Below, piece by piece: positions 1 through 64,000 of a stretch of 64,000 nucleotides of DNA. Both the position numbers and the translations under genes were made by a program. This stretch comes from Rhodospirillales bacterium (GTDB lineage: Bacteria > Pseudomonadota > Alphaproteobacteria > Micavibrionales > Micavibrionaceae), in assembly GCA_023898765.1 (NCBI GenBank), contig CP060238.1, positions 428,094 through 492,093 of the forward strand. The letters run 5' to 3'. Within the stretch, counting starts at the first letter, position 1; every line of letters begins with the position of its first letter. The notes beneath the pieces were generated by a model. That model was not told the origin of the DNA. It saw nothing but the letters and a program-made list of their open reading frames with translations, and did no database searches.

Positions 1-19
1 CCAGGAGGATTTTTTAATC

Positions 20-445
20 TTGAAGGCAAATATTTTCGCCAGGCTCCTTCAGGAAACAGACAAAAAAAATCCCGAGAAAACGGCCCATTTTCTGGAGATG
101 AGCTTTAAGGCCGGAGAGGCAGGCTATTTCCCTTACCGCTTTCTGGATAAACGCTTTGCCGTTGTTCCCGACAACCTGCGGGATTATCTCAGGCTCGAAA
201 TTCCGGAAGGGCAATTCACCCATTTGGCGCAGCAACTTGGAAACGAAGGAGCGGCGGTTACCATGATATTGCAGCTCCGGCCCCTTAAGGCGGATATGAA
301 AGCGCCTTATCAGGTTGACGGATATGAACAATGGGCTTTTTTAACGCGGATTGCCGCCATCTCTGTCTGGGATCGCGCAGGCAGATTTCTATGGGAATAC
401 ACGGCGCCCTGGTATATGGCCCCCTTGCGCGCAAACCCCTTATAA
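20..445 (+). CDS. hypothetical protein, 141 aa
   Basis: Complete ORF. TTG start at 20 with AGGAGG at 3-8. No family motif recognised by eye. Confidence 0.4.
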   Translation: MKANIFARLLQETDKKNPEKTAHFLEMSFKAGEAGYFPYRFLDKRFAVVPDNLRDYLRLEIPEGQFTHLAQQLGNEGAAVTMILQLRPLKADMKAPYQVDGYEQWAFLTRIAAISVWDRAGRFLWEYTAPWYMAPLRANPL

Positions 446-560
446 ACCCGCTTAAACATAAACGGACCGAAAATACCGGTATTTGGCAAGAATCTTGCTC
501 TAAGGTAGAATGGAATGGGCTTTATGGCTCCAGATGTAAAAAGAGGAAACGGGATTTGCC

Positions 561-1139
561 ATGTTTTCACAACTTGGTCCTTTATTTAAAACAACGTTCC
601 GCCAGGCCGAATCGACAGATACGCGCCAGGACATCAAGCATTACGAAAAGGACGACGGGCGCAAAAAGCGTGAACAGGAAGACAGGCAAGAAACAAGCGA
701 ATTTTGGGAAGACACGACATCCGTCTCTACCGAAGCGCTGCGCACCTTCCTTGTGAATTTCCTCAAAACAATTCCGGAAGAAGCGGACGGACGGCTTTCC
801 GAAAGCGCCCCGGAGGCCCCGGAAGAAAAGATACAAGAATACAGGGCCCCAAAAACAAGCGTAACCGCCCGCGCCCTGCACGCCTATCAATCCATGAATG
901 AAAAAACACATACGGGATCCCCGCCGCCACGGCCGGAGCCTGAAAACATGCCTGACACAGCACAAAGCGCAGACGGCGTTTCCCTGCTTCCCGGCTCGGA
1001 TGTACGCATTATTCACACGCTGATTGACGATCTCAAAACCCTGTCCGAAGGAGGCCTTGAAACCCTGACCATTCAGAAGGCGGACAGTTTTCTCGACAGT
1101 CTGGTAACCGCTGTAAACCTTGAAAAATCAAGACGTTAG
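561..1139 (+). CDS. hypothetical protein, 192 aa, highly charged N-terminal half
   Basis: ATG ORF with coding-like composition, K/E/D/R-rich. No recognisable motif. Confidence 0.4.
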   Translation: MFSQLGPLFKTTFRQAESTDTRQDIKHYEKDDGRKKREQEDRQETSEFWEDTTSVSTEALRTFLVNFLKTIPEEADGRLSESAPEAPEEKIQEYRAPKTSVTARALHAYQSMNEKTHTGSPPPRPEPENMPDTAQSADGVSLLPGSDVRIIHTLIDDLKTLSEGGLETLTIQKADSFLDSLVTAVNLEKSRR

Positions 1140-1814
1140 GAGGCAGTACCCCTCCCCGTCCGTCCCCAGAATTTCAGGATTGGACGGATCTTTTTCGATT
1201 TTTTGCCGCAAGCGGTAAATATGGGTTTCAAGCGTATGGGTCTCAACCCCGTCCGCATATGCCCACACGCGCTCCAAAAGGGTTTGTCGATCCACGGCCT
1301 TTCCTTTGTTTTCAAAGAGCGTCAGAAGGATATCGCGTTCTTTTTCGGTTAAATAAAGCGGCTTGTCTTTTGCCTGTCCGTCTTCTAACAAATTTTCCTT
1401 CACTTTCAACAGATAAGGTCCAATCTGAAGGGTTTCGGGGACATGGGAAAGATGCTCTTTCCTAAGAAGCGTACGAATTCTGTCAATCAATGCGCCGGCG
1501 CGGACAGGCGTATGGAAAACCGCATCAAAGGATTCGGCCGCCCAATCCTCTTTTCCGCCGCCCGCGCCTTCCAACAAAACGCCGATAAGAGGGATTCCTT
1601 CCAAACGGGCCAAAATGGCCGGGATTTGGGGGGTTTCCAAAAAAAGCACGGCCAAATTGGCGTCGGGACAAGCCTCACCCGCCACCCCCTCAACATCCTC
1701 GTACCGCCTGACCGGCATTTGAGCCGCAGACAACGCCTCCTGCAAAAAGCCGGAAAACAGGTCATTTTTTGCATAAATAACAATCATAGAGGCAGAAAAC
1801 TCCTTATCCTGCAT
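1128..1814 (-). CDS. OmpR/PhoB-type winged-helix regulator with degenerate (pseudo-)receiver domain
   Basis: C-terminal winged-helix signature LTEKERDILL...THTLETHIYRLRQKI. Start moved to ATG 1814 (MQDKEF) because GGAGG lies 9 nt upstream. The receiver-like N-half lacks the usual acidic pair, Thr and Lys. Confidence 0.75.
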   Translation of the reverse strand: MQDKEFSASMIVIYAKNDLFSGFLQEALSAAQMPVRRYEDVEGVAGEACPDANLAVLFLETPQIPAILARLEGIPLIGVLLEGAGGGKEDWAAESFDAVFHTPVRAGALIDRIRTLLRKEHLSHVPETLQIGPYLLKVKENLLEDGQAKDKPLYLTEKERDILLTLFENKGKAVDRQTLLERVWAYADGVETHTLETHIYRLRQKIEKDPSNPEILGTDGEGYCLLTS

Positions 1815-1912
1815 AAAAACCACCCTCCTTATTCTCATCTAACCCATTGATTTAAAAGATTCAACCTTTGGCATAAAGATTGCAAATCTTCCGGAAAGGA
1901 ACAGGAGCCCTT

Positions 1913-2782
1913 ATGAGCGATCATACCACCATATCAAATATCAACAACCGGACAGCCGGAAGCGGTGGATACGCAAAATCTTCGGGCACGGTGCAAAGCT
2001 GGAAAAAAACAAAAAGCTTTGACGCCGTTCAAACGGAAGAACAGGCAAGCCGCACCGCCGCCCGCGCCATTGTCATGGACAAGGAATCTTTTTTCAAAAC
2101 GGCCTCGAAAACGTCAAACCCCGAAAAGAAAAGAGAAAGTTTTGAAACCGCCCTGACCATGGCAGAGGAAAAACCGGCCGAGGAAAATCTGTCTTCCTCC
2201 GTGTTCGGCTTTGAAGATGTCCTTGACGTTATCAACCCGCTTCAACACCTTCCTGTCGTCAATCTGGTGTATCGCGGCCTGACGGGCGATACAATCAAAC
2301 CCATGGCGCAAATCATCGGCGGCGGGCTTTACGGCGGACCGGTCGGCGCCATCAGCGGCACCGTCAACGCCGTCATCGAGCATGAAACAGGTCACGACAT
2401 TGCCGGCAATGTTCTGGCGCTGGTGCGCGGCGAAAACGGATCGGAAAATGAAAGCATTGAATTCGCACGCGCCAAAGACAACCCTGAAAAACAGCTTGAA
2501 ATCGCCGCCGGATATTTTGAAGACAGCGCCCGGGAAATCGCCGCGAAACGAGAGCTGCCGGGTACGGCCATGGCCTTTGTCAATTTAAAGAAAACAGCCA
2601 TATCCTATGATAAACGTGCCGCAGCAGGAGGCCGCACCGCCGGATACATGAATGTGCGCAGGCCGTCGAATCCTGCGCCCGTTTCCTACACACCTGCCCC
2701 CATCACGCCTGAAACCCTGCCGCATCGCGACCCCGTTACGCGGATGGAACTTTCTCCGTTGCCGCCGGAAACCGGTTTCTGA
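1913..2782 (+). CDS. hypothetical protein, 289 aa
   Basis: ATG 1913 with AGGAG 5 nt upstream (the ORF-track start at 1880 is TTG). No recognised motif. Confidence 0.45.
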   Translation: MSDHTTISNINNRTAGSGGYAKSSGTVQSWKKTKSFDAVQTEEQASRTAARAIVMDKESFFKTASKTSNPEKKRESFETALTMAEEKPAEENLSSSVFGFEDVLDVINPLQHLPVVNLVYRGLTGDTIKPMAQIIGGGLYGGPVGAISGTVNAVIEHETGHDIAGNVLALVRGENGSENESIEFARAKDNPEKQLEIAAGYFEDSAREIAAKRELPGTAMAFVNLKKTAISYDKRAAAGGRTAGYMNVRRPSNPAPVSYTPAPITPETLPHRDPVTRMELSPLPPETGF

Positions 2783-2785
2783 TTC

Positions 2786-3451
2786 TTATCCTTCCCGCGC
2801 GCCAAAAATGAACGTGCCAACCCGGACATGCGTTGCCCCGAAAGGAACGGCTTTTTCAAAATCCGCACTCATCCCCATACTCAAATCTTTTAGCCCGTTT
2901 TCCTTCGCCAGTTTTGCCAGCAGCGCAAAATGAAGCGCGGCCGGTTCGTCAAAAGGCGGAATGCACATGAGTCCCCGGATGCTTACCCCTTCATCCCGGC
3001 AAAGCGCCAAAAGCGCAGGCAGGTCATCCGGCGCGACGCCCGCCTTTTGAGGTTCTTCGCCTGTATTCACCTGAACGAAACAGGGCGGAAAACGTCCCTG
3101 TTTTTTCATTTCCCTTGCCAGCGCCATCACAAGTTTCGGACGGTCCACCGTTTCAATCGCATCGAATAACCGAAGAGCCTCTTTTACTTTGTTTGTCTGC
3201 AGCGGGCCAATCAAATGCAACTTTAAATCGGGATATTCCGGCTTCATCTGTGCCCAGTGATCTTGCGCTTCCTGCACGCGGTTTTCCCCGAAAAGACGCT
3301 GGCCCGCCTCCAGCGCCGCGCTTATTTTTTCCGGCGGCTGGCGTTTGCTGACCGCCACAAGATGGACGTCTTCCGGTTTCCGGTTTGCCGCCCGCGCGGC
3401 TTTTCCGATTTTCTCGCGAACCTGCGCGATATTTTCTGCGACCTGATTCAT
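2786..3451 (-). CDS. yggS: YggS-family pyridoxal-phosphate homeostasis protein
   Basis: MNQVAENIAQVREKI..., LVAVSKRQP (PLP lysine context), FGENRVQEA, family-typical ~221 aa length. Start set at ATG 3451. Confidence 0.9.
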   Translation of the reverse strand: MNQVAENIAQVREKIGKAARAANRKPEDVHLVAVSKRQPPEKISAALEAGQRLFGENRVQEAQDHWAQMKPEYPDLKLHLIGPLQTNKVKEALRLFDAIETVDRPKLVMALAREMKKQGRFPPCFVQVNTGEEPQKAGVAPDDLPALLALCRDEGVSIRGLMCIPPFDEPAALHFALLAKLAKENGLKDLSMGMSADFEKAVPFGATHVRVGTFIFGAREG

Positions 3452-3480
3452 AAAGCTTAAGATAAATTCTATTCCGGCAA

Positions 3481-3508
3481 AAAGAAAGGGGCGCCAGAAG
3501 CGCCCCCC
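3481..3508 (-). terminator. rho-independent terminator downstream of the porin gene
   Basis: GGGGCGC/GCGCCCC stem with 5-nt loop. On the minus strand it is followed by a TTTCTTTTT run. Confidence 0.6.
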
Positions 3509-3533
3509 TCCAAAACTTATCTTCCAACCTAAA

Positions 3534-4688
3534 TTAGAAGTTGAACTGAATACCACCCAAAACGGATGTTGCTTCAACGTCAGAGCCGATAGCAGCCGGC
3601 ACATCGTGGTCGATGAAGCTGATGGATCCGCGGAAAGACAGGCCAGGCGCAGCGGTGTAGATCACACCACCTGTGTAACGCTTGGTGTCGTACTGACCAG
3701 CGGCCAATCCGTTTTCGTCATCTTTGTTGTAGTAGGATGCACCGAGTTTGAACGGGCCGGTCGTGTAGTCGACGCCGACAACGATCGTGTCGTCTTCGTC
3801 ACCAACATCCGTACCATTGTTGTTTTCGGTGTAAACCGCACCAACGCCGAAGGCGCCGATATCAAGGTCCAGACCTACGTTCCACTCTTTCATGTCGTCC
3901 AGGGCACCGCCTGCAACTTCATTTTCGAGTTCAACGTGGGTGTAACCACCGCCAACAGCAAAGCCAACATTGTTGAATTGACCTTCGTAACGAACGGCAC
4001 CTTCATAAGCTTCGCCGTATGCGTTGTTGACGTCATCACGGTTGAAACCTTCACGTCCGCTTGCGGAAGCAGCATCACCGGCGTCAGGCGTGTAAGACAC
4101 ACCAAACTGGAAGCCGTTCCAGATAGGAGACAAGTAGGTCAGTTTTTCGTCGGCACCGCCGGCTTGACCTGTCAGGTCGTTATCGTAGTCAAAACCGTCG
4201 GGGGTGTTAACTGTCGTACCAAGGTACGTGTTAACAGCAGCTACGGTTGAAGCGATCGCGTAGTTGACAGGCTGAATGTATTGACGGATACCGTCAATGT
4301 TGGAGTCTGCGGAAGGTGCAGCAACCTGCAACAGGTAAGCAGCGCCATCTTCGGAACCAATGTTCACGCGGCCCAGATCGGATGCCAGGTAAAGGTATGA
4401 TTCTTCAGGAATGTTCGCAGCGTCACCACCGTCAACTTCCAGTTCCAGATGGAAACCGTATGTCAGGCCGTTGTCTGCTGTAGCTTCAGCATTGATGTGC
4501 AACTCGGATTCACGCAGAATGTCGAAGTTACGCTCATCTGTGTTGGCAGCTGAGGATGTATCTTGATCCAGCCAGCCAACATAGTTTTTCGTGTGACCGC
4601 CAACGGTCAGGTCAACCTGCGCCATTGCCGGAGCAGAAGCCATTGTCATACCAACGACAGCAGCGCTGCAAAGTAGAAGTTTTTTCAT
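3534..4688 (-). CDS. outer-membrane porin (Gram-negative general porin type)
   Basis: Signal peptide ending AMA-QV, alternating beta-strand pattern rich in G/Y/D/N, C-terminal ...GGIQFNF with terminal Phe. Confidence 0.8.
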   Translation of the reverse strand: MKKLLLCSAAVVGMTMASAPAMAQVDLTVGGHTKNYVGWLDQDTSSAANTDERNFDILRESELHINAEATADNGLTYGFHLELEVDGGDAANIPEESYLYLASDLGRVNIGSEDGAAYLLQVAAPSADSNIDGIRQYIQPVNYAIASTVAAVNTYLGTTVNTPDGFDYDNDLTGQAGGADEKLTYLSPIWNGFQFGVSYTPDAGDAASASGREGFNRDDVNNAYGEAYEGAVRYEGQFNNVGFAVGGGYTHVELENEVAGGALDDMKEWNVGLDLDIGAFGVGAVYTENNNGTDVGDEDDTIVVGVDYTTGPFKLGASYYNKDDENGLAAGQYDTKRYTGGVIYTAAPGLSFRGSISFIDHDVPAAIGSDVEATSVLGGIQFNF

Positions 4689-5003
4689 TGTATTCCTCCA
4701 ATTGAAGACTTCGGTTTAAATGTTTACTTGAGCGCGACTTACAAAAAAACAAAATCACATCAAGAAAACCCATCCGAGACATCGAATGTGCCCCTATATA
4801 AGCCAGCGTTTAGGCAGAGGGTCAACGCACGCGATGCAAAGATGCAACATTTTTTTGAAGGATGTTGTAATTTTGCAACATCCTGCCCTTAATCATTGCC
4901 ATATCAAGCCTCACCTCCCCCCGGCATAGCGATCAACTATATCTTGAGAGAGAGCCCGTCTCATGCTAATCAGGCAGGAATGCATAAAACCGAGAGAAAA
5001 GTT

Positions 5004-5552
5004 ATGAAAAACCTTAGCCTTTTTGCCCTTTTTCTAATGATCCCCTTTCTCATGGGAGGCTGCGGCGGCATGCCCGATATTGGCGGCGAAGCGAAATATC
5101 CCAGCGGCGCGGACCGGACCACAACAGGTGATGACATTTACGGGAAAAAAGAAAGCATTTTCGGCAAAGACGGGCTGAAACTTCTCGGCGGAAAAGATGA
5201 CAAACCCACGGACGGCTCAACCGGCATCGGCGTCAACAGCTTCCTGTGGCGCGCTTCTCTGGATACGGTTTCTTTCATGCCCCTGTCCAGCGCGGATCCT
5301 TTTGGCGGGGTCATTATTACGGACTGGTATTCCCCGGAAGAAAAACAGGGCGAGCGCTTTAAGGTCAATGTCTTCATACTCGATCGGCAGCTACGCTCCG
5401 ACGGGGTTAAGGTCAAAGTTTTCCGCCAGGTCGCCAGTAACGGGCGCTGGGTCGATTCAAGGGTCGCGGACAATACGGCCTCCCAGATGGAAGAGGCAAT
5501 CCTGACCCGTGCACGCCAGCTCCGCGTGGCCCAGCTTTCCGAAGAAGATTAA
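5004..5552 (+). CDS. lipoprotein resembling the DUF3576 family usually found upstream of leuS in alphaproteobacteria
   Basis: [20 protein letters not shown] lipobox. [19 protein letters not shown]...ITDWY core. Position directly upstream of leuS. Confidence 0.6.
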
Positions 5553-5560
5553 GCCTGAAC

Positions 5561-8107
5561 ATGACACGCTATAACATCAAAGACTCCGAGGCCAAATGGC
5601 AGCAGGTCTGGCAAGACCGCAAAAGTTTTGAAGTCACGGAAGATCCGGCCAAAGAGAAGTGTTATGTGCTGGCCATGCTGCCTTACCCTTCCGGGCGCAT
5701 CCATGTGGGGCATGTGCGCAACTATACCCTGTCCGATGTGGTGGCCCGTTATAAAAAAGCCAAAGGCTTCAACGTCCTGAACCCTATGGGGTGGGACGCG
5801 CTGGGACTTCCGGCGGAAAACGCGGCCATGGAGCGGGGCACCCATCCGAAAGACTGGACCTACAAAAACATCGCCCAGATGAAAGAGCAGCTTTTGTCCA
5901 TGGGGCTGGCCATTGACTGGTCACGGGAAATTGCGACCTGCGATCCCGACTATTACCGCCATGAACAAAAAATGTTTCTCGACTTCTATAAGAAGGGGTT
6001 GGCCTACCGCAAGGAATCGGTTGTGAACTGGGACCCGGTGGAAAACACGGTCCTCGCCAACGAACAAGTAGTAGACGGCTGCGGATGGCGGTCCGGCGCC
6101 CCTGTCGAGCGCCGCAAGCTCTATCAATGGTTTTTCAAGATCACCGCATATGCCGATGAGCTTCTTGAAGGGATTCAAACGCTGGAGCGCTGGCCGGACA
6201 AGGTCCGCCTGATGCAGGAAAACTGGATCGGGAAATCCACCGGCGCGCAGTTCAGGTTCGACCTGACCACAGCCGATGGAACGGTGGAAGTCTACACCAC
6301 GCGCCCCGATACCCTGTATGGAGCCTCTTTCGTCGCCCTTGCCGCCGACCATCCGCTGGCCGAAAAACTGGCCGGAGAAAAAAACGGTTTTAAAGAGTTT
6401 GTGAAGGCCTGCCAGGCTGTCGGCACCTCCGAAGAAGCCATCGAAAAGGCCGAAAAAATCGGCTTCGATACAGGCCATAAAGTCGCCCATCCTTTCATTG
6501 AAAGCAAGGAACTGCCCGTTTACCTGGCCAACTTTATCCTCATGGATTACGGGACGGGCGCCATTTTCGGCTGCCCCGCCCACGACCAGCGCGACTTTGA
6601 TTTTGCGACAAAATACGGCCTCGATATTCTGCCGGTCATCTCCGCCCCCGAAGACGAAACGCTTCCCTATATCGGCGAAGGCACTTTGATGAATTCGGAT
6701 TTTATGAACGGCCTGCCTGTTGAAGACGCCAAAGCCGCTGCCATTCAAAAACTTGAAGCGCTGGGACGCGGCAGCGGCGTGACCAATTTCCGCCTGCGCG
6801 ACTGGGGAGTCAGCCGCCAGCGCTACTGGGGATGTCCCGTGCCTTTTGTGCATTGCGAAAGCTGCGGCCTTGTCCCCGTGCCGGAAGACCAGCTTCCCGT
6901 CGAACTGCCGTACGACATCAATTACGACGCGCCGGGCAATCCGCTGGACCGGCACCCGACATGGAAAAATGTGGCCTGCCCGCAATGCGGACGTGACGCC
7001 CGCCGTGAAACGGATACCTGCGATACCTTTTTTGAAAGCAGCTGGTATTTCCTGCGTTATCTCGACCCGAAAAACAAGGCGCGCGGTTTCGCGGATGAAA
7101 AATCGAATTACTGGATGCCTGTCGACCAGTATATCGGCGGCGTCGAACACGCCGTTTTGCACCTCCTTTATTCGCGCTTTTTTACCCGTGCCTTGAAAAG
7201 CTGCGGCTATGACGTGCCGGACGAGCCTTTTGCAGGACTCTTCACGCAAGGCATGGTTACGCATGCTACTTACAAGGACAAAGACGGACACTGGGTTTTT
7301 CCGGTAGAGATTGAAGAAAAAGACGGAAAGCTTGTGAAGACTACAGACGGTTCACCCGTTACCATCGGACGCATCGAAAAAATGTCCAAATCCAAGAAGA
7401 ACGTGGTTGATCCGCAGGATATTATCGATTGTTACGGCGCGGACGCCGCGCGCTTTTTTATTCTTTCGGACTCCCCGCCGGACCGGGATCTGGAATGGTC
7501 CGAAGCCGGCATTGAAGGGGCGTGGAAATATATCAACAAGCTCTACCGCGTCGTCATAGAAAGCAAGGACCGTCTTGGCGAAAAAAATCTCCCCATGCCG
7601 GCCAGCCTGAGCGAAAACGCAAAAGAATTGCGCACCGCCACCCATAAAACGATTGACGGGGTAGGCAAAGACATTGACGCCTTCCATATGAACAAGGCCG
7701 TCGCCCGCATCCGGGAATTTTCAAACGCGCTGGCCTCCTTCCAGACGAAAGAAAACGGCGACGACTGGGCGCTGCGCGAAGGATACGAAGCCCTCATCAG
7801 GCTGATGAACCCGATGATTCCGCATCTGGCCGAAGAGCTTTGGGCCGCGCTGGGCCATGAAACCCTGCTGGCCGATGAAAGCTGGCCGAAAGCCGATCCG
7901 GCCCTGTTGAAAACGGACAGCATCACCATCGCAGTGCAAATCAACGGCAAAGTGAAGTCGACCATTACCCTGCCCAGCGATGCCGGCAAAGACGAAGCCG
8001 AAAAAACCGCCCTGGCGGAAGATGCCGTACAAAAAGCGCTGGAAGGCAAAACGATCCGCAAAATCATCGTCGTGCCGGGCCGAATCGTCAACGTGGTCGC
8101 GGGATGA
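5561..8107 (+). CDS. leuS: leucine--tRNA ligase
   Basis: 848 aa. Class I motifs [11 protein letters not shown] and KMSKSKKN. Full-length LeuS-like sequence. Confidence 0.98.
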
Positions 8108-8616
8108 AAAAATTCTGCCTGATGTTCGTTTTCCTTCTTTCCGCCTGCGGGTTCCAACCGATGTACGGGACCCATTCGGGCGGCGGGTCCGTTCAAACGG
8201 ACATCGCCCGGACCTCCCAGGCGAGCCTGGACCGGATCGGCATTGATATAATTCCCGATGCCGAAGGCGTTTATTTGCGTAACGAACTTATAGACCGGTT
8301 TTACCGGAACGGCTATCCGGCAGAAAAAGCCTACCGCCTTTCGATCCAGCCCCTTCAGGAAACCAAAAAAGATTTTGACATCACGGTCGATTCGGAAGCT
8401 ACCCGCCGCCAGCTTACCCTCAAGACCGTCATGCGTTTAATTGATACGGCGTCAGGAAAAGAACTGCTGCGGCGAAACGTCAAGGCTATCAGCAGTTATG
8501 ACGTGATAGGCAGCCAGTTCACCACCCGCGTGGCCCGGCAAGACGCCCGCGAAGCCGCGTTAAACGATATCGCCCGCCAGATCGAGCTCCAGCTTACCTT
8601 GTTTTTTAACCGCTAA
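8104..8616 (+). CDS. lptE: LPS-assembly lipoprotein LptE
   Basis: ATGA overlap with leuS. Lipobox LLSAC followed by GFQPMYG. Conserved leuS-lptE-holA synteny. Confidence 0.8.
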
Positions 8617-8640
8617 TTCTTCCTGAAATCATAAAAAGCT

Positions 8641-8670
8641 TTGACAAATTCCGGCATTCCGGGCTATAAC
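8641..8670 (+). promoter_or_regulatory. sigma-70-like promoter (TTGACA, 17-18 nt spacer, TATAAC)
   Basis: TTGACA at 8641-8646 and TATAAC at 8665-8670. It would give a ~240-nt leader before the ORF at 8917. Confidence 0.4.
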
Positions 8671-8916
8671 CATAATCATTGAACGCTTTCATCCGGCGCT
8701 TCAATCGTGGCATTTGAAGGGGCAGCTTGCACCACGTTAAAAAGGCTAAAGAGCGCTACGGCGAACGAACCGCTGTGGTCCCTTAAAACAAGGAACCCTG
8801 GCGGGAAGTTGGCTTTTTTTGTGCCTTTTTTAAGGGGCGCGGCAAAACCTTTCTCCCGACAGATATTTGAAACCCGCACCTCTTGCTAAGAGGTGCCAAT
8901 ACATGGAGATACATAA

Positions 8917-9159
8917 ATGTCATTTAAACCGAACTTTTTAGAAGAAATAGGCATAAACGCAGATACAGTCCCCCAAGGTCTTGTTGTCGCTTTCACGGAC
9001 GTAAACCAAACAAATTTGCGGATACAGTCCCCTGAAGGAGAAAATAAAGTGATTGATACCCGGACGATACAAGGATACCAAACATTGGGCGATGTCAAAG
9101 AAACCATCCGAAACACGCTTATCGAATTTGGAGCCAAACCGGCAGAGCTTCGCGTTTGA
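8917..9159 (+). CDS. small hypothetical protein, 80 aa
   Basis: ATG with GGAGA 8 nt upstream and a clean terminator right after the stop. Confidence 0.55.
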   Translation: MSFKPNFLEEIGINADTVPQGLVVAFTDVNQTNLRIQSPEGENKVIDTRTIQGYQTLGDVKETIRNTLIEFGAKPAELRV

Positions 9160-9182
9160 TACCCCTTTTGTATTTTATAGAT

Positions 9183-9217
9183 AAAAAGCCGGGTTTCAAA
9201 AGCCCGGCTTTTTCTTT
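9183..9217 (+). terminator. rho-independent terminator
   Basis: AAAAAGCCGGG ... CCCGGCTTTTT hairpin followed by a T-run. Confidence 0.7.
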
Positions 9218-9230
9218 AGACTAACGACTC

Positions 9231-10247
9231 ATGAAACTTGGCTGGAAACAGATTGACCCGTTCGTAAAAAACCCCGACCCCAGGGCGCGGGCAGTTTTGG
9301 TGTACGGCCCCGATGACGGACTGATGCGCGAACGGGCCAGGCTGATCGCCGGAAGCGTTGTACCGGATCTAAACGATCCGTTCAACGTGGCCGTGATAAA
9401 CGGCGACCAGCTGGCGCAAGATCCCGCCCTCCTGCCGGATGAGGCCCACGCCATGTCCATGATGGGCGGCGCGCGGCTGATCCGCATCGAAAGCGCAGGC
9501 GATAAAATAACGCCTGTTTTAAAGGAATATCTGGCGGCGCCCAGCGATGTAAATCTGGTAGTGATCGAAGCGGGCGCGCTTGGCCCGAAATCTCCTTTGC
9601 GCAAACTTTGCGAAAGCGCAAAAAACGCCGCCGTGATTCCCTGCTATGTAGAAGATGAGCGCGGGATTTCGAATCTTGTCCGGGAAATTTTATCCGAATC
9701 CGGCTACAGCATCCAGGGAGACGCCAATAGCTGGCTATCTGCAAATATCGCGGGGGACCGGATGCGCGCCCGCGGGGAAATTGAAAAACTGGTCCTGTAT
9801 ATGGGGGGAAAAGGCGGCACCATTACCCTTGAAGATGCGCAAGCCGCCTGCGGAGAAGCGGGCACAGGCTCGCTGGACGATCTGGTTTATGCCGTCGCCG
9901 GGAACAAACCGGAAGCCGCGCTTACGTCTTTTTCCCGCCTGACACAGGAAGGCGTGCCGATTATGGTCGTCCTGCGAACCCTGCAAAATCATTTCCGGCG
10001 TTTGCATTATACCCGCAGCCTGATGCAAAGCGGCCTGACACAGGATCAGGCCATAAAGTCTCTCCAGCCGCCGATCTTTTTTAAATATGAGCCGCCCTTT
10101 AAAGCGCAGATTCAACGTTGGGACATGAAAAAACTTCAAATCGTAATGGAAAAACTGGCAACGCTCGAAGCCCAGACAAAACGCACCGGCACCCCTGTCG
10201 AAACATTATGCGCACAGGCTATTTTATCGGTAAGCTCTATTCGCTGA
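9231..10247 (+). CDS. holA: DNA polymerase III subunit delta
   Basis: 338 aa. N-terminus ...VLVYGPDDGLMRERA typical of HolA. Synteny after lptE. Confidence 0.9.
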   Translation: MKLGWKQIDPFVKNPDPRARAVLVYGPDDGLMRERARLIAGSVVPDLNDPFNVAVINGDQLAQDPALLPDEAHAMSMMGGARLIRIESAGDKITPVLKEYLAAPSDVNLVVIEAGALGPKSPLRKLCESAKNAAVIPCYVEDERGISNLVREILSESGYSIQGDANSWLSANIAGDRMRARGEIEKLVLYMGGKGGTITLEDAQAACGEAGTGSLDDLVYAVAGNKPEAALTSFSRLTQEGVPIMVVLRTLQNHFRRLHYTRSLMQSGLTQDQAIKSLQPPIFFKYEPPFKAQIQRWDMKKLQIVMEKLATLEAQTKRTGTPVETLCAQAILSVSSIR

Positions 10248-11160
10248 CGTTGCGATGAGACAGGCGCTGTAAAACTTCATCCAGCTGATCCAGCGATTTG
10301 AATTCAACGGAGAGCTTTCCCGCATGCCCGTCTTTCATGTCAACGCTGACCCGCATCCCCAGCACCGCCGATACTTCATTCTCCAGCGCCAGAGTATCCG
10401 CGTCTTTTGACGGTTTCGAAGACTTCCCCGATGTGGAGCGATGCCGAACCTCACGCCCCGCCACCTCGGCCGCCAGTTTCTCCGCCTGACGTACGGACAG
10501 CCCCTTGCTGATAATTTCCTGCGCCAGAAGAGTTGGGTTTGCAGACCCGACAAGGGCGCGCGCATGCCCGGCAGACAGTTCCCCCCTGCCAACCATCCCC
10601 TGCACACTTTCCGGAAGCTGGAGCAGCCGGATCATATTCGAAACATGGCTTCTGCTCTTCCCAACGACCTCGCCGACAGATTCCTTTGAATTTCCGAATT
10701 CGTCAATTAAACGCTGATATCCTTTTGCTTCTTCAATCGGGGTTAAATCCTGCCGCTGCAAATTTTCTATTAAGGCAATCTGCAGCGTATCCGCATCATC
10801 CAGATCCCGGACAACCACCGGCAATTCATGTATTTGAGCAAGCTGCGCGGCGCGCCACCTGCGCTCGCCGGCAATAATTTCATATTTCTCCGCATCGTGT
10901 TTGTGCGGACGCACCAGAATCGGCTGGAGGATGCCGTGTTCCTGAATGGAAGAGGCCAGTTCGTCCAGAGTATCATCATTGAAATAATGGCGCGGCTGAT
11001 CCGGATTCGGAACAAGTTGTCCTATACCAATCATTTTTCCCGCTGCGCCCCTCTGCCCCCCGGAAACATGCATACCGGAATCCGGAGAGGAAAAACTTTC
11101 TTCCTCATCCTCAAATAAAGCATCCAGCCCGCGGCCCAATCCTCTTTGTTTCGGAGTCAT
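10237..11160 (-). CDS. parB: chromosome partitioning protein ParB
   Basis: ParB-box IIAGERRWRAA, HTH region, LGRGLDAL N-terminal motif. Adjacent to parA. Confidence 0.95.
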   Translation of the reverse strand: MTPKQRGLGRGLDALFEDEEESFSSPDSGMHVSGGQRGAAGKMIGIGQLVPNPDQPRHYFNDDTLDELASSIQEHGILQPILVRPHKHDAEKYEIIAGERRWRAAQLAQIHELPVVVRDLDDADTLQIALIENLQRQDLTPIEEAKGYQRLIDEFGNSKESVGEVVGKSRSHVSNMIRLLQLPESVQGMVGRGELSAGHARALVGSANPTLLAQEIISKGLSVRQAEKLAAEVAGREVRHRSTSGKSSKPSKDADTLALENEVSAVLGMRVSVDMKDGHAGKLSVEFKSLDQLDEVLQRLSHRNVSE

Positions 11161-11180
11161 CTTTCTTTTGCCTTTTTGTT

Positions 11181-12083
11181 TTACATCGCCGGCGCGGAAG
11201 AAACCTGACCGGAATCAGCCCGTACCGGTGGAAGCCCCGTCGCCAAAAGCTTCTTCTCCCGCCTTAAAATTTCGGCCGCCAGAGAAATATAAGCCCGCGC
11301 ACCAGAGCAGTTCATATCATACACAATAGCCGGCAAACCGTGGGAAGGCGCTTCGGATAAACGTACATTACGGGGAATAACCGTTTTATAAACCTTGTCG
11401 CCGAAAAACTTGCGCACATCCTCCGCCACCATATTGGAAAGATTGTTGCGCCCGTCAAACATCGTCAGGACCACCCCGTGAATATCCAGCCGCGCATTAA
11501 AACTTTTCCGGACGCGATCAATTGTCTTCGTCAGATGGGACAGCCCCTCCAGCGCATAAAATTCGCATTGAAGCGGCACCACAATCGAATCTGCCGCCAC
11601 CAATGCATTCAGCGTCAAAAGGCTTAAGGAAGGCGGACAATCGATCACGATGTAATCATAAGGCAACGGCACCCGCAAAGCGTCCTGCAGGCGGTATTCG
11701 CGCCGGCGCGCATTGACAAGCTCAATCTCCGCGCCGGACAAGTGAATGGAAGACGGCAAAACATGCAGGCCAGGCACCTTTGTTTCCTGCGCCGCTTTCG
11801 TCACGGGCTCCCCGTCGAAAATAACGTCATAGGTACTGGTCCGCAGCGCAGCGCGGCGCAGACCAAGGCCCGTGCTGGCGTTCCCTTGCGGATCCAGATC
11901 AACGAGCAAAACCTTTTTGCCGATCGCGCTTAACGCCGTGGCCAGATTGACGGATGTCGTGGTTTTACCGACCCCGCCTTTCTGGTTGGCAACCGCCAGA
12001 ATACGGGGGATGCGGCCGGCCGGCGCCGATGTCATGGATCTTTTGTTTTTACTCAAATTACTGGAATAGGGGTAACGGGTCAT
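11181..12083 (-). CDS. parA: chromosome partitioning ATPase ParA/Soj
   Basis: Deviant Walker A NQKGGVGKTT. Start uncertain: ATG 12083 has a GGAGGG SD, ATG 12035 is the alternative. Confidence 0.93.
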   Translation of the reverse strand: MTRYPYSSNLSKNKRSMTSAPAGRIPRILAVANQKGGVGKTTTSVNLATALSAIGKKVLLVDLDPQGNASTGLGLRRAALRTSTYDVIFDGEPVTKAAQETKVPGLHVLPSSIHLSGAEIELVNARRREYRLQDALRVPLPYDYIVIDCPPSLSLLTLNALVAADSIVVPLQCEFYALEGLSHLTKTIDRVRKSFNARLDIHGVVLTMFDGRNNLSNMVAEDVRKFFGDKVYKTVIPRNVRLSEAPSHGLPAIVYDMNCSGARAYISLAAEILRREKKLLATGLPPVRADSGQVSSAPAM

Positions 12084-12181
12084 ACGGGGGACCACCCTCC
12101 ACTTGTTTCGTTTTTGAAGATGAAAATATAGTGGAGGACAGGTGCCTGAAAGTCAAGAAAATAAGCGGCTTTAGCCCTTGT

Positions 12182-12829
12182 TTATGCACATCGGGCCGGC
12201 AAGCGCCGCACCTGTTTCAGGACCAGAATATGCGCTTTCCCTTCTGTCCGGCTTGGATGTTTTTCGAGATCAAACGCCCATTTTTGACGGGCCAGACTCA
12301 CTTCTTCCTCCGCTTTTTCCCCTTTGGGAAAAACCAGCTTCAGATCAGGATTTTTTTCTCCCCAAACCCGGCAATATTCCAAAAGCCGCTCCAAAGGAGC
12401 AAGCGCCCGCGCCGTAATAATATCGGGCGCCGCATCCAGCGCCTGCGCCGCGTCTTCTATCCGCATATTATGGATGGTAACTTTTGTCCTTGTTTCACGT
12501 GAAACCGCCCCCAGAAAAGCGCATTTTTTTTCATCCGACTCGACCAGATGAACATCCAGATCGGGCCGCACAATCGCGAGAACCAGTCCCGGGAACCCCG
12601 CGCCGGAACCTATATCAAACAAAGTTTGCGGTGAATCCGGAATATAGTTTATGAGCTGGAGCGAATCTTTAAAATGCCGTTCCCATGCCTTTGCAAGGGT
12701 TTTTGGGCTCACCAGATTTATTTTGGGCTGCCATTTTTGCAAAAGCGCCTGATAAGCCTCTAACCTGTCCCTTGTTTCACGTGAAACGTTTCCCGTAAAA
12801 TCAGGCAAGGTTTTTACTCCTGTTATCAC
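12182..12829 (-). CDS. rsmG: 16S rRNA (guanine527-N7)-methyltransferase RsmG
   Basis: N-terminal [12 protein letters not shown] motif [10 protein letters not shown]. gidA-gidB synteny. GTG start. Confidence 0.9.
12491..12506. promoter_or_regulatory. parS centromere-like site (15/16 match)
   Basis: TGTTTCACGTGAAACC versus the palindromic consensus TGTTTCACGTGAAACA. Lies inside rsmG. Confidence 0.8.
12773..12788. promoter_or_regulatory. parS centromere-like site (15/16 match)
   Basis: TGTTTCACGTGAAACG. Inside the 5' end of rsmG, where it encodes the VSRET motif. Confidence 0.8.
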
Positions 12830-14687
12830 GCTTCACATGGCGTAAGAGCGCCATCAATGCCGCCGGCGTAACCCCGGGGATACGGGACGCCGCCCCCAAT
12901 GTTTCGGGGCGCACAAGTTCGAGCTTTTGGCGCACTTCATTGGACAGGCTGCCCACGGACCTGTAATCCAGCGCCGCGGGAAGCTTCAGGGCTTCATCCT
13001 TCCGAAAAGCCGTGATATCCGCCTCCTGCCGGTCCATATATCCGGCATAAGCGGCATCAATTTCAATTTGCTCCCGAATGTCGCCGCGCACCTCTTCCAT
13101 TTCCGGCCAGAGACGGGACAAACTCTCCCAGTACACACTGGGATAACGCAGCAGGTCAAACGCACTCCGCCGGCGGCCGTCCTGATTGACAGGCAGGCCT
13201 TTTTTAGCCAGTTCGTCCGGCGTTCCGGAAAGCGTTTCCTGCAATAATGTCCGGGCGGCCCCCAGCGCTTCTTTCTTTTGCCGCCACGCCGCCTGACGTA
13301 AAGCCCCGACACAGCCCAGCGCAATGCCTTTATCCGTTAAACGCTGGTCCGCATTATCCGCGCGAAGCTTCAGACGGTATTCCGCGCGGGACGTAAACAT
13401 CCGGTAGGGCTCCGGCGCCCCGTGGGTGGTCAGGTCGTCAATCAATACCCCTATATAGGCTTCCGCGCGATCAAGCACGAAAGGCTTCACCGTTTCATGC
13501 GAAACACGCCCCACCTGTAGCGCCGCGTTCAACCCCGCCATAAGCCCCTGCGCCGCCGCTTCCTCATAACCGGTCGATCCATTGATCTGCCCCGCCATAA
13601 AAAGTCCGGAAAGTCTTTTTGATTCAAGGGTTTGCTTAAGCTCGCGCGGGTCACAATAATCATATTCGATGGCATAGGCCCATTCCAGAACCTCCACATT
13701 CTCAAGCCCTTTAATCGTTTTCAAAAAAGCGGCCTGAACCTCGATCGGCAGGGCATTCGACATCCCGTTCGGATAAACCGTCGGATCCTCCAGCCCTTCC
13801 GGTTCCAGAAAAACCTGGTGACGGTTTTTGTCCGCAAAGCGAACGACTTTGTCCTCGATAGACGGGCAATAACGCGGCCCGGTGCCTTCAATCTGACCGG
13901 AATACATCGGGGCGCGATGAAGATTGTCACGAATGATTTTGTGGGTTTCTTCATTCGTATAGGTAATGCCGCATTCAATCTGCGGCAGGGTAATTTTGTC
14001 ATTCATATAGGAAAAAGGCACGGGCGCCGCATCGGCTTTTTGCATTTCCAGCGCCGTCCACTCAATCGTGCGCCCATCCAGACGGGCGGGGGTCCCGGTT
14101 TTAAGACGGCCCAAAGGAAAGCCGAGCCGCTCCAGCGTCCGGGCAAGCCCTACCGCCGGCGCATCCCCCACGCGGCCCGCGGGGGTCTTTTCTTCTCCGC
14201 GATGAATAAGGCCGCGCAAAAAGGTTCCGGTGGTTAAAACGACCGCTTTACAGCGGATTTCGAGCCCTTCCAGCGTTCGAACACCCGCAATTCCGCCGTT
14301 TTCAAGAATAAGGTCTTCGGCGCCGCCCTCGATCAGCGTCAGGTTGGGCGTTTCCTTCAAGGCCGTCTGCATCGCTTTTTTATAGAGCTTCCGGTCGGCC
14401 TGCGCCCGCGGACCGCGCACCGCCGGGCCTTTGGACGCATTCAACATGCGAAACTGAATCCCCGCCTGATCGATAACCCGGCCCATCAGCCCGTCCAGCG
14501 CATCGATTTCCCGCACCAGATGCCCCTTGCCAAGCCCGCCAATAGCCGGATTGCAGGACATGGCGCCAATCGTGTCGATCTTATGGGTCAGCAGGGCCGT
14601 CTTTGCGCCCATCCGGGCCGCTGCCGCTGCCGCCTCGCAACCCGCATGCCCGCCGCCAATCACAACAATATCAAACGTCTCGCTCAT
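12801..14687 (-). CDS. mnmG: tRNA uridine 5-carboxymethylaminomethyl modification enzyme MnmG (GidA)
   Basis: FAD motif [12 protein letters not shown]. 628 aa from ATG 14687 (MSETFDIVV). Confidence 0.97.
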
Positions 14688-14725
14688 GGCCGCCTTTATA
14701 ATACGAAAATATCCCAAAAAGCTAT

Positions 14726-16069
14726 TTATTTTCCAATGCAGAAATCTTTGAAAATGACATCCAGCAAGTCTTCTACGTCCACACGGCCCGTAATCCGGCC
14801 CAGCGCACGCACGGCAAGACGCAAGTCTTCGGCCATGAGTTCCGGCAGCGGCGCCGAAAGCGATTTCTCAAGAGCGGCAAGACATTCCTCCAGCGCTGCG
14901 CGGTGACGCGCGCGGGTCAAAACCGGAGTCTCGCGCTGCCCGATCAACATTTTGATTTTTTCTATCAACGCCGCCATAAGGTCGTCCAGGCCCTCACCGG
15001 TTTTGACGGATAATTTTATGCCCTCTTTCATGCCCCCGGGAGGCGAGGATTCGAACACATCACGCTTGTTCAAAACGGTAATTGCCTTCTCGTTTACCAG
15101 AGCGGCCGTGCCGGGATCGAGCCGATCCGCGCTGCCGTCAAAAAGAAGGAGCCGGATATCCGCTTCTTCCGCCCGCTGCAACGCGCGTCTGATGCCTTCC
15201 GATTCAATCGCTCCATGGGCATCCTCTCCCACCTGACCGGGCCGCAAGCCCGCGGTATCCGAGAGAATCACCGGATATCCGCCCAGATCCAGATGCACCT
15301 CGATCACATCACGGGTGGTCCCCGCCAGATCCGAGACTATTGCGACATCGCGCCGGGCCAGCGCGTTGACAAGAGACGATTTTCCGGCATTCGGCGCCCC
15401 GATCACCGCCACATGAATCCCGTGCCGCAAACGCTCCCCGCGCCGGTTATCGTTCAGATGGTCTTTGATTTCGCATTTCAGTTTTTCAATCTGCGGACGC
15501 ATTTTTTCGATCTCGCTGTCCGGAACATCTTCGTCTGGAAAATCAATCACAGCCTCTATATAGGCCAATGTTTTCACCAGCGCCGCCCGCCACCCGTCAT
15601 AAAGCCTCGAAAGGGCGCCGCCCATCTGGGCCAAAGCCTGACGGCGCTGTGCCTGCGTTTCCGCATCGATTAAATCGGCAACGGCCTCGGCTTCCGTTAA
15701 ATCCATTTTACCGTTTTCGAAGGCCCGGCGCGTAAATTCGCCCGGCTCGGCGGGGCGATGGCCGCTCATCTGTGACAAGGCCGATAAAACGCCCTCTATA
15801 ACAGCCGGAGAACCATGGCAGTGATATTCCACGATATCTTCACCGGTAAAACTGGCCGGCGCCCTGAAGCCAATCACAACCGCTTCATCCAATGTTTCAC
15901 GTGAAACAGGATCAACAAGCCTGCGCAAATCCGCCTGACGCACGGACGGCACTTTATTATTACAAATCAAAGACTTAAGGGAGTTCCAGCTTTCCGGACC
16001 GGACACACGTATAACGGCAACGCCCCCTTTTCCCGGTGCGGAAGACAGCGCATAGACCGTATCAATCAT
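14726..16069 (-). CDS. mnmE: tRNA modification GTPase MnmE (TrmE)
   Basis: G1 [18 protein letters not shown]-terminal FCIGK. Confidence 0.97.
15893..15908. promoter_or_regulatory. parS centromere-like site (perfect 16-bp palindrome)
   Basis: TGTTTCACGTGAAACA, inside mnmE. Confidence 0.9.
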
Positions 16070-16347
16070 GCCTTTTTCTTGGATTTAGAGGCCGGCGCCT
16101 CTTCCGAAGACGGCGGCATGCCAATTCCCATCTGCTGCCAGAACATTTTCTGCATATCCTGCATCCCTTGAAATCCGGATGGAAACCACGTTTTCATCAA
16201 TGTTTCAGGGTCGAGAGAACGAATATTTTCTGCCATACGCTCTTCCAGCGTCTCCATCATTTTTTCCTGCATCGGCAGAACATCCGGCAGCCCTAAAAAA
16301 CGACGGGCCTCTTCCGGCGTACAATCAATATCAAAATTAAACTTCAT
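16066..16347 (-). CDS. small hypothetical protein, 93 aa, translationally coupled to mnmE
   Basis: ATG 16347 (MKFNFDIDCTPEEARRF...). Its stop overlaps the mnmE ATG as ATGA. M/Q-rich C-terminus. Confidence 0.55.
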   Translation of the reverse strand: MKFNFDIDCTPEEARRFLGLPDVLPMQEKMMETLEERMAENIRSLDPETLMKTWFPSGFQGMQDMQKMFWQQMGIGMPPSSEEAPASKSKKKA

Positions 16348-16430
16348 GACAGTCCGTCTCCTGTTTTGCCTTTTATGGAGTCTGTGGTAAATGATTTCAC
16401 TGGGAGACTCAAGAAACAAAGGCTTTAACC

Positions 16431-17129
16431 ATGTCAAATATCACTTTGGCCGCAAGAGACGGCGGCGCCTTTAACGCCTATATCGCGATGCCCGCAAAAA
16501 CCCCCGCGCCGACCGTAATCGTCATTCAGGAAATTTTCGGGGTCAATGAAGGTATCCGGAAAAAATGCGACTGGCTTGCCAGCGAGGGATTTATTGCTGT
16601 CGCGCCGGATATTTACTGGCGTATCGAACCGGATATCCAGCTAACGGACCAAACGCCGGAAGAATGGGAGAAGGCGCTCGATCTAATGAACAGGCTGGAT
16701 ATGGAAATGGCCGTTGAAGATTTGCGCGCAACCAGGCACGCCTTTCGCGGTCATGCCGATTCCACCGGACGGGTTGGCGCGATCGGTTATTGTCTTGGCG
16801 GCAAACTGGTTTACCTTCTTGGCTGTCAAAGCGATATCGACGCCTGCGTCGCCTATCACGGCGTCGGGCTCGAAAACCTGCTGGCACAGGCTGATAATTT
16901 AAAGCACCCGATGATGCTCCAAATGCCCGAAGAAGACGAATATGTTCCCGAAGACGCGCAGCAAAAAATTAAAAACGCCCTGGCCGGAAACGATTTTGTA
17001 ACCATTCATTCCTATCCGGGACTAAAGCACGCCTTTACGCGTTATAAAGGACAAAACTATGACGAAGCAGGAGCGCAGCTTGCGGACAAACGCACGCTGG
17101 ATTTCCTGAAACGCAATCTGGGCCTTTAG
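16431..17129 (+). CDS. dienelactone hydrolase family protein
   Basis: 232 aa. Nucleophile elbow GYCLGG and alpha/beta-hydrolase layout typical of carboxymethylenebutenolidases. Confidence 0.85.
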   Translation: MSNITLAARDGGAFNAYIAMPAKTPAPTVIVIQEIFGVNEGIRKKCDWLASEGFIAVAPDIYWRIEPDIQLTDQTPEEWEKALDLMNRLDMEMAVEDLRATRHAFRGHADSTGRVGAIGYCLGGKLVYLLGCQSDIDACVAYHGVGLENLLAQADNLKHPMMLQMPEEDEYVPEDAQQKIKNALAGNDFVTIHSYPGLKHAFTRYKGQNYDEAGAQLADKRTLDFLKRNLGL

Positions 17130-17144
17130 GAAAGAAAAAACGAC

Positions 17145-18752
17145 GTGAGTCATTTAAACACCGAAGACCAGCAACTTGCGGCCAGTGCTCTCAAGACCAT
17201 ACGGAGCTTATGCAGCGGAAACGGCCTCAAAGCCGAATCAATTACCCTTTCTTCCCTGGATATAAAAACGCTGACCAATTCCGCCAGCACGTTTTTAGAA
17301 ATAAAACCGCAGCTTCAGGAAAGAAAAAGTGCCGGAAAACAGGTAAGCGGCACGCTCGTCCACAGTAAAGCCGACGCCATGAAAGCCATTGACGGAATGA
17401 TCGGCGGGGCCGTCCGGGATGCCGGTGCACGTCAACAAATCCTTGCGCAATTACAACAAAGACCGGACAAGGGTTTTGGATTAAACGGCACGACAATCAA
17501 TCTCGATTTTTTAAGCCAGGATTTTACGTGGCACGAAAACTGTAACCATTGCAACGGGCAGGGAAAATCCGCCTGTCCCCGATGTCACGGGCAAAAAATG
17601 GAACAGTGTTCGCAGTGTCAGGGCCGCATGATGATCCCGTGCAACATCTGCCGCAATACCGGACATGTGCAGGGACCGGACGGACAGCAGAAAATCTGCA
17701 CAAAGTGCCAGGGGCAGCGCCGGATGATCTGCCCGCTTTGCCGCCGGGCCGGAAAAATTCCCTGCCGGCAATGCCGCGCCAGCGGGTATATGAACTGTCC
17801 TTCCTGCAACGGCACGGGGGTTTTCAGCCATATTACCCATCTTTCCGCGCAGGGATTGACTTATTTTGAATTCGACCGTTCCCCGCTCCCGCCCGCCGTG
17901 GCAAATCTCGTAGATAAAGAAGCGCCCGCCCTTGTCGTAAACGGCCATATCCAGGTTTCAAGCGAAGCGGCCGATGCAAAAAACGGAGCGCTGGGGCTAA
18001 GTTACGAAATGCTTTTTCCTTACGGTGAAATTATATTCAGCCTGCGCAAAAAAAGACTTAAAGCCCATTTATTCGGATACAAAGCACGGCTTCTCGACCT
18101 GCCGCCTTTCTTGAACAGCCTTATCGCGCCGGGTCTCAGGGAACTCGAAGCCGCCGCCGTCGGACAGGGGAATGTGGCTGGAAAAATAAAAAAAGCAAGC
18201 CGTTACCGCCTTCTGGGACTGGCCCTTGTCAATGCCGCCCAAAGCTCTACACGCAAAACGACAAACATCCTGCGTCAAAAATATCCCATCGGCCTGAAAA
18301 AGGGCACCCTGACAAAAATTACGGACGATGCCGCACGCGCCACCGCCCACATCACCCGCAAGCCCCGTTATTACGGGCTGGCGGCGGGTCTTGTTTTAAC
18401 GGGCCTTTTATACGCGCTTTATTACCTGGGCCCGGTACAAGGACTTCTCGCGCCATATATTCCGAATAAAAACCTCTCAGCGGCGATGGACGGAATGCTT
18501 GTTGTTATCGGCTGTGTTTTGACCACCTTTTCGATCCAGATGAGCGCCCGCAAAGCCCTGCGCGATGCGATCGGGCACCTTGTTCCGGACCCTCAAAGAA
18601 AAAAACTCGTCCCCAGAACACATTCCAGCCGCTGGATCGGATATGCAGGATCTGTCGCGCTTTATTTTATCGTCATCGAAGTGGCCGCACATGTCGAGGG
18701 CGCCGCGCCGCCTGTCTGGTACGGCGCCTTGCGCAACATGCTGGGGCTATAA
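17145..18752 (+). CDS. membrane protein with an eight-fold CxxCxGxG zinc-finger array (DnaJ cysteine-rich-domain-like)
   Basis: CNHCNGQG, CPRCHGQK, CSQCQGRM, CNICRNTG, CTKCQGQR, CPLCRRAG, CRQCRASG, CPSCNGTG in about 100 aa. Three hydrophobic helices near the C-terminus. GTG start. Confidence 0.6.
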   Translation: MSHLNTEDQQLAASALKTIRSLCSGNGLKAESITLSSLDIKTLTNSASTFLEIKPQLQERKSAGKQVSGTLVHSKADAMKAIDGMIGGAVRDAGARQQILAQLQQRPDKGFGLNGTTINLDFLSQDFTWHENCNHCNGQGKSACPRCHGQKMEQCSQCQGRMMIPCNICRNTGHVQGPDGQQKICTKCQGQRRMICPLCRRAGKIPCRQCRASGYMNCPSCNGTGVFSHITHLSAQGLTYFEFDRSPLPPAVANLVDKEAPALVVNGHIQVSSEAADAKNGALGLSYEMLFPYGEIIFSLRKKRLKAHLFGYKARLLDLPPFLNSLIAPGLRELEAAAVGQGNVAGKIKKASRYRLLGLALVNAAQSSTRKTTNILRQKYPIGLKKGTLTKITDDAARATAHITRKPRYYGLAAGLVLTGLLYALYYLGPVQGLLAPYIPNKNLSAAMDGMLVVIGCVLTTFSIQMSARKALRDAIGHLVPDPQRKKLVPRTHSSRWIGYAGSVALYFIVIEVAAHVEGAAPPVWYGALRNMLGL

Positions 18753-18789
18753 AAAAACCGCTCCGGCGGGTTCAAGCCAACCGGAGCGG
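18751..18789 (-). terminator. hairpin terminator, T-run on the minus strand
   Basis: CCGCTCCGG/CCGGAGCGG stem. The A7 run on the plus strand becomes T7 after the stem on the minus strand. Confidence 0.5.
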
Positions 18790-19055
18790 TCTTAAGCGAC
18801 GCGAGGGACATTGCGCCTATAACGCACGCGACTTTTTATCTGCAGCCTTTTTAAAGGTCTTTTCGGATCTCCGGGGGCAAAACGGAAAAGCCAGACAAGA
18901 CCCAAGCCACGCTCAAAAGCCGCCTTGCATTCCAGCAGGGCGCTGGTTTTGGTTCAGTGCAGGATCTTCTTTTTTGAGAAGGGGAAGGTAAAAATCCGCC
19001 TGAACCGGGGAGAAAAAACATCTAAAACCGGAATTAAAATTCAAAGGAGCAGCTG

Positions 19056-19098
19056 AAAAAAGGGCCGCGCTCCATACAAAAGCGCGCCCTTTTTCTTT
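19056..19098. terminator. bidirectional hairpin terminator
   Basis: AAAAAAGGGCCGCGC ... GCGCGCCCTTTTT, with an A-run before and a T-run after the stem. Confidence 0.5.
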
Positions 19099-19376
19099 GC
19101 AAAAGCCGCGGAGGGACTTGCTGCAACACAAATCCGGTTTTCTACGAAACCCTGACATTTTCTCACCATTTAATCGTCTGTTTAGACAAACGCCTTATAT
19201 TTTTATTTCCTTGCCGGCGTTTTTGATTGTCTTTCGTCCTTTTGTTATTAGAGCACGAATAGATGCATTATGGCAAATAATATCGTTTCGAAATTTCAGC
19301 GTATCTATTTCAAATAAAAGGAAAATTTTAGACAAAAGAAGCAGGCTGTGGCGATATTCGCCACCCGCAAGCGGTT

Positions 19377-20627
19377 TTACTGATTCATGGATGTGAAGAA
19401 CTCATCGTTTGTCTTGGACGTTTTGAGCTTTCCAAGCAGAAACTCGGCGGCATCGACGGTTCCCATCGGATTGAGGATGCGGCGCAAAATCCACATTTTT
19501 TGCAACGTAACCTTGTCAACCAGAAGCTCTTCTTTCCGTGTGCCGGATTTTTGAATGTCAATGGCAGGGAAAATACGCTTATCGGCAATTTTGCGGTCCA
19601 TGACAATCTCGCAGTTACCCGTCCCCTTGAATTCTTCAAAGATCACCTCGTCCATCCGGCTGCCCGTTTCAATCAGGGCCGTGGAGATAATGGTCAGCGA
19701 ACCGCCCTGTTCGATGTTACGGGCGGCGCCAAAGAACCGTTTCGGGCGCTGCAGGGCATTGGCATCCACCCCGCCGGTTAAAACCTTACCGGAAGACGGT
19801 ACAACCGTATTATAAGCCCGCGCCAGGCGGGTAATGGAATCGAGCAAAATGACAACATCGCGCTTATGCTCGACAAGGCGCTTGGCTTTTTCAAGCACCA
19901 TTTCCGCCACCTGAACGTGACGTGTGGCAGGTTCGTCAAATGTAGAGGAAATAACCTCCCCGCGTACGCTTCGCGCCATATCCGTCACCTCTTCAGGCCG
20001 CTCGTCAATCAAAAGGACAAGCAGATAGGCATCGGGATGGTTGGCCGCAATGGAATGCGCAATATTTTGCAGCATCACCGTTTTACCCGTACGTGGCGGC
20101 GCCACAAGCAAGGCACGCTGGCCAAACCCGATCGGAGAGACCAGCTCGATAACGCGCTGGGTCATCGCTTTGGGATCGTCTATTTCCAGATCGATTTTAC
20201 GCTCGGGATACAGGGGCGTCAGGTTATCGAAATTGATGCGGTGGCGCACCTTGTCCGGGGAATCCCCGTTAATGGAATTTACCCTCAGGAGCGCAAAATA
20301 ACGCTCCGAATCCTTGGGCGCACGAATGCCCCCTTCCACGATATCCCCCGTACGCAAGCCAAAACGGCGTACCTGCGAGGGCGAAACGTAAATATCGTCG
20401 GGTCCGGGCAAGTAGTTTTCTTCCGGCGCACGCAAAAATCCAAAACCATCCTGCAGGACTTCCAGAACGCCGCCGCCCGCAATCGGTACCCCCTGATCCG
20501 CCAGCTTTTTGAGAATTGAAAACATCATGTCCTGCTTGCGCATGGAGGCACAATTTTCAATATCCAGTTCCTCGGCAAAGGCCAGAAGCTCGGCAGGGGA
20601 TCTGTTTTTAAGTTCCTGTAAATTCAT
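19377..20627 (-). CDS. rho: transcription termination factor Rho
   Basis: 416 aa. Rho N-terminal and RNA-binding regions, Walker A PPRTGKT. A long AT-rich upstream leader (20628-20900) is typical of rho. Confidence 0.98.
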
Positions 20628-20949
20628 GATTTTTAGATTTTTTAGATTATAGGATAAAAATTATTCTCAAGTTATCGGCGAATTACCTTCGTTTTTCCGC
20701 CTGTTTTTTTAAATGTGGTGTCTTTCTTTATTTTTCTTAAAGGGCTAAACCCTCTTTGGAATAGCGCGGTTTTCCGGCGCTGAAATCATACTAAATGTCG
20801 TGAAATCCTTGTAAAGACAGGCTCGTTATAGCTACCTCTTACCATAGAGTCAAGGGGGTAAATGCCAAAAAGCACTAAAAGACAGGCCCTCCGTCCCTCA
20901 CGTAGCGTTTTGAAGGTCTTTTGCCGTTCCGGAACGCCGGACAAACAGC

Positions 20950-21396
20950 CTAAAACGGCTTTGCAACGGCCATTAACACAATCACGATCATTAAAATTGT
21001 CGGGATTTCATTCCAGATCCGGTAAAAACGCGGATTTCTTGTATTTTCATCACGCTCGAACGTTTTGCGCCAGCGCGCATACAGTCCGTGAACCCCCGTC
21101 ATCAAAACAATGGCCGTTAATTTGATATGCATCCACGGAGCTTGCAACAGGTCCGGATTCCCCCAGAACATCAAACCGCCAAAGAGGAACGCCGCAATCA
21201 TTGCGGGATTGATAATAAAGCGCAGCAGGCGCCGTTCCATAATTTTGAGCGTTTCGGACAGTTCCGAGCCTGCCACAGCCTGCGCATGATAGACAAAAAG
21301 CCGCGGCAAATAGAGCATACCCGCCATCCACGCCATTACGGAAATTATATGGAGCGCCTTGATCCAGAGATAATGTTCGAGAAGAAAAGATTGCAT
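20950..21396 (-). CDS. hemJ: protoporphyrinogen oxidase HemJ
   Basis: 148 aa, 4-TM. WIKALHIISVMAWMAGMLYLPRLFVYH signature. Clustered with hemH and hemE. Confidence 0.85.
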   Translation of the reverse strand: MQSFLLEHYLWIKALHIISVMAWMAGMLYLPRLFVYHAQAVAGSELSETLKIMERRLLRFIINPAMIAAFLFGGLMFWGNPDLLQAPWMHIKLTAIVLMTGVHGLYARWRKTFERDENTRNPRFYRIWNEIPTILMIVIVLMAVAKPF

Positions 21397-21415
21397 AAAG
21401 TGTTTTTAATCTCTT

Positions 21416-22390
21416 TTACGTTTTGTTTAAACCCAAAACCATTCCGGCAAGGCCGCTTATAAAGGCCGGATGAACCGAAACGGCCGGCACGCGGTAAAAA
21501 GCAGGCAACCCGATTTTCCGGGCCAGTTCCTTATATTCAATATCCAGCTCTACCAGCGTTTCCACATGTTCCTGCGTGAAAGAAAGCGGGTAAACCACAA
21601 CCGGAACCCTGTCAGCAGCAGCCTTTCGAAGGGCGTCTTCTATAGACGGCCCGATCCATTTTTTAGGGCCCACACGGCTTTGATAACAAATCTGCCAGTC
21701 CGGATTTTCAATACCTGTTTTTTTTGCGATTGCCAGGGCGCTTTCTTCGCATTGCCTTTGATAGGGGTCCCCTCCTTTGATAATAGATTCCGGCAAACCA
21801 TGGGCCGAAAACAGAAGGCGGGGATTTTGCCGCGTTTCTTTTTTGGCGCGAACATAAACATCCGCAATATTTTCTGCCGCAGCGCCTACAAAACCCTCCT
21901 CCGTATGGTAATGGGTAATTTTTCGCGTCGGAAGGGTTAACCCGGCGTCAAGACACGCTTTTTCCCAGCTTTCAAAAGAAGATTTCGTCGTCGTCGTCGA
22001 ATATTGCGGATAAAGCGGCAAAAGAATTATCCCGTCAGGTTCCCATGCCTGAACCTGCCGGGTGACTTCTTCCGCCATGGGGTGCCAATAGCGCATACAG
22101 GGAAAAACTTTGAAAAAACCGTTTCCCCCTTTTTCATTCAGGTTTTTTTCCAGCGCCGCGGCCTGCGCCTTTGTGTTTTCCAAAAGCGGGGATTTTCCGC
22201 CCAAAAATCCGTAGGCTTTCAAAGCATCCCCCTTGCTGCGCCGGACCGAGATTAACTTTGCAATGACCCAGCGGAACGGAAAAGGAAGACGGATGATATT
22301 TTTATCTAAAAAAAAATTCATCAAAAAAGGCCTGATCGAATCTGTTGAATCCGGCCCGCCAAGATTAAATAAAATAACGGCTGTTTTCAT
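21416..22390 (-). CDS. hemH: ferrochelatase
   Basis: 324 aa. AVILFNLGGPD N-terminus, ...LLFSAHGLP..., ...SFTQEHVETL motifs. Confidence 0.95.
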   Translation of the reverse strand: MKTAVILFNLGGPDSTDSIRPFLMNFFLDKNIIRLPFPFRWVIAKLISVRRSKGDALKAYGFLGGKSPLLENTKAQAAALEKNLNEKGGNGFFKVFPCMRYWHPMAEEVTRQVQAWEPDGIILLPLYPQYSTTTTKSSFESWEKACLDAGLTLPTRKITHYHTEEGFVGAAAENIADVYVRAKKETRQNPRLLFSAHGLPESIIKGGDPYQRQCEESALAIAKKTGIENPDWQICYQSRVGPKKWIGPSIEDALRKAAADRVPVVVYPLSFTQEHVETLVELDIEYKELARKIGLPAFYRVPAVSVHPAFISGLAGMVLGLNKT

Positions 22391-23451
22391 CGGAGCCTAA
22401 AATTCCTGATAATGTCGGCAAGCTGCGTAATATGTTCTGCCGGCGTTTCTTTGATAACGCCATGGCCCAGATTGAAAACGAAAGGACCGCCGGATAAATC
22501 TTCAAGAATTTTTTCCGCCGCGCGCCGCATTTCGTTTCCGCCACTCATCAGATAAACCGGGTCCATGTTTCCCTGCACACAACCATAGGGTTGCAGATGA
22601 TCCCGCGCCCATTGCGCTGGAAGGGCATAATCCACCCCGATGGCATCCACCCCCGTTTGTTGAAGATAGTCTTTGCAAAGGACGCCGCCGCCACGCGGAA
22701 ACCCGATAACGGGAATATCCGGATGGCGTTCTTTCAGGGATGCTACGAGAGATTTCGTCGGACCGATAACATAGGCCCGGAACATCTCCTCATCCAGAAC
22801 ACCTGCCCAGCTGTCGAAAAGCTGGACGGCTTCCGCGCCGGCTTCAATCTGGCGGGACAGGTAATGCAGGCTGGCGCTGGAAATGATGTCGATCAAATTC
22901 ATAAAACCTTGCGGATCCCGCGCCGCCCAGGATTTTGCCAACAGGAAATCGCGGCTGCCTTTTCCTTCCGCCATGTAACAGGCAAGCGTCCAGGGAGAGC
23001 CCGAAAAACCGATAAGAGCGGCATTATCAAATCCTTCTTTTGACAATTTTTCTCTGGTTTTCGAAACCGTTTCATAAACAGGGAAAAGCGTTTCATCTAT
23101 CCGGCCAACATCCAGCTTTTTAAGATCTTCCGCATTCGAAACAGGTTCCAGTCTTGGACCTTCGCCCTCCACAAAACGAACCGGTTGTCCCAGCGCATCC
23201 GGAATAACCAGAATATCCGAGAACAAAATAGCAGCATCCATGCCAAATCGCCGCAAAGGCTGAAGGGTCACTTCCGCCGCTTTTTCACTGTCATAAACCA
23301 GATCGAGAAAACTGCCTGCTTCTTCGCGAACCTTTCTGTATTCAGGCAAATAACGGCCTGCCTGCCGCATAAGCCAGAAAGGAATGCTTTGCGTTTTTTC
23401 TCCTTTCAACGCTTTTAAAATTTGTTTCTGTTTGTCTTTCATGGCAGGCAT
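22387..23451 (-). CDS. hemE: uroporphyrinogen decarboxylase
   Basis: PFWLMRQAGRYLPEY signature. ATGA overlap with hemH. Alternative ATG at 23442. Confidence 0.95.
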   Translation of the reverse strand: MPAMKDKQKQILKALKGEKTQSIPFWLMRQAGRYLPEYRKVREEAGSFLDLVYDSEKAAEVTLQPLRRFGMDAAILFSDILVIPDALGQPVRFVEGEGPRLEPVSNAEDLKKLDVGRIDETLFPVYETVSKTREKLSKEGFDNAALIGFSGSPWTLACYMAEGKGSRDFLLAKSWAARDPQGFMNLIDIISSASLHYLSRQIEAGAEAVQLFDSWAGVLDEEMFRAYVIGPTKSLVASLKERHPDIPVIGFPRGGGVLCKDYLQQTGVDAIGVDYALPAQWARDHLQPYGCVQGNMDPVYLMSGGNEMRRAAEKILEDLSGGPFVFNLGHGVIKETPAEHITQLADIIRNFRLR

Positions 23452-23454
23452 CAA

Positions 23455-23853
23455 AGCAGATCTATTAATATTTAAAAAGAAATAAAAAGAGGTTTTAGAA
23501 GAAGTAGAGGCTGTGAAGATCGGGGATTAGAATCTTTGCAAAATTTTATACACAAGAGAAAAAAACAAAACGTGCAGACATTCCCGCGATTCGCTTTTCT
23601 TCATCTTTCATGAATTCACACACTACAATTTTCATAGATGTCTCTTATGCACAAAGGATAAAACATCAAAAAAAAATTCAAAATTCCGGATAAAGTTTCT
23701 CCCGTTCCTTTCAACAGATTTAGTGAAAAGATTCACACAGGACCATACAGAGAACATCTGGAACGGATTTCATTTTTTCTCGAATAATTCTAATTTGACC
23801 CGAATCGATTCTTTGCTTGCGAACGACCCCCAACCTGCGTCACACTCAGAACC
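23455..23853. other. putative chromosomal replication origin (oriC) region
   Basis: AT-rich 399-bp spacer next to hemE. Two exact TTATNCACA DnaA boxes (TTATACACA 23546-23554, TTATGCACA 23645-23653) plus weaker boxes. A/T-rich tract at 23464-23490. Gene orientation switches here. parAB and parS lie nearby. Confidence 0.5.
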
Positions 23854-24468
23854 ATGTTTCAGGATGCTTATAAAAAACTGGACGAAAAAGCGGCAGAAGA
23901 TCTTTTAAAAAAGATCAATCCGAAGCTGGACATTTCGCCTTTTGATCCAAAGACAACGCAGGTCATGACTTATGACCTGTCATTCTATCCCGGATATAAA
24001 TTTGTCGAAATGACCGATCACAGCATATCTCCACCGGTTCAGGCCATGGCAATTTACAAGGATGAAGATATTCATATTCTGAACTGGAGCAATGAGCCCT
24101 TTTATACTCTAAATGCCAAAGTGCCCATTCATTTGAATGAAGATAATGTTGCCAAATATGTGAAGTTTTTCTTTACCTATGTGCGCGGTCGCCACGGACG
24201 GTTTTTAATCGCCGAAACGGTGGACGATATCGAATGGAAAGAAGATCCGGCACCGGCGGCCAGAAAAGCCATCGGAAAGATGCTGGACGACATTAGAATA
24301 AGTGCCCGTGACGAAGACGGAACTTTTCACTTAAATGCACACATGATGTTCAAAAATTCGCTTTTTCAAAGCACGATTGTTGTTAAACCTGACGGAAGCG
24401 TGAGCCTGATGGATGAAGAATTACTGGTGGAAGATATGCCCGTTATAGATGATACGTTGGGACAATAA
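23854..24468 (+). CDS. hypothetical protein, 204 aa
   Basis: Clean ATG ORF with coding-like composition. No obvious SD and no motif recognised. Confidence 0.5.
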   Translation: MFQDAYKKLDEKAAEDLLKKINPKLDISPFDPKTTQVMTYDLSFYPGYKFVEMTDHSISPPVQAMAIYKDEDIHILNWSNEPFYTLNAKVPIHLNEDNVAKYVKFFFTYVRGRHGRFLIAETVDDIEWKEDPAPAARKAIGKMLDDIRISARDEDGTFHLNAHMMFKNSLFQSTIVVKPDGSVSLMDEELLVEDMPVIDDTLGQ

Positions 24469-24719
24469 ATAAAATTCGAGTGGAAATTAACCAACATTGT
24501 CCCAAAACCTTTCCATTTTTCATAATGTAAATACCCGTTAAGCCTTTCTTAAACCTGGAAAAATTTATCGCAGAGAAGAATCTTTTTATTTTTCCCGCTA
24601 GGAAATCATTAATCTTTTCCGCCCATAATTAGGGAATAGGCGCGTTCACGGCGCGACTCTTTATGAGGAAATTTCTTATAAATTTTTCTTATATGGCTTT
24701 CAGGGGGCATTAGGGACAA

Positions 24720-26006
24720 ATGGGAAAAGAAACGGATAAACCTATGCGAAGATTCAATCCATCTTCACCGGTTCGCATGGCGTATACGCTGAATAATCGG
24801 CAGCCCGTGCTTTGTACGCTCGTGAGCGACCAGCCCTATTTTTATATAGAAGAAGATATTTTTGACGATGATGAGAGCCTCTTTAACGACGGCTTTATGA
24901 GCGAATGTTTTAACGAGCTGGAAGGCGATATTGCGGATCTCAAACATAAGATTGAAGCTTACGAACGCCTGTCTTCAGAATTTACACAGCCCTCCGACCA
25001 GTCTTTTGAGGATTTTCTGGCTGACTCGAACCGAATTTGCGGTGCGTCTAATACGCATGTGGATCCAAAAGCCAAAGCGGAAGAAATCACCGCTGCGTTG
25101 AGGCACAGCCGGATGGCGCAGGCTTTGATGGGATGCGCAGAAGATCACGGCGTTGAAATTATTTGCAGCAACCATACAAAAGAAGCCGCCTATGACAGAA
25201 AATCCGGAAAAATTCTTATCAATCCGGATTTAATACATGAAGACCAGATTTTATTGGCGGCCAGGGAACTGCGGCGTCATTGGCAGTACCGTCAGGGCGT
25301 TTTGCTTCACCCGCTCAGTTTTCATCCGGATCAGGCTATTTTGATTAACCGGGCGCAGCATGCGGATTTGTCTATTTCGATGATCCGTATTGCCTGGGAA
25401 CTGCAACTGGCCGAATATAAAGAAACCTGGAAACGCATCGAAAATTCTTCGCTGGCAGATCTGGGCCGGGCCTTTGCCCGGGAAGCGTTTGTCGATTTTC
25501 GCAGCCTGAATAACGGCGCAGCATGTGCGGCTGTTTTCGAAGCGTGGTTTTTGTCCGAGCGCTGCCGCTACCATGATAAAAAACTGATTCAGATTATGCT
25601 GGCGGATTATCAGGGGCATGTTTTTGGCAGTCAGCAGGCTTCGCGCAATATTTCCATAGATCTTATATGTTCCCTGGGAGAGCAGCCCTTCGGCAAAAAT
25701 TACCTTTCCACCCATGCACAAATGATCCTGTCGGACCCTGTTTTTACCGAGATACGCGATCGGTCCAACGCTAATTTCCTGTGGTTTATCAAGTTCGAGC
25801 AGTCTTTTCGGGAAACGGAACGGCATTTGCAATCCTCCGATATCAAAACCGCCCCTGAAGATCTTGAGGGGCACATAATGAATACTCTTGAGGACCGCAA
25901 TCATGACTCCAACTCCGTTTCGCCCGCTTCTTCGGCAGGCTCAAACTCAAATATCGTCTACGTGTCCTTCGGCGCCCTGCCTGCAAAAAGGGACGAGGTA
26001 TTATAA
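24720..26006 (+). CDS. hypothetical protein, 428 aa (paralog A of a tandem pair)
   Basis: ATG 24720. The central region aligns by eye with the next ORF (RELRRHWQY...RAQHADLSISMIRIAWELQL versus LRTIWHEN...RTRAADADTLTVLVGWELRG). Confidence 0.55.
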   Translation: MGKETDKPMRRFNPSSPVRMAYTLNNRQPVLCTLVSDQPYFYIEEDIFDDDESLFNDGFMSECFNELEGDIADLKHKIEAYERLSSEFTQPSDQSFEDFLADSNRICGASNTHVDPKAKAEEITAALRHSRMAQALMGCAEDHGVEIICSNHTKEAAYDRKSGKILINPDLIHEDQILLAARELRRHWQYRQGVLLHPLSFHPDQAILINRAQHADLSISMIRIAWELQLAEYKETWKRIENSSLADLGRAFAREAFVDFRSLNNGAACAAVFEAWFLSERCRYHDKKLIQIMLADYQGHVFGSQQASRNISIDLICSLGEQPFGKNYLSTHAQMILSDPVFTEIRDRSNANFLWFIKFEQSFRETERHLQSSDIKTAPEDLEGHIMNTLEDRNHDSNSVSPASSAGSNSNIVYVSFGALPAKRDEVL

Positions 26007-26055
26007 TTGCACCGATTCAGAGCAGAATGAATCGTCTGGTGAGGAGTTTTTCGAC

Positions 26056-27102
26056 GTGAAATCAGAGCGCTTATCACGCAAATCCGGTCTCAGGAACGTA
26101 AGTGGAAAATCATTGTTTCCGGAAGGAGACGTTACGATTTTGCCTGCGCCGGTAACGCAGGATTTTGATCTTGTTGAAGAAGAAAACGGCGTCTTCCTCT
26201 CCAATATCGACGGCGCAAATATCAAGGCGTTCAGCAATATTGACGCCCTGCCTTATGCCTTCGAAACCACCCGCGATGTTTTAGACTGGGCCTGTGCCCT
26301 TTTGCATGAGAGTCCTTCGGCGCTTTCCTTTTTAAAGGAAGCGCAGAAGTCGGGATGGCGCGTCCGGTTGGCCGATTTACCGGAGGGCGGGTTTCATCTT
26401 GACACGCAGGCATGCTTACTGGAACTGGATCATGCCGGGTTTTCACCTGCCGTGATCGGACGCAGCGCTCATTTTCGCAACGCTCTCCTTATTTCTTTTA
26501 TCAAGGGTTTGCGCACCATCTGGCATGAAAACCGGCTGGAAGAGCCTGAATATAAATATACACCGGATGCTTTTCTGGCGCTGGAGCGCACCCGCGCTGC
26601 CGATGCGGATACACTGACTGTTCTTGTGGGGTGGGAGTTGCGTGGCGGCGGCTTTCCGGAATGCTGGCGGCAGATTTTAGGCTCGGACGACGGAGATATG
26701 GCGCTGGTTTTTGGTTGCGCCCTGGAGCGGAACCCTTCTTCCCTTTATAACGGAAAGGCGCTGAAAGAGGCTTTTATTCAATGGTATGAAGATGACTTGC
26801 GGGTGAATAGCAGCGATCATGCTGCGCTGGAGCGGCTTGATATGGCCCTCGAATCCTGTAGCGGCGCGGCAGGGAAAGAGCCACTGAAAGCGCGCACGAT
26901 CGAAGACCTTTCCTTGTTGCCGGATGGAACCTTATACCTGCGCGGCATGGGAAGCTCTGTTTTAAAGGCTCCCGCTTTTGCAGGGCTGGATGACCCGATC
27001 AATCAGGCGCATTTATTCCAGATCGTCTATGATACGAACGTCACCATGAGCGGCGGCGTCCCGTTTCGGGATTCCTCTTTGGCCAGAAAGATCTTTCCTT
27101 AA
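26056..27102 (+). CDS. hypothetical protein, about 348 aa (paralog B of a tandem pair)
   Basis: GTG 26056 with GAGGAG 9 nt upstream is preferred over ATG 25888, which would overlap the previous gene by 119 nt. The start is uncertain. Confidence 0.5.
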   Translation: MKSERLSRKSGLRNVSGKSLFPEGDVTILPAPVTQDFDLVEEENGVFLSNIDGANIKAFSNIDALPYAFETTRDVLDWACALLHESPSALSFLKEAQKSGWRVRLADLPEGGFHLDTQACLLELDHAGFSPAVIGRSAHFRNALLISFIKGLRTIWHENRLEEPEYKYTPDAFLALERTRAADADTLTVLVGWELRGGGFPECWRQILGSDDGDMALVFGCALERNPSSLYNGKALKEAFIQWYEDDLRVNSSDHAALERLDMALESCSGAAGKEPLKARTIEDLSLLPDGTLYLRGMGSSVLKAPAFAGLDDPINQAHLFQIVYDTNVTMSGGVPFRDSSLARKIFP

Positions 27103-27155
27103 AGTTTTTACTCCTTTTTGCTTTGCAAAGCCGCATCCGCTGATAGGATAAGGCC

Positions 27156-28025
27156 ATGAATTCTTATAAGAAAAAAGACCCGATCCGCGCTTTTTCGATT
27201 TACCTGATTTCGGATGCAACGGGGACGACGCTGCAAGGCCTGGCGCGGGCGGCTCTTTCCCAATTTGAGGGCATTTATCCGACAGAGCGCTTTTGGCCGA
27301 TGATCCGCTCGATGGCGCAGCTTGACCGCGCTATTGAAGATATCCGTGAAAATCCCGGTCCCGTTCTTTATACGCTGGTGGAGCGGCCTTTGCGTAAGAA
27401 ACTGGAGAGGGTGTGCAATGAGCTGCATGTGCCCTGCATGCCGGTAATGGACCCGATTCTGCGTTCCATGTCGTCTTATCTGGGCTTGCCGACACAAGGA
27501 ATTCCGGGTTTGCAGCATGCGCTGGACGATGCGTATTTCAAACGTATTGATGCTGTCGACTTTGCCCTGAGCTATGATGACGGGCAGGATATTGACGGGT
27601 TGGAAGAAGCGGACGTCATTTTGGTCGGCGTGTCACGCACCTCTAAAACCCCGACATGCATTTTCCTCGCGCGGCGCGGGATCAAGGCGGCGAATATACC
27701 GCTGGCGCCGGGCATACCTTTTCCTGAAAAACTTCTGGGCATGAAAGGCCCTCTTTTTGTAGGGCTGACGGAATCCCCGAAACGGCTGGCCAATTTGCGA
27801 AAAACGCGCCTTCAGGCGGATAAAAACGATCCGCACTATAATGAAAATGCTTATCTGGACGAAGAGGTGATCGAACAGGAAATCCGCAATGCACGCCGTC
27901 TTTTTTCAAAAAACAAATGGCCGGTTATTGATGTGACCCGCCGTTCCGTCGAGGAAACGGCGGCCGAAATTTTTGTTCTGCTTCACAAGCATAAGGAAAA
28001 GAGACAGAAAACGACCGAGGAATGA
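27156..28025 (+). CDS. ppsR: pyruvate,phosphate dikinase / PEP synthase regulatory protein (kinase/pyrophosphorylase, DUF299; RP001 homolog)
   Basis: 289 aa. P-loop-like GVSRTSKTPT. Conserved position beside the origin and upstream of maf. Confidence 0.9.
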   Translation: MNSYKKKDPIRAFSIYLISDATGTTLQGLARAALSQFEGIYPTERFWPMIRSMAQLDRAIEDIRENPGPVLYTLVERPLRKKLERVCNELHVPCMPVMDPILRSMSSYLGLPTQGIPGLQHALDDAYFKRIDAVDFALSYDDGQDIDGLEEADVILVGVSRTSKTPTCIFLARRGIKAANIPLAPGIPFPEKLLGMKGPLFVGLTESPKRLANLRKTRLQADKNDPHYNENAYLDEEVIEQEIRNARRLFSKNKWPVIDVTRRSVEETAAEIFVLLHKHKEKRQKTTEE

Positions 28026-28615
28026 AAACAAAAAAATTCGTTTTAGCGTCCGGCAGTCAGGCACGCATCGAAATGCTCAAACATGCGGGGCTTGCATTCG
28101 ACGTGCATCCGGCAGATCTGGATGAGGCCGGCCTTCAGAAAGAAATGGCCGGGCAACTTCCTGCAAAAGTCGCGGGGGAACTGGCCAGGCAGAAAGCTTT
28201 GACCGTCTCCGGTCGATATCCGGAGGCCCTTGTTGTCGGCGCCGATCAGATACTGGTCTTCGAAGGCGGGATTGTTTCGAAATCGAACTCAAAAGAAGAA
28301 GCCGGAGAAAAACTTCTGGCATTTAAGGGAAAGCCGCACCGGTTGATTTCCGCTGTCAGTGTTTGCCGGGATGGAAAGGAAGTGTGGTCGCACCGGGACG
28401 AAGCGCGGCTTTTTGTAAAAGACTTTGACGATAATTTTCTGGAGGAATATTTGAAATATGCCGGGGATGCCCTTACGGGTTGCGTCGGGGGATACGCGCT
28501 GGAGGGCCTTGGAATCCGTCTTTTCGAAAAGATCGAGGGGGACTATTTCACAATTCTGGGCCTGCCGCTTTTGCCGCTTTTAAATTTTCTAGACCGGGAG
28601 GAGGCGCGCGCATGA
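28022..28615 (+). CDS. maf: Maf-like nucleoside triphosphate pyrophosphatase
   Basis: LASGSQARIEMLKHAGL N-terminus, 197 aa, ATGA coupling on both sides. Confidence 0.9.
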   Translation: MKTKKFVLASGSQARIEMLKHAGLAFDVHPADLDEAGLQKEMAGQLPAKVAGELARQKALTVSGRYPEALVVGADQILVFEGGIVSKSNSKEEAGEKLLAFKGKPHRLISAVSVCRDGKEVWSHRDEARLFVKDFDDNFLEEYLKYAGDALTGCVGGYALEGLGIRLFEKIEGDYFTILGLPLLPLLNFLDREEARA

Positions 28616-29433
28616 GCTTTATCAAAACCGGCGTGATCGGGCAGCCTGTCGCGCATAGCAAAAGCCCCCTTATTCACGGCTACTGGATTGAAAAATACGG
28701 TCTTGCGGGCACGTATGAGGCGCTTGAAATTCCGCCTGAAAATCTGGAAAGCGGTGTCCGGAAGCTTATAGAGGGCGGATATAGCGGATTTAACGTGACC
28801 ATTCCGCACAAGGAATCGATGTTAAGCCTGTGCGACGAACTGGATGAAACGGCGCGCGCCATCGGCGCGGTAAATTCCGTTGTGATAAAAGATAAAAAGC
28901 TTTTCGGGTTCAATACGGATGCTTTCGGGTTTGTGGAAAATATCCGCCGGCATCAACCGGCATTTGATTTTACAGCCGGAGCGGCCGTTGTGCTGGGCGC
29001 GGGCGGCGCGGCGCGGGCGGTCGTTTACGCCCTGTTGCAGGAGGGCGTTCCTGAAATTGTCCTGACAAACCGGACGGAAGAAAAAGCGCGGAAGCTGGCT
29101 TCCATGGCGCCGGAGCGGGTGAAGGTCGCCGATTGGGAAGACAGGGAAGAGGCTTTGAAACAGGCCGCCTTGCTTGTCAATACAAGCTCTTTGGGCATGG
29201 CGGGAAACCCGCCTTTGGAATTGTCTTTGGATTATTTACCGCCCGCTTCCCTGGTTCATGATATTGTGTATGCGCCGCAAATGACGGACTTGCTGACCGC
29301 TGCGAAGGCACGCGGAAATGAAATCGTGACCGGCATCGGGATGCTTATCCATCAGGCGCGGCCCTCTTTTGAAAGCTGGTTCGGTATACGGCCGGACGTG
29401 ACGGAGGAATTGGAAAAACTGGTGCGGGCATGA
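28612..29433 (+). CDS. aroE: shikimate dehydrogenase
   Basis: Start at ATG 28612 (MSFIKTGVIGQPVAHSKSPLIHGYW). NADP site LGAGGAARAV. Confidence 0.93.
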   Translation: MSFIKTGVIGQPVAHSKSPLIHGYWIEKYGLAGTYEALEIPPENLESGVRKLIEGGYSGFNVTIPHKESMLSLCDELDETARAIGAVNSVVIKDKKLFGFNTDAFGFVENIRRHQPAFDFTAGAAVVLGAGGAARAVVYALLQEGVPEIVLTNRTEEKARKLASMAPERVKVADWEDREEALKQAALLVNTSSLGMAGNPPLELSLDYLPPASLVHDIVYAPQMTDLLTAAKARGNEIVTGIGMLIHQARPSFESWFGIRPDVTEELEKLVRA

Positions 29434-30020
29434 TCGTATTAGGGCTGACAGGGTCGATCGGGATGGGCAAAAGCACGGCCGCCGCCATATTGCGCCGGAT
29501 GGGGGTCGATACGCATGACGCCGACGCCTGCGTGCGTAAAGCGCTGGCTCCGGGCGGCGCGGGATTTGAAGAAGTCGCGGTGACGTTTCCGGCCTGCTGG
29601 GATAAAAAGCATCATGTCATCCGGCGGGACATTCTGGGCGAGATCGTTTTCAAAGATGAAGAAAAGCGAAAGAGGCTGGAAGAGATTTTGCACCCGGTCG
29701 TCCGGCAGGATCAGGAAGCCTTCCTGCGGCGGCAGAAAAGCCTCGGGCGAAAGACGGCGGCGCTGGACATCCCGCTTTTGTTCGAAACGGGGGCGCAGGC
29801 GCGGGTGGATTACACCCTTCTGGTCAGCGCCCCGTTCCATGTGCAGCGCGCGCGCGTCCTGGCGCGGGCGGGCATGGACGAAGACAGGTTCCTGGCGATT
29901 ATAAACGCGCAGATGCCGGACGGGGAAAAACGCTGCCGCGCCGATTTTGTGGTAGAAACCGGAATGGGCTATGCTTATACGCAAAGGGCTTTGAAGAAAA
30001 TTTTGAAAGGCATCCGATGA
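29430..30020 (+). CDS. coaE: dephospho-CoA kinase
   Basis: P-loop LTGSIGMGKST, 196 aa. Confidence 0.93.
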   Translation: MIVLGLTGSIGMGKSTAAAILRRMGVDTHDADACVRKALAPGGAGFEEVAVTFPACWDKKHHVIRRDILGEIVFKDEEKRKRLEEILHPVVRQDQEAFLRRQKSLGRKTAALDIPLLFETGAQARVDYTLLVSAPFHVQRARVLARAGMDEDRFLAIINAQMPDGEKRCRADFVVETGMGYAYTQRALKKILKGIR

Positions 30021-30712
30021 CCCGCGAAATTGTTCTGGATACGGAAACGACCGGCTTCGACCCGGAGGAAGGGCACCGTCTGGTCGAGATCGGCTGCGTC
30101 GAGCTGGAAGGGCACATCCCCACAGGGCGCACCTATCACCAGTATATCAACCCGGAGCGCGACGTGCCGGCGGAGGCGGTGGCGGTGCACGGGTTGACGC
30201 AGGCGCGGCTGAAAACGGAGCCGACCTTCGGCGAGATCGTCGGCGATTTTCTGGATTTCATCGGCGAGGCGAAACTGGTCATCCACAACGCCGAATTCGA
30301 TATGAAATTTTTGAACGCGGAGCTGAAGATTTTCGGCTTCCCCCCGCTTCCCTTCCGCCGGGCGGTGGACACGCTGGTGATGGCGCGGGAGAAATTCCCC
30401 GGCTCCCCGGCCAATCTGGACGCGCTGTGCCGGCGCTTTAACATCGACAATACGAACCGCACGCTCCACGGCGCGCTGCTGGATTCGGAGCTTCTGGCGG
30501 AAGTCTATATGGAGCTTCTGGGCGGGCGGCAGCAGGCCCTCGGGATCGAGGAAACCCGCGCAGGTAGCGGGGCGGCGCAAAAAGAGGCCGGGGATGCTTC
30601 GGACGCCCCGGCGCGCCCCGTGCGGGCGGCGCGCTCCTTCCCGGCATCGGCGGAGGAACTGGAAGCGCATCAAAAGATGATGGAAACGCTTTCGGGCGCC
30701 GCGGCGAAATAA
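30017..30712 (+). CDS. dnaQ: DNA polymerase III subunit epsilon
   Basis: Exo I IVLDTETTG, Exo II HNAEFD, Exo III HGALLDSELLAEVY. Confidence 0.95.
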   Translation: MTREIVLDTETTGFDPEEGHRLVEIGCVELEGHIPTGRTYHQYINPERDVPAEAVAVHGLTQARLKTEPTFGEIVGDFLDFIGEAKLVIHNAEFDMKFLNAELKIFGFPPLPFRRAVDTLVMAREKFPGSPANLDALCRRFNIDNTNRTLHGALLDSELLAEVYMELLGGRQQALGIEETRAGSGAAQKEAGDASDAPARPVRAARSFPASAEELEAHQKMMETLSGAAAK

Positions 30713-30763
30713 ATATAGTAATATTGCTTAAGAACCGGACATTGCAAAAACCGGTAAATCGTT

Positions 30764-30860
30764 TTCACCACGAAGCTTAAGAAGCTGATGAAGAAACACG
30801 AAGCCGTTGTTTGAAGAAGAAAAACTTCGTGAAATTTCGTATCCTTTGTGGTCTTCGTGT
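30764..30860. repeat. palindromic intergenic element (CACGAAG ... CTTCGTG type)
   Basis: Two CACGAAG copies (near 30769 and 30797) face two CTTCGTG copies (near 30825 and 30853). Confidence 0.4.
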
Positions 30861-30889
30861 TATAGCCGTTCCGGTTAAGAATCCTGCAC

Positions 30890-30990
30890 TTTGTCATTCC
30901 CCGCCCCCGTTCGTGGCCGGGGGTAAACTCCGGCGGGGAATCCAGGGGAAAAAGCACTGGATCCCCCGGATAAACCGGGGGATGACGGTG
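30890..30990. repeat. nested palindromic (REP/MITE-like) element, GTCATTCCCCGCC type
   Basis: ATTCCCCGCC / GGCGGGGAAT and ATCCCCCGG / CCGGGGGAT hairpins nested between GTCAT and ATGAC ends. Confidence 0.5.
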
Positions 30991-31177
30991 AAGGAGGGTT
31001 AACGTAAAGGCGCGATGCTCTAACCCCCCGGTAATCCTTCGCCCGCCCAGCCGCCGCTTTTCCTTGCGCCAAAGCGGGGCATCGCTGCTCTCTCCCATCG
31101 GGAGAGGGGTTTTTCAGGAGAGGAGCGGCGGATGCGCCTTGAACCGTTCGTGATGCGGGGCCGGCCATCAGGGTGTT

Positions 31178-31316
31178 CCTTCCGTCATTGCGAGGAACTG
31201 CGAGCGCAGCGCGGCAGGACGAAGCAATCCAGAGTTTTTACTGGATTGCCGCGCTCCCGGCTTTGCAGGGCGAAGCCCGCTCCGCCGGGCAAAGCCCTGT
31301 CGCTCGCAATGACGGG
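31178..31316. repeat. palindromic (MITE-like) element with CCGTCATTGCGAG terminal inverted repeats
   Basis: CCGTCATTGCGAG (31182-) and CTCGCAATGACGG (-31315) termini. Inner hairpin GCAATCCAG-N8-CTGGATTGC. Confidence 0.55.
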
Positions 31317-31328
31317 GACGGCAGGTCT

Positions 31329-32642
31329 TTACGGCACGCAATCCATATAGAGGGCGTCATTCACCCCGAAGCCGTCTTTCCCGGGCGCACCGCTGAAAAT
31401 GCTGAGCCCGTCCGTGTCAACGCCCGTTCCAAAATTGGCATTTGCGGCCCCCACTATTATAGAATCTCTCGTCCATGTGGTGCCGGAGCGGGTAAAAATA
31501 TGGGTACGTCCGTTCTCACCGACACCAGATACGTAATATTTAGGCTCCCCAATAATCAAGAGATCGCCGGAAATACTGACATCATATCCGAAATTCGCGT
31601 TGGTGTACGGATCATCAGAAATCAGTTTGGCCTGCTGCGACCATGTGGTGCCGGAGCGGGTAAACACATAGACGCTGCCGGCGCCGCTCTTGCCACTAAT
31701 ATTATCGTTACTTGCCCCCACCACAACGGTATCGCCGGAAATCGCAAGCTCATTTCCAAAAACACCGGCGGGGGCGGGCGACGGGGTTAATGTGGCTTGC
31801 TCCGACCATGTGGCGCCTGCGCCGGTATAAACCCGGATGGTGTTGTTGTAGTTGGCGACGAAGGTATCCCCGTCGAGCGCAATTACTTTTCCTATGTAAT
31901 AGTTCCAGCTGGCGCCGGTCATGGTATATTGCAATGACCATACGCCTGCAGAACGGGTATAAACATAGATGCGCCCGAAATAAGACGGATCGCCGAAGCG
32001 GTTGTCTCCAGTTACGATTGTGTCGCCGTCAATTGCAACGTTCGTGCCTCCAAAAGAGTCAGGGATTCCAAGGAGCGCGGCGCCTTGCTGCGACCATGTG
32101 GTGCCGTTGTAATAATAGACGAATGTGCCGTCTCCTCTGCCGACGACGACTGTATCGCCGTCTATATCAACAGGTTTACGCCCTGATATTGCTGTCCCTA
32201 ACACCTGATTTTCGCTCCATACACCGCCGGTGCGCTTGAAAAAATGGAGAGGATAGCCGTTAGTCCAGTTTGTTGAACTAGACACGGCCCAGTTTCCGTC
32301 TACTGCAACAAAGGATCCAAGATAATTGTCATACGGGCTGCCAGTATACGCCAGATTTTGCTGCCCGCCTGTGCAGCAAGTCAGCGTTTCGATATTGAGG
32401 GGCGCGTTTTCGAGGAAGGAAGAGCCGCCGGTGCTCCATTCATTGGCGGTTTTGGTCGGCGCCATCAGGTCGTTGCCGCTGTTATTGGTAATTGCCGTGC
32501 AGACGCCGTGCTCGTTAATGGTGATGGTGCCCCCGTTGGGGATAACATATTCCTCGGCGGCCTGCGCGCCGCCCGGCAAAAGGGTCAGGGACGCCAGCGT
32601 GGCCAGGGTCAGAAACAAGGTTTTAAGATAGCGTTTATTCAT
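31329..32642 (-). CDS. secreted FG-GAP-like beta-propeller repeat protein
   Basis: Signal peptide ...LLPGGAQA. Six or more repeats of the form GDT[VI]VVG...G.VYVFTRSGTTWSQQAKL. Start overlaps the upstream gene by 8 nt. Confidence 0.7.
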   Translation of the reverse strand: MNKRYLKTLFLTLATLASLTLLPGGAQAAEEYVIPNGGTITINEHGVCTAITNNSGNDLMAPTKTANEWSTGGSSFLENAPLNIETLTCCTGGQQNLAYTGSPYDNYLGSFVAVDGNWAVSSSTNWTNGYPLHFFKRTGGVWSENQVLGTAISGRKPVDIDGDTVVVGRGDGTFVYYYNGTTWSQQGAALLGIPDSFGGTNVAIDGDTIVTGDNRFGDPSYFGRIYVYTRSAGVWSLQYTMTGASWNYYIGKVIALDGDTFVANYNNTIRVYTGAGATWSEQATLTPSPAPAGVFGNELAISGDTVVVGASNDNISGKSGAGSVYVFTRSGTTWSQQAKLISDDPYTNANFGYDVSISGDLLIIGEPKYYVSGVGENGRTHIFTRSGTTWTRDSIIVGAANANFGTGVDTDGLSIFSGAPGKDGFGVNDALYMDCVP

Positions 32643-33477
32643 GTTTCGGGCCTCCTTCTTTTAGGATGTCTATTTTATGGCGCAGGGCTTCAATCTGCGC
32701 CTGCTGCGCTTTAATCTGCACGTTCTGGGTTTTGACCGCCTCAATCAGCGGGGCGAGGAACTGGTCGTAATCCACGGCCTTCATGCCGGTGACCTCGTCC
32801 GTGTGGACAGCCTCGGGCATGACGGTTTCGACGTCCTGCGCGATCACGCCGTAAGCGGGGCTGCCGTCTTTTTTCCAGGTGTAATGTTTCCCGCTGATGG
32901 CTTCCAGCAGGTCGAACGGATTCGCAACCGTTTGAATGCTGTCTTTCAGCCGTGCATCGGAAGAGTGCAGGAACGTATCCGCCGTCACGGTGCCGGCATT
33001 GTTAATATCGTTTGTCGCCATATCAAGGTCTGTTGTGGCGGTATGGTTGCCCAGATTGTCCCCGGCCGGTATGTCGCTTGTGCAGTCGATGAACGTGCCG
33101 CCGGCATTGGCGGTGCACCATTTGGTGGCGGTCAGGGTGCCGACCTGCGGGTCGGTTTCCGAGGGCACGACGGCCTGCGCGATCCAGTCGGTGCCGTCCC
33201 ATGTCAGGACGTCGTTCACCACCTTGCCGCCGGTGCTGACATCCGAGAGATCGTCAAGAACGGATGGGGCGACGGCGCCGCTCATGCCAATCCAGTCCGT
33301 ATCGTCGCAATATTGCAAAACAGAGCTGTCGACATTATAGAGCATGTCCCCGGCCGCTCCGACGGGGTTTGCACAGGCGGCTTGCGCCGGCGTTGCGGAC
33401 AACATCGAGAAGGAAGAGATCGCGACGATCAAAGTAGCCGAAGCGGTCAGGAGCGTTTTAAACATATTGGTTCTCAT
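32635..33477 (-). CDS. secreted tail-fibre-like protein with C-terminal S74 intramolecular chaperone auto-processing domain
   Basis: Signal peptide ...SATPAQA. SSDARLKDSI (Ser and Lys+5) followed by ...GKHYTWKKDG..YGVIAQDVE.VMPEAV... and a C-terminal coiled coil. Confidence 0.8.
   Translation of the reverse strand: MRTNMFKTLLTASATLIVAISSFSMLSATPAQAACANPVGAAGDMLYNVDSSVLQYCDDTDWIGMSGAVAPSVLDDLSDVSTGGKVVNDVLTWDGTDWIAQAVVPSETDPQVGTLTATKWCTANAGGTFIDCTSDIPAGDNLGNHTATTDLDMATNDINNAGTVTADTFLHSSDARLKDSIQTVANPFDLLEAISGKHYTWKKDGSPAYGVIAQDVETVMPEAVHTDEVTGMKAVDYDQFLAPLIEAVKTQNVQIKAQQAQIEALRHKIDILKEGGPKHE
32682..33265. repeat. copy 1 of a ~580-bp direct repeat (3' halves of the two fibre genes)
   Basis: Collinear with 33509-34092 at a constant offset of 827 bp. 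Roughly 85-90 percent identity by eye, and near-identical over the first ~340 bp. Confidence 0.85.
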
Positions 33478-35012
33478 TCTTCTGCCTCCAGCGCGTCGAT
33501 GTCGCGCAGCAGGGCTTCAATCTGCGCCTGCTGCGCTTTGATCTGCCTGTTTTGGGTTTTGACCGCCTCGATCAGCGGGGAGAGAAGCTGGTCGTAATCC
33601 ACGGCCTTCATGCCGGTGGCCTCGTCCGTATGGACGGCCTCGGGCATGACGGTTTCCACGTCCTGCGCGATCACGCCGTAAGCAGGACTGCCGTCCTTTT
33701 TCCAGGTGTAATGTTTTCCGCTGATGGCTTCCAGCAGGTCGAACGGATTCGCAACCGTCTCGATATTGTCTTTCAGCCGCCGGTCGGACGTATGGACGTA
33801 AGACGTCGCGGTAATGGTGCCGGCATTGTCAATGTCGTTTGTCGCCATATCGAGGGCCATTGTCGCGGTGTGGTTGCCCAGATTGTCCATGGCGGGGCCA
33901 TCGTCTGTGCAGTCGATGAACGCGCCGCCGACCTCCGCCGTGCACCATTTGTTGGCGGTCAGGGTGCCGACCTGCGGATCAGTTTCCGTGAAGGGGTTCG
34001 CCAGAGCGATCCAGTTGGTGCCGTCCCATGTCAGAAGGTCGTTGAGGGCCTTGCCCGTCGTATCGACGTCACCCAGATCGTCAATGACGGCGCCGGAGGC
34101 CCCGCCTGTCGGCGCGGCAATGCCGGAGCGGTTTTCGGCGCGGAAGATATCTTCCATGTACAAAGTAGACTTCACATGCAGCGGGGACTGCATCTGGACG
34201 AAGGCCGCCGCGTTGGAATAAATATCGTCCGTTTTTATGGCCATGAACTGCCCGACGCCCGCAATGCCGAGGCCGGCGTCATAACCGATGGAGGCCGTGC
34301 CGGCCCCCTGGCTGCCCACGACTTCAATGTCCTTACCGCCGATTTCGGCGATTTCCGGCGATCCGCTCTTGAGATTCCACAGGCCCCCGGAGCCGGAAGC
34401 CGCCTCGGCATAGGTGTAGCTTAAAATCAGGTCGTCCGACCCGTTTTTGTTCACAGGGGTGGCTGTCGGATAGGCGTTACATACGGTCTGGAAAATCCGG
34501 TCCGGCCCTGCCGAAACAATGGCAAGTGCTATGCCCGTCTGGGTGTTTTCCCCGGCAAGACGGTTGTTGGCCGCAACCGGGTCAATACAGTCCGCGCCCG
34601 TATCGCCGATCGTGGTTCCGTGGTCCCAGACACAGTAGCCGTAATTGGTTTGCCACGGGTCCTGAAGCGCCGCGCCGATACTGGGGGGCAGCTGTCCGCC
34701 GCCGGTCGGGTTGGGGGTGGCAACGACAAACTGGATGGGCTCCACATGGCCGTCACTGTCGCAGTCCCCGCCGTTTGCCGCATTAGCCGAGGCCGTGAGT
34801 GAAAGTTTTCCAGAGGCAATCATGTTGTTTTCGGCAATCGTCCGTTTGGTAATTTCGGACATCGCGCGCACGGGGCCTTTCATCACCGTCATGGAAGCGG
34901 CCCCTACCGCGCCGACAAGAGCTACGGCGCCAAACATGGTGAAGAAAATGTTCCCGGATTCCCCCCATCTTGATCTTGCGCCGTTTTGTTTGTTGAAAAA
35001 CCGCTTTACCAT
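33474..35012 (-). CDS. membrane-anchored or secreted tail-fibre-like protein with C-terminal S74 intramolecular chaperone domain
   Basis: Start at ATG 35012 (MVKRFF...). N-terminal hydrophobic segment GNIFFTMFGAVALVGAVGAASM. TSDRRLKDNI plus a chaperone domain nearly identical to the downstream gene. ATGA overlap with it. Confidence 0.8.
   Translation of the reverse strand: MVKRFFNKQNGARSRWGESGNIFFTMFGAVALVGAVGAASMTVMKGPVRAMSEITKRTIAENNMIASGKLSLTASANAANGGDCDSDGHVEPIQFVVATPNPTGGGQLPPSIGAALQDPWQTNYGYCVWDHGTTIGDTGADCIDPVAANNRLAGENTQTGIALAIVSAGPDRIFQTVCNAYPTATPVNKNGSDDLILSYTYAEAASGSGGLWNLKSGSPEIAEIGGKDIEVVGSQGAGTASIGYDAGLGIAGVGQFMAIKTDDIYSNAAAFVQMQSPLHVKSTLYMEDIFRAENRSGIAAPTGGASGAVIDDLGDVDTTGKALNDLLTWDGTNWIALANPFTETDPQVGTLTANKWCTAEVGGAFIDCTDDGPAMDNLGNHTATMALDMATNDIDNAGTITATSYVHTSDRRLKDNIETVANPFDLLEAISGKHYTWKKDGSPAYGVIAQDVETVMPEAVHTDEATGMKAVDYDQLLSPLIEAVKTQNRQIKAQQAQIEALLRDIDALEAEE
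33509..34092. repeat. copy 2 of a ~580-bp direct repeat
   Basis: See copy 1. Confidence 0.85.
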
Positions 35013-35253
35013 GATTTTCTTCCCCAATGTCCCCTGATTGCTTTTGTCCCGTATACAAAGCACCATTTCATATGTTTACATAAAATTATTTAAATAAAAT
35101 TAACAAAGAATTTTATGTTTTAAGCGCAGAAAAATATTAAGCGCTTGATATAAAAAGAAAAACATAGAAAAAACGAGAAAAAAGGCGATATTTTGCCTGA
35201 TTACCCGTTGAGATTAACGGAAAAAATGGATTTTGGAAAGGATACAGGCAATC

Positions 35254-35790
35254 TTATGCCTGCGCTGTTTTTTCCGGGTCTTCTTCGTCCACATGTCTTG
35301 CATATTGAGCCAGATACATACCCCTGAAATCCACAGGAGAAAGCATTAAAGGTGGATAACCGCCCTGTTGCGTCACGTTTGCGATAGCCTGACGCGCAAA
35401 GGGAAAAATAATTTGCGGAATCTCGATAAAAAGCATGGGGTGGATTTTTTCCGGCGGTACGTCATTTTGTATCGACACCACGCAGCCGTAAATCGCTTCG
35501 ACAATGAAAACGGTTTTATCCTGACGGCGGGCTTCAGCTTTTAAGGTAATAACAACCTCGTGCGGGTTTTCAAGGCCTTCTTCCTCAATTTTATGGGCTT
35601 CCAGACCGATATCCAGTTCCATCAGCGGTTTTTCCTGTCCGGGTTTTAGCGTTGCCGGCGCGTGCGGATTTTCAAAGGAGATATCTTTTAAGTATTGCGC
35701 ATGGAGAATAACGGGCAAGGACGGGGCATGGGCGCTTCCGTTTTGTTTATTTGCCTTATTTTCCCCGGCGGGCTGGTCTGGGTTACTCAT
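35254..35790 (-). CDS. secB: protein-export chaperone SecB
   Basis: 178 aa. ...LHAQYLKDISFENP... and FPFARQAIANVTQQGGYPPLML typical of SecB. Confidence 0.93.
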   Translation of the reverse strand: MSNPDQPAGENKANKQNGSAHAPSLPVILHAQYLKDISFENPHAPATLKPGQEKPLMELDIGLEAHKIEEEGLENPHEVVITLKAEARRQDKTVFIVEAIYGCVVSIQNDVPPEKIHPMLFIEIPQIIFPFARQAIANVTQQGGYPPLMLSPVDFRGMYLAQYARHVDEEDPEKTAQA

Positions 35791-36250
35791 TTTTTAACTT
35801 GTCCTCATCTTTATCAAGCCGTTCATATTCACCTTCCAGAACATCTGTATCACGGGATTGCGGGCGGTGAAAGTCCTCGTTTACCGTGTTTGTTGCGGTA
35901 TAAACCTTCAGGTAGCGCGTCAGATAAATCCGCAAAATTTTGCGCACCGACGGGACAAGAAGCAAAAAACCAAGCGTATCCGTTACAAAACCGGGCGTGA
36001 TAAGCATCGCGCCGGCCGCGACAACACAAAAGCCTTCGTAAAGGGCGTCGACAGGCATCCGGCCTTCCAGCAGGCTTCGCCGGCCACGCATTAAAATTCC
36101 CAATCCCTGCTGGCGCACAAGAAAACCCCCTATGCAGGCGGTGAGGACACAAAGAAGAAGCGTGCGCAGAACGCCGATCTCTTCGCCCACTTGAATGAAG
36201 GCAAAAACCTCCATCAGGGGAATGATAAAAAACATAAGAAAAAATGGCAT
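35783..36250 (-). CDS. fxsA: FxsA family membrane protein
   Basis: MPFFLMFFIIPLMEVFAFIQVGEEIG... signature. 8-nt overlap with secB. Confidence 0.85.
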   Translation of the reverse strand: MPFFLMFFIIPLMEVFAFIQVGEEIGVLRTLLLCVLTACIGGFLVRQQGLGILMRGRRSLLEGRMPVDALYEGFCVVAAGAMLITPGFVTDTLGFLLLVPSVRKILRIYLTRYLKVYTATNTVNEDFHRPQSRDTDVLEGEYERLDKDEDKLKNE

Positions 36251-36323
36251 TGGATTCTAATCCTAAAATTGCGCTATGCTGGCCGTCGGTCTTAGATTTA
36301 AGCTATTTAAAGGATAAAAAGCA

Positions 36324-37070
36324 ATGACGGGGATTCCTGCAGACATTCTTCTTTACGCGCTTATTGCGGCAGGCCTTGTATTCTGGCTGCGTAATATTTT
36401 GGGAACACGTCATGGCGATGAGCGCCAGCGGCCCAATCCGTTTACATCGGTTCCTTCCGACGAGAAAATGAAAAAGACGGCTCTGAAGGATAAAAAAGAA
36501 GGAAAGCCCCCGATGCTTTCTGTTGTAACGGAAGAAGACGGCCCTTCACTCCCGCGCGGCGTTCGTTTTGCAGACGCGGATGTTGAAGAAGCGCTGGATA
36601 ATATTGCCCGTATGGATAAGGGCTTTGACCTGGTCCGTTTTTCTTCTGCGGCGAAAGAGGCTTTTGTCATTATCGTCGAGGCTTTTGCGCAAGGGGACCG
36701 TGAAACGCTCAAAAATCTTTTAACCGAACAGGTTTATGCCGCTTTTGACGGGGCGTTGAAAATTCGTGAGGAAAAAGGCGAAAGCGTTTTAACGGAGATT
36801 CACGCCGTTCGGGAGGTTGAGTTCAGGTCCGCCGTTTTGGAAAAAACAGTGGCAACGGTTACGGTTGCTTTTACAGCGGATGAAACCTGTGTTATTCGGG
36901 GCAGGGATGGAGAAATTCTTTCCGGCGACCCTGACCGCATTACACAAATGATAGATGTGTGGCGTTTTACACGGGATTTGAAATCAAAGGATCCGCGCTG
37001 GCTGGTATCTGAAACAAACGACGGGGAGATCGAAGAAGAGCATAAGACGCCCCTTCCCGAAAGTTCCTGA
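36324..37070 (+). CDS. Tim44-like domain protein
   Basis: N-terminal TM segment, charged linker, and a C-terminal Tim44-like domain (...FVIIVEAFAQGDRETLKNLL...DVWRFTRDL). Conserved secB-tim44-mltA neighbourhood. Confidence 0.85.
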   Translation: MTGIPADILLYALIAAGLVFWLRNILGTRHGDERQRPNPFTSVPSDEKMKKTALKDKKEGKPPMLSVVTEEDGPSLPRGVRFADADVEEALDNIARMDKGFDLVRFSSAAKEAFVIIVEAFAQGDRETLKNLLTEQVYAAFDGALKIREEKGESVLTEIHAVREVEFRSAVLEKTVATVTVAFTADETCVIRGRDGEILSGDPDRITQMIDVWRFTRDLKSKDPRWLVSETNDGEIEEEHKTPLPESS

Positions 37071-37079
37071 TATTTAAAT

Positions 37080-38243
37080 ATGAAATTTTTGCCTCTTCTT
37101 CTTGCGTTGTTTTTATCTGCCTGTGCATCTGTGCCGGCGGATAAAAAGCAACCGTTGGATTTAAAACCCTCTTCCTTTGAAACGCTTCAGGGTTGGGCCG
37201 AAGAGGATTTTAAAGGGCTGGCGGAAGCCTATGGGAAGAGCTGCGCGCGCATTCTGAAAAAAGACGCCCGCGCCTCCTTTGGCCCCGATCAACGCTTCGG
37301 GCTTTATCAGGACTGGCAGCCTGCCTGCCGTGTTTTCCTTGCTATGAATGACGTGTCTGCCGCCGATTTAAAGGATTTCTTTGAAACATATTTTCAACCT
37401 TATCACGTCCTGGCCGGAAAGGATCCGGAAGGGCTTTTTACCGGATATTATGAAGCGTCTTTAAAGGGGGCACCGGAGAAAGGCGGCAAATACCAATATC
37501 CCCTTCGCGCACGGCCGGAAGATCTGGTTATGGTCGACCTCGGTTTGTTTCGGGAAGAGCTTAAGGGGCAGCGCATTGCAGGCCGCGTTGTTGAGGGTAA
37601 TTTAAAACCCTATGAAAGCCACGCGGAGATTGTGGCTGGAAAACTGCCTGCTGCGCAGGATAAAAAACTGGTCTGGGTCGACAGTCCCGTGGATGCCTTT
37701 TTTGTCCAGATTCAGGGCTCCGGCGTGGTTGTGTTCGAAGACGGTTCCAGAATGCGAATCGGTTATGCCGGACAGAACGGACATCCTTATTATGCGATCG
37801 GGCGGGAGCTTGTGAAGCGCGGCGCGCTGGAGAAGGAAAATGTTTCCATGCAATCTATTCGGGACTGGCTGGAAAGCCATCCTTCACAGGCAGGCGAGAT
37901 CATGACGACAAACGCATCTTACGTTTTTTTCCGGGAACTGCCGGACGATAAAGGGAGCGACGGCCCGCAGGGCGGCGAAGGCGTAACGTTAACGGGTGGC
38001 CGGTCGCTGGCTGTTGACCATTCTCTCATTCCCTATGGGGTACCGGTTTGGCTGGATGCGGGGGAAGAAGAAAAAATCCGGCGTCTGATGGTCGCGCAGG
38101 ACACGGGCGGGGCCATTCGGGGGCCGGTACGCGGAGATGTTTTCTGGGGGTACGGCGCAGACGCGGAAAGACTGGCCGGAAATATGAAAGCAAAGGGACA
38201 ATACTGGTTCCTGTTGCCGCGTAAAGTTAAAATTATGCCATAA
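37080..38243 (+). CDS. mltA: murein transglycosylase A
   Basis: Lipobox LFLSAC. MltA-specific and 3D-domain regions (...GYAGQNGHPYYAIGRELV..., VAQDTGGAIRG). Confidence 0.9.
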   Translation: MKFLPLLLALFLSACASVPADKKQPLDLKPSSFETLQGWAEEDFKGLAEAYGKSCARILKKDARASFGPDQRFGLYQDWQPACRVFLAMNDVSAADLKDFFETYFQPYHVLAGKDPEGLFTGYYEASLKGAPEKGGKYQYPLRARPEDLVMVDLGLFREELKGQRIAGRVVEGNLKPYESHAEIVAGKLPAAQDKKLVWVDSPVDAFFVQIQGSGVVVFEDGSRMRIGYAGQNGHPYYAIGRELVKRGALEKENVSMQSIRDWLESHPSQAGEIMTTNASYVFFRELPDDKGSDGPQGGEGVTLTGGRSLAVDHSLIPYGVPVWLDAGEEEKIRRLMVAQDTGGAIRGPVRGDVFWGYGADAERLAGNMKAKGQYWFLLPRKVKIMP

Positions 38244-38284
38244 AAAAGAAGACCCCCGTCTTCATTCTAAAAACAGGGGTCTTC
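38242..38284 (-). terminator. rho-independent terminator for minus-strand transcription
   Basis: Minus strand reads GAAGAC-GGGG-GTCTTC followed by TTTTTT. An alternative 9-bp stem is GAAGACCCC/GGGGTCTTC. Confidence 0.6.
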
Positions 38285-38410
38285 CGATGTCGCCTTGAAG
38301 GGAGGGGTGCTTAAGCTCCCTAACGTGAGGCCGAAACCTCTCGAACCCAAAAGCCCAAGCACATCTCTTCATCATTTGGTAGTGAAACCTTCTTAGCAAG
38401 GCGACCTTGT
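38285..38410 (-). ncRNA. candidate structured RNA (3'UTR element or sRNA), family unknown
   Basis: ~120-nt region closed by GTCGCCTTG/CAAGGCGAC, with internal GGGAG/CTCCC and GAGG/CCTC hairpins. No ORF. Lies immediately upstream of the minus-strand terminator. Confidence 0.3.
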
Positions 38411-38426
38411 AAATGCAAGACTTATG

Positions 38427-39653
38427 TCATTCGAAGGTGTATTTTTTTCCCGCCATCGTGGTCAGGGCAATGAGAATAAAAAACAGCCCCAACTGCCAGC
38501 CCTGCCATAGCCCGTATCCTGTCATCGCCGCGCACAGGGAAGCCATAAAAATTCCCAGATAAAGCGGGCGCGTTTTTTCCGGGGCGCGCCAGCATTGTCT
38601 TAGAATATAAAGGAGGAGCAGATTGCCCAGAACAATTCCGACCAGGCCGAATTCCACCCAGATCTGGAGCGCTGCATTATGCGGATGCAGGATATGATTG
38701 CTTTGAATGTAAGGCATCGGCGTTTCGGATTTCAGGTTGCGCAAGGCTTCGACCCCGCGCCCATAAACAGGGCTTTTGAGCGCTTCTGTTGCGGCGAAGT
38801 CCCAGACCTCCAGCCGGTGCGGCACGCTGGCTTTTAAAAACAGAGCTCCGCTCGCACCCGTATATTGCTGGCTGGAAAGGGCTTTTAAAGAGGCTTTGGC
38901 AATCCATGGCGCGGACAGGGACAGGCACACAAGCAATGCGGCCAGCGCAATCCAGACTTTTTTTCTCCGGACTGGAAAACCCAGAAAAAAGACAAGACCG
39001 ACAAGGAAGGAAAGCTGGGCCGTCTGGCTGGACGTCAGGAAAAGGGGAACGAGAAGAGATAGTGTTATGAAGGCAACAGCAAATCTTCTTTTCATTTTTT
39101 CTTTCAGACTTTGGGTTACGGCGAAAAGAACGGGCAGGTAAAAAAGAGACAGGCAAACGACAGAGCGGTTGAGCTTGTTTTCCAGTATCAGATTTTCATC
39201 AGGCGAAATCAAAAGCCGGTAAAGCCTGAAATCCCAGCAATATTCAAGCGCGATAGTAAAACCTGCGGCTATGTAGAGTCCCGCCAGAAGCAGGATAAAG
39301 TTTTTGGGGACATCGCCCGGTTTAAGGGTGCGGGCGGCGGCAATAAACCATAGCCCCGGCAGAACGAGGAAGGCTGTTTTTCCGGTGCGCTCCAGCGCAA
39401 AAGAAAAATCGGGGGCCCAGAACGCGCTTAATCCCGACAGTGCGGCCACTCCCGCCATTAAAAAGAGTTCCTCCGGGCGCGGCTTTAAAAGTTGTCTGTT
39501 TTGAAGCCAAAACCCGCCCGTAAAAACAAGAGCCAGAAGGGAAGGTGTAAATCCGGCAGTGCGCGGGGCAACCAGGCAAAGAAAAACGACCAGTATCAGG
39601 CCGCATAAAAAAACAAAAGGAAAGGAAAACGGGCGTTCCGGATAAAAATTCAT
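38427..39653 (-). CDS. O-antigen ligase (Wzy_C/RfaL-like) family membrane protein
   Basis: 408 aa with about 10-12 hydrophobic helices and one larger loop (...HPHNAALQIWVEFG...). This is a family-level call only. Confidence 0.55.
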   Translation of the reverse strand: MNFYPERPFSFPFVFLCGLILVVFLCLVAPRTAGFTPSLLALVFTGGFWLQNRQLLKPRPEELFLMAGVAALSGLSAFWAPDFSFALERTGKTAFLVLPGLWFIAAARTLKPGDVPKNFILLLAGLYIAAGFTIALEYCWDFRLYRLLISPDENLILENKLNRSVVCLSLFYLPVLFAVTQSLKEKMKRRFAVAFITLSLLVPLFLTSSQTAQLSFLVGLVFFLGFPVRRKKVWIALAALLVCLSLSAPWIAKASLKALSSQQYTGASGALFLKASVPHRLEVWDFAATEALKSPVYGRGVEALRNLKSETPMPYIQSNHILHPHNAALQIWVEFGLVGIVLGNLLLLYILRQCWRAPEKTRPLYLGIFMASLCAAMTGYGLWQGWQLGLFFILIALTTMAGKKYTFE

Positions 39654-39711
39654 ACGCCATTCGACCTTGGGCCGATCGAAGATTCAAGAAAAAAATAAAA
39701 CCTTTTTATAT

Positions 39712-40023
39712 TTAAAAGGCGTTTTCAGGGGATCGGGCCGGTTCTGCGGGTCCTTCGAGCGCCGTTGGTGCGGTATTGCGGAACCCGCCTGTCAGGTCTT
39801 CCCTGTCTTCCATGGCGCCTTCGATCCCGCCTGCAGCTGCTTCAATATTGTTAAGATCGGCCGCAGTATCCACGGCAACCTGTTCTTTTGAAGACAAAGG
39901 CGGCGTTGCTTCGGCCATCACGGCGTCGCGCTGGGAAGAAATGCCGTTGTAGATTTTCATGGCCGGAAGAACCGTCAGGGAAAGTCCTACAAGGACCATG
40001 CATAAAAAGATAAAGCGTACCAT
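39712..40023 (-). CDS. small exported hypothetical protein, 103 aa
   Basis: Signal or anchor sequence MVRFIFLCMVLVGLSLTVLPA. GGGAGA SD that overlaps the stop codon of the upstream entericidin-like gene. Confidence 0.45.
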   Translation of the reverse strand: MVRFIFLCMVLVGLSLTVLPAMKIYNGISSQRDAVMAEATPPLSSKEQVAVDTAADLNNIEAAAGGIEGAMEDREDLTGGFRNTAPTALEGPAEPARSPENAF

Positions 40024-40035
40024 TGTAAATTCTCC

Positions 40036-40167
40036 CTAAAATATATCCTGAATCCATTCGCCGGCATCTTCGATATCTTTTCCCGCGCCTTCGAATGTAT
40101 GGCTGCATCCGGCCAAAAAACCGCTTGTGAGCAATAAAACTGCAATCATGCATATTTTTTTGTGCAT
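40036..40167 (-). CDS. entericidin EcnA/B family lipoprotein, 43 aa (not in the ORF track)
   Basis: My translation: MHKKICMIAVLLLTSGFLAGCSHTFEGAGKDIEDAGEWIQDIF. Lipobox LAGC followed by the G.G.DI...G..I pattern of entericidins. Confidence 0.7.
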   Translation of the reverse strand: MHKKICMIAVLLLTSGFLAGCSHTFEGAGKDIEDAGEWIQDIF

Positions 40168-40406
40168 TCTATCTATGTGCCTTTTACTGGAGCTTTCATT
40201 CCTGTTATTTCGACTTTACGCTCAAGGTGTAGCAAAACGGAGCAAAAAATAAAAGCGTTCCGTCTTTACTCAGGCCCATACCCTTTTTTGCCTGAGTTCC
40301 GGAACAACCTGATCCTGTTTCGATTATAGGGGAATCGGGCAGCTTATATCAAGTTTCCGTAATATTATCCTGTTCCGGCTGCCCTTATCCCGCTTCCCGC
40401 GTAATT

Positions 40407-42506
40407 TTAAACCCGTCTTTCATTTGTGCCTTGATGATACCCCCGGCTATGGAAGAAAGCCTGTAAGGCATCAAGCCTGGTTTTTATCTTCGCAAGCATG
40501 TTTTCCTTAAAGGACTGGTTATCTTCATAATTTTGTTCTGCTTCCGCACAAGCCTTCGCAAGCATGTTTGCTCCCAGATTCGCCGCCGCTCCTTTCATGC
40601 GATGCGCAGCCCTCTGCCAGTCTTCACTTTTATCATCCGTGCAGCTTTCTTCCAGTTCGCCGATGCTTAATTCCGTTTGTTTAAAAAACAGATCCAGCAA
40701 CTCTTTCTCCTCTTCGGGATCGCCATCGGTAAATGTTTCGAAATGCTTCATATCAACAGGCGGCTCCAGTTTTTCTTTTTCCGGCGTCGGTGAAGCATCG
40801 TTTGTCGTTTTATTTGAAATTTGTTTTTGTATGGCTTCAATGATTTTATCCGCCTTAACGGGCTTGCTGACATAATCGTCCATGCCTGCTTTCAAACATT
40901 TTTCCCTGTCCCCGATCATGGCATTTGCCGTTAAGGCTATAACAGGGAGATGCCTGTCCGTTCCCTGTTCTTTTTCCCGCAGGATTGTCGTCGCGTGATA
41001 GCCGTCAAGCACGGGCATTTGACAGTCCATCAGAACAACATCATAGGAATTGGCATCAATCATATCCAGAGCTTCCTGTCCATCATGCGCCAGATCAACA
41101 TAGGAAAAGCCGAGCTTTTTAAGCAGTTTTATAATGAAAACCTGATTTACAGGATGGTCGTCAACGGCAAGTATTCTGATATTCTTCCGTATCTCTTCGG
41201 TGTCATAGCTTTTGTCTTTGTCGAGAAGGTTCACCGGCTCCATATCTTCATCGGCTGTGCTCAGAGGCACCGTGAACCAAAATGTCGAACCCTGCCCTTC
41301 GACGCTATCAACGCCTATCTTGCCTCCCATCATATTGATAAGCTGCTGGGTAATGGCAAGCCCCAGCCCCGTTCCGCCGAATTCCCTTGTGACCGAGGTA
41401 TCGGCCTGCGTAAATTTTTCAAAAATGGCGTCTTTTTTATTTTCGGCGATTCCTATGCCTGTGTCTTTGACGGCAATGAACAGGTACGGTTCTTCTTTTT
41501 CAAAAGCGGTTTTCAGGAAAACGGTTACGCTTCCCTTTTCGGTAAATTTGATAGCGTTGCTTATCAGGTTTCTAAGGACCTGTTGTATTCTGCTGTAGTC
41601 GCCAATAACCGTTGAAGGCACTTTTTCATCGCGGTCAAGCGTTAACGCAAGCCCTTTGTCATTCGCAATAGGCAGGAATAGCTGGACAACCTGTTGCGCG
41701 GCGATTCCTATATGGAAAGGCACATTTTCGATTTCCAGCTCACCGGCTTCAATTTTGGAAATATCAAGTATATCGTTTAAAAGAGATAGAAGGTTTTGGC
41801 TTGAGCCATGCAGTATTTCAGCATTGTCTCTCTGATCCGGACTAAGATTGGAATCCAGAATAAATTCGGTCATGCCGATTATGCCGTTTAGAGGTGTGCG
41901 TAATTCATGACTCATATTGGCGAGGAATTCGCTTTTCGCAATGTTTGCAGATTCCGCTTTCTCCTTTTCTTCCCTTAACTCTTCTTCAAAAGATTTTCTT
42001 TCTGTGATGTTGCGTTCTATAGCGGCGAAATGAGTAATGTTTCCTCTTTTGTCTTTTACGGGAACAACGCTGATATCCAGCCAATAGGGGACGCCGTCTT
42101 TGGTATAGTTTTTTAATTCGCCTTGAAACGACCTGCCTTTGGAGAGGGATGTTTTTAAGGCATCGAGGACTTCCCGGCTGGTGTCTTCGCCTTGTAAAAT
42201 GCGCGGTGTTTTTCCTATGATTTCTTCGGCGTCATAGCCGGATATTTTTGAAAAAGCGCCATTAACATAGACGATTTTCGGCCCATTGTTCTCCAGATCT
42301 GCCGTCGTGATGACGATGGCATCGTTGGCGTTAATGACAGCCGCTTCCAGCAATCTGGCGTCTTCATGCAGCTGTTCGTTTAACGCATAGATTTCCCGGC
42401 TTTTTCCTTCCAATAGGGTTTCTGCCTCCTTCCGCGCTTTCTTTTCACGGGCGAGGCGTTTTTCCAGCCGGGAAATTTTCCTGTCTTTATCGATATCTTC
42501 ACTCAT
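40407..42506 (-). CDS. hybrid sensor histidine kinase (coiled coil-PAS-HisKA-HATPase-REC-HPt), HnoK-like
   Basis: H-box MSHELRTPLNGI, G2 GTGLGLAI, REC ILAVDDHP...VLMDCQMP, HPt AAHRMKGAAANLGA. ATG 42506 forms an ATGA overlap with the H-NOX stop. Confidence 0.9.
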   Translation of the reverse strand: MSEDIDKDRKISRLEKRLAREKKARKEAETLLEGKSREIYALNEQLHEDARLLEAAVINANDAIVITTADLENNGPKIVYVNGAFSKISGYDAEEIIGKTPRILQGEDTSREVLDALKTSLSKGRSFQGELKNYTKDGVPYWLDISVVPVKDKRGNITHFAAIERNITERKSFEEELREEKEKAESANIAKSEFLANMSHELRTPLNGIIGMTEFILDSNLSPDQRDNAEILHGSSQNLLSLLNDILDISKIEAGELEIENVPFHIGIAAQQVVQLFLPIANDKGLALTLDRDEKVPSTVIGDYSRIQQVLRNLISNAIKFTEKGSVTVFLKTAFEKEEPYLFIAVKDTGIGIAENKKDAIFEKFTQADTSVTREFGGTGLGLAITQQLINMMGGKIGVDSVEGQGSTFWFTVPLSTADEDMEPVNLLDKDKSYDTEEIRKNIRILAVDDHPVNQVFIIKLLKKLGFSYVDLAHDGQEALDMIDANSYDVVLMDCQMPVLDGYHATTILREKEQGTDRHLPVIALTANAMIGDREKCLKAGMDDYVSKPVKADKIIEAIQKQISNKTTNDASPTPEKEKLEPPVDMKHFETFTDGDPEEEKELLDLFFKQTELSIGELEESCTDDKSEDWQRAAHRMKGAAANLGANMLAKACAEAEQNYEDNQSFKENMLAKIKTRLDALQAFFHSRGYHQGTNERRV

Positions 42507-43045
42507 TGTTTTGTTAAGGTAAAGATCCTGCAAAACTGACCTTCGGTGTTTTTATCTTCACCTTCGATTGTGATGTTTTCCTTGTAAAAATCGGCGCAGC
42601 CCTGCATCAAGCCATGTGCAAAATCGGCAAAAGGGCACTGGGACCTGTAGGTCATTTTTAGCACGTTTCCGTTTTGCCTTTCCGTTTCAAATGAAGGGAG
42701 AACGGCATCCGGATAGAGCTTTTTTACTTCCACGTGAATATAGTCGTGCACGCCTTCCAAAAATTCAAAGGCGGATTTTTGTTCTTCGAACAGTTGGGGC
42801 ATCAGTTTATTGAAACGGAAGAAAAGATGATGCCCGTATTTATAGACCAGATCCCTGACACTCAGTCCGGAATGCTTGCTAAGGGTGCCGACGATTTCGA
42901 GCAGCTCCCGATGATCATAGGTGCCGACGGCCGTATAGGCCCCTCCGGACTCAAGATCGCAATCGTCAAAGACGTCATCCATCATGTCCTCGCCAAATGT
43001 TGCTTCCACCATATCAATAAGCTCTGTGAAAACGATTCCCTTCAT
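42503..43045 (-). CDS. hnoX: heme-NO/O2-binding (H-NOX) sensor protein
   Basis: MKGIVFTEL..., proximal-His region VHDYIHVEVKKLYPDAVLPSF, and MTYRSQCPFADFAHGL (a YxSxR-type motif with Cys in place of Arg). 180 aa. Confidence 0.88.
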   Translation of the reverse strand: MKGIVFTELIDMVEATFGEDMMDDVFDDCDLESGGAYTAVGTYDHRELLEIVGTLSKHSGLSVRDLVYKYGHHLFFRFNKLMPQLFEEQKSAFEFLEGVHDYIHVEVKKLYPDAVLPSFETERQNGNVLKMTYRSQCPFADFAHGLMQGCADFYKENITIEGEDKNTEGQFCRIFTLTKQ

Positions 43046-43089
43046 TGCGTTACCTTTCCTTTCGAAATATTCACAATCTATCCTAAAGT

Positions 43090-43944
43090 CTAACCTGAAT
43101 GGTTTTGTATGTAATGCAGTAATTGCTCTTTCAGGAACGGCTTGGCGATAAAGCCGCTGGCGCCTTCTTCCAGCGCTTCGGCGATATTGTCCAGATTATT
43201 ATTGCTGCTGAACATAACGACACATAGGCCCGGGTCGTTGCGCATAATCCAGCTTAATACTTCACGGCCGTTCTTATCGGGTAAATCAATATCCAGAAAA
43301 ACAATGTCGGGCTGAAAAGAGTGAATTTTGGAAAAGGACTTGTTCGCCGTCGCCGCCGTGACAAGATCACAATCATGTTTGAGGCTTTTTCTTACCATCC
43401 AGCGCGTAACGGGATCGTCCTCGACCAAAAGAACCCTTGTTTGTCCTTGTCTGTTTTTGTTGGTTTTGACAGCGAACGTTCCTATGTCCGGCGCCCCTTT
43501 TTCATCAGGAAAGGCGTAAAGATCGGCATAAGCCGAGGCGGAAACCGAAAGGCTTTCATCCTCTTGTTTAAGCGCGCGCCGAACATATAAAGGCCCCTCC
43601 TGTTCCAGATCATAAATGGCAAGCGCGCTCGATAACGAAGTCTCGTCTTCGATTATATGGCGTATCTGTTCACCGGCCTGGGCCAGAGCGCGTTTTGATA
43701 CGTTCTTGCAAAAAAGATGGATCTGGAAATTTTCACAAAAAAAGACCTCTCCTTCTATCTCTTTGAAATACGATTGTAACAGGGGCTGTATTAAAGGGAT
43801 GCAGCCTGAAAAGGATGCCTTGTCGCCTTCTTCGTCCAATTCGATATGCAGGCACCTCCAGTCCTGCCAACTCAAAGGGGTTTTGCCGATGGATGTAATA
43901 ATTTGAACCAGTCTTTTGTCTTTTTTACCGGATTGAATATCCAT
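43090..43944 (-). CDS. response regulator: unrecognised N-terminal domain + C-terminal receiver
   Basis: REC RVLLVEDDP...IVFLDIDLPD...GFIAKPF at the C-terminus. Start set at ATG 43944 (MDIQSG) with an AGGGGGAAGGA SD. Confidence 0.8.
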   Translation of the reverse strand: MDIQSGKKDKRLVQIITSIGKTPLSWQDWRCLHIELDEEGDKASFSGCIPLIQPLLQSYFKEIEGEVFFCENFQIHLFCKNVSKRALAQAGEQIRHIIEDETSLSSALAIYDLEQEGPLYVRRALKQEDESLSVSASAYADLYAFPDEKGAPDIGTFAVKTNKNRQGQTRVLLVEDDPVTRWMVRKSLKHDCDLVTAATANKSFSKIHSFQPDIVFLDIDLPDKNGREVLSWIMRNDPGLCVVMFSSNNNLDNIAEALEEGASGFIAKPFLKEQLLHYIQNHSG

Positions 43945-44848
43945 TTCCTTCCCCCTTTTGTTTTGCCTGAACGAACGGTGATTTTTCGATGTATTGGAAA
44001 AGCTTCTCCTTTGTAAAAGGTTTGACGACAAATCCTTTGGCGCCCTGCGCGACAGCCTTTAAGACATTTTCCCTGTCTCCCTTACCGCTCAGCATGACCA
44101 CATAAGCGTCAGGATCAATTTCAAAGATTTTTTTCAAAACATCGTGGCCCGTAATGTCAGGAAGTCCGATATCCAGAAAAAGAATGTCGGGCGCTTTGCC
44201 CGCGTAAGTCATAATGGCTTCACGGCCGTTTTTGGCCGTAAGCACATAATGTTCTTTGCCGAGGGCGTTCTTAATCAGCCGCTGCGAAAATAAATCGTCT
44301 TCAACAAAAAGGATTTCAGGGACGTCCCTTGCAGAGCGTCTGGACGATAATGTGGATATAAGCTTTTTTTCAATTTCTATATCCAGAAGTTTTTGCCGGT
44401 ACAGTTCCGCCTCTTTTTCGGCTTTTTGCTGTGCGCGTTTGTTTTTTTCGATTTCACTATTTTCAATTTTACGGGCGCAAATGGGCTTGAGCGCTTCCAG
44501 ATCAACCTTGATTTCATAAAGAAAAGCCAGATCCTTCGAAAACAGAGGCCGGGAGAAGGGGGCAGGCGTAAGTTTGGCGGCTAAATGGGCTAAAAACCGG
44601 CCGAGGTTTTTCTTGGTGATAAACTTTGTCAAAATAAACACGTCGTTATCGTTGCAAAGAAAAACCTCCCCCGCTTTATCGTCAAAAAAGGCATCAAGTT
44701 CTTTTATGAAGGGCTGAAACCATTTTTGTGACTCAATGCCGGATTGAGAGAACTTTAAATAAAGGCATCTTTGCGATGTGTTCTTTTTCCAATGGTTTTG
44801 AATAGAGTCAAACAAGGACCTTTCGGCATCTTCTTTAACAATTTTCAT
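43925..44848 (-). CDS. response regulator: unrecognised N-terminal domain + C-terminal receiver (paralog of 43090-43944)
   Basis: REC ILFVEDD...ILFLDIGLPD...GFVVKPF. The N-terminal ~190 aa is paralogous to the neighbouring gene. Confidence 0.8.
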   Translation of the reverse strand: MKIVKEDAERSLFDSIQNHWKKNTSQRCLYLKFSQSGIESQKWFQPFIKELDAFFDDKAGEVFLCNDNDVFILTKFITKKNLGRFLAHLAAKLTPAPFSRPLFSKDLAFLYEIKVDLEALKPICARKIENSEIEKNKRAQQKAEKEAELYRQKLLDIEIEKKLISTLSSRRSARDVPEILFVEDDLFSQRLIKNALGKEHYVLTAKNGREAIMTYAGKAPDILFLDIGLPDITGHDVLKKIFEIDPDAYVVMLSGKGDRENVLKAVAQGAKGFVVKPFTKEKLFQYIEKSPFVQAKQKGEGNGYSIR

Positions 44849-44891
44849 CTCGACTCCCTTCCGTTAAAATAAGTTTTCATAATATCTTTAT

Positions 44892-44907
44892 AGCAACCGG
44901 CATGCCA
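44892..44907 (-). promoter_or_regulatory. sigma-54 (-24/-12) type promoter
   Basis: Minus strand reads TGGCAT-GCCGG-TTGCT versus consensus TGGCAC-N5-TTGCW. It lies 44 nt upstream of ATG 44848. Confidence 0.6.
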
Positions 44908-45080
44908 AAATTTTTGTGCTTATTTTTCAACGGCTTATGCGAATCCTTCCTTAAGTTATTCTCATTTTGAAACGTTTTATTTTGATAATTTTTATGCATA
45001 AATCTCAAATTAGAACGCTTTTTTAATCTTTATTTGTTAGCCTGATGACAGGGGTAAAAACATTTCGGGAGACCAGCCAT

Positions 45081-45986
45081 ATGTCCGATTCAATCCTGAT
45101 CGTTGAAGATGATCCTATGCAGCAAAAAATGCTTGGAACGTTGCTGCGCCGGAAAATCGGGTTTGAATCACAAGTCGCCCCTAACGGGCGGGAGGCTTTG
45201 GACATTCTTGGCAGGGATGACAAAAGAGCTATAAAGCTTGTGATTCTTGATATTGACATGCCCGTTATGGGGGGGATGGAGGCTCTGGAGATTATGGCGC
45301 AGCGTTATCCGGGCCTTCCCGTCATTATGCTGACGGGGACCAGGGATATTGAAGAGGCGGTCAAGGCGATCAAGCTTGGCGCTATCGATTTCATGACCAA
45401 GCCGTATGAAGGGGAAAGGATGGCAATAACGGCTAAAAATGCTCTTAAGCTCAGCATCCTTTCTAAAGAAGTAAAACGGCTAAAAAACGAAAAGGAAGGC
45501 CACTATAGATTTGACCATTTAATAGGCCATGACGGCGGTCTGCAGGAGGCCGTTAATATGGGGCGCAAAGCCGCAGCATCTGACATACCCGTCCTTATTT
45601 CCGGAGAGACAGGCGTTGGAAAGGAAGTGTTCGCCCAAGCCATCCACGGGGAAAGTGCGCGCTTGGGAAACCCGTTTATCGCCGTCAACTGTGGCGCTAT
45701 TCCGGCACAGCTCGTTGAAAGCACCTTGTTCGGACATGAAAAAGGGGCTTTTACCGGCGCAACAGATAAGGCCACAGGCAAGTTCCGCGAAGCCGAAGGG
45801 GGCACGATTTTTCTGGATGAAGTGGGCGAGCTTCCACTGGATTCCCAGGTAAAGCTCTTGCGTATCCTTCAGCAAAAAGAGGTTGAGCCTGTCGGGGCAA
45901 GCAAAGCCGTTCCTGTAAACATACGCGTTTTATCGGCGACCAACCGCAACCTTGAAGAAGAAGTCAAGGCAGGAAACCTTTGTTAA
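45081..45986 (+). pseudogene. NtrC-family sigma-54-dependent response regulator, 3'-truncated
   Basis: REC (ILIVEDDP...ILDIDMP) + AAA+ (GETGVGKE, GAFTGA, IFLDEVGE). It ends ...EEVKAGNLC* where homologs continue FREDLYYRL. The rest of the AAA+ module and the HTH are absent. Confidence 0.8.
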
Positions 45987-46078
45987 ACCTGCTGGCATGG
46001 TTGTCTTTAAACACTCTCGGCCACCGCAAGTCCAGCCTTTAACAGGAGGTTGCTTATGCAGCACGACATCACAAAACT

Positions 46079-46369
46079 TTGCGCAGATTCTTTGCGCTCC
46101 TATCGTCATGTACTACCGGCCCGAATGGGGAGAAAGTCAGCGGCCATTATCAGTTAGGATATGAACGCTACGAGCCTTGTGAAGATGGCTATGTATTGCG
46201 GGAAAGCCAGCAATACAACCAAGCAAAGTGCTATGTTGCAAGATGCGCGCCGGGAAGATACAGCAATGATAATCATTATTGCGACAGCTACCAAGCCGTT
46301 TTGCGCCCAAAACCCAACTACGTAAAAATGTGGGTTGATGGTGATTATCTGGGGCAGTATTTTTACTAA
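46079..46369 (+). CDS. possible Cys-rich lipoprotein, 96 aa (doubtful start)
   Basis: MRRFFALLSSC lipobox-like N-terminus, but a TTG start without an SD. A strong AGGAGG-ATG at 46056 opens a different 33-codon frame, so this may be frameshifted. Confidence 0.3.
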   Translation: MRRFFALLSSCTTGPNGEKVSGHYQLGYERYEPCEDGYVLRESQQYNQAKCYVARCAPGRYSNDNHYCDSYQAVLRPKPNYVKMWVDGDYLGQYFY

Positions 46370-46444
46370 CACCTCTTGCGGTTGTTAAATCGGTGGATTT
46401 TTTGCAAAGTTCTTGAAAATCTGGCGTTTTTTCTAAATTACCCC

Positions 46445-46472
46445 TTGTCCCCCCCCCCCCGATTTTTATAAT
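46445..46472 (+). promoter_or_regulatory. sigma-70-like promoter with a poly-C tract in the -35/spacer region
   Basis: TTGTCC (46445-46450), 16-nt spacer, perfect TATAAT (46467-46472). The C12 run occupies the end of the -35 element and most of the spacer. Confidence 0.55.
46449..46460 (+). repeat. homopolymeric C12 tract
   Basis: Twelve consecutive C, 76 nt upstream of ATG 46536. Confidence 0.95.
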
Positions 46473-46535
46473 ATAAACTGTGGAATTCTAAGTGTTTTCC
46501 GCTCACGATTGTATTCAACCCAGATTTTGTTCGAT

Positions 46536-49500
46536 ATGCGCTTGCCGGGAAAACAGTTTAGACATTTTACCACTGGACTTATGTTCCTTTTGCTCATCCC
46601 GCTCCACTGGGGATTTTCGGCAAGCCCGGTCAATGCAGGGGAAACTTCATCCTCTCTGGTATTTCAAAAACTTGATAATATTGATCCCGAAGCCCTTTCT
46701 CCTGAAGAAGCGAAAAGCCTGATTCGTGAACTGAAAAGTTTGGCGCAGAAAGAGGAGGCGGCTTCTTCTTCATTATATAAAAGCACCCCTTATCCCAAAA
46801 AAGAGCGTGAATACAGCGCGTGGGAGCGGCGTATCGCGCAGGAAGTCATTGCCACGGGGCAAATGCTGGAGGGCGACCCCAGATTTGATGATGTGGTGTC
46901 CACGTTGGCGCAGCGTGGTCGCTCGATATTGCCGGATGGTTCTAACGTGACGCAGGACTGGGTGCGGGAGAATTTGCAGGATGTTTTACCCGCGATTGAT
47001 AATAAAATGGCGGCAGCGGCGATGAATGCGGCAACGGGAGAGATTGCCAGAGGAACCGGCGACATGGCGAACGGTTTTGCCCAATCACAGATAGGATCGC
47101 AAATTGGCTTATCCGGGGAAGGGCAAAGCTATGATCTAGGCGGCAATCTTAAACAAACGGCCATTCGCAGCGGCCTGGAAGGGGTAAAGGCAGCAGCGTC
47201 GGCAAGCGATATTTATGCTCTGAATCACCTGGAACTGGAATACTCCCTTTCGGGTGACGGAATTGATGAATACTCGGTTTTAACCGTCCAACCGCTCTGG
47301 GACAGTGCCGATTTGCGTCATAACATTTTCGCGCAGGCTTCCTACGCCAACAAACAGGTTGAAGATATAGGTGCGGATACAAGCCAGCGCCGCGATACGG
47401 TGAATGCCGGGCTTGCTTACCGCTACATTACACCAGATGAACAGCATATGTTCGGGGCCAATGCCTTCTTCGATCACCAGTGGCCGTATCACCATAATCG
47501 CATGTCGTTGGGGCTGGATTATAAAACCAGCCTGTACGGTGTGGCGTTCAATAAATATGTCGGCCTGTCCGACTGGCGCGGACGTGATGACGGTTATGAA
47601 GAAAAAGCATTAGGAGGTGAAGATCTGGAAGTTTCGGGGCGTTTGCCCCAAGCCCCGGAACTGGAAGTGTTTGCCAAGGGCTATCATTGGAGTCAGGAAA
47701 AGACACCTGTTATCAATCCGGACGGGGACGATATATGGGGCTATCAGTTTGCGGCGGAATACACGCCGGTGAATGCCTTTACGATCCGTTCCCAAGCGAC
47801 AAGAGACAATGAAATGGACGATATGGAAGGGCAGATTACCATGCGCCTGAATTATCGTTTCGGGCAGGGATGGGATGATTTGTGGAAGCGCCCGACTTAC
47901 AATCTTGATTCCGTTCTGGATCGGCGTTTTGAGAAAGTGCGCCGGAACAATGAAATACGGGTACAGGTGCGTCAAGACCCTGATGTAACGGCGCGCGTGA
48001 CCTTTGCACAAGGGGCAAATGTCAGTGTCGGGCAATCTCTGGCCTTCGGCACGACGATTACGACCGGCGGCGCGGGCGGCGACGGAGCCACGGTAGTCTT
48101 CGGCAACGGCGCAAGGCTGGATGTGGGACAAAATACGCAAGTGCGGATTGAAAAAGACCAGATCGTCCTGATTACCGGGATTATACAATTCACCAGCGGC
48201 AGTGGCGGCATAACGGTTATTGCCGTGCCGGGCGGTACAATCGACCTGATAGGAACGGACGTGGATGTGCGCGTATCGGGCGGCACCACGACGCTGCGGG
48301 TGCGTGATGGCGCAGCGGACTTTACAGACGATACCGGTACAACGCGCGTGAATACGGAAGAACTGGCCGAAGCACAGGATGGGGATGGGCTGGCACCGCA
48401 AATCCGCGCCGAAGGTACGGCCATTTATGAGACACATACAAGTGAAGCGCACACGCAGCTTGATCTCGTCGGCCCGCAGCCTTCCAATCCGAAAGCCGCG
48501 CCTTTTGCCGATGAAGCGGTCAGTGTGGCCGGCACGCTGGCTACGGGCAATACACTGACCTTTACCGTGCCATTGACGGGAAGCGTCACGGTCACCGGAA
48601 TGCCGAGGCTACGCTTTACCCTGGGCGGTCTGGATCGTCTGGCCGATTATGCGAGCGGCAGCGGCACATCCACGCTTGTCTTTACTTATGATGTTGTGGG
48701 TGCGGATGAAACATTGTCCAATATCGTTGCCGAGGAAATCGAGAAGAACGGCGGTACGTTGACCGGCACAAACGGCGCGCCGATGGTGCGGACGGTCAGC
48801 GGCGGATTGTCCGGCACGGTGCCGGATGTCACCATGCCGACGATTGCAGGCTTTACGGCGGTATCGAGCGGCGGCGACCCGGCAGGAATTGGCGATATAA
48901 TCACGGTGACATTAAACGCGAATGAAGACCTTGTGCAAAGCGGCACGCCGAGCTTAACGCTGAATATTGGTGGCACGTCCCGCACCGCGAATTTCTCCGC
49001 GATCAATGCCGGTAACGCCGAATTTACCTACACGGTGCAGGCGGGGGACAATGACGCGGACGGGATCACGATTACCGCGATCACTGTGGCGGCGGATGAG
49101 CTGGAGGATGCGTCCGGCAACGATCTGGATACGACATTTGCTCTGCCACATAATTTAAGCCTTGATGTAAGCACGATCCTTCTAGGTCTTTCATCTTGCC
49201 CGTCCGGTGATTTGTCCGCCCCGGCCAATTCAGGCTGTGCGCGCCTGTTTGGGGCGGATCCCACGGATATGGATGATGTGATGGTTTATGCCGGGGATGT
49301 ACCGGGCACAACCACGGACTTCTTCGTGCGCCGCTGTGATCTGGGGCAGGACTATGACCCGGTTGACGACCGCTGTGAAAATGGCGGCGGCGATCCGAAT
49401 ACCAGAGATACGATGCAATGGAAAAATGCCAATACGGAATCCGACACAACGAATATAGGAACGGGTACGGCTTGGACAAATGTAAATGCCACGGATGGCC

Positions 49501-49862
49501 CTGGCAATACGGCAACGCTTGTGGCCGATGTATCAGGTACGCACACGGCGGCGGAAACCTGTAATGCTCTGTCCGGCGGTGGCTGGTATCTGCCGGCGAT
49601 TTCGGAACTGGATGTGATCTATGCCAATTTGAATGCGACAGACGATCCCGACCATCCATTGCCGACAGTCAATGATGCGACAGATGATGATAACAGCGGC
49701 ACGACCGGTCCGTTGCGTAGCAGCTTTGATCTCAGCGGCCAATGGTACTGGTCGTCCTCGGAGCCCAATAGCGGCGGCGCATGGATACAGCGCTTCAGTG
49801 ACGGTGGCCAGAGCAGCAGCAATAAGACGCCTTTCCGTAGCGTCCGCTGTGCCCGGAGATGA
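46536..49862 (+). CDS. inverse autotransporter (intimin/invasin-family) adhesin with FecR-like, Ig-like and C-terminal DUF1566 (Lcl C-terminal, lectin-like) domains
   Basis: Signal peptide ...SPVNA-GE. The beta-domain matches the invasin pattern (GLAYRY...FGANAFFDH...RMSLGLDY...NKYVGLSDW...EEKALGGEDLEVSGRLP...AAEYTPV...RLNYRFGQGW). The C-terminus reads GGWYLPAISEL...WYWSSSE...AW...RSVRCAR. Confidence 0.85.
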   Translation: MRLPGKQFRHFTTGLMFLLLIPLHWGFSASPVNAGETSSSLVFQKLDNIDPEALSPEEAKSLIRELKSLAQKEEAASSSLYKSTPYPKKEREYSAWERRIAQEVIATGQMLEGDPRFDDVVSTLAQRGRSILPDGSNVTQDWVRENLQDVLPAIDNKMAAAAMNAATGEIARGTGDMANGFAQSQIGSQIGLSGEGQSYDLGGNLKQTAIRSGLEGVKAAASASDIYALNHLELEYSLSGDGIDEYSVLTVQPLWDSADLRHNIFAQASYANKQVEDIGADTSQRRDTVNAGLAYRYITPDEQHMFGANAFFDHQWPYHHNRMSLGLDYKTSLYGVAFNKYVGLSDWRGRDDGYEEKALGGEDLEVSGRLPQAPELEVFAKGYHWSQEKTPVINPDGDDIWGYQFAAEYTPVNAFTIRSQATRDNEMDDMEGQITMRLNYRFGQGWDDLWKRPTYNLDSVLDRRFEKVRRNNEIRVQVRQDPDVTARVTFAQGANVSVGQSLAFGTTITTGGAGGDGATVVFGNGARLDVGQNTQVRIEKDQIVLITGIIQFTSGSGGITVIAVPGGTIDLIGTDVDVRVSGGTTTLRVRDGAADFTDDTGTTRVNTEELAEAQDGDGLAPQIRAEGTAIYETHTSEAHTQLDLVGPQPSNPKAAPFADEAVSVAGTLATGNTLTFTVPLTGSVTVTGMPRLRFTLGGLDRLADYASGSGTSTLVFTYDVVGADETLSNIVAEEIEKNGGTLTGTNGAPMVRTVSGGLSGTVPDVTMPTIAGFTAVSSGGDPAGIGDIITVTLNANEDLVQSGTPSLTLNIGGTSRTANFSAINAGNAEFTYTVQAGDNDADGITITAITVAADELEDASGNDLDTTFALPHNLSLDVSTILLGLSSCPSGDLSAPANSGCARLFGADPTDMDDVMVYAGDVPGTTTDFFVRRCDLGQDYDPVDDRCENGGGDPNTRDTMQWKNANTESDTTNIGTGTAWTNVNATDGPGNTATLVADVSGTHTAAETCNALSGGGWYLPAISELDVIYANLNATDDPDHPLPTVNDATDDDNSGTTGPLRSSFDLSGQWYWSSSEPNSGGAWIQRFSDGGQSSSNKTPFRSVRCARR

Positions 49863-49999
49863 ACCATTTAATCATTTAATAATTTAACTGTCCCCGCGAA
49901 GCGGGGTCGCTACAAATTTTTTGCAGAATTTTTTAAAAACATCTTTTCTTACAGTTGGTTAATACGCACAATAGAGGTCTGTATGAAGGGTGTTTTTTA

Positions 50000-50347
50000 A
50001 TGGCGCAATACCAGCATTTGCCAATTTACAAGTTGACCTATGATCTGCTTTTGCGGATTATGCAGGTGACGAAGAATTTTCCGCGCGAATATAGGCACAC
50101 ACTTGGGCAGAAGCTGAAAGAAGAAATTATTGAGCTGGTCGTTATGATCTATAAGGCCAACACAGCCAAGGACAAGGAGCATCACATTGAAATGATCCTT
50201 GAGCGCATTCAGGTGGTGCAGTTATTGATAAGATTGTCGCATGATATAAGAATATTGCCGCGTAAGCATTACGTAGACCTTGCCGAGAAAATCGACAGCC
50301 TGGCTCGTCAGGCGCAAGGGTGGCTCAAGAGTTCGGGAAAGAGATAG
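50000..50347 (+). CDS. four-helix-bundle protein (23S rRNA intervening-sequence protein / Avd-like family)
   Basis: MAQYQHLPIYKLTYDLLLRIMQVTKNFPREYRHTLGQKL... is typical of this family. 115 aa from ATG 50000. Confidence 0.8.
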   Translation: MAQYQHLPIYKLTYDLLLRIMQVTKNFPREYRHTLGQKLKEEIIELVVMIYKANTAKDKEHHIEMILERIQVVQLLIRLSHDIRILPRKHYVDLAEKIDSLARQAQGWLKSSGKR

Positions 50348-50426
50348 CCAGAACGGGTTGCGGCCAAGGCCCGGCCCGGCGAGCGTGTTCATCTCGGATG
50401 ATGGCGGTAACGGTTTCAAAAGGAAA

Positions 50427-50451
50427 CCACGCGGCGTTTATAGCCGCGTGG
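50427..50451 (-). terminator. hairpin terminator downstream of the ParB-like gene
   Basis: CCACGCGGC-N7-GCCGCGTGG. On the minus strand it is followed by TTTCCTTTT. Confidence 0.5.
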
Positions 50452-50467
50452 CAAGTGGGGCAGGGGA

Positions 50468-52222
50468 CTAGGCCGCTTCCGCGTATTCTTCCTCGTCCTC
50501 AAAGTCGGCGGATTCTTCAAAATTCTCTTCCTCCGGCTCATCTTTGGCATCGGGATTGATAGCGGGAAACTGCATGGCTTCGGGAATCCAGAACGTAGCT
50601 TTTAATTCATCTTGGTTCGGAGCTTCCAGTGTCAAAACGTGCTGGAAGTGCTTTGCCATTGAGGACACAAGTTCTTTCTTCTTGTACCCCGCCGCACTAC
50701 CGTACTTTTGGGAGCAACCGGCCTCGCTGATAATTTTCAAAAGCTGTTCCTTGTTGCGGCGTTTCAGGAACGCTTCGTCAGGCCGCCAGTAATCCCGCAT
50801 ATCGACATTCAAATCCGCCGCTATCTTGTTAAACAGGCTGTCTGCATTGGTATCAAGACGATCAACAAAGCTCTGACCAAACTCTAAAACTTCCAAGGCC
50901 ACCAGAATTTCTTCCAGTTGTTCATCGGACAAGGACTGTACGGCCATATATGCCCCTTCCATATTGTAAGAAAACAAATAGCCCAAACTATGCCAACTTT
51001 GGCGGTCTTCGTCCTGTTCAATGGCTTCCTTATCGACACCGAACAATCCCAGAAGATCAGTGCATTTATCATTGATAACCTTGAGGGCAGGGGGGGTATA
51101 TCCTTCCTGCATAAAATAAATCAAGGCATCGTGATTTTTAAAGCGATACAACTTTTGGGTCACAGCCAGTTCCTTTGCTTTTCTCGGATTTCCGAGCAAA
51201 GCGGCCTGTACTGCCACGCTCTTGTGCATGGACATATTACGCACAAGCGGGGTGGAGTAGGTGGGTTTCGGCTTTTTCAGGGCATCCGTGGTCGATTTAT
51301 CGGCCTTGGTTTTGGTAAGTCCTTCATGGACTTCTACTTCACCATCTGAATGAATAGCCACGATAACGCCGCCTTTCTCACCTTCTGGGGCTTCGCCGTA
51401 TTCCCATGAATGGAAATGCCCTTCAAGCAATTCAGCCCATTCAGCGGTGTTTGAGTGTTCTTCTACGAGTTTTTCTGCCGCCGCTTTTTGCAACTCGAAA
51501 AATTGCTCAAAATCGTTGAAATAGGTGGCATCATCCTCGGCGAGAAGGTCTTGCGTGAAATCGCCTGTGTATTCGGCTTTATCAAAAATTGCCATAGACA
51601 CACTCGGCAAATTGCCAAGAATCATGTCTTTTACATCTTCCGCGTCATTGTAACTGGAAGTCGCGCGGCCTAAGACCCTTTCCTGCTGTTCATGGCTTCC
51701 GATGCTCAAGGCTTCGGCTTTTGAAAGCGTGAGTTCACCTTCGATTAAAGCCTGTTTCGCCGCTTCACAAAGGTCTGTCAGAGCAAGGCGGCGTTTGATA
51801 GTCGCCACGGCAAGACCCGTTTTTGCGACAATATCATCCAGTCTTTCGCCATCCTGAACCAAGAGCTTGATAGCTTCGGCTTCTTCCATTGGAGAGAGGT
51901 CTTCCCGTTGCATATTTTCCATTGTGGCAATACGCTGTGTTTCTTCATCCGATAAGTCGGCTTTGATTTCAACCGTCACCTCGTAATCTTCGGGCAAATC
52001 GCCTTGCTCCTGCAATAGAGACAAAGCCCGAAAACGGCGTTCACCGCAAATAATCGGGTGCATTTTCTTTCTGCCTTTGGGTTTGCCGACAATCAGGTTT
52101 TGAAGCAATCCGTCCGTTTTAATGGACAGTGCCAATCCTGCGATAGTGGCATCATCAAAGTTTTTACGCGGGTTTCCAGTTGAAGGCTGGATTTTTGAAA
52201 GTGGTAATGTTTGCAAAGTCAT
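50468..52222 (-). CDS. ParB/Srx N-terminal domain protein of the plasmid/ICE-borne type, 584 aa
   Basis: LPLSKIQPSTGNPRKNF...LLQNLIV...ICGERRFRAL ParB-like nuclease fold motifs, a long C-terminal extension and an acidic tail. ATG 52222 with a GGAGAA SD. Confidence 0.8.
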   Translation of the reverse strand: MTLQTLPLSKIQPSTGNPRKNFDDATIAGLALSIKTDGLLQNLIVGKPKGRKKMHPIICGERRFRALSLLQEQGDLPEDYEVTVEIKADLSDEETQRIATMENMQREDLSPMEEAEAIKLLVQDGERLDDIVAKTGLAVATIKRRLALTDLCEAAKQALIEGELTLSKAEALSIGSHEQQERVLGRATSSYNDAEDVKDMILGNLPSVSMAIFDKAEYTGDFTQDLLAEDDATYFNDFEQFFELQKAAAEKLVEEHSNTAEWAELLEGHFHSWEYGEAPEGEKGGVIVAIHSDGEVEVHEGLTKTKADKSTTDALKKPKPTYSTPLVRNMSMHKSVAVQAALLGNPRKAKELAVTQKLYRFKNHDALIYFMQEGYTPPALKVINDKCTDLLGLFGVDKEAIEQDEDRQSWHSLGYLFSYNMEGAYMAVQSLSDEQLEEILVALEVLEFGQSFVDRLDTNADSLFNKIAADLNVDMRDYWRPDEAFLKRRNKEQLLKIISEAGCSQKYGSAAGYKKKELVSSMAKHFQHVLTLEAPNQDELKATFWIPEAMQFPAINPDAKDEPEEENFEESADFEDEEEYAEAA

Positions 52223-52443
52223 GGTATTTCTCCTTTTTGCTTTGGTTAGGTTAAAAAGTGCGTGTCGCACTTCTTTCCTATGGGCCGCGCAGCGGCTTCT
52301 AAGCGCCAGGATCCGTCAAGCTTGAAACCCTTCGTAGAAGGGGCAGGCGAAATTTTATTGTCTTTCCTAGCTTGCGACGGAAAGCAGTAAAATTTTCGGC
52401 TTTCGGGCTTTACGGAGACAGGCAAGAGAAAAAACAAAAAAGC

Positions 52444-52495
52444 CCTTAAACCCCAAAAATTGGAATCATCCCTTCCTTAAACCCCAAAAATTGGA
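52444..52495 (+). promoter_or_regulatory. two perfect 21-bp direct repeats (CCTTAAACCCCAAAAATTGGA), 31-bp period, upstream of fic
   Basis: Copies at 52444-52464 and 52475-52495. The second ends 25 nt before ATG 52521. Confidence 0.6.
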
Positions 52496-52520
52496 TAAAG
52501 TGGCCTTGAAAGGATTTTTA

Positions 52521-54023
52521 ATGCCCACTTTTTTTGACGATCTGCCGGAAATCTTTGTCTCCAATACCGAAATTTCAGGATTGGTGAGAAAAGCCGTGAA
52601 ATCTGGAAAGCTCCGAAAACTCGGCACAAGACTTTACACAAAAGATCTGGAAGCAACGCCAGAAAGCATCGTGAAGCGTAACTGGTATTTTTTGCTTAAA
52701 CGTTATTACCCCGATGCCCTGATTGCCGACCGCACCGCGATTGAAAACCAGCCTGCGGCAGACGGCTCGGTGTTTATCGTTTCAAAGAAAAAGAGAGAAA
52801 CCGTCCTGCCAGGGATTATTTTTAAACCAAGGCCGGGAGTAGGGGGCTTGGAAACAGACCGGCCTTTCCTGGGCGGGGTACATCTGTCCTCAACCGGGCG
52901 CGCCTATCTTGAAAATATGAGGCCGTCCCGCGCGCGCGGCGGCGATACCTCCCGCACCTTATCCCGAAAAGAAATTGAAGAACGTCTTGACCGCGTATTG
53001 CGGCAAAGCGGTCATGCCGGACTGAATGCCATTCGGGATGAAGCCCGCGTATTGGTAAAAAAGCTTGATGCGGAAAAAGAATTTAAGGAACTGGACGAGC
53101 TGATCGGATCGCTGCTTGGAACGCGCGACACAGAAATGAAAAGTGATATAGGCAAGGCCAGGAAAGGGGGGATGCCCTTTGATCCTGTGAGATTGGAAAA
53201 ATTCATCACATTGTTTGAAGCCTTAAAAGCATCTGCCCCCGTACACCGCCGCGCGCGAGAAACCACCGGGGCGGCCAGAACCAATTTGGCGTTTTTTGAG
53301 GCTTATTTCTCTAACTTCATTGAAGGGACGGAATTTGAAATTGATGAGGCCGTTGATATTGTCTTTAATGGCCGCATCCCGAATGACCGGCCTGAAGACG
53401 CGCACGATGTTTTAGGGACATTCAGAATTGTTTCCGATACTTCGGAAATGGCCAAATTGCCAACTTCAGCGGAAGAATTGTCCCATTTGCTGAAAAGCCG
53501 TCACGCGGTTTTTATGGAGCTGCGGCCGGATAAACACCCCGGCGCGTACAAGATCAAAAACAACCAGGCCGGCTCAAGTCTTTTTGTCGCCCCTGAACTG
53601 GTGGAAGGCACACTAGAAAAAGGATTTGAAATATACCAATCATTGAGCGTCCCTTTGTACCGAGCCATTTTTATGATGTTCCTGATTAGTGAAATTCACC
53701 CGTTCACGGACGGTAACGGGCGAGCAGCACGAATTATGATGAATGCGGAGCTGATGGCGGCTGGTGAAGAAAAAATCATTATTCCCACGATCTATAGAAG
53801 CAATTACCTCTCTTCGCTCAAGGCACTAACCCATAACGGACTAACAGAGCCACTAATCCGAACACTCGACTTTGCTCAAAAATATACAAGAAGCCTCGAT
53901 TGGGATGATTTTGAAGAAGCGCGGCGCCAGCTCGCGGGAACAAATGCCTTTATGGATCCGAATGAAGCTGACGAAAACGGCGTGAGGCTGAAACTTTATC
54001 AGGAAAGCGAGCGCAGCAGCTAA
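52521..54023 (+). CDS. Fic family protein (probable AMPylase) with long N-terminal extension
   Basis: Fic motif HPFTDGNGRAAR. Upstream inhibitory-helix-type motif SNFIEG. ATG 52521 with an AAGGA SD (the TTG at 52491 lies inside a repeat). Confidence 0.9.
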   Translation: MPTFFDDLPEIFVSNTEISGLVRKAVKSGKLRKLGTRLYTKDLEATPESIVKRNWYFLLKRYYPDALIADRTAIENQPAADGSVFIVSKKKRETVLPGIIFKPRPGVGGLETDRPFLGGVHLSSTGRAYLENMRPSRARGGDTSRTLSRKEIEERLDRVLRQSGHAGLNAIRDEARVLVKKLDAEKEFKELDELIGSLLGTRDTEMKSDIGKARKGGMPFDPVRLEKFITLFEALKASAPVHRRARETTGAARTNLAFFEAYFSNFIEGTEFEIDEAVDIVFNGRIPNDRPEDAHDVLGTFRIVSDTSEMAKLPTSAEELSHLLKSRHAVFMELRPDKHPGAYKIKNNQAGSSLFVAPELVEGTLEKGFEIYQSLSVPLYRAIFMMFLISEIHPFTDGNGRAARIMMNAELMAAGEEKIIIPTIYRSNYLSSLKALTHNGLTEPLIRTLDFAQKYTRSLDWDDFEEARRQLAGTNAFMDPNEADENGVRLKLYQESERSS

Positions 54024-54113
54024 TTTTTGGGGCGCTCTGGTGCTGTTGAACGTACCAGAGGGCAATTTTTTTTCGTGAGAACGACGAGAGAGCATGTTTT
54101 TTCACCTGAAAAT

Positions 54114-54578
54114 TCAATATTTGTTGCTTTTTCGCCATTCTCGCGGCGTTTGAAACGTCCCGCCCCATATACCTCTTTTGCCGATTTGAGCCTGATCCTG
54201 GGCGGCAGCGTAAAATCCATGACTGAAATATCTGTAGTCAATAGCCCACCCGCCGCGCACCATGAGATCGGCAAGATCGTCGCCAGCAACGAAGCATTGC
54301 GCCACAGTACGGGTTTCGCTTTTGGCGCGAGGCTTCTCCTGACATTGCAGCTCGTCCGGGTCAATCAAGCTGACCAAGTATTCGCGTGCCTGCCGGCCAC
54401 ACGGATATTCCCGGCCGTCTTGCCAGCAGAATTGATGCAGCTCCACGGCGTCAATCCCCCAGAGCCGGATTTCCCGCGTGCCTAAAACAAAACTGTCGCC
54501 GTCTTTGACGTAGAGTTTTGTACCCGCCGCGGCCGGATATAAAAATCCTGAAAGCAGCAAACAACCTAAGAAAATCAC
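54114..54578 (-). CDS. thermonuclease (SNase-like) family protein
   Basis: ...VKDGDSFVLG.REIRLWGIDAVE...GRQAREYL...YRYF pattern. GTG start. The N-terminal signal peptide is possibly clipped by the upstream junction. Confidence 0.75.
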   Translation of the reverse strand: MIFLGCLLLSGFLYPAAAGTKLYVKDGDSFVLGTREIRLWGIDAVELHQFCWQDGREYPCGRQAREYLVSLIDPDELQCQEKPRAKSETRTVAQCFVAGDDLADLMVRGGWAIDYRYFSHGFYAAAQDQAQIGKRGIWGGTFQTPREWRKSNKY

Positions 54579-54600
54579 AATCGGCAGGAATCGTGTTAAT

Positions 54601-54918
54601 CTATTGTTCTCTAAGGCTAAGGTATTTGACTAGATTGGCTTCTGTTACGGCCTGATCCTGTGTCAAATTGCCGGCAATAAGACCCTTCGTGACTTCGGTG
54701 TAACCTGTTTGCCGATCGACTGTAATAACGTATGGCTCAAAAGTTTTTAGCGGCAGTAGGAAAAGAAGACAGAGTATGCAGAGTACAGAAACAACCATAC
54801 TTGCAGACGCAACAATCCATGCTCGGTTTCTTGACTGTACGGCATTAGCGACAATCTCATTTTCCCAAGTTTGTCCTTTTTTATAATAGTCTTCTTTTTG
54901 CTTAGGATTCATAAGCAT
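54601..54918 (-). pseudogene. virB8: VirB8-family T4SS gene, 3'-truncated (105 codons)
   Basis: N-terminal cytoplasmic part + TM + ...PLKTFEPYVITVDRQTGY...ANLVKYLSLREQ*. Full-length VirB8 is about 230 aa. Confidence 0.7.
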
Positions 54919-54920
54919 CT

Positions 54921-55928
54921 TTAAAACCCTCTAATCTTTTTAATAGTTTGCCCCAAACGATTTTTTGCCGCCGCCGCCGTTAATTTGGGGTGTCGGGCAG
55001 CATTATACCCAATGACACTGGCTTTCCCTGTAGCCGCAGGAGCGCGACGTGCTATTGCTGTACCAGCTCGGCTAAACCATGAGCCAGCTCCCAATGTTGA
55101 GAGTGATAACCCGCCGGTGATGGAAGCGGCCATATTCATTACTTGCGCGAGCAATAAAACTGCGACAACCGATGTAAACAAGAACGGCCCGATAGCGGTA
55201 ATAAGAGGATCATCAGGATTCGAGTTATTCTCCATGAATTGAAGCGGCATTTCTGCAAGTGTCAGCATTAACGCGAGCAGGGCATATACAAAAATTGGGA
55301 TGACAGCATAATTGAGCAGGGTTCGCAGCCAGCCTTCAAAGAGGTTTTTTGTATTGTTGAATATGAGCAGCAAAATAAACAGCGGGCCTACAGCAAGAAG
55401 AATGGCTACGGCTAATTTTGCCAAAACAATGAGCATAGCTGCAAAGGCAGTAAATGAGATAGCTCCAACCCAGATAGCCCCGGCATAGAAATAAAGCCCC
55501 CATTTTGTCCAGCCAGCACCCTCTAAAAGCTTTTCTGAAACTTCCATAGAGCGATCATAAAATTGCGACAACGCAAGATTTGCGGTGGTTTCATCATTGG
55601 CAACGGGGGCGGCTAATGTGTCTGCAGCGCCCTGCATAATCTGACCTGCTACATCGGAGGGAAGGTCAGTAGCCATGTCATAGACCAAGATCATAAAAGT
55701 ATTCCACTCGGTCGCTACGACCAGAAGAATAATGATTTTAAGGACATTGACGAGAAGATCTGGAGCTGAGAAACGCCCGCTGACAATCACTTTATACCCA
55801 AATACTGCGATAAAAATGATAAACATTAACCGCCATAGTATTTGCACAACAGGCGTAAGGCTTCCAAAGGCCCCATTGACCAAAGCAAACACTAGATTGT
55901 CAACATTTGTAATAAGCGTTTCTATCAT
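54921..55928 (-). CDS. virB6: VirB6/TrbL-family T4SS inner-membrane protein
   Basis: 335 aa polytopic membrane protein with the VirB6-like layout, sitting between VirB4 and VirB8 remnants. Confidence 0.75.
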   Translation of the reverse strand: MIETLITNVDNLVFALVNGAFGSLTPVVQILWRLMFIIFIAVFGYKVIVSGRFSAPDLLVNVLKIIILLVVATEWNTFMILVYDMATDLPSDVAGQIMQGAADTLAAPVANDETTANLALSQFYDRSMEVSEKLLEGAGWTKWGLYFYAGAIWVGAISFTAFAAMLIVLAKLAVAILLAVGPLFILLLIFNNTKNLFEGWLRTLLNYAVIPIFVYALLALMLTLAEMPLQFMENNSNPDDPLITAIGPFLFTSVVAVLLLAQVMNMAASITGGLSLSTLGAGSWFSRAGTAIARRAPAATGKASVIGYNAARHPKLTAAAAKNRLGQTIKKIRGF

Positions 55929-55931
55929 TTT

Positions 55932-56387
55932 TTACGGGTTTTCCGGCATAATGGCTTCAAGAGCTTTTTTTCTAGCTTCGGCCTCTTGTTCTTTTCTGGA
56001 TTTAGTTGTTTTTTGAGGAAGGCGCATAGCATCTCTGGCTTTATCCGCATCGTATTGGTTGGCTTTTGAAGCCTGAACACGATCATTGAAGGCCATCCAA
56101 ATAGTAGGCAGTTTCACATGATCGGGTTTGACGTTGCCAAAGCCGGCCTCAGTCATAATTGTTGCAAGGCTTTCCGCTGTGTTCTCACAGTTTTCTAAGG
56201 CGGTTTCAGTCGCGCTGCTTTGGTCGACCCAAAGCTGTCCGCATTGTTCAATAGCGGGTGTTTTTTTCTGGTATATCCATTCCGCTAATTCTTTAGAATC
56301 GCGCTTTTCAAGTGGGTTTTTACCGTCGTTACATGCTGTAAGGCCAAGCCCCGCTACCATTACGAAGAGAAGAGTCGTTTTTCTCAT
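55932..56387 (-). CDS. lipoprotein, 151 aa (possibly an entry-exclusion-type lipoprotein)
   Basis: Lipobox GLGLTAC. Its position immediately upstream of virB6 matches that of eex in IncN-type operons. The functional call is speculative. Confidence 0.45.
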   Translation of the reverse strand: MRKTTLLFVMVAGLGLTACNDGKNPLEKRDSKELAEWIYQKKTPAIEQCGQLWVDQSSATETALENCENTAESLATIMTEAGFGNVKPDHVKLPTIWMAFNDRVQASKANQYDADKARDAMRLPQKTTKSRKEQEAEARKKALEAIMPENP

Positions 56388-56572
56388 GCTTTTGCTTTCC
56401 CGTTATTAAAAAGTTCCGCCATATTGATAGGTATATGGTTACAAGGGTTTTCCGACATTGAAGCACTTGGAGGGCAGGGGGCTTTTTTCTCGTTGTACTT
56501 CAGCGACGAGCAACCGCCTAACGCCAAGGCTGGAAGTGCTAAAAGTGAAATTAAAAATAGTCGTTTCATCAT
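56384..56572 (-). CDS. small lipoprotein, 62 aa (T4SS-associated, VirB7-like?)
   Basis: Lipobox ALGGC, Pro/Cys-containing mature part, ATGA-type overlap with the next gene. Confidence 0.45.
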   Translation of the reverse strand: MMKRLFLISLLALPALALGGCSSLKYNEKKAPCPPSASMSENPCNHIPINMAELFNNGKAKA

Positions 56573-56660
56573 CTACTCCATTTAGTTTTGAGGTAATTCC
56601 ATAGCTTCTCTATGGCAGTAAAGCCAAGGATGGTGAGTAAGGCTATAGAGCAAAGTTTTT

Positions 56661-58412
56661 TCATGCGGCGGCTCTCCCGTTTGTAAAGTGAGGCAACCAG
56701 CTTTCCGGGCTTGTGCCGTGATCTTCCATAAGTTTTTCAAGGACGCGAACGCTTTCAGTACGACCAGACAAAACAGCAATAAATTCATCAAGGCCGGTGA
56801 GATCGAGTTTCGCAATGACGGAATCTGTACCGTGTCTAACCAGGAAGCATCGAGATTCCGGTGTTAAATTCCGAATAATTTTGAGTTCATGTTTAGAAAG
56901 GCCAAAGCCTTCGCAGTAATCTTTTTCTGACGCTCTGGCGTTGGGAAGGAATATTTGGGTAGGGGATTGCTCAATAATGGCATCACCAACCGAGCTTCCT
57001 ATAGCGTCTTTGGCAGATTGGGTTGCGAAACCCAATATTCCATTTTGTTTACGAATGGTTTTCATCCAGTCCTTAATTCGGGCTGAAAATGCCGGATCAT
57101 CCAACATTTTCCATCCTTCATCGAGCATGAGAATTGTTTTGTTGCCATCCAGAAGCTCATTGACCCGGTGGAATATATACATCATCCAAGGAGTGCGGCT
57201 TACTGGATCATCAAGGATGGAGGTAAGGTCAAAACCAATAGTCCGGTTGTTCAAAGAAAGCGTGTCAGTTTCATTATCAAAAAGCCATGCTCTTTCGCCC
57301 ATACTGTGCCATTTGGCAATTCTCGATGCTAAGGTGTAGTCACCTGCAGAGCCATACCCTGAAAGTAGTTCAGAAAGATGAGCAAGGCGGCGATTTTCCG
57401 GCTTGGTTTCATAGTTTGCGTTTACTGCATCAGCAATAATTTCGATTTCTTGTGGTGTGAGGGGCTTGTTATTCTCGGACGTAACAAGCACTTTTATCCA
57501 TTCTCGCAAGAAGCTTCTATTTTCAGGCGTATCCGGTAGTTGGAGTGGATTTAACCCTGTGGGTCTGCCGGCATGAACAATCGTATAATCCCCGCCGATC
57601 GCGCGAATAAAAATTTCCGCGCCACGGTCTTTATCAAAGTAAACAGCTTTTGGATTTAGACGCTGCGCTTGCGCCAATAGGAAAGTGAGTAGAACAGTCT
57701 TCCCCGTTCCTGTCGGGCCGATCACGGTAAAATTGCCAACATCACGTTCATGGAAATTAAACCAATATGGAGTGCCGGACGTTGTTTCTAGCCTCGTAAT
57801 GGAATCTCCCCAATGATTACCGGTTTTACTTCCGGCCGGGAAGTTATGGAAGCTGGCAAATCCAGCAAAATTATTATTGGATATAAGGGAACGGCGGGCA
57901 ATGTAACTTAAATTCCCCGGTAAATTCGCCCAGTATGCCGGTTCTAAATTTATATCTTCGCGGACACTGACGATGCCGAGATTAACCAATTCTGATACGC
58001 AGGCGCTTATGGCCTGGTCAAGATCTCTTGGAGCTTTTGCTATGCTCGTAATGGTCAAATGATGTTCGCCGAATGAACAACGCCCCGAAGCTAGGCTGTC
58101 TCTTGCTTCATCAATATCTTCAATGAGGCTGTTGGCGCCTTGTTCGCTGGCGATCATTTTACGCATGGCTTCATTCATGGCCGATAACGAAGTTTGCCTG
58201 TCAACGAACCCAAAACTTTGCGTCAGTATAAATTCGTGCGGGAGGCGCAGCAGGCCATCAAGCATACCGGGGCCGGTTGCGTTGGCGTATTCTTTGATGG
58301 ACAAGACAGCAGCAAGCTTTACGTCACCTGGAGCTGCGCCCCGTACTTCCAGAGTTTCCTTACCAAAGGAAATTCGTTTTGCGGGCAGGTATAAATGCAG
58401 CCGGACATAGTG
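56661..58412 (-). pseudogene. virB4: VirB4-family T4SS ATPase, 5'-truncated
   Basis: Walker A GPTGTGKT and full C-terminal ATPase domain. The frame is open only back to 58412 (no ATG; the ORF-track start is TTG 58304). About 220-250 N-terminal residues are missing. It abuts the hipA stop at 58427. Confidence 0.85.
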
Positions 58413-58426
58413 CTACCAACGGATTT

Positions 58427-59686
58427 TCATTGCATATCGCCAGCAGCTTGCGCATCAGCATGTTCAAAAGCCGAGGCCATGCGGTCGATTTCTCGTCTAT
58501 CCAGCCCGTGACGTTGCGCTACATCGCGCCATTGCGACACCCCAGCGCCGACCTCTTTAATGATCGCTCTGGCTTCATCAGGTGACAGCCTGAAATCCTT
58601 TGCCACGGACAAGGCCAGATCAAGCGAAGCCGTGCCATCATTGAGGTCAATAGTGGTCGTCAGTATGCGCGGCTTGACCTCTACAGGCGTCGGGTTCATG
58701 TCGTAGGCAGGCGACAGCCGCCAGCCCTTATGACGTTCGTAAATGAAGCCGTGGTTGCGCAAATGGTCGTCGGTATTGGAGATCAGAATGCTGAAAACGA
58801 TTCTGCGCCATAATTCGGCCAGATCTGCCACAGGCTCCGCTCCATATTGGCGCAACGCATCTGCAATCTCCAGATAGCTGTGCGGCTCGTTGTCTTTAGC
58901 CTGAAGCATGCTCATGGCCGATAGGAAAGGAATGCGCCTCTCACCTGCGCGGTCAAAGCGCCGGATGATGAAGACAGGCTTGTCCATGACCGTTTCCAGT
59001 CGCCATTTCGGCACGCTCAGCCCGGCCTTTTCAGCCAGCACCAGCGCAACCGCTTCCCAGACCACGACATTGTAGTCATCATCCTTGCGCGGGAATTTGG
59101 CGATAGACAAGTGGCCATCCGTGTCGCGCACGGAGGCTTTGGGCCGCGCTCCGCCCAGTGACGAGCCAGGTGCCAACAGAATGCGTAAATCCTCAGCGTT
59201 TTCTTCATCCGCTAGAAAGCGTTCGGTAGCCGATAGCAGTTTTGGCAAGTCCACCAGTGGAGGTATTGTTCTTTGGCTTTTAGGAGCAAGAAACGGGCCG
59301 TCTGGCGTGTCCGCAAAGCGCAACGCTCCCTGCCGCGCCTCGTCATTAACACCCAGCAGGAAATCCGCTTCACCCAGCGTTCGCATTGTTTCGCCAGCCG
59401 CGCGGGCGCGCTGCCCTTCCGCACGGCGCATCAGAACACGCCCCCAGCGATCAGGCGCGGAATCGCCAATAGAACCGAACAAGCTTTGGTCAGCTAGCGT
59501 ATGAAAAGAACCCGCCGTCAAGGCCAGCGCAGGCTCCAGCGCGAAATGCTCTGGATGTTTCAGCCAGCTATCATAATATTCAAAGGACGCGCTCTCACGG
59601 CCTTTGCGGTTGTGACACCACAACCGTCCGACAGAATGGTTTTCATCACCCAGCTCAATGGAGACATGAATTTCGCGGCTACTCAT
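58427..59686 (-). CDS. hipA: type II toxin HipA-family serine/threonine kinase
   Basis: N-terminal HipA coupling domain. Catalytic region ISNTDDHLRNHGF...SPAYDMNP. 419 aa. Confidence 0.92.
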   Translation of the reverse strand: MSSREIHVSIELGDENHSVGRLWCHNRKGRESASFEYYDSWLKHPEHFALEPALALTAGSFHTLADQSLFGSIGDSAPDRWGRVLMRRAEGQRARAAGETMRTLGEADFLLGVNDEARQGALRFADTPDGPFLAPKSQRTIPPLVDLPKLLSATERFLADEENAEDLRILLAPGSSLGGARPKASVRDTDGHLSIAKFPRKDDDYNVVVWEAVALVLAEKAGLSVPKWRLETVMDKPVFIIRRFDRAGERRIPFLSAMSMLQAKDNEPHSYLEIADALRQYGAEPVADLAELWRRIVFSILISNTDDHLRNHGFIYERHKGWRLSPAYDMNPTPVEVKPRILTTTIDLNDGTASLDLALSVAKDFRLSPDEARAIIKEVGAGVSQWRDVAQRHGLDRREIDRMASAFEHADAQAAGDMQ

Positions 59687-60009
59687 GAGTGTTCCCCTTT
59701 AGACGGAAGGCGAATGCGCTTGGGCAGGTTTTCTTCTTCCAGCCTGCGTCCCACCACGTCATGATTGGCATCTGCCAAATCACCCAAGCGGTCTGTCAGT
59801 CCCAGCGCAAACAATACGGAGGCATACCCCCCCAGTGAAACCGAAGGGTCGCCTTTTTCAATTTTGCCGAGCGTCGCTCTGGACAGCCCGGCGCGTTCCG
59901 TCATTAATGCCATGGGGATACGGCGGCGGCGGCGACTGTCGCTGATGTCCTGCCCCAGCTTGCGCAGAGCTTTCTGGACGGGAATAGGAAGATTTGTTTT
60001 TTTCGCCAT
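59683..60009 (-). CDS. hipB: HipB-like XRE-family HTH antitoxin
   Basis: HTH ...MTERAGLSRATLGKIEKGDPSVSLG.... ATGA overlap with hipA. Confidence 0.85.
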   Translation of the reverse strand: MAKKTNLPIPVQKALRKLGQDISDSRRRRRIPMALMTERAGLSRATLGKIEKGDPSVSLGGYASVLFALGLTDRLGDLADANHDVVGRRLEEENLPKRIRLPSKGEHS

Positions 60010-60285
60010 TTTATACCTTTACGGTTATTATCAGAGCTGTTATCTCTTATAAAGACTACCATAATATACTTTAAGTGACAAATCAAGCCAGATGGATATA
60101 ATGTATAGAAAAATAGTCGCTAGACAATATAAGGGGTACTATAATAGACATTAATTGAATTTTAGAATATGAAAGAGCGTCATATCTGTAGCGGCTCCAA
60201 GGATATTTGCACCCAAATAACCATGTAATTTTAATATTCTATGTAAGATTTACATGGATAGAAAAGAATCAGCCAATTCTGTGCG

Positions 60286-60792
60286 GTGAATAGGAGCCTT
60301 ATTCACCGCATAATATGCAGTAATCTTCCGAGCCTTGACTTCATTGAAGGGTTCACACCCCACCTTCTAATAGAGAGTTTCACCATCTTTTATTTGAAGC
60401 GGATCTCGGTATTCAAATATTCAAGTCACATCCTTGATATGGAAGATTCCATTCGCGATGATTTAGAATCTATGACGCTGATATCAGATGGGCAACCAGT
60501 AAAGAATTATCGTTTTGCCGATTCCAAATCTGAACCGGGTATACAGATTTCAGACATCGTTGTCGGATTGATTGGAAAAATGTACACCTATTTAACAAAT
60601 ACAACGCACGATGAAATTGCCACTGCACGTTCATCGCTGAGCGGAACCAGCTTGAAAAATGCAGAATTATTACGCGACCTCATTGACGCCTCGCATGAAG
60701 CAAATATTGCATTTCTTAATCACGTTATGAGTAATAATGATATAAACAAGATGAATTTATTTCTCCGGTCTCGCGGAAGCGTATATGAATAA
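60286..60792 (+). CDS. DUF3800-like protein (possibly a fragment)
   Basis: SEPGIQISDIVVGLIGKMY resembles the C-terminal DUF3800 motif. GTG start. Sits in a very AT-rich patch. Confidence 0.4.
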   Translation: MNRSLIHRIICSNLPSLDFIEGFTPHLLIESFTIFYLKRISVFKYSSHILDMEDSIRDDLESMTLISDGQPVKNYRFADSKSEPGIQISDIVVGLIGKMYTYLTNTTHDEIATARSSLSGTSLKNAELLRDLIDASHEANIAFLNHVMSNNDINKMNLFLRSRGSVYE

Positions 60793-60798
60793 AAAAAC

Positions 60799-62376
60799 TC
60801 ATTCTTGATCAATGAAATTCTCTTGATTATTTGTGTTGCTTATTTCATCCAATCCAGCTTCCAGACGCATGCGTTTTTCCTTGGCGCGTTGGCGATGCTT
60901 GCGCTCCCAATCGCCGCCTGTCAGCGCCGCTGTTTCTTCGGCCAGAGTTGAAATACCCATGTCCACACGTTCGCGCGCAGCTTTGCCTTCCTTAAGCTGG
61001 TCGATCTGGCCTCTCGGCGGCCCGAATCCATTCACTGCCCAAATAGGCAGCGCGGATCATAGGATCAGAGAAGAAACCGGGAGCGTTTAAATATCCTCTG
61101 GCAACAGCCTCTGTAATCACAGCCTCATAAACGGGCTGGCAGAACATGCAAGCTAGCCATTCCCGGCGGGAGCGAAAAACTTCCATGCTTCCAGCAGTGC
61201 CGCCTGCGCCGCCGAATAACTGGCCGTGAAATGCTTCACCACCAGCAGCTCGAAGGGAATTTCCAGCGCAACACCCACTTGCCGCAGGATGGCCAGCACA
61301 AACTGGTCAAAGGCCGCGTTCGGGCGTTTGGGATCGGCAATCTCCACGCTTTCGTAAGGTAACAAATCCAATATTGCGCCGGGGCCAAGCTGGAAATCCT
61401 TATCATCGCGCCCAGAACCAGCACCATCTTCCATCGGCGCAAGGCCGTCCGGATCTTCGGATTTAATGAATACGCTGAACATGGCCGACACCACCGCTGC
61501 CATCAGCTCGGCTTCGGAATATTTATCCAGCTGCTTGAGGCTTTCAATAACAGGCGCCAGATAAGGTGCTGGCCGTGTCATGCCCACCCGCGTAGGACGT
61601 GCCAGATGATTGACCAGCCAATTACCCTCGCGGTCATAAGCACGAAGCCGCACCCATTGCCGTGATCCGGGATCCCGAACATCACCGGGATGTGCCTGCA
61701 AAACATGATAGGCCAGAGGTGATCCCAGCGCATTTTTCTCAACACCGCCAGCCAATCTGGGTGCATCCATCGTCCAGTCAGGATTGCTGATGCGGTCTGC
61801 TTCGACCAACTGCAGACATGTGCCATATCGCGCACCGGGCCTTTGTGTGAAGCGGCGCAGAACAAAAACATCCCCAGCTTCTAAAACAGAGCGCAGTGCC
61901 AGATCCTGCATTCCGGAAAAATCCTGCATATGGGAGGTATCGCAATATTTGGAAGCGGCCCAATAGCGAAACTCACGCTCGGCGGCCCGCTCAAAGGCTT
62001 CGAAATCCTCTTCCTTATTGCCCAGAATGCCTTTCAGAACATCGCGATCCACGCGGGATTGCACTTTGAGGCCAGTGCCGACAACATTTGTGACCACCGT
62101 GTTAATGGCACCCGTTGCCAGCGGCGCATTGCGGATTAAATCGCGGGAACGCTCCCGTAACGCCGGAAGGTCAGGCAATGTGACCTGATCGGCGCTGCCG
62201 TCTATCGTATGCCATGCCTTGGTCTGGCGGCGGTCTTTACGTGCGCCTGTATAACCGCCATACAGTGCCATGACTGTTTTGGCTTTCAGGCGGCGTACAC
62301 CTGCTTCAGGCGAAATCCAGCCAATGACTTTATCAAGCGTGGTAGGTTCTGGTAGCGAAATGCGTTTTCGGCTCAT
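60799..62376 (-). pseudogene. lambda-family phage portal protein gene with two frameshifts
   Basis: Three consecutive ORFs (61153-62376, 60992-61186, 60799-61035) read through as one portal. Shifts occur at the A5 run 61175-61179 (EAWKFF|RSRREWLA) and near 61021-61027 (SEW|GPPRGQID). Confidence 0.85.
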
Positions 62377-62579
62377 AACGGAACACCTCCGCGCATCCGG
62401 ATTCCGCCACGGCTTTTCCGCTCGATCCGCTTTTCCAAATAAGTTTCCCGCTCATACAGTGTTTTCAGATCACCCTTTGTCACCGCGCGGCCTTCATAGG
62501 AAACGCTCTGTCCTCCGCCTTCAATGGCGGCAATGGCTTTTTGCACGCGTTCTAGCTTTTCTTCCAATGTGTCACTCAT
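62373..62579 (-). CDS. phage head-tail joining protein gpW family
   Basis: 68 aa, MSDTLEEKLERVQKAIAAIEGGGQSVSYEGRAVT...YLEKRI. Position between terminase and portal as in lambda. Confidence 0.8.
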   Translation of the reverse strand: MSDTLEEKLERVQKAIAAIEGGGQSVSYEGRAVTKGDLKTLYERETYLEKRIERKSRGGIRMRGGVPL

Positions 62580-63010
62580 AATTTCACGCCTTTGCTCCGC
62601 GCACGCCGTCTTACAGGCTTACGCGTTGTTGGTTTGGGTTGATCTTCTTCTGATGGTCTTGGTTTAACGGGTTCGTCCAGGCCGAGGGATCGTTCCATTT
62701 CACGCCAGTGGCGATCACCGAAACGATCAAGCCCTTCAACAGCCGCAGCCGCGCGGGCGTAAACGTAGCAATCCAGCGCTTCATTGCGCTCTCTGGTCTT
62801 TTGCCATTCCCGCACCGCATAGCCACGGCGGTTTTTCGATGTAATCAGCTGCTCAGAGCAGAGCTGCTTCAAATATTCTTCATCCACCTGCGGCAGGTGA
62901 ACATATCCAGCCGGATACGGCTCACCGCTTTCCTTCGTAGGCGGGTTCTTCCGCAGATTATTAAACAGCTCCAGCTTGGCAATGCCGCCAGCGACTGGCC
63001 GTACGCGCAA
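62576..63010 (-). pseudogene. lambda GpA-type terminase large subunit, C-terminal fragment only
   Basis: ...YVHLPQVDEEYLKQLCSEQL...REWQKTRERNEALDCYVYARAAA matches the extreme C-terminus of GpA-like terminases. Everything upstream is missing. Confidence 0.7.
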
Positions 63011-63507
63011 TCCGCGTTTGAATTTTTACCATCGGCGGTCATCTCAACTGCGCTTGGCAATCCGACAAGAGCCGCACCGCGCTGGACGCCCTTAACCACC
63101 ATCACCAAACCGAATCTCTCTTCCTGTTCAGCCCAGATCGGAGAAAATGACTTTTCAATATCGGTCAGCGCGAAACCTGCGGGTTGCTGTCCGTTCAGTA
63201 CGGCATCAATAATGCGTGGCGATAGCAGCATGATGCGCATCATGCGCTGGAGATAGGATTTATTGATATTTTCTGCTGCGGCAATTTCAGAGACAGATTT
63301 ATACTGACCTATGGCCAGAATTTTTTGCCAACGATACGCACGACCCAGCGCCTTGAGCAGCTTTTCATCTTTCCGCACTTCTAAATCAAGCCTTCTCAAA
63401 TCTTGACCTTGCGGGCCGACCAACACTTTCTTGCCACCCCAGCGCCGCAGGTTAATTGGGATGCGAACGATGATTTTTTGATCTTCTGCGTGGTATTGTA
63501 GATTCAT
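62869..63507 (-). CDS. recombinase-associated C-terminal module (helix-turn-helix-like); 3' third is probably read-through
   Basis: ...LLKALGRAYRWQKILAIGQYKSVSEIAAAENINKSYLQRMMRIMLLSPRIIDAVLNGQQP resembles the tail of alphaproteobacterial serine recombinases. Meaningful similarity ends near 63108. ATGA overlap with the recombinase ORF suggests a split or separate gene. Confidence 0.5.
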   Translation of the reverse strand: MNLQYHAEDQKIIVRIPINLRRWGGKKVLVGPQGQDLRRLDLEVRKDEKLLKALGRAYRWQKILAIGQYKSVSEIAAAENINKSYLQRMMRIMLLSPRIIDAVLNGQQPAGFALTDIEKSFSPIWAEQEERFGLVMVVKGVQRGAALVGLPSAVEMTADGKNSNADCAYGQSLAALPSWSCLIICGRTRLRRKAVSRIRLDMFTCRRWMKNI

Positions 63508-64000
63508 GCTTCAGCCCCATGTTTAATTTTGTGCTCTATTTCCTGCTGCAATTGAGAGAGAATATTTTCGATGCCATTGGCGCGGTATTCAATATCGATG
63601 CAGTTGCCATGCACCGCTACACGGTCAATCAACAAATGCGTAATGCGTTTTTGTTCAGCAGGCACAAGAATGTCCCACAAAGACCCCATGCGCTGCATCG
63701 TGCTGTGCAATTCTTGCTCGCTGTACTTGGGGATGTCCGTTTTTACCTTTTTCCAGACATCGACGATGACTTGTGGTTTTACAAAAATGCTTTGCATCTG
63801 CCCTTTGATAACATCTTCGATTTCACCCGCGGGGATACGATTGGCAGGACAAAGCTCGCAAGATTGCCTGCGATAAGAATTCGCCGAATAATAATGATAA
63901 TTTTTATTTCCTTTTTTCGTATGGGTGGGGGACATGGCACCGCCGCAGCCACCGCAAACCAGAATGCCTTTCAGCAGAGCCTTTGATTTAGCCTGATAGG
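63504..64000 (-). CDS. large serine recombinase (partial; the 5' part lies beyond the window)
   Basis: The frame stays open to position 64000 and reads ...SKALLKGILVCGGCGGAMSPTHTKKGNKNYHYY..., the zinc beta-ribbon of large serine recombinases. Confidence 0.85.
   Translation of the reverse strand, partial: YQAKSKALLKGILVCGGCGGAMSPTHTKKGNKNYHYYSANSYRRQSCELCPANRIPAGEIEDVIKGQMQSIFVKPQVIVDVWKKVKTDIPKYSEQELHSTMQRMGSLWDILVPAEQKRITHLLIDRVAVHGNCIDIEYRANGIENILSQLQQEIEHKIKHGAEA

Follow-up and report, generated by a model that had tools for sequence, protein, structure and literature searches.

The predatory bacterium Bdellovibrio bacteriovorus possesses mosaic adhesive trimer (MAT) fibers (Caulton et al., 2024; PMC10769870). 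Their N-domain was proposed to attach to a component of the cell envelope of the bacterium producing them, and S74 autoprocessing in a non-phage bacterial fiber was demonstrated experimentally for Bd3182 of Bdellovibrio (PMC10769870). Modular type IV pilins, such as PilB and PilC of S. sanguinis, were catalogued by Raynaud et al. (2021; PMC8179133). That survey required the canonical IPR012902 motif; it named CofB as a modular pilin, and the architecture of prepilin motif plus S74 was already in its catalogue. Phage fibers and tailspikes (endosialidase, T5 pb1, and S16 gp37-type) share a C-terminal S74 domain, its catalytic dyad, and fiber repeats with the locus analyzed here. However, the locus lacked phage genes and a virion-attachment domain, and it displayed secretion or anchor signals and a conserved housekeeping position instead.

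Organization and Surroundings of the Locus

The window, which was the whole 64,000-nt stretch of DNA analyzed, contained three minus-strand genes encoding proteins of 512, 280, and 437 aa between dnaQ and secB. Genes 1 and 2 overlapped by 4 nt, and genes 2 and 3 by 8 nt, which gives the set an operon-like layout; the ORF coordinates and the flanking genes agreed with an earlier sequence-only reading. The genes and intergenic regions were as follows:

33474–35012, minus strand: gene 1, ORF of 512 aa counted from MVKRFF (the frame could reach 35066)
32635–33477, minus strand: gene 2, ORF of 280 aa
31329–32642, minus strand: gene 3, ORF of 437 aa
35013–35253, no strand: AT-rich secB/gene 1 intergenic region, presumed promoter site
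30713–31328, no strand: downstream intergenic region with short nested palindromes
31182–31315, inside the downstream intergenic region: 134-nt element with the 13-nt terminal inverted repeat CCGTCATTGCGAG

One side was flanked by maf-aroE-coaE-dnaQ, and the other by secB-fxsA, Tim44, and mltA. The farther neighbors were parA, mnmG, mnmE, rho, hemH, and hemE, followed by Wzy_C, H-NOX/kinase, and regulator genes. No capsid, tail, baseplate, integrase, sheath, or tube gene was found within about 15 kb of the operon, which bore out the proposed lack of phage context, and no tRNA genes or Rfam matches were found around it.

The AT richness claimed for the upstream region was evident, with a GC content of 0.39–0.43 vs. 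about 0.6 within the genes. By sequence reading, a GGGGAAG ribosome-binding site preceded the gene 1 ATG at 35012, and a consensus scan gave no sigma-70 match in 35013–35253. The cluster of palindromic repeats proposed downstream was only partly recovered: several short palindromes (arms of 9–13 nt) and the 134-nt element were present, but the repeat tool detected no palindrome with arms of at least 14 nt. A terminator-like hairpin at 31088–31108 was found on the plus strand only.

S74 Fiber Parts of Genes 1 and 2

Gene 1 comprised the following parts:

34218–35012, minus strand, residues 1–265: conserved N-terminal module (N-module), a helix plus a beta-rich head
34953–35012, minus strand, residues 1–20: basic hydrophilic leader ending at the invariant Gly20
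34881–34952, minus strand, residues 21–44: conserved hydrophobic tract (NIFFTMFGAVALVGAVGAASM...), start of a predicted 55-residue helix
33789–34217, minus strand, residues 266–408: fiber shaft and tip, predicted to remain after autocleavage
33477–33788, minus strand, residues 409–512: S74 chaperone domain and C-terminal helical tail, with SDRRLK at 33771–33788

The S74 domains that had been read in both fiber proteins were confirmed by Pfam, with Peptidase_S74 scores of 56.1 bits for gene 1 and 53.8 bits for gene 2 (cutoff 22). The match in gene 1 covered residues 409–461 and profile positions 1–58 of 58. The expected Ser and Lys+5 were located in the SDxxxK motif, as SDRRLK at residues 409–414 of gene 1 and SDARLK at residues 173–178 of gene 2, and were followed in both proteins by GKHYTWKKDG, YGVIAQDVE, and MPEAV. 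Residues 66–273 of gene 2 matched residues 302–509 of gene 1 with 77% identity at the protein level and 85% at the DNA level. Gene 1 itself was 99% identical to P0001, annotated as a "tail fiber domain-containing protein" of an Alphaproteobacteria MAG.

The likeness to phages was confined to the C-terminal 120–230 residues. PHROG tail-fiber and baseplate families matched the C-termini with E-values down to 4e-28, mainly over residues ~380–510 of gene 1, and the tail-fiber family phrog_1980 spanned residues 202–510. The nearest solved sequence to the S74 part of gene 1 was 6f45, the distal subunit of a phage long tail fiber (E 5.5e-8). These matches, and the fact that S74 is typical of phage fibers, would suit the decayed remains of a prophage, tailocin, or contractile injection system, with the fiber genes kept by chance or as leftover cargo. 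We regard such an origin as very improbable, since the reading frames were intact and overlapping and the surroundings held none of the phage genes listed above.

The N-module of Gene 1 and Its Family

The hydrophobic N-terminal anchor attributed to gene 1 in the sequence-only reading did exist as a hydrophobic tract, but it was the start of the conserved cellular module of ~265 aa. The head of the module was marked by four invariant Cys residues and the motifs DPW, WDHG, SAGPDR, and GSDD. G20 was invariant in alignments A1 and A2, and the leader had a median length of 18 aa in the family. The tract that followed, ~21–23 residues long, was among the best-conserved stretches, with F27, V33, G34, and G37 of gene 1 at least 90% conserved in the family alignment. 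The AF2 model (pLDDT 81) contained a helix at residues 22–76 plus beta strands. Neither Pfam nor NCBIfam had a model matching the N-module.

The N-module was found in 88 of 120 gene 1 homologues, 66 of which lacked S74. A profile search recovered 1,083 cluster representatives at E < 1e-3, all with the module at the N-terminus, and the proteins ranged from 217 to 6,785 aa. S74 formed the C-terminal part in a minority of the family (27 of 201); other C-terminal modules included Gp34_trimer, Gp10_C, Shufflon_N, Gly_rich_2, TSP1, Lcl_C, and Hint. No match to the N-module was found among 50,697 phage records or in the viral structure library, which also speaks against a phage remnant. Judged by sequence comparison, the N-module is a separate cellular unit forming a large undescribed family. 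The idea of a domesticated phage fiber was therefore only partly right. The set fits better as part of a modular adhesin family of cellular origin into which phage fiber modules were recruited than as a set of domesticated phage fibers.

Micavibrio-like MAGs frequently had the module, as did conjugative elements of Rhizobiales. In the Rhizobiales-type loci, the genes next to the family member encoded a serine recombinase, ArdC, a relaxase, and a coupling protein (TraG/VirD4). This association, the Shufflon_N-type modules of some members, a homologue on a Rhodoferax conjugative plasmid (see below), and the TrbL, ParB-like, and Fic genes at 50–56 kb of the window would fit a conjugative element's mating-pair adhesin, a functional analogue of the R64 PilV shufflon adhesin that would select recipient cells. 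However, many species share the housekeeping position of the operon. The operon lay 15 kb away from the transfer genes, and no recombinase adjoined it. Inversion sites were also not convincing in any of the mobile-element loci of the family. A role in mating is therefore considered unlikely for this operon.

Conserved Position after secB

In about 19 species-level loci, the order mltA-tim44/fxsA-secB was followed directly by an N-module gene, and the genes beyond it varied. The dnaQ-coaE pair was found past the variable genes in four of them (L001, L009, L014, and L037). No prophage was present at this position in these relatives. SecB identity across the secB-linked loci was just 42–56%, and the maintenance of this order over such a distance is hard to reconcile with a phage remnant.

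Genes 2 and 3 and Their Recurrent Modules

Genes 2 and 3 comprised the following parts:

33379–33477, minus strand: gene 2 Sec signal peptide, cleavage read by eye between AQA and A
33280–33378, minus strand: gene 2 Cys-loop module
32962–33279, minus strand: gene 2 fiber
32638–32961, minus strand: gene 2 S74 domain, with SDARLK at 32944–32961
32559–32642, minus strand: gene 3 signal peptide, cleavage read by eye between AQA and A
32343–32558, minus strand: gene 3 recurrent N-terminal module
31332–32342, minus strand: gene 3 FG-GAP_2 repeat region

The FG-GAP propeller suggested for gene 3 was supported by a Pfam FG-GAP_2 match of 99.5 bits in three stretches (cutoff 23). The secretion signals of genes 2 and 3 are unneeded by phage virion proteins, which is a further point against a remnant. 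The Cys-loop module began 22 same-strand genes downstream in other loci vs. one elsewhere, and it was fused within 15 N-module proteins, often immediately after the N-module. The N-terminal module of gene 3 was also the start of four genes that lay downstream of N-module genes (in loci L009, L017, L037, and L056). Genes 2 and 3 are thus not arbitrary partners, because their N-terminal modules recur in equivalent operons of other species.

Possible Relationship to Type IV Pilins

From weak similarity and topology, the N-module looks like a divergent type IV pilin or pseudopilin-like domain. In gene 1, the invariant G20 was followed by 21 hydrophobic residues, which agrees with a class III signal as defined in PMC8179133. 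In the hhalign comparison with GspG, the leader, Gly, and helix were aligned and G20 fell on G(-1) of the prepilin cleavage site, at a probability of 43% (just 42–43% across comparisons). The head scored 30.0 against the GspG head vs. 12.5 ± 2.5 for 60 column shuffles, with DPWGxxY and SAGPD aligned. Both the N-module and GspG/EpsG have leader-Gly followed by a hydrophobic helix, and the head that comes next carries DPWGxxY before SAGPD(G/R). The N-module differs in its large insertions, its four conserved cysteines, the lack of Glu5 and Phe+1, and the hundreds to thousands of extra residues that trail it. The top Foldseek PDB match of the head model was the major pseudopilin of V. cholerae, 3fu1 (EpsG), although the match fell short of significance (E 3.8, TM 0.42 on the target); the full-length N-module model had no structural match.

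A clear homologue of the head was encoded on the Rhodoferax conjugative plasmid (hhalign 99.2%, E 1.7e-19). It was the last large gene of a T2SS/T4P-like cluster containing secretins, an ATPase, and a platform protein resembling GspF, along with three pilin-like proteins in which Glu5 was likewise absent. Its N-terminus was closer in look to an ordinary Sec signal peptide.

CofB and TcpB, with the secreted partner CofJ, are trimeric minor pilins at the tip of type IVb pili, and R64 PilV is a comparable protein. They share with the N-module family the concept of a pilin domain followed, at the pilus tip, by an adhesive beta-rich part that trimerizes, of a separately secreted partner docking by its N-terminus, and of a constant N-terminal region with variable C-termini. 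The likeness is one of concept. CofB, TcpB, and PilV possess Glu5, and their genes lie within pilus operons. None of them is known to use an S74 chaperone. Modular pilins show the same plan of a small N-terminal pilin module with a grafted functional module, presumably displayed at the filament tip. The N-module family was missed by the survey of PMC8179133 because it lacks the IPR012902 motif and Glu5.

Another explanation is that the proteins are MAT-like surface fibers unconnected with pili. In that case, the hydrophobic segment at the N-terminus would serve solely as a signal peptide or signal anchor, the conserved head would attach to a component of the envelope of the producing cell, and the fibers and propeller would reach the outer surface by another route. 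This explanation is consistent with several observations. None of 52 N-module members matched Pfam N_methyl or T2SSG; Glu was never found at position +5 in 180 family members, in which the +1 residue was Asn or Ser; and no type IV filament genes recurred within 10 kb of 79 loci or occurred in the 64-kb window. The GAAS inside the hydrophobic tract of gene 1 could be a signal peptidase I site, so that cleavage may occur after GAA(39), and the Sec-like start of the Rhodoferax homologue points the same way. The MAT fibers themselves are a precedent: both families are chromosomal and non-phage, and combine a conserved N-terminal module with variable phage-like fiber tips, some members ending in the S74 SDxxxK chaperone and others in different termini. 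MAT belongs to another phylum than the Micavibrio-like host. Compared by description, MAT has a cleaved signal peptide and a beta-rich N-domain of ~130 aa, whereas the module here has a hydrophobic helix and a Cys-rich head (~265 aa), and stands in operons with partner proteins bearing their own conserved N-terminal modules. Against the MAT-like explanation, the high conservation of the ~21–23-residue tract would be unusual in a cleaved signal peptide, the invariant Gly lies exactly where the tract begins, and the predicted helix runs on to residue 76. The collinear similarity to GspG exceeded the shuffled controls, and the Rhodoferax homologue belongs to a T2SS/T4P-like cluster. We therefore consider the MAT-like explanation possible but doubtful.

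Proposed Function

On balance, we lean towards reading the operon as cellular and not phage in nature, encoding a modular adhesin apparatus of the envelope in which gene 1 carries a divergent pilin-like N-module. As a modular set of surface adhesins, it would have its analogues in the MAT fibers of Bdellovibrio and in the modular pilins. The N-module, with its beta-rich and putatively disulfide-bonded head, would go into the inner membrane and then be extracted to join a type IV filament or sit at its tip, or else tether the protein to the envelope. The C-terminal part would fold into a short homotrimeric phage-type fiber via the S74 intramolecular chaperone, which is predicted to cleave itself at Ser409 through the Ser-Lys dyad of SDRRLK, exposing the tip. 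Gene 2 would be a Sec-exported paralogue of the gene 1 fiber and chaperone on a different N-terminal module, the Cys-loop module, and gene 3 would encode an FG-GAP beta-propeller, likewise exported by Sec, whose N-terminal module is a third recurrent one. The conserved N-terminal modules may dock the three proteins in one assembly.

A role as an exported adhesive fiber is plausible, and the variable C-terminal parts would form the contact with prey or with the surfaces of other cells. The lineage is Micavibrio-like and so has epibiotic predators among its relatives, and the organism is probably predatory, judging by the names of related MAGs only. Prey recognition is thus a reasonable guess for what these fibers may do.

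Operon Structure and Domain Content

The operon between dnaQ and secB comprised three minus-strand open reading frames (ORFs) within 31329–35012, and neighboring ORFs shared 4 and 8 nt, in agreement with the overlapping genes described in the sequence-only reading:

33474–35012, minus strand: gene 1, ORF of 512 aa from the ATG at 35012
32635–33477, minus strand: gene 2, ORF of 280 aa
31329–32642, minus strand: gene 3, ORF of 437 aa

A ribosome-binding site (GGGGAAG) was located 5′ of the gene 1 start at 35012, and a database protein 99% identical to gene 1 was likewise annotated as 512 aa. An exact look-up of the gene 2 protein returned no database record, and the NCBIfam scan of the three proteins matched no family.

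The Peptidase_S74 chaperone domain (S74; PF13884) was found at the C-terminus of gene 1 (56.1 bits) and gene 2 (53.8 bits), covering the full profile in both (1–58/58; gathering cutoff 22). The Ser-Lys dyad motif of S74, defined as SDxxxK (PMC10769870), was located at the start of the domain as SDRRLK in gene 1 (residues 409–414) and as SDARLK in gene 2 (residues 173–178), and the further motifs quoted in the sequence-only reading followed it in both proteins. Gene 3 contained three matched stretches of FG-GAP_2 (99.5 bits; Pfam, cutoff 23). The earlier assignment of two S74 fiber proteins and one FG-GAP protein was thus borne out. Residues 302–509 of gene 1 and 66–273 of gene 2 shared 77% identity at the protein level and 85% at the DNA level, and therefore the fiber tip and its chaperone were duplicated inside the operon. 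The nearest solved structure by sequence was 6f45, a phage long tail fiber distal subunit (E = 5.5e-8).

The intergenic region upstream of gene 1 was AT-rich, as had been noted (GC 0.39–0.43), and a consensus promoter and terminator scan found no site in it. Palindromes were indeed present in the downstream intergenic region; calling them a cluster of repeat elements somewhat overstated them, because their arms were just 9–13 nt. The same side of the operon held a 134-nt element (31182–31315) with ends formed by a 13-nt inverted repeat, CCGTCATTGCGAG, and with an internal hairpin, GCAATCCAG...CTGGATTGC. It occurred once in the window and is a candidate for a REP-like or small mobile element.

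The N-Module Family

Most strong matches in the homologue search with gene 1 covered its N-terminal half and then continued into other C-termini. The first ~265 residues (N-module) were common to 88 of the 120 matches, and 66 of these 88 lacked S74. No Pfam or NCBIfam model matched the N-module. The size of the family was obtained by searching 1.84 billion representatives with a profile of the trimmed N-module alignment: 1,083 proteins matched at E < 1e-3, of which 708 reached E < 1e-30. The N-module was N-terminal in every match, and the proteins ranged from 217 to 6,785 aa. The C-terminal modules among 52 aligned members included S74 (14 members), Phage_T7_tail, Shufflon_N, Gp34_trimer, Gp10_C, Gly_rich_2, thrombospondin repeats, Lcl_C, and Hint. 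S74 was present in 27 of 201 family members, and the remainder carried many other modules. Shufflon_N was considered as a pointer to PilV-like N-termini and was rejected, since its matches sat in the C-terminal fiber parts.

Genomic Setting and the Phage Question

The operon lay in an alphaproteobacterial housekeeping neighborhood. One flank consisted of parA, mnmG, mnmE, rho, hemH, hemE, two DUF6782 genes, a PPDK-regulator-type kinase gene, maf, aroE, coaE, and dnaQ; the other of secB, fxsA, a Tim44-like gene, mltA, a Wzy_C gene, and an H-NOX/histidine-kinase/response-regulator group. No virion, tail or baseplate genes and no integrase were present within ~15 kb, where all annotated neighbors were housekeeping or signaling genes, and such genes were likewise missing from the neighborhoods of two related loci in other genomes (L001 and L002). 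The tRNA and Rfam scans of the window gave nothing. The absence of phage structural genes and integrase in the vicinity agreed with the sequence-only reading, and when the dnaQ–secB interval was compared in relatives, none had a prophage there.

The alternative that these proteins are phage tail fibers of a prophage, tailocin or injection system draws on the PHROG tail-fiber and baseplate families, which matched residues ~380–510 of gene 1 and ~100–270 of gene 2 only; gene 3 had no such match. The N-module found no match by tblastn against 50,697 phage records, and its structure found none among the BFVD predicted viral proteins. The sole match in a sequence search of the PDB with the family profile was a fiber, aligned in the C-terminal columns. 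With no phage neighbors within ~15 kb and no match of the N-module in the phage records searched, this alternative was judged very unlikely: the feature is real and is no phage remnant. The distribution of the N-module and the negative results from the phage records therefore place gene 1 in a large cellular family, in which phage fiber parts are one C-terminal option among many. The earlier idea of a domesticated set of surface fibers for adhesion or for prey or host recognition was reasonable as a functional guess, but it credited phages with too much, as the PHROG likeness was C-terminal only.

Several other genes in the window were recorded. A 1,117-aa protein (46509–49862, plus strand) had an IAT_beta inverse-autotransporter beta-domain (1.3e-32), a FecR-like region and a C-terminal Lcl_C. 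It is a second, unrelated type of adhesin, and Lcl_C was the module that it had in common with some C-termini of the N-module family. Genes for a ParB-like protein (600 aa), a Fic-domain protein and a TrbL/VirB6 homologue (50468–55928) suggested an integrated conjugative element starting ~15 kb from the operon. The signaling set at 40407–45986 consisted of an H-NOX (HNOB) sensor, a hybrid PAS histidine kinase with Hpt, two response-regulator proteins and a sigma-54 activator; it adjoined the conserved Wzy_C gene and was also found in a 99%-identical MAG contig (L003). A ~103-aa protein (MVRFIFLCM...; 39715–40035, minus strand) and its relatives at 11 loci, accompanied by a 43-aa entericidin-like peptide, always preceded the Wzy_C gene. 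This protein was checked as a pilin candidate and rejected, since it was not pilin-like. A 535-aa ORF (17145–18752, plus strand) between the dienelactone hydrolase gene and rho gave only a weak, sub-threshold match to Anti-TRAP (zinc-ribbon-like).

Distribution and the Conserved secB Slot

Family genes were found at 79 loci when one genome was scanned for each species. Most belonged to MAGs labeled Micavibrio, "Pseudobdellovibrionaceae" (where the NCBI taxonomy places Micavibrio) or unclassified Alphaproteobacteria; the others came from Hyphomicrobium, Mesorhizobium, Nitratireductor, Stappia, Stella, Brucella gallinifaecis, Falsochrobactrum, and Aquamicrobium. At ~19 loci the family gene was directly 3′ of secB in the order mltA-tim44/fxsA-secB, and the SecB proteins of these loci shared just 42–56% identity with that of the window. 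The far side of the slot was dnaQ-coaE at four loci (L001, L009, L014, and L037). The position adjacent to secB is old and conserved. The genes after the first gene in the slot varied, and included those for a 1,142-aa lectin/LVIVD protein, a 1,479-aa RCC1/WD40/BNR protein, LamG-like and collagen-like proteins, and more fibers. At other sites in Micavibrio-like genomes, family genes formed tandem arrays of two or three.

When all neighbors at the 79 loci were clustered, no pilus or secretion gene was recurrent; those that did recur included a serine recombinase, ArdC and DUF6782 as well as housekeeping genes. The family gene at Rhizobiales-type loci adjoined a divergent serine recombinase, ArdC, a TraG/VirD4 coupling protein and a relaxase, and these loci are conjugative elements. 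The serine recombinase (Resolvase, 6e-43) was divergent and just upstream of the N-module gene at ten loci, of Rhizobiales type and some others (L004, L007, L008, L017, L027, L031, L040, L055, L056, and L059). This placement recalls the Gin and Cin invertases, which adjoin phage fiber genes. When the surroundings of the 3′ ends of recombinase-linked family genes were searched for inverted repeats of the invertase type, nothing convincing emerged, and the candidate inversion sites were weak, for example 12724–12746 and 14213–14235 in L059 (78%). Two tandem genes for DUF6782 putative metallopeptidases lay upstream of the maf-dnaQ block in the window (24720–27102, plus strand). Such a pair directly followed a tandem array of three N-module genes at several Micavibrio loci (L062, L067, and L069), which hints at a further conserved neighborhood.

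The N-Module as a Putative Pilin-Like Domain

In the trimmed alignment, an invariant Gly20 closed a basic leader (family median 18 residues), and the 21 hydrophobic residues after it, NIFFTMFGAVALVGAVGAASM, formed a highly conserved tract. The other features of the N-module were an invariant GPV, four invariant cysteines, and the motifs DPW, C-x-WDHG, SAGPDR, and GSDD. A class III signal consists of a hydrophilic leader ending in Gly or Ala and then ~21 mainly hydrophobic residues (PMC8179133), and the invariant Gly20 with its hydrophobic tract corresponds to this pattern. The AlphaFold2 model built with the alignment (pLDDT 81) predicted a single helix at residues 22–76 and then a beta-rich head with strands at 125–130, 161–167, 176–188, and 195–200. 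This predicted shape matches the pilin "lollipop" of a ~50-residue helix and a beta-sheet head (PMC8179133). The Pfam N_methyl motif (IPR012902) had no match in the 52 members. Among 180 members, position +5 was A, M, T or V and never Glu, and position +1 was Asn or Ser. These observations speak against placing the family among the pilins.

The comparison with 16 GspG sequences by hhalign aligned the leader, the Gly and the helix (probability 42–43%, E = 2.5e-4). After removal of the transmembrane part, the head scored 30.0 against the GspG head, with DPWGxxY and SAGPD aligned; 60 column shuffles scored 12.5 ± 2.5 and at most 18.3. Residues 12–196 of the N-module were collinear with GspG 1–136 under a permissive setting. 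For the head-only model, the best of 350,542 PDB chains in Foldseek was the Vibrio cholerae major pseudopilin EpsG (3fu1), a match that was not significant (E = 3.8, TM 0.42 on the target). The full 300-residue N-module model gave no meaningful Foldseek match in the PDB, and hhalign against Escherichia coli GspK gave nothing. These tests lend moderate support to a possible homology with known pilins.

Genes for filament machinery (prepilin peptidase, ATPase, platform, and secretin) were not found in the window, and none recurred within 10 kb of the 79 loci. For Micavibrio aeruginosavorus, type IV pilus genes were reported, along with a type II secretion system (T2SS) without annotated pseudopilins (PMC3189940); this gene content is compatible with the proposal, without being evidence for it.

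The sole plasmid match, a protein of 1,049 aa, was encoded on the conjugative plasmid NC_007901.1 of Rhodoferax ferrireducens T118 (locus L084). The head of this protein was a clear homologue of the N-module head (hhalign 99.2%, E = 1.7e-19). The gene was the last large one of a T2SS/T4P-like cluster (569–16459 in L084) that encoded two secretins, a T2SS/T4P ATPase, a GspF-family platform protein and three small pilin-like proteins. These three had KG-F(M/I)(N/L)A N-termini, with the break after the Gly, had no Glu5 and did not match Pfam N_methyl. A phage tail-fiber assembly chaperone, a sulfotransferase and an APS kinase were encoded after the cluster. The cluster points the same way as the pilin-like reading, and it may be an uncharacterized type of filament. 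The comparison by hhalign with the Rhodoferax pilin-like proteins showed nothing significant. The head fragment of the Rhodoferax protein found no match in a homologue search and only itself among plasmids. Because the N-terminus of the Rhodoferax homologue looked more like a Sec signal and no pilus genes recurred near the 79 alphaproteobacterial loci, a pilin-like N-module is the leading but unproven interpretation.

Partner Modules of Genes 2 and 3

The mature N-terminus of gene 2 (Cys-loop module) had the consensus AACTNPAGSAGDIIYNSTENVMQYCDGTDWIAMGGA. This module started 22 separate signal-peptide proteins that were encoded downstream of family genes on the same strand, and one protein elsewhere; the passenger domains of the 22 proteins were mutually unrelated. 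It was also fused within 15 family proteins, often right after the N-module. Occurrence in both fused and split form argues that N-module and Cys-loop proteins act together. Genes downstream of family genes at four loci (L009, L017, L037, and L056) also opened with the module formed by the N-terminal ~75 residues of the mature gene 3 protein. Given these recurrent N-terminal modules of genes 2 and 3, the operon resembles a trio of conserved "bases" fitted with exchangeable "heads".

Proposed Mechanism and Relation to Known Systems

Beyond the observed domains and motifs, the make-up of the family, the conserved position and the partner modules, we infer an export route, trimerization, cleavage and a binding target. 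Gene 1 would insert into the inner membrane through its class-III-like N-terminus. A type IV filament would then carry or display it, or, at the least, it would be tethered to the envelope. Its C-terminal part would trimerize under the control of S74, which would then cleave at Ser409; such processing was demonstrated in the Bdellovibrio fiber Bd3182 (PMC10769870). Gene 2 would carry the same tip on a Cys-loop base delivered via the Sec pathway, the predicted FG-GAP propeller of gene 3 would be a third secreted binding unit, and the N-terminal modules would dock the parts of the assembly together. The most likely targets would be the surfaces of other cells; the lineage is related to epibiotic predators, and the mobile-element copies of the family lie among conjugation genes.

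The nearest characterized system in function and logic is the mosaic adhesive trimer (MAT) family of Bdellovibrio, which likewise has a conserved base, mosaic tips, and both S74 and non-S74 subgroups. However, the MAT base is described as a beta-rich region of ~130 aa after a cleaved signal peptide (PMC10769870), whereas the N-module is a predicted helix and head. The nearest architectural analogue is the concept of modular pilins. The combination of a prepilin motif and S74 already appeared in the modular pilin survey (PMC8179133), but that survey relied on the prepilin motif, which the N-module family lacks. The literature searched contained no description of the N-module or of a Micavibrio fiber family. 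The operon is best filed as a variant of S74-chaperoned secreted adhesive fibers or of modular pilin-like adhesins, and the variant is defined by the undescribed N-module, the conserved secB-adjacent slot and the recurrent partner modules.

A wider interpretation, which we regard as tentative and rather doubtful, is that the N-module family represents unrecognized, non-canonical type IV filament subunits with a cleavage site between Gly and Asn or Ser and no Glu5. Such subunits would hold homotrimeric phage-type fibers at the filament tip, along with giant passengers that reach 6,785 aa, and the Cys-loop and propeller proteins would dock in trans via their N-terminal modules. Together they would form the prey-recognition apparatus of Micavibrio-like epibiotic predators, convergent with but independent of MAT, and exchanged with conjugative elements of Rhizobiales.

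We know of no established mechanism by which epibiotic predators such as Micavibrio recognize and hold their prey, and MAT is, to our knowledge, the sole characterized family of predator fibers and comes from an unrelated phylum. The fixed position, swappable tips, and recurrent partner modules make these proteins concrete, testable candidates for attachment factors in alphaproteobacterial predators. The combination of a cellular base with phage-derived tips is a clear case of module exchange among phages, conjugative elements, and chromosomes. If the N-module is a true pilin, the display range of type IV filaments would widen to trimeric phage fibers folded by a self-cleaving chaperone, and motif-based surveys would miss a whole class of subunits without Glu5. 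The locus may also reveal a class of non-canonical filament subunits.

Follow-up and report, generated by a model that had tools for sequence, protein, structure and literature searches.

Response regulators with unrecognised effector domains are the main gap when bacterial signalling is read from genomes, and two of them lie in tandem beside an H-NOX gene in the window (the whole 64,000 nt stretch of DNA analysed here). What are their N-terminal domains, what feeds them and what do they do? The initial annotation described them as paralogous regulators sharing an N-terminal domain and as the likely outputs of an H-NOX relay. Both open reading frames were recovered on the minus strand where it had placed them, the start of the second gene overlapping the end of the first by 20 nt (Table 1). 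They are called RR-A and RR-B here, and their N-domains fall into two subfamilies, A-type and B-type.

Table 1 Position and layout of the response regulator cassette in the window (window coordinates; layouts in residues).
Feature	Position	Strand	Description and basis
NtrC-type activator	45081..45986	+	REC and most of the sigma-54 AAA+ domain, no HTH; Pfam
Sigma-54 type promoter	44892..44907	-	TGGCATgccggTTGCT (TGGCATGCCGGTTGCT), 43 nt before the ATG of RR-A
RR-A	43925..44848	-	A-type response regulator, 307 aa; ORF, ATG, Shine-Dalgarno; GGAAGGGAG
RR-A layout			N-domain 1-112, long helix 113-155, conserved RRxxR 170-174, receiver 179-287, conserved tail SPFxQxK
RR-B	43090..43944	-	B-type response regulator, 284 aa; ORF, ATG after Shine-Dalgarno; GGGGGAAGG
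RR-B layout			N-domain ~1-115, variable linker, receiver 171-279 (B-type hallmarks: VEDDPVTRW, VVMFSS)
H-NOX haem sensor	42503..43045	-	180 aa; PF07700, E 6.8e-41, full length
Hybrid histidine kinase	40407..42506	-	PAS-HisKA-HATPase-REC-Hpt, 699 aa; Pfam, gene call in the near-identical contig L001

Both proteins end in canonical receivers, as had been proposed, and Pfam, the catalytic residues and the fold agree on this. The sole Pfam match in each is Response_reg (PF00072), covering the receivers of Table 1 in RR-A (E 5.9e-23, 81.6 bits) and RR-B (E 2e-22, 79.9 bits) against a gathering cut-off of 30.2 bits. The acidic pair, phospho-acceptor Asp, Ser/Thr and Lys are D184, D185, D226, S254 and K276 in RR-A and D176, D177, D218, S246 and K268 in RR-B. 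Among 66 A-type proteins, D184, D185 and D226 are kept in 100%, S254 in 98% and K276 in 97%, and over the 66 A-type and 43 B-type proteins the catalytic receiver residues are kept at 88-100%, those named here at 93-100%. The AF2 model of full-length RR-A had a pLDDT of 88.9 and returned receiver matches alone in Foldseek; compared with T. maritima CheY (4qyw; E 2.8e-11, TM 0.90, rmsd 1.3), the receiver has a CheY-like (beta-alpha)5 fold. With these residues intact, both paralogues are genuine phospho-accepting regulators.

The N-terminal parts of RR-A and RR-B matched nothing in Pfam or NCBIfam. The initial annotation was right that this region matches no recognised domain, but its extent of 170-190 aa was too generous: the folded N-domain covers about 112 aa (residues 1-112), beyond which RR-A continues as a long helix and RR-B as a variable linker. 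Across 85 N-domains searched at E <= 1, no Pfam family was matched by more than one member. Profiles built from two and from 85 sequences found no significant match among PDB sequences, the best being uricase (E 0.083). By sequence, the N-domain is not CheW-like, sigma-like, GGDEF, EAL, HD-GYP or HTH, in agreement with the earlier reading. The paralogy of the two N-domains was likewise borne out, both by BLASTP (27% identity over 60 aa, E 3e-6) and by hhalign of the A-type against the B-type profile (probability 99.6%, E 1.7e-24, 129 columns).

An exhaustive profile search of 1.84 billion proteins yielded 91 representatives of the N-domain family, nearly all of 270-310 aa and with the domain at residues 1 to ~120. 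Each member checked carries a C-terminal REC, and the N-domain was never found fused to anything else in this search. Only the exhaustive scan recovered the family; word-indexed homologue searches with either N-domain or with the 85-sequence profile returned self-matches only. A metagenome scan with the B-type alignment, whose patterns are generic receiver patterns, gave mostly unrelated receivers and about five family loci. Within our genome collection, the family is restricted to Micavibrio-like alphaproteobacterial MAGs. As far as sequence comparison goes, the N-domain is a previously undescribed effector domain family, small and confined to Micavibrio-like Alphaproteobacteria.

Gene order was then compared over 77 species-level loci carrying the N-domain, some features being scored on those loci with enough flank. 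In the conserved module, an NtrC-type sigma-54 activator gene is divergent from genes that follow a sigma-54 promoter and encode an A-type regulator, a B-type regulator or a B-type receiver lacking the N-domain, in some loci a sensor, and a PAS hybrid kinase with Hpt. The A-then-B tandem is present in 41/77 loci. In 13 loci the second gene encodes a receiver-only protein with the B-type hallmarks, so the B-type N-domain is dispensable in evolution. The kinase downstream carries its own REC and Hpt (Pfam), as predicted, and its ATG overlaps the stop codon of the co-oriented H-NOX gene. A hybrid kinase lies directly downstream of the regulator genes in 51 of the 63 loci with enough flank, and three independently sampled B-type representatives all follow an A-sized regulator, two of them preceding a hybrid kinase and one an Hpt-only protein. 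Since the genes are co-operonic in these 51 loci, RR-A and RR-B are very likely phospho-acceptors of the kinase. Operon membership is no proof of phosphotransfer from this kinase. The earlier proposal that RR-A and RR-B are the terminal acceptors stands for 'acceptors', but 'terminal' is doubtful given the adjacent activator and the sigma-54 promoter described below. Some 12 distant members, one of them from a Micavibrio aeruginosavorus MAG, are without a kinase neighbour, a point against the explanation favoured below.

The proposed link between the pair and H-NOX proved to be loose. Only 10/77 N-domain loci have H-NOX. Its orthologues occupy the same position in 10 genome loci and likewise in L001 and L004. 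The sensor slot holds a truncated globin in 15 loci and a PhnD-like (periplasmic) binding protein in L003 and L169, and it is empty in some loci. H-NOX is one of several interchangeable inputs to the cassette. The N-domain is rare and lineage-restricted, not common, but it is mostly unlinked to H-NOX. The literature that we searched held no description of the N-domain family, nor of such a globin-kinase cassette. A search for VR/TR repeats beside a bAvd-like gene (DGR check) found no repeat.

We consider that RR-A and RR-B are phospho-controlled, non-enzymatic effectors of the kinase relay, RR-A being the main effector and RR-B a modulator, with a probability of roughly one half. The PAS hybrid kinase would autophosphorylate and relay the phosphoryl group internally, by way of REC and Hpt. 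From there it would reach both RR-A and RR-B as well as the divergent NtrC-type activator in those loci where this is intact, and the activator together with sigma-54 would drive the promoter of the cassette itself. The sole part of the small sensor whose gene lies between those of the regulators and the kinase (H-NOX here) would be to tune kinase activity. The N-domain would act through protein interaction or dimerisation, and phosphorylation of the receiver would switch its availability. The principal role as effector would fall to RR-A, which has a coiled-coil linker, a conserved DxD hairpin and the RxxR motif. RR-B would serve as a phosphate sink competing for phosphoryl groups and/or as a partner of RR-A, a modulator role suggested by the dispensability of its N-domain. 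We infer a non-enzymatic output because no catalytic family was matched, the DxD is not kept in the B-type and the domain is fused only to REC.

The AlphaFold model of the N-domain (pLDDT 92, pTM 0.88) has a ferredoxin-like beta-alpha-beta-beta-alpha-beta core with a beta-alpha unit ahead of it and, consistent with a domain unlike those recognised, gave no Foldseek match at E <= 1e-3 in PDB or BFVD. Approximately half of the top 50 PDB matches are GGDEF or GGDEF-like, with E values of 0.013 at best and TM of 0.35-0.51; the neighbours listed include DosC, a T. maritima DGC, GcbC, PelD and GTP cyclohydrolase III (probability up to 0.92). This dominance of GGDEF domains among weak matches counts against a non-enzymatic reading and makes a nucleotide-related function possible. 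The A-type DxD lies on the beta3-beta4 hairpin (consensus CxDxD[VI]F, CNDNDVF in RR-A), which we take, by topology, to be the position of GG[DE]EF; this hairpin binds metal in palm and GGDEF domains. D67, D69 and K127 are conserved in 94%, 95% and 94% of the 66 A-type proteins, as an active or ligand site would be, and D67, D69 and E112 are invariant in a 21-sequence A-type alignment.

In one rival explanation, the pair would be an enzyme and a pseudo-enzyme. The A-type N-domain would then be a minimal palm/GGDEF-derived, metal-dependent catalyst with a site formed by CxDxD[VI]F, K127 and E112, and RR-B its degenerate allosteric regulator. The B-type, in which W29 is invariant (n=43), does not retain the DxD; the equivalent stretch of the window RR-B is CENFQIH, in which Q replaces D69. 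A precedent is the H-NOX network of Shewanella, where HnoD, a degenerate HD-GYP protein, controls HnoB, an EAL protein, and the window may hold a similar pair of active and degenerate paralogues. However, the likeness to GGDEF and class III cyclase palm domains stops at the ferredoxin-like core, the acidic hairpin and the weak structural neighbours. Pfam GGDEF (PF00990) was not matched in any of the 85 N-domains even at E <= 1, and hhalign against the GGDEF profile gave a probability of 0.35% (E 0.17); membership of a degenerate GGDEF family was dropped and the weak fold likeness kept. The N-domain is without the GG[DE]EF motif, the beta1 DxD metal site and a conserved RxxD I-site, the strand equivalent to GGDEF beta1 (RCLYLKFS) is devoid of acidic residues, and the domain is some 50 aa shorter than GGDEF, whose C-terminal third is missing. 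An enzyme and pseudo-enzyme pair is therefore unlikely in our view. We consider it quite improbable that the A-type N-domain is a minimal, hitherto unseen palm-like module, catalytic or nucleotide-binding, that would be a reduced relative of GGDEF and cyclase domains built on the CxDxD[VI]F hairpin. Through it, haem-sensed NO/O2 would yield an output of a new kind, either enzymatic or a small molecule, and the B-type would be its pseudo-enzyme regulator. A metal or redox site built from C28 and C65 was also considered, and the model topology makes it unlikely, with the two cysteines at opposite ends of non-adjacent strands.

Alternatively, the true output could be the NtrC-type activator, with RR-A and RR-B acting solely in feedback as phosphate sinks or Hpt-competitors and the N-domain serving oligomerisation or localisation. 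A divergent sigma-54 activator adjoins the module in 34/65 loci. The -24/-12 motif (TGGCAC-N5-TTGCW) occurs three times in the window against 0.39 expected, and it precedes the A-type gene in 21/74 related loci, where chance would give 0.013 per 420 nt. With the activator and this promoter, a conventional transcriptional output is therefore normally part of the module. The B-type can lose its N-domain, and sink response regulators are well established in chemotaxis-like systems. Against this explanation, the A-type N-domain is kept in 77/77 loci together with conserved polar residues, and around half of the loci are without an adjacent activator. Moreover, the window activator is truncated at about residue 300 of ~459: tblastn with the intact orthologue of L007 aligned residues 1-300 and found the remainder absent from the window, whereas intact orthologues carry HTH_8. 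Both regulators remain intact in the window; two sister assemblies, however, have a frameshift in RR-A. A role in feedback alone thus seems decidedly unlikely.

Degenerate GGDEF receptors such as PelD and the arginine-rich CheY-like Cle proteins are precedents for a third possibility, in which the N-domain, possibly with RRxxR, would bind c-di-GMP or another nucleotide and integrate a second messenger with phosphorylation. We regard it as very unlikely: R171 (98% of 66 A-type proteins) and R174 (91%) stand directly upstream of the receiver, the weak structural neighbours include PelD and further degenerate GGDEF receptors, and in genomes resembling that of Micavibrio aeruginosavorus distant orphan members have a GGDEF-EAL protein two genes away, but the A-type alignment shows no conserved RxxD I-site ahead of the hairpin, the B-type is without RRxxR, the GGDEF-EAL neighbourhood may be plain synteny between close relatives, and a regex search of the window and 86 family loci (~1.2 Mb) found no canonical GGDEF motif, one GGDEF-EAL protein with a non-canonical motif being detected by Pfam in L085.

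Several known systems resemble the regulators or their cassette in part. PatA-type regulators have a PATAN-REC architecture, as in PatA of Anabaena and PixG of Synechocystis, the latter paired with the CheY-like PixH. Like these, RR-A and RR-B have an N-terminal non-DNA-binding domain (110-180 aa) followed by a receiver, with a second regulator next door, and two such neighbours may act antagonistically. In the Tax1 system, two response regulators are antagonistic (PMC11181946). PATAN (DUF4388, PF14332) was not matched in the 85 N-domains even at E <= 1, and RR-A and RR-B differ further from PatA-type regulators in their partner, a PAS hybrid HisKA kinase with Hpt rather than CheA, and in their lineage, the Micavibrio-like Alphaproteobacteria. 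The H-NOX/HnoK network of Shewanella and Vibrio comprises HnoB (REC-EAL), HnoC (HTH) and HnoD (REC with degenerate HD-GYP), and there is also an H-NOX/HqsK-LuxU-LuxO pathway. The window cassette resembles these systems in having H-NOX beside a histidine kinase that would feed several regulators, one of them an NtrC/LuxO-type sigma-54 activator. It differs in that the effector domains are N-terminal, belong to a new family and are without EAL, HD-GYP or HTH, and in that H-NOX is exchangeable with a truncated globin or binding protein. In CheV (CheW-REC) and PhyR (sigma-like-REC), a C-terminal receiver likewise controls an N-terminal protein-interaction domain. However, neither CheW (PF01584) nor Sigma70_r2, Sigma70_r4 and PhyR_sigma2 was matched by Pfam, and the fold topology differs from both; Pfam thus ruled out a PATAN, CheW-like or sigma-like identity.

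To our knowledge, the signalling of Micavibrio-like epibiotic predators is essentially unstudied. The present analysis delimits a new effector family that has two subfamilies, a fold predicted with confidence and a fixed set of genetic partners, which makes it directly testable; the residues to mutate are D67, D69, K127, R171 and R174 in the A-type and W29 in the B-type. Inputs to the cassette alternate between H-NOX, a truncated globin and a periplasmic binding protein. The stand-alone truncated globin in the H-NOX slot suggests a possible kinase-regulating gas sensor, which, if confirmed, would be a new role for this globin class. Should the palm-like reading prove true, predatory Micavibrio-like bacteria would convert NO/O2 signals into a new output via interchangeable H-NOX and truncated-globin partners.

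The response regulators RR-A and RR-B each end in a receiver (residues 179-287 and 171-279, respectively), which was their sole match in Pfam and NCBIfam. Their N-terminal parts matched nothing in either database, in agreement with the initial annotation, which had called them unrecognised. Their proposed homology was confirmed by BLASTP (27 % identity over 60 aa, E 3e-6) and by profile-profile comparison of the A-type (RR-A-like) and B-type (RR-B-like) subfamilies (probability 99.6 %, E 1.7e-24, 129 columns). The suggested extent of 170-190 aa did not hold, since AlphaFold2 models place the folded domain (hereafter N-domain) at ~112 aa. Conservation of the key receiver residues (acidic pair, phospho-acceptor Asp, Ser and Lys) lies at 93-100 % in both types, and superposition of the RR-A receiver with T. 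maritima CheY gives a TM of 0.90. Judged by sequence and model, both proteins are bona fide phospho-acceptors, intact and carrying homologous new N-domains.

Features of the operon and its flank (window coordinates)
Feature	Coordinates	Strand	Details
Operon, four closely packed genes	44848..40407	minus	
RR-A	44848..43925	minus	307 aa; ORF
RR-B	43944..43090	minus	284 aa; ATG after strong Shine-Dalgarno; 20-nt overlap with RR-A end
H-NOX	43045..42503	minus	PF07700, E 6.8e-41
Hybrid kinase	42506..40407	minus	PAS-HisKA-HATPase-REC-Hpt (Pfam)
A7 run in RR-A	~44370		
H-NOX residues 133-137	42635-42649		Y133-R-S135-Q-C137
Sigma-54 promoter	44907..44892		TGGCATgccggTTGCT; near-consensus; 43 nt 5' of RR-A start codon
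Other sigma-54 match	1869-1884	plus	TGGCAY-N5-YTGCW
Other sigma-54 match	23230-23245	minus	TGGCAY-N5-YTGCW
Activator, truncated	45081..45986	plus	ends at ~residue 300 of 459, within AAA+ domain; no HTH
Mosaic of mobile-element-type genes	46509-62376		directly past truncated activator
Inverse autotransporter	46509-49862		Lcl_C domain
bAvd-like protein	49955-50347		type found in diversity-generating retroelements

The operon is also present in two independent Logan assemblies (SRR23924734 and SRR17907851), on contigs near-identical to the window. Of these two contigs, L001 has one A fewer in the A7 run of RR-A, its only difference over 5.7 kb (99.98 % identity), and both L001 and L002 encode an identically split RR-A (190 aa + 106 aa) at 1156-2078. 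Either an error in sequencing the homopolymer or real on/off variation could account for the split.

Word-indexed searches for relatives returned self-matches only. When 1.84 billion representative proteins were scanned exhaustively with a profile, 91 reached E <= 1e-3 and 20 reached E <= 1e-10. The 91 include a single spurious repeat protein; nearly all are 270-310 aa long with the N-domain match at residues 1 to ~120, and the scan showed no architecture other than N-domain plus receiver. Publicly these proteins are named just 'response regulator' or 'CheY-like chemotaxis protein'. The family splits into A-type (~37 representatives) and B-type (~55). Across 66 A-type sequences a CxDxD[VI]F beta-hairpin keeps D67 (94 %) and D69 (95 %), K127 (94 %) sits in the helix after the hairpin, and R171 (98 %) and R174 (91 %) lie immediately ahead of the receiver, C-terminal to which an SPFxQxK tail is conserved. 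The B-type has an invariant W29 and the receiver hallmarks VEDDPxTRW and VVMFSS.

A scan of a single genome for each GTDB species yielded 80 loci, the N-domain being present in 77. All of them are MAGs labelled Micavibrio, Pseudobdellovibrionaceae (where NCBI places Micavibrio) or unclassified Alphaproteobacteria, Rickettsiales or Rhodospirillales, and even the nearest orthologue of RR-A in these genomes shares just 49 % identity with it. A third, distant group of N-domain-receiver proteins (L073, L074, L078, L080-L082, L085; HMM E 1e-4 to 1e-7) lacks a neighbouring kinase. Its gene in the Micavibrio aeruginosavorus MAG CP066681.1 (L085) clusters with a GGDEF-EAL protein, an amidohydrolase and cysS, and similar-sized genes occupy matching positions in L073, L074 and L081; the GGDEF-EAL neighbour could reflect a functional link or plain synteny.

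AlphaFold2 models, built with family alignments, were confident for full-length RR-A (pLDDT 88.9) and for the N-domain alone (pLDDT 92.1, pTM 0.88). The predicted topology is β1 (2-4), α1 (8-21), β2 (27-31), α2 (40-55), β3 (61-64), β4 (70-74), α3 (79-92), β5 (108-112) and then a long helix (113-155) in RR-A or a variable linker in RR-B; the modelled core is ferredoxin-like and preceded by a beta-alpha unit. Foldseek with this model gave no match in BFVD and nothing at E <= 1e-3 in the PDB, where about half of the top 50 were GGDEF or GGDEF-like (DosC, E 0.013; a T. maritima DGC; GcbC, TM 0.51; PelD; GTP cyclohydrolase III). GGDEF membership was rejected because sequence-level tests of ancestry failed: hhalign against GGDEF gave a probability of 0.35 %, and among 85 members none matched Pfam GGDEF at E <= 1, nor did two members match any one family. 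What is left is a weak palm-like resemblance of the model, in which the A-type DxD hairpin would occupy the position of the GG[DE]EF motif, as placed by topology rather than superposition. An enzyme and pseudo-enzyme pair based on this hairpin is the best-surviving alternative, although an unlikely one given the failed ancestry tests.

For every locus, ORFs were called and screened using custom HMMs and phmmer; Pfam was run on samples, and further contigs were sampled. A recurring cassette emerged, comprising a divergent NtrC-type REC-AAA+-HTH activator, an A-type and a B-type regulator, an optional small sensor, and a hybrid kinase with receiver and Hpt. The A-then-B tandem occurs in 41 of 77 loci and A alone in 35, in 13 of which a receiver-only protein follows. 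Such proteins show the B-type hallmarks, and their scores against B-type receivers exceed those against A-type ones; by sequence they are B-type regulators minus the N-domain. An A-sized regulator precedes all three independently looked-up B-type representatives. The kinase lies directly downstream in 51 of the 63 loci with sufficient flank, a fixed partnership with the regulators. In four loci with A alone (L026, L037, L057, L071) an HlyB-type ABC exporter, an HlyD-type membrane-fusion protein and a REC-HATPase_c_2 (RsbW-like) protein precede the regulator (Pfam on L026 alone), hinting at a type I secretion or partner-switching link.

H-NOX was found in only 10 of 77 loci. A stand-alone truncated globin of ~122 aa (PF01152) occurs in 15: in the slot between RR-B and kinase, where the window has H-NOX, in five others (L028, L050, L053, L063, L076; E 1e-17 to 1e-20), behind the divergent activator gene in 9-10 more (L044, L047, L051, L052, L054, L062, L066, L069, L077) and beside the kinase in L064. 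This suggests that the globin can replace H-NOX as the cassette's haem-based gas sensor. L003 and L169 carry a PhnD-like periplasmic binding protein in the slot and a kinase with a HAMP domain, and in many loci the slot is empty. The sensors are thus interchangeable, and the regulator pair goes with the kinase rather than with H-NOX. Phylogenetic profiling for H-NOX specificity was largely negative, and the description of the pair as outputs of an H-NOX relay was only partly right. The haem-propionate motif of H-NOX is usually written YxSxR; its final Arg is Cys in the window and in 11/11 full-length orthologues aligned. H104 is the putative proximal His.

A sigma-54 promoter precedes RR-A. 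The window holds three matches to the motif (0.39 expected), and 21 of 74 related loci, including nearly all of the closest relatives, have it ahead of the A-type gene (0.013 expected per 420 nt). This promoter and the divergent activator (34/65 loci) suggest a cassette that is autoregulated and sigma-54-dependent. The activator is truncated in the window, its C-terminal remainder is absent from all 64 kb, and the near-identical contigs L001 and L002 encode the same 301-aa product; the gene may have been disrupted by insertion. The adjoining mosaic also holds ParB-like, Fic, TrbL/VirB6, HipA and lambda-type phage portal genes and a VirB4 fragment, and no VR/TR repeat was found by the bAvd-like gene. 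That RR-A and RR-B are pure kinetic feedback elements of the NtrC-type output seems improbable, with the frequent divergent activator on one side and the conserved A-type polar residues on the other.

We favour, at a probability of about 0.5, a model in which the kinase Hpt would phosphorylate both RR-A and RR-B and the N-domain would act as a phospho-switched, non-enzymatic effector. RR-A, which is never missing and combines a coiled-coil linker with conserved polar residues, would be the principal effector; RR-B, whose N-domain has repeatedly been lost and which has no conserved polar site in common with A, would be a modulator or phosphate sink. Least probable is a nucleotide or c-di-GMP receptor formed by the N-domain and RRxxR, conserved arginines and GGDEF-like fold neighbours notwithstanding.

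PatA/PixG-, CheV- and PhyR-type regulators likewise join an N-terminal effector to a C-terminal receiver, but RR-A and RR-B failed every test for the domains of those families. The network logic resembles that of the Shewanella and Vibrio H-NOX multi-regulator networks and H-NOX/HqsK-LuxO, whereas the effector domains are new and the H-NOX link is non-exclusive. The N-domain is a real, well-delimited new family of response-regulator effector domains in an understudied predatory lineage.

Follow-up and report, generated by a model that had tools for sequence, protein, structure and literature searches.

A truncated NtrC-family activator gene beside the predicted sigma-54 promoter of an H-NOX phosphorelay operon

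The 64 000 nt stretch of DNA analysed here (the window) carries an H-NOX phosphorelay operon on its minus strand and, divergent from it, a gene for an NtrC-family enhancer-binding protein. The reading we favour, with a probability of roughly 0.8, is that these genes belong to a conserved module, that the activator gene in the window has been cut by mobile DNA after codon 299 and that the sigma-54 promoter of the operon now stands without its cognate activator.

The activator gene (45081–45986, plus strand) encodes a receiver (REC) domain and the AAA+ core as far as the SATN motif. The family homology covers codons 1–299, after which foreign DNA supplies Leu-Cys-stop, giving a product of 301 residues in place of the approximately 460 of the full-length family. 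The REC domain (Pfam Response_reg, E = 7e-26, residues 5–114) includes the EDD, LDIDMP, MLTG and TKP motifs, and the Walker A motif GETGVGKE (45603–45626, residues 175–182), the GAFTGA sigma-54 contact loop (45744–45761, residues 222–227) and the Walker B motif IFLDEVGE (45807–45830, residues 243–250) are also present. The product ends in EEVKAGNLC where the orthologues go on with FREDLFFRL, and the full-length orthologues continue past the break point through WPGNVRQL to an HTH, detected in them as HTH_8. The initial annotation had described the gene as cut in the middle of the AAA+ domain and apparently non-functional, and the Pfam search bore this out, with Sigma54_activat matched over profile positions 1–154 of 168 only and neither AAA_lid_14 nor HTH_8 found. 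The FREDLYYRL segment carries the arginine finger in the NtrC1 and PspF structures. As the product lacks the arginine-finger segment (FREDLFFRL), sensor II, the lid and the HTH, neither ATP hydrolysis by a ring nor binding to upstream sites would be expected, and it is predicted to be unable to work as an NtrC-type activator. Its database entry carries the name "sigma-54-dependent Fis family transcriptional regulator" and needs to be marked as that of a truncated pseudogene.

The absence of any downstream remnant of the missing 3′ part, also claimed in the initial annotation, held in all frames of the window when examined by tblastn, the best C-terminal matches outside the gene having E values of at least 0.08. 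An apparent extension of the homology past the stop codon proved to be noise on inspection, and no remnant was found in contigs of the same species. A full-length orthologue (P0004) fell below every named-activator cut-off in NCBIfam (NtrC, NtrX, LuxO, AtoC, FlbD, ZraR, NorR and others), scoring 393.5 against 502.6 for PEP_resp_reg, 384 against 559 for NtrC and 351.8 against 800 for LuxO.

The sequence TGGCATGCCGGTTGCT, found on the minus strand at 44907–44892, reads TGGCAT-GCCGG-TTGCT, with the −24 GG at 44906–44905 and the −12 GC at 44894–44893 in the canonical spacing of TGGCAC-N5-TTGCW. The last base of the motif is 44 nt from the ATG (44848) of the first operon gene (RR307). These positions were re-read from the sequence and agree with the initial annotation, which had called a sigma-54 promoter here and suggested a matrix scan. 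In that scan, performed with a matrix trained solely on 17 orthologous loci, TGGCATGCCGGTTGCT scored 27.2 bits; the second-ranked site in the window reached 16.8 bits, and shuffled sequence no more than 19.6 bits. The pattern TGGCAY-N5-TTGCW matched twice in the 64 kb, against 0.20 matches expected, and one of 100 shuffles gave two matches. Of the 17 orthologous loci, 16 keep the −24/−12 element ahead of the operon, the exception being L018, which has GT at −12. In the window, the element is intergenic, faces RR307 and is accompanied by upstream sites, an IHF-like site and a linked activator gene. The exact consensus, the score and the conservation uphold the original call, and on these comparative grounds TGGCATGCCGGTTGCT is taken to be a genuine, conserved sigma-54-type promoter, with a predicted start near 44881 and a 5′ UTR of about 33 nt. 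A sigma-70-like element (TTGGCA-18-TATTAT, 10/12 matches) overlaps it and could give basal transcription. A second composite of an IHF site and a sigma-54 site lies at 1840–1884; this pattern occurs twice in the window and in none of 200 shuffles, which hints that the organism uses sigma-54. No RpoN box was found in the 64 kb window or in any retrieved locus.

Upstream of the promoter, an IHF-like site, TAAGCCGTTGAAA (44925–44937, minus strand), begins 30 nt from the TGG and has one mismatch to the consensus YAANNNNTTGATW, its putative function being drawn from this consensus alone. In 14 of 18 loci, with the window and the distant locus L026 counted, the core TAA-N4-TTGA precedes the TGG by 29–31 nt. 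The candidate activator site is a palindrome, TTATCAAAATAAAACGTTTCAAAATGAGAA (44959–44988, minus strand), made up of half-sites HS2 and HS3 around a central ACGT approximately 93 nt upstream of the predicted start. Its left arm is slightly degenerate, with TTATCA in place of the TTCTCA of most relatives. This palindrome formed a conserved block in a MAFFT alignment of 15 intergenic regions, and nearly all alphaproteobacterial loci have the half-site pattern in the same place. The ACGT centre lies 64–68 nt from the TGG in 14 of the 18 loci, namely those in which it was found. A third conserved half-site, HS1 (AAAGCGTTCTAATTTGAGA, 45003–45021, minus strand), is approximately 131 nt upstream of the predicted start. 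Conserved half-sites of the CGTTYGAWWWTGAGAA type hence occupy 45021–45003 and 44988–44959, and the overall layout is three half-sites at approximately −93 and −131, the IHF-like site at approximately −50 and TGGCAC-N5-TTGC at −24/−12.

The initial annotation had instead proposed a perfect 12 bp palindrome, TTTATGCATAAA (44991–45002), as the enhancer site. The palindrome is present, but it falls in the non-conserved spacer between HS1 and HS2, and it was ruled out. It is conserved in none of the orthologous loci in the intergenic alignment and is one of 21 perfect 12 bp palindromes in the window, which is statistically not unusual. L026 is unlike the alphaproteobacterial loci in its HTH and also in its upstream palindrome, which would fit co-variation of the HTH with its site, as seen in this single locus. 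The HTH also differs in L027, and no clear palindrome was found there. A search of Rfam gave no match within 44600–46600.

The initial annotation had listed two response regulators, an H-NOX protein and a hybrid kinase in a tightly packed operon, and both the coordinates and the domains agree with that description. The order on the minus strand is RR307, RR284, H-NOX and the hybrid kinase. RR307 (43925–44848) consists of an N-terminal domain of approximately 175 residues with no Pfam assignment followed by REC, and RR284 (43090–43944), which overlaps it by 20 nt, is a paralogue with the same architecture and 29% identity. After a gap of 44 nt comes the gene for the 180-residue haem-NO-binding sensor (42503–43045; Pfam HNOB, E = 6.8e-41, profile positions 1–162 of 163), which overlaps by 4 nt, and is translationally coupled with, the adjacent gene for a 699-residue hybrid histidine kinase with PAS, HisKA, HATPase, REC and Hpt domains (40407–42506). 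The His of IHVEVKK is invariant in ten aligned H-NOX sequences, and all ten have Y-x-S-x-C-P and not YxSxR; this His may correspond to the haem-ligating proximal His of Tt H-NOX, and the Y-x-S motif to its YxSxR haem-propionate motif. The N-terminal domain of RR307 gave no Pfam match even at E = 5, and a word-index search for homologues gave one fragment only. Its family is small, with 87 representatives among 1.84 billion, nearly all about 300 residues long, and a single-sequence AlphaFold model had a pLDDT of 44.6.

An intact activator gene of approximately 460 residues lies divergently upstream of the operon in all 17 relatives examined. The flanks beyond the module are not conserved among them, and a translated comparison of 6.4 kb downstream in 16 relatives with the window gave no synteny anchor to the right of the activator. 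The divergent activator, the two paralogous response regulators, an optional H-NOX and the hybrid Hpt kinase appear to make up a conserved, self-contained five-gene module, which was found in Micavibrio-like Alphaproteobacteria and some Pseudobdellovibrionaceae. Conserved linkage and the HTH/site co-variation in L026 suggest that the divergent gene is the activator of the TGGCATGCCGGTTGCT promoter.

Homology to the activator family ends at 45978 (GGAAAC), and the break does lie at the edge of strain-variable mobile DNA, as had been proposed. A junction segment of 126 nt (45979–46104) is common to both downstream haplotypes and holds a ribosome-binding site and the first 16 codons (ATG at 46057) of an island gene for 219 residues, of which strain L003 alone has an intact copy. 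Two strains have the 5′ part in common and carry different DNA from 46105 onward. The mobile flank includes a diversity-generating retroelement (DGR) remnant, ParB-like, Fic, TrbL and HipA genes, a VirB4 fragment and a phage portal gene (61153–62376), and the mobile region reaches the end of the window. No integrase was found among the Pfam-annotated ORFs at the junction, nor any tRNA or repeat, and there is no tRNA in the whole window. Exact look-up of the last ORFs of the window (63504–63935 and the portal gene) found nothing on record.

Resequencing had been suggested to exclude an assembly error, and this explanation is now set aside, as independent metagenomes assembled with several assemblers (ENA, Logan and NCBI) provide at least 23 contigs that encode the identical 301-residue product. 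These contigs are 99.9–100% identical to the window and fall into at least two downstream haplotypes. The index lists the H-NOX protein in 45 blocks, and the truncated activator gene was present in all four of the loci shown. No intact allele is on record, since the best non-self database match is only 76% identical. The activator gene is a fixed pseudogene across the sampled population, and the promoter would be without its predicted cognate activator. Since the promoter, the sites and all four ORFs of the operon have stayed intact, the event must be recent when measured in substitutions, and this is an early stage of ordinary gene decay. Lineage singleton changes at invariant columns numbered six in RR307, one in RR284, one in H-NOX, four in the kinase and two in the N-terminal part of the activator; the RR307 count was the highest among the 16 sequences compared, and one assembly has a frameshift in RR307. 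Overall, the operon proteins appear to show no clear relaxation of constraint, which would fit a loss that is very recent or, equally, an operon that is still in use.

In the intact relatives, NO-bound H-NOX would modulate the hybrid kinase, and phosphate would pass through the REC and Hpt domains of the kinase to the response regulators, the activator among them. Once phosphorylated, the activator would assemble on the upstream sites, and looping assisted by IHF would allow the sigma-54 promoter to open, placing the module under feedback control. In the organism of the window, a rearrangement with mobile DNA has replaced the activator gene beyond codon 299. We infer this order of phosphorylation, and also that the operon is now uninduced.

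It is possible, if on the unlikely side, that the operon is instead still expressed and used, either because another enhancer-binding protein serves the promoter (by cross-binding or from solution), as the initial annotation had allowed, or because the sigma-70-like promoter suffices; the loss of the dedicated activator would then have removed feedback or induction and not function. The four ORFs, the promoter and the sites are intact and changes at invariant positions are not generally in excess, which is consistent with this, as is a truncation that is older than the two or more island haplotypes while the operon remains undecayed. However, intact ORFs carry little weight because the population is almost clonal, and RR307, with the most lineage-specific changes and its frameshift in one assembly, points the other way. 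The 10/12 sigma-70-like match overlapping the promoter would provide one route to expression and the second sigma-54-type promoter in the window, which implies at least one other activator, would provide another. Against this reading, sigma-54 promoters are normally silent without their activator, and in L026, the one locus to show it, a different HTH goes with different upstream sites, a hint of specific recognition. That the truncated product, with its REC domain and partial AAA+ domain, has been retained to serve a new function, as a sink for Hpt phosphate in competition with RR307 and RR284 or as a GAFTGA decoy, is improbable. The frame is unbroken over 299 codons with the REC acidic pocket, the phospho-acceptor Asp, Walker A, GAFTGA and Walker B intact, only two lineage-specific changes fall at invariant columns and the gene's own upstream region is intact, but an open frame is expected of any recent truncation in a near-clonal population. 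Moreover, to judge from the NtrC1 and PspF structures, proper folding or oligomerisation is unlikely for an AAA+ core that ends ahead of the arginine-finger helix and the lid, and other lineages have no conserved protein of such length, the short forms in the databases being frameshifts or contig ends.

Developmentally excised elements restore sigK or nifD, and the activator gene might similarly be split by a large excisable element, with its 3′ half beyond the end of the window and rejoined on excision. The mobile region does extend to the window end, and a complementary 3′ fragment starting at N-FREDL exists in databases, but that fragment belongs to another genome (CP060239.1) and no other 3′ fragment was present among the 120 matches listed in a profile search of 5.8 billion proteins. 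With the divergence of two strains from 46105 onward and no integrase (among Pfam-annotated ORFs), tRNA or repeat at the junction, this explanation is very improbable. Least credible of all is that the motif arose by chance or serves as the −35 element of a sigma-70 promoter, with the truncation due to an assembly or sequencing error. TTGGCA does resemble TTGACA and has TATTAT 18 nt downstream; against this, GG and GC are found at the exact spacing in 16 of 17 loci, TTGC lies inside the would-be sigma-70 spacer, and the truncated product recurs unchanged on the independent contigs from several assemblers. The loss of the dedicated activator to mobile DNA is the reading retained here.

The module resembles the Vibrio H-NOX/HqsK–LuxU–LuxO circuit in combining H-NOX, a hybrid kinase, an Hpt step and an NtrC-type regulator. 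In Vibrio harveyi/campbellii, H-NOX controls the cytosolic hybrid kinase HqsK, and phosphate passes to LuxU (the Hpt step) and then to the sigma-54-dependent LuxO (10.1101/2020.03.31.019307). LuxO is unlinked to hnoX, integrates several quorum-sensing receptors and targets the qrr sRNA genes, whereas the activator of the module is a divergent neighbour and its predicted sigma-54 target is the H-NOX operon itself; in the window, moreover, Hpt is fused to the kinase and the activator is truncated. SypG of Vibrio fischeri is also a sigma-54-dependent activator. In that species, HnoX negatively controls HahK, hnoX and hahK form an operon, and HahK acts on syp-dependent biofilm via SypF/SypG, with SypG as the proximal DNA-binding regulator (PMC12369376). 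The hnoX-hahK operon has a BPROM-predicted sigma-70-type promoter repressed by Zur, and no sigma-54 control was reported there (PMC12369376). SypG is encoded in the syp locus and not beside hnoX, and the V. fischeri system is not known to have paralogous regulators bearing the Pfam-less N-terminal domain.

The HnoX-HnoK networks of Shewanella and Vibrio cholerae offer a further parallel, as one H-NOX-controlled kinase feeds several regulators encoded nearby (HnoB, HnoC and HnoD). Their outputs are c-di-GMP enzymes and a transcriptional repressor, while the module has a sigma-54 activator and response regulators with an uncharacterised N-terminal domain absent from Pfam. The full-length orthologues of the activator align end to end with Aquifex aeolicus NtrC1 (PDB 4l4u, 1ny5; E = 8e-91) and share its domain order, but the copy in the window breaks off immediately ahead of the FREDLYYRL segment. 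The tripartite arrangement of upstream sites, IHF site and −24/−12 element is that of NtrC/DctD-type modules. Helicobacter FlgR, Chlamydia CtcC and Rhodobacter FleT are sigma-54 activators that lack the HTH and do not need upstream sites. These retain a complete AAA+ domain, and the window protein falls outside their class because its AAA+ is also incomplete, without the arginine-finger segment, sensor II and lid.

We know of no description of an H-NOX operon under a dedicated neighbouring sigma-54 activator, nor of the five-gene module, and a literature search on Micavibrio rpoN and on CP060239 found nothing useful. The comparison defines a module in which the H-NOX phosphorelay operon itself appears to be controlled through sigma-54 by a dedicated neighbour; in both Vibrio systems, the sigma-54 activator is encoded away from the H-NOX genes (10.1101/2020.03.31.019307; PMC12369376). 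In the window, a sigma-54 promoter has been left without its predicted cognate activator while the rest is intact, a clean natural case that offers a test of how far such promoters depend on their own activators. The conserved half-sites supply a testable operator for the activator subfamily.

A doubtful extension of these findings is that an undescribed, self-contained module typical of Micavibrio-like and Bdellovibrio-like (predatory-type) bacteria is undergoing parallel loss at a single GAAAC in two activated-sludge lineages. If so, loss at the same site would favour a hot spot for site-specific insertion or for recombination, or an ancestral insertion that left a 5 bp target duplication, over random decay. 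The second lineage is represented by the related genome CP060239.1 (2.24 Mb), in which the module survives as a remnant in a more advanced state of decay, with its break at this same GAAAC. Only two fragments (P0121 and P0126) were traced to contigs, and neither is from the species of the window. The orphan 3′ fragment (P0121/P0241) was rejected as the missing half of the window gene, as it lies in CP060239.1 and in different USO and MCB accession blocks. It starts exactly at N-FREDL and adjoins an RR284-like fragment that is 68% identical to RR284 of the window.

The divergent gene beside the H-NOX operon (45081–45986, plus strand) appears to be a recently pseudogenised cognate activator of a conserved, uncharacterised phosphorelay module under sigma-54 control. 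Its 301-residue product carries a receiver domain and a Pfam Sigma54_activat match limited to profile positions 1–154 of 168, with the motifs GETGVGKE, GAFTGA and IFLDEVGE and a C-terminus reading ...SATNRNLEEEVKAGNLC*; AAA_lid_14 and HTH_8 were not detected in this ORF by Pfam. Homology to the activator family stops at 45978 (...GGA AAC), and apparent in-frame homology past the stop in a tblastn extension was noise on inspection. In agreement with the initial annotation, which reported an NtrC-type gene cut off with no remnant downstream, neither the window nor same-species contigs yielded a C-terminal fragment. Over the retained part, more than 120 full-length proteins (about 460 residues) are 67–76 % identical; past the break they continue with FREDLFFRLNVL...WPGNVRQLEN...AKALGMAKSTFYKK, and they align with Aquifex NtrC1 over their whole length. 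None of them reaches a named NCBIfam activator cut-off.

An assembly error as the cause of the truncation was excluded, as assemblies from ENA, Logan and NCBI contain at least 23 contigs that encode the identical product, with two different haplotypes downstream. These contigs match the window at 99.9–100 % identity over the operon and activator gene, and a 1.90-Mb contig carries the same product under accession USO04139.1. Among 5.8 billion proteins the best non-self match was only 76 % identical, hence no intact allele from this species is on record there. The H-NOX protein was indexed in 45 blocks and had the truncated neighbour in all four loci shown. The truncation is therefore genuine and fixed in the sampled population. 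Judged by its domain content, the product cannot act as an activator, as it lacks the arginine-finger segment, sensor II, the lid and the HTH. In NtrC1 and PspF the missing segment bears the arginine finger. Activators naturally devoid of an HTH retain the complete AAA+ domain, whereas here it is incomplete.

Related modules were compared at 17 loci, one on a metagenome contig and 16 in species-representative genomes labelled Rhodospirillales, Alphaproteobacteria, Micavibrio and, in two cases, Pseudobdellovibrionaceae. In all 17 the orthologue of RR307, the response regulator encoded by the first operon gene, is preceded by an intact divergent activator gene. Between species, conservation does not extend past the module on either side, so its five genes behave as one unit. 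The H-NOX gene is absent from eight loci (L016, L018, L021, L022, L024, L025, L026 and L027), where the kinase has a different N-terminal sensor region that is apparently membrane-spanning in some. This argues that H-NOX is an optional, exchangeable input to a conserved core made up of the activator, two response regulators and the kinase.

The sigma-54-type promoter proposed from the sequence, TGGCATGCCGGTTGCT (44907–44892, minus strand), is 44 nt upstream of the first operon ATG (44848) and was borne out by the comparison. TGGCAY-N5-TTGCW has two matches in the 64-kb window against 0.20 expected. With a matrix trained only on the 17 orthologous sites, leaving the window site out, this element scored 27.2 bits, the runner-up in the window 16.8 and the maximum over 20 shuffles 19.6. 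TGG-N9-(T/C)GC is found ahead of the operon and facing it in 16 of the 17 loci, the exception being L018 with GT at -12. A sigma-70-like TTGGCA-18-TATTAT overlaps the -24/-12 site.

A MAFFT alignment of 15 intergenic regions revealed nearly gapless conserved blocks upstream of the promoter. These are a half-site AAAGCGTTCgATTTTgAGAA (45021–45003), a palindrome of about 30 bp (TTCTCA...CGAACGTTTGA...TGAGAA, centre ACGT, 44988–44959) with a slightly degenerate left arm in the window, and an IHF-like site TAA-N4-TTGA(T/A)W (44937–44925) that agrees with the IHF consensus WATCAANNNNTTR read in reverse complement. Counting the window, 14 of 18 loci have such an ACGT centre, 64–68 nt upstream of the TGG, and 14 of 18 carry the IHF-like site, 29–31 nt upstream of it. 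With a transcript start inferred near 44881, the candidate activator sites would fall near -93 and -131, and the bend site near -50, a textbook layout. In L026 the activator HTH differs (LARALGVARTTLYRRL) and the matching intergenic position holds a different palindrome, GTGTAGCA-tttt-GCTACAC. This single locus would be consistent with joint variation of protein and site, and hence with the divergent gene being the promoter's activator. In L027 the HTH also differs, and a clear palindrome was not seen in the intergenic region.

Thus the core reading of the initial annotation, a real promoter with a truncated activator, stands, but its assignment of the 12-bp palindrome TTTATGCATAAA (44991–45002) as an enhancer does not. 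This sequence falls exactly into the variable stretch that separates the first half-site from the conserved palindrome and is conserved in none of the relatives in the MAFFT alignment; counting this one, the window contains 21 perfect 12-bp palindromes.

Domain content and gene linkage suggest that the kinase in intact relatives sends phosphate via its REC and Hpt domains to RR307, to its paralogue RR284 and to the activator, with H-NOX, where present, modulating the kinase. Bound at the conserved sites and assisted by IHF, the activator would open the sigma-54 promoter, and the module would feed back on its own expression. As such promoters normally stay silent when no activator is present, and the truncated product cannot serve as one, the operon is most simply expected to be uninduced in this organism. 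Against long silence, all ORFs of this compact minus-strand operon are intact: RR307 (43925–44848), RR284 (43090–43944, overlapping RR307 by 20 nt), a full-length HNOB protein, H-NOX (42503–43045), and a hybrid kinase with PAS, HisKA, HATPase, REC and Hpt domains (40407–42506, overlapping H-NOX by 4 nt), all assigned by Pfam. Lineage-specific changes at invariant columns are modestly raised in RR307 alone (6, the maximum among 16 sequences), and one assembly has a 1-nt deletion in it. Alternatively, another activator may cross-activate the promoter. A second candidate sigma-54-type promoter, TGGCATAAAGATTGCA (1869–1884, plus strand), lies 28 nt before the ATG at 1913 with a perfect IHF consensus TAACCCATTGATT upstream (composite 1840–1884), at the same spacing as in the H-NOX promoter. 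The window has two occurrences of this composite pattern and 200 shuffles produced none, an indication that sigma-54 is in use in this genome together with at least one further activator, which leaves room for cross-activation. The gene behind this second candidate promoter, divergent from an OmpR-type gene (1128–1838), encodes 289 residues with no Pfam or NCBIfam match.

SypG is a sigma-54-dependent activator. H-NOX-controlled kinases feed sigma-54 activators in the Vibrio circuit HqsK–LuxU–LuxO (10.1101/2020.03.31.019307) and act through HahK–SypF–SypG in Vibrio fischeri (PMC12369376). In neither Vibrio system is the hnoX operon reported to depend on sigma-54; in V. fischeri its promoter is treated as sigma-70-type and Zur-repressed (PMC12369376). 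LuxO and SypG are unlinked to hnoX, whereas this module has a dedicated neighbouring activator, and the inferred sigma-54 target is the H-NOX operon itself. Otherwise, promoter and activator form a standard NtrC-type arrangement.

The break does lie at the left edge of a mosaic island, as suggested earlier. To its right is a patchwork of mobile-element genes, including a diversity-generating retroelement (DGR) target gene and bAvd, a ParB-like gene, Fic, TrbL/VirB6, a VirB4 fragment, HipA, DUF3800 and a lambda-type portal. Strain L003 matches the window across the truncated gene and a further ~120 nt, to 46104, then diverges into an intact 219-residue gene, of which the window keeps only the first 16 codons, followed by AbiEi/AbiEii. 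As both haplotypes share the truncation, it is older than the turnover of island content. Three contigs end at 46003, which suggests further variation there. Scans gave no tRNA gene in the window and no Rfam match close to the promoter or junction site.

A profile of the orthologue C-terminus had as its top protein-database match an orphan 160-residue fragment with AAA_lid_14 and HTH_8 (P0121/P0241), whose frame begins ...R-N-FREDLFFRL, the exact complement of the window break, though the query itself began at FREDL, a bias. It was rejected as the missing half: it lies on CP060239.1 (2.24 Mb), whose USO and MCB accession blocks differ from those of the window, and on that sequence (L061) the 160 codons (8036–8518) abut an internal piece of an RR284-like receiver (7729–8004, minus strand) only 68 % identical to RR284. 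These differences point to another copy of the module, further decayed than that of the window, in a related organism found in a sample of the same type. A putative IS3-type transposase pair, judged from translation (6313–7547), and a Y1 transposase (Pfam Y1_Tnp) lie beside the fragments. The debris spans 5917–8518 of L061 and is also present in L060 and L062–L066. The window 5′ part and the CP060239.1 3′ part overlap by the pentamer GAAAC, which may stem from a hot spot, from an old insertion that duplicated 5 bp of its target, or from coincidence.

The alternative haplotype (L003:8797–11291) comprises the 219-residue protein of unknown function, the AbiEi/AbiEii toxin–antitoxin pair and a metallophosphatase. 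The DGR remnant in the window consists of the target gene (IAT_beta, FecR, Lcl_C; 46509–49862), with a variable region at about 49743–49829, and bAvd (49955–50347); a template repeat was not detected in the window, and its annotated ORFs include no reverse transcriptase. L005 has a template repeat after bAvd (10854–10940) that differs from the variable region largely at template adenines; the window departs from L005 past 50425, with the ParB-like gene (50468–52270, minus strand) there instead. A poly-C tract upstream of the target gene (46441–46453) differs by one C between assemblies; this may come from sequencing noise or mark a slippage tract. RR307 (44324–44848) and RR284 (43435–43944) share, on the minus strand, an N-domain of about 170 residues without a Pfam model, for which single-sequence structure prediction was too poor for classification; 87 representatives were found in 1.84 billion clusters, nearly all of about 300 residues with the same N-domain and REC layout. 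The canonical haem-propionate motif of H-NOX is YxSxR, and at this position all 10 aligned H-NOX proteins of the module have Y-x-S-x-C-P.

Follow-up and report, generated by a model that had tools for sequence, protein, structure and literature searches.

Introduction

Homopolymeric tracts that switch promoters are textbook material in a few host-adapted pathogens; hardly any examples have been described from environmental alphaproteobacteria or for conjugative elements. In Neisseria meningitidis, opc is expressed at a low level with 11 C's and at a high level with 12 C's, as recounted in PMC3447861, which cites Sarkari 1994; in mismatch-repair-proficient N. meningitidis, none of 89 colonies varied at the opc poly-C tract (0/89; PMC3447861). 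In Bordetella, the length of a C-stretch influences transcription of fim2, fim3 and fimX. Among near-identical B. pertussis strains these tracts range from 10-15 nt (fim2) and 13-18 nt (fim3), while fimX has C7 in most strains and its C8 allele changes expression 3.8-fold (PMC1891110). Diversity-generating retroelements (DGRs) provide another point of comparison: among DGR targets, those with DUF1566 are classed as “Legionella-type”, and in Legionella itself the DGR resides on an integrative conjugative element (PMC5758913).

Here we analyze an unbroken run of 12 cytosines (C12) upstream of an adhesin gene in a 64-kb stretch of DNA from a Rhodospirillales bacterium, the whole of which we call the window. 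The original prediction had read this run as a candidate phase-variation switch within the promoter of the gene. In Neisseria opc (poly-C) and porA (poly-G), a C/G run of ~9-14 nt overlaps the −35 hexamer and spacer of a sigma-70 promoter in front of a gene for an outer-membrane adhesin or porin, and C12 has the same layout in a putative promoter. Those two tracts are polymorphic among isolates of a pathogen that is adapted to its host and has many contingency loci, whereas the tract described here is almost always C12 in consensus sequences, its host is an environmental alphaproteobacterium, and the 64 kb contain no other long repeat. As in the Bordetella fim promoters, where the C run is flanked by an upstream activating element on one side and the −10 hexamer on the other, the run precedes the −10 hexamer of an adhesin gene. 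However, the fim promoters need BvgA and a conserved fim box, while no activator site was identified here, and the wide range of lengths that fim2 and fim3 display in near-clonal strains is not seen at C12.

Results

A C12 run within a candidate promoter

The C12 homopolymer (46449-46460, plus strand; direct sequence reading and run-length count) lies between a −35-like hexamer, TTGTCC (46445-46450, plus strand; 4/6 to TTGACA), and a perfect −10 hexamer, TATAAT (46467-46472, plus strand). The final two bases of TTGTCC are C1 and C2 of the tract, which contributes these 2 nt to the −35 hexamer and a further 10 of the 16 nt of the spacer; the adhesin gene begins at ATG 46536. All of these coordinates, as given in the original prediction, proved exact. 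Apart from C12, the longest C or G run in the 64 kb measures 7 nt. C runs of 4, 5, 6 and 7 nt occur 140, 39, 7 and 1 times in the 64-kb window, an approximately four-fold drop per extra base, and extrapolation from these counts would predict ~0.001 C12 runs by chance. The tract therefore belongs among homopolymers of at least about 9 nt that lie far beyond chance for the genome, and no other long simple repeats were found in the 64-kb window.

TTGTCC/N16/TATAAT is the best match to the promoter consensus between 45900 and 50500 (10/12). It is on the same strand as the gene, within an intergenic gap of 166 nt and 64 nt 5′ of the ATG. The score alone is not rare: the window contains 12 matches of at least 10/12, compared with 13.9 ± 3.9 in shuffles. 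Because the window has many matches of this quality, the weight of this one comes from its position and conservation, and from the shuffle counts we calculate that about 0.02 chance matches would be expected at this position.

The hexamers are part of a ~170-nt promoter module that starts at 46370, directly 3′ of the TAA of the upstream ORF. Its A/T-rich upstream part (46370-46433, plus strand) is conserved, as judged by identity to relatives, and the module also includes a second, weaker promoter-like pair, TTGAAA (46413-18) and TAAATT (46434-39), separated by 15 nt. Downstream of the −10 hexamer follows a predicted 5′ untranslated leader of ~57 nt (46476-46535, plus strand), with no evident Shine-Dalgarno sequence before ATG 46536. 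An 11-nt inverted repeat (46490-46500 and 46548-46558; 91% complementary) links the leader with codons 5-8 and brackets the start codon; by its position, this repeat could occlude translation initiation. An Rfam search of 46000-46700 (E<=1) returned no family, and nothing significant was seen in the local structure around the tract.

Conservation and length of the tract in relatives

Relatives (designated L001-L018) were collected by a genome scan, a metagenome pattern scan, a protein search, and exact-protein look-ups of 90% cluster members. The protein search with the adhesin produced 58 homologs, and the metagenome pattern scan contributed a single extra locus, L005. No match was obtained from PLSDB plasmids by distant blastn, from IMG/VR by DNA pattern and protein searches, or from an exact-protein look-up with the window adhesin. 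The promoter module with its tract occurs in 13 further public assemblies (14 including the window), which fall into five gene lineages of 83-100% DNA identity, or 83-90% across lineages. The presence of the same tract in 13 other independent assemblies rules out an assembly artefact as its origin. In homologs with protein identity <=83% (L003, L004, L007-L009), the upstream DNA is unrelated and the tract is absent; its history can thus be followed no further than the closer relatives.

The tract is found in all 14 assemblies and is unbroken in 13 of them. It is exactly C12 in 10/14 (nine relatives and the window), corresponding to four of the five diverged lineages. The TATAAT hexamer is invariant in 14/14 sequences, and the TTG of the −35 hexamer is kept in 13/14. 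The base following this TTG is either T (window type) or missing (lineage B), and this T beside the tract divides two lineage types, with spacers of 16 and 15 nt, respectively. The arrangement TTGT plus C12, for which the window serves as reference, is shared by L011 (gene 100% identical), L014 (99.6%) and L016 (87%; the most diverged lineage). L005 has TTGT plus C11 (gene 99.4% identical; contig coverage 3.5x), and L002, also of the TTGT group (gene 97.4% identical), has C6 plus one lost T. TTG plus C12, 1 nt shorter and with a 15-nt spacer, is found in L006 and in each of L010, L012, L013, L015 and L017. The remaining two alleles are TTG plus C13 in L018, an error-prone assembly, and an interrupted TTGCG plus C10 in L001, the total length of which is as in the TTG group.

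Three of the four length variants (L005, L018 and L002) are doubtful, either technically or biologically. The C13 of L018 is unreliable because its contig shows further homopolymer indels in the alignment and the adhesin gene is broken into three ORFs. In L002, the promoter core (2900-2935) has lost 7 nt, which destroys the TTG and leaves C6, and a frameshift lies within the variable region (VR) of the gene (6196-6315); L002 looks like a decaying copy, with misassembly as the alternative. All indels of the module in reliable assemblies fall at or adjoin the tract (the lineage T indel, −1 in L005, −7 in L002), a clustering that is expected of any long homopolymer.

The most diverged lineage is informative as to constraint. 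Between L016 and the window, 41/42 positions are identical in a 42-nt core (46434-46475) that includes the tract, 56/64 in the upstream module (61-64/64 in the other lineages), 37/62 (60%) in the leader, and 666/916 (73%) over the first 900 nt of the CDS. That the core is kept at 41/42 while the 5′ UTR drops to 60% and the CDS to 73% indicates that the core is under constraint. Across the relatives, CDS identity to the window is 73-91%, compared with 56-64/64 for the upstream module. Judging from these alignments, we find that the core promoter is the most constrained part of the locus and that the tract is real and maintained.

Invariance of tract length across strains, which the original prediction had named as evidence against a switch, is nearly what we observe at the consensus level, where length variation appears weak. 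Five relatives (L010, L012, L013, L015 and L017) carry a gene that is 100% identical over 3.26 kb, with a different VR in each and C12 in all; turnover of the VR by the retroelement is therefore faster than change in consensus tract length. Furthermore, the number of C's is shared by the TTGT and TTG lineages while the total spacing is not (16 vs 15 nt), which is not predicted by selection on spacer length alone. Nevertheless, consensus invariance is a weak test of phase variation: the proven opc switch gave 0/89 varying colonies, and fimX is C7 in most strains.

Upstream boundary and choice of promoter

The original prediction placed the tract in the promoter of the adhesin gene. The best regional match, the conserved core and the position of the run between TTG and TATAAT support this placement, while the frequency of 10/12 matches weakens the case from consensus score. 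The 5′ edge of the module offers a further line of evidence, since members of two IS families are inserted exactly there and cut off upstream transcription. IS-bearing copies retain an intact gene in most cases, and their VR is still diversifying. A promoter must therefore be contained in these 170 nt, except in the case of read-out transcription from the IS. At the TAA directly upstream of the module, L010/L012/L013/L018 carry an IS5-like element (DDE_Tnp_1; about 5000-5900), and L002 and L014 carry an IS630 element (about 4900-5800). In L014, the adhesin lies between two IS630 copies (the second at 9606-10440) in a composite-transposon-like arrangement that lacks the accessory gene bAvd.

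We therefore regard TTG/C-run/TATAAT as the best promoter candidate. If this is indeed the promoter, slippage in the tract must alter the −35/−10 spacing, as the tract is located between TTG and TATAAT.

A sigma-54 promoter was also considered, prompted by an adjacent sigma-54 activator, and was rejected as no GG-N10-GC match was seen by eye. The activator itself, a sigma-54-dependent response regulator in the 45045-46100 region, sits just 5′ of the left breakpoint of the cassette (46100). It is truncated, ending at 45986 within its AAA+ domain and without a DNA-binding HTH, and it is chromosomal rather than element-borne.

The adhesin is an inverse autotransporter

The gene downstream of the tract (46536-49862, plus strand) encodes a protein of 1108 aa which Pfam, AF2/Foldseek and the 58 homologs identify as an inverse autotransporter adhesin, as originally predicted. 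Pfam matches comprise IAT_beta (residues 278-472, E 1e-32), a FecR-like domain (residues 515-594, E 2e-05; 25.4 bits, cut-off 24), and Lcl_C/DUF1566 at the C-terminus (residues 975-1107), the latter at 28.6 bits and thus under its 34.9-bit cut-off. An AlphaFold2 model of the adhesin (32 homologs as input; mean pLDDT 72.7) places 12 strands across residues 233-441. Foldseek comparison of this model with the PDB gives 4E1T as the best match (E 1e-16, TM 0.81), then 5G26 and 4E1S; the modeled barrel reaches TM 0.78-0.81 to invasin/intimin beta-domains. The overall layout consists of a signal peptide, a helical N-terminal region, the barrel (~233-441), the FecR-like domain, Ig-like beta domains, and a DUF1566/Lcl_C tip, the signal-peptide-like N-terminus being read from the sequence. 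The adhesin thus combines the signal peptide, 12-strand barrel and C-terminal passenger of type Ve proteins. The assignment of the C-terminal tip as lectin-type draws on the sub-threshold Lcl_C match, precomputed Lcl_C annotation in most homologs, and the DGR pattern of the VR; a PDB sequence search with the C-terminal domain gave insignificant matches only.

Similar to intimin and invasin (type Ve), the adhesin has an N-terminal 12-strand barrel followed by a beta-rich passenger and a putative lectin-type tip, the tips of intimin and invasin being C-type-lectin-like. In contrast to these proteins, it lacks LysM and has a long helical N-terminal region, a FecR-like domain and a DGR-type DUF1566 tip, and its gene is found on a conjugative element of environmental alphaproteobacteria. 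From Met16 onward, the adhesin is identical to USO04140.1 (Rhodospirillales bacterium); the NCBI start for this identical protein is Met16 (46581), compared with ATG 46536. The current pipeline annotation of the gene is “inverse autotransporter beta domain-containing protein” only.

The gene ends in the variable region of a decayed retroelement

Comparison with the TR of relatives identifies the 3′-terminal 120 nt of the adhesin gene (49743-49862, plus strand) as the VR of a DGR. A GC hairpin, CCCCGC-GAA-GCGGGG (49892-49906, plus strand), lies 30 nt 3′ of the stop codon, and its exact sequence is kept in 12/12 relatives reaching that far. This is the usual position of a DGR target-recognition hairpin, a role the hairpin may fill, and it may also act as a terminator. 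Further downstream lies a bAvd-like DGR accessory gene of 115 aa (50000-50347, plus strand; Pfam bAvd E 7e-19), such that an Avd-type gene adjoins the DGR target in the window. A bAvd gene is likewise found 3′ of the adhesin in L010-L013 and L015-L018.

Downstream of the adhesin, L012, L013, L015, L017 and L018 carry bAvd, a 120-nt TR, and an RT on the opposite strand (RVT_1, 386 aa, YVDD). Differences between TR and VR are located at TR adenines in 12/13 cases in L013 and 12/14 in L012, and occur in AAY codons. These two contigs possess one common TR and unlike VRs (9100-11400), and within the L010/L012/L013/L015/L017 lineage every contig has its own VR. Because the TR is shared and the VR is distinct per contig, the DGR of the relatives is evidently active.

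The window, which is without its own TR, has a VR that differs from the relatives' TR at 19 positions, 16 of them at TR adenines. This VR is identical in L011 and 1 nt off in L014. No RT was found in the window by tblastn with the relatives' RT, and no TR or TR/VR repeat was found in it either; an intact DGR in the window is thereby ruled out. With TR and RT missing, the VR of the window is frozen.

Taken with the element context described below, these sequence features identify the adhesin as the variable protein of a Legionella-type DGR on a conjugative element. Similar to the Legionella pneumophila DGR (LdtA; DUF1566/CLec2 class “d”), the relatives have a DUF1566-type VR, an Avd-like gene, a TR and an RT, their TR-VR differences are adenine-specific, and the element lies beside type IV secretion genes. 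Unlike the Legionella DGR, the target is an inverse autotransporter and not a lipoprotein, the RT strand is opposite to that of the TR, and the window is without TR and RT. A literature search of open-access papers returned none joining DGRs with inverse autotransporters.

The cassette and its mobile surroundings

The cassette fragment that the window has in common with intact elements spans 46100-50423 (plus strand; blastn of the window vs L013). The left breakpoint (46100) lies inside a 155-aa ORF, the 5′ end of which is lost while 46100-46369 remains. The right breakpoint lies 76 nt 3′ of bAvd, upstream of the expected TR site, and the divergence between the window and the intact elements follows GGTTTCAAAAGG. 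L011, a short-read contig, spans exactly 46100-50425. In the relatives, the cassette adjoins type IV secretion genes (SLT, TrbC, VirB3, VirB4, VirB8-like, TrbL).

To the right of the cassette, the region 50468-59686 contains conjugative-element remnants: a PRTRC-type ParB (minus strand), Fic (plus strand), TrbL (minus strand), a 151-aa ORF (minus strand) and HipA (minus strand). VirB4 (56661-58304, minus strand) is missing its first ~255 residues. The order of the remnants matches that expected from a circular permutation of the intact element, with the break between VirB4 and the 155-aa ORF. Near the right end of the window there is a lambda-family phage portal gene (61153-62376, minus strand), which suggests a prophage or more mobile DNA beside the conjugative remnants. 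Immediately to the left of the island (40407-44848) is a group of signalling genes, which encode an H-NOX (haem-NO-binding) protein, a PAS-containing hybrid histidine kinase with Hpt, and two response-regulator-domain proteins. Otherwise, the window consists of origin-proximal chromosomal DNA with rho, mnmE, mnmG, holA and leuS.

Near-identical copies of the element occur in MAGs labelled Rhodospirillales, Alphaproteobacteria, Verrucomicrobiota and Omnitrophota (L001, L005, L016, and cluster members P0062-P0071), and a Micavibrio chromosome carries a 76% homolog. The mixed MAG labels reflect either a mis-binned mobile element or a broad host range.

Discussion

To the original prediction, this analysis adds two aspects: the DGR context of the adhesin, and a tract that is conserved rather than visibly variable. 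We consider the tract a candidate member of the known promoter-homopolymer switch type, and assign a probability of about 0.5 to the reading that C12 is maintained as a site of slippage within the spacer of the adhesin's sigma-70-type promoter. A real and conserved tract in core-promoter position supports the slippage switch that was originally proposed, and a target that is a surface adhesin counts in the same direction; a length that is almost always C12 stands against it. That the promoter is active here, that the tract slips at a useful rate, and that expression is set by spacing are three points that we infer.

Slipped-strand gain or loss of a C would alter the distance between the −35-like TTG and TATAAT, and with the spacer shifted to 15, 16 or 17 nt, a minority of cells would transcribe the adhesin gene less or more strongly. 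The consensus alleles all have spacers of 15 or 16 nt, which are sub-optimal, and resting expression would presumably be low or intermediate. Gain of one or two C's would move the spacer toward the 17-nt optimum and give rise to high expressers, whereas losses would lower expression. The lineage with the active DGR has a 15-nt spacer, which would make a very poor promoter in E. coli terms, and this argues against the switch.

A different function for the run would be that of a cis element of fixed length, whether a rigid G:C spacer, a regulator site, or a G12/i-motif-type structure of the template strand, such that length variants would merely be deleterious mutations. We think this unlikely. 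An exact C12 is retained in four lineages with genes 10-17% different, the C count is equal in the TTGT and TTG contexts despite their unequal spacing, and the strongly shortened tract of L002 accompanies a frameshifted VR, as for a dead gene, all of which a fixed element would explain. However, no regulator or family is known that needs a perfect 12-nt homopolymer, a C-to-G interruption is tolerated in L001, where the total length is kept, and the blank Rfam search and lack of significant local structure provide no sign of such an element. In addition, spacers are normally unconstrained, and a perfect homopolymer is hard to account for without mutability or very recent common descent. The tract could instead be a neutral passenger in a module that spread recently by recombination, with a run that has not yet decayed and slips without an adaptive role. 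The module and leader are indeed 95-100% identical among lineages with CDS at 85-91%, length variants are few, and mosaicism is evident in the genes (for L002, 91.6% identity over the first 900 nt vs 97.4% overall), consistent with recombination. Yet the upstream part of the module in L016 carries 8 changes in 64 nt vs one in the 42-nt core, which speaks for constraint and not for recency, and it would still have to be explained how a 12-nt run arose in a genome of 51% G+C in which other G/C runs are <=7 nt; neutral carriage thus also seems to us rather doubtful.

It is improbable, in our view, that the promoter lies elsewhere, for example at the upstream pair TTGAAA/TAAATT, so that the run would belong to the leader or to an ORF extended at its N-terminus. 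Within a leader, the run could act in RNA as a C-rich Rho-loading or sRNA-target site. The upstream pair is kept in most relatives, but its spacer is 15 nt and its −10 hexamer weakens to CAAATT in L016, and a perfect, invariant TATAAT would be left unexplained. As for an ORF extended from the TTG through the tract, TTG 46445 is in frame with the ATG in the spacer-15 alleles, and the frame is open; this extension is ruled out by the wrong frame in the window and a stop in L016, and it would bury the signal peptide.

Should the tract be fixed at 12, the question becomes why a promoter spacer conserves a perfect homopolymer. In either case, the window clearly exemplifies DGR decay that has left a frozen VR. 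More tentatively than for the slippage tract itself, we propose that the adhesin may be under two independent hypermutation layers that move jointly on a conjugative element, with the DGR editing the ligand-binding tip and the promoter poly-C gating display stochastically. If so, the binding specificity displayed would be set by the DGR and display itself by slippage. The adhesin would then be the first of its kind in two ways, as an inverse autotransporter that serves as DGR target and as a DGR target subject to simple-repeat phase variation, in an environmental Rhodospirillales/Micavibrio-like lineage. As TR and RT are lost in the window, only the on/off layer could still vary there, and in DGR-decayed copies of this kind the poly-C gate would be the sole variation left. 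Adhesins of this type might serve cell-cell contact or mating, and, if the switch is real, the locus would be a useful model of how mobile elements handle costly, exposed adhesins.
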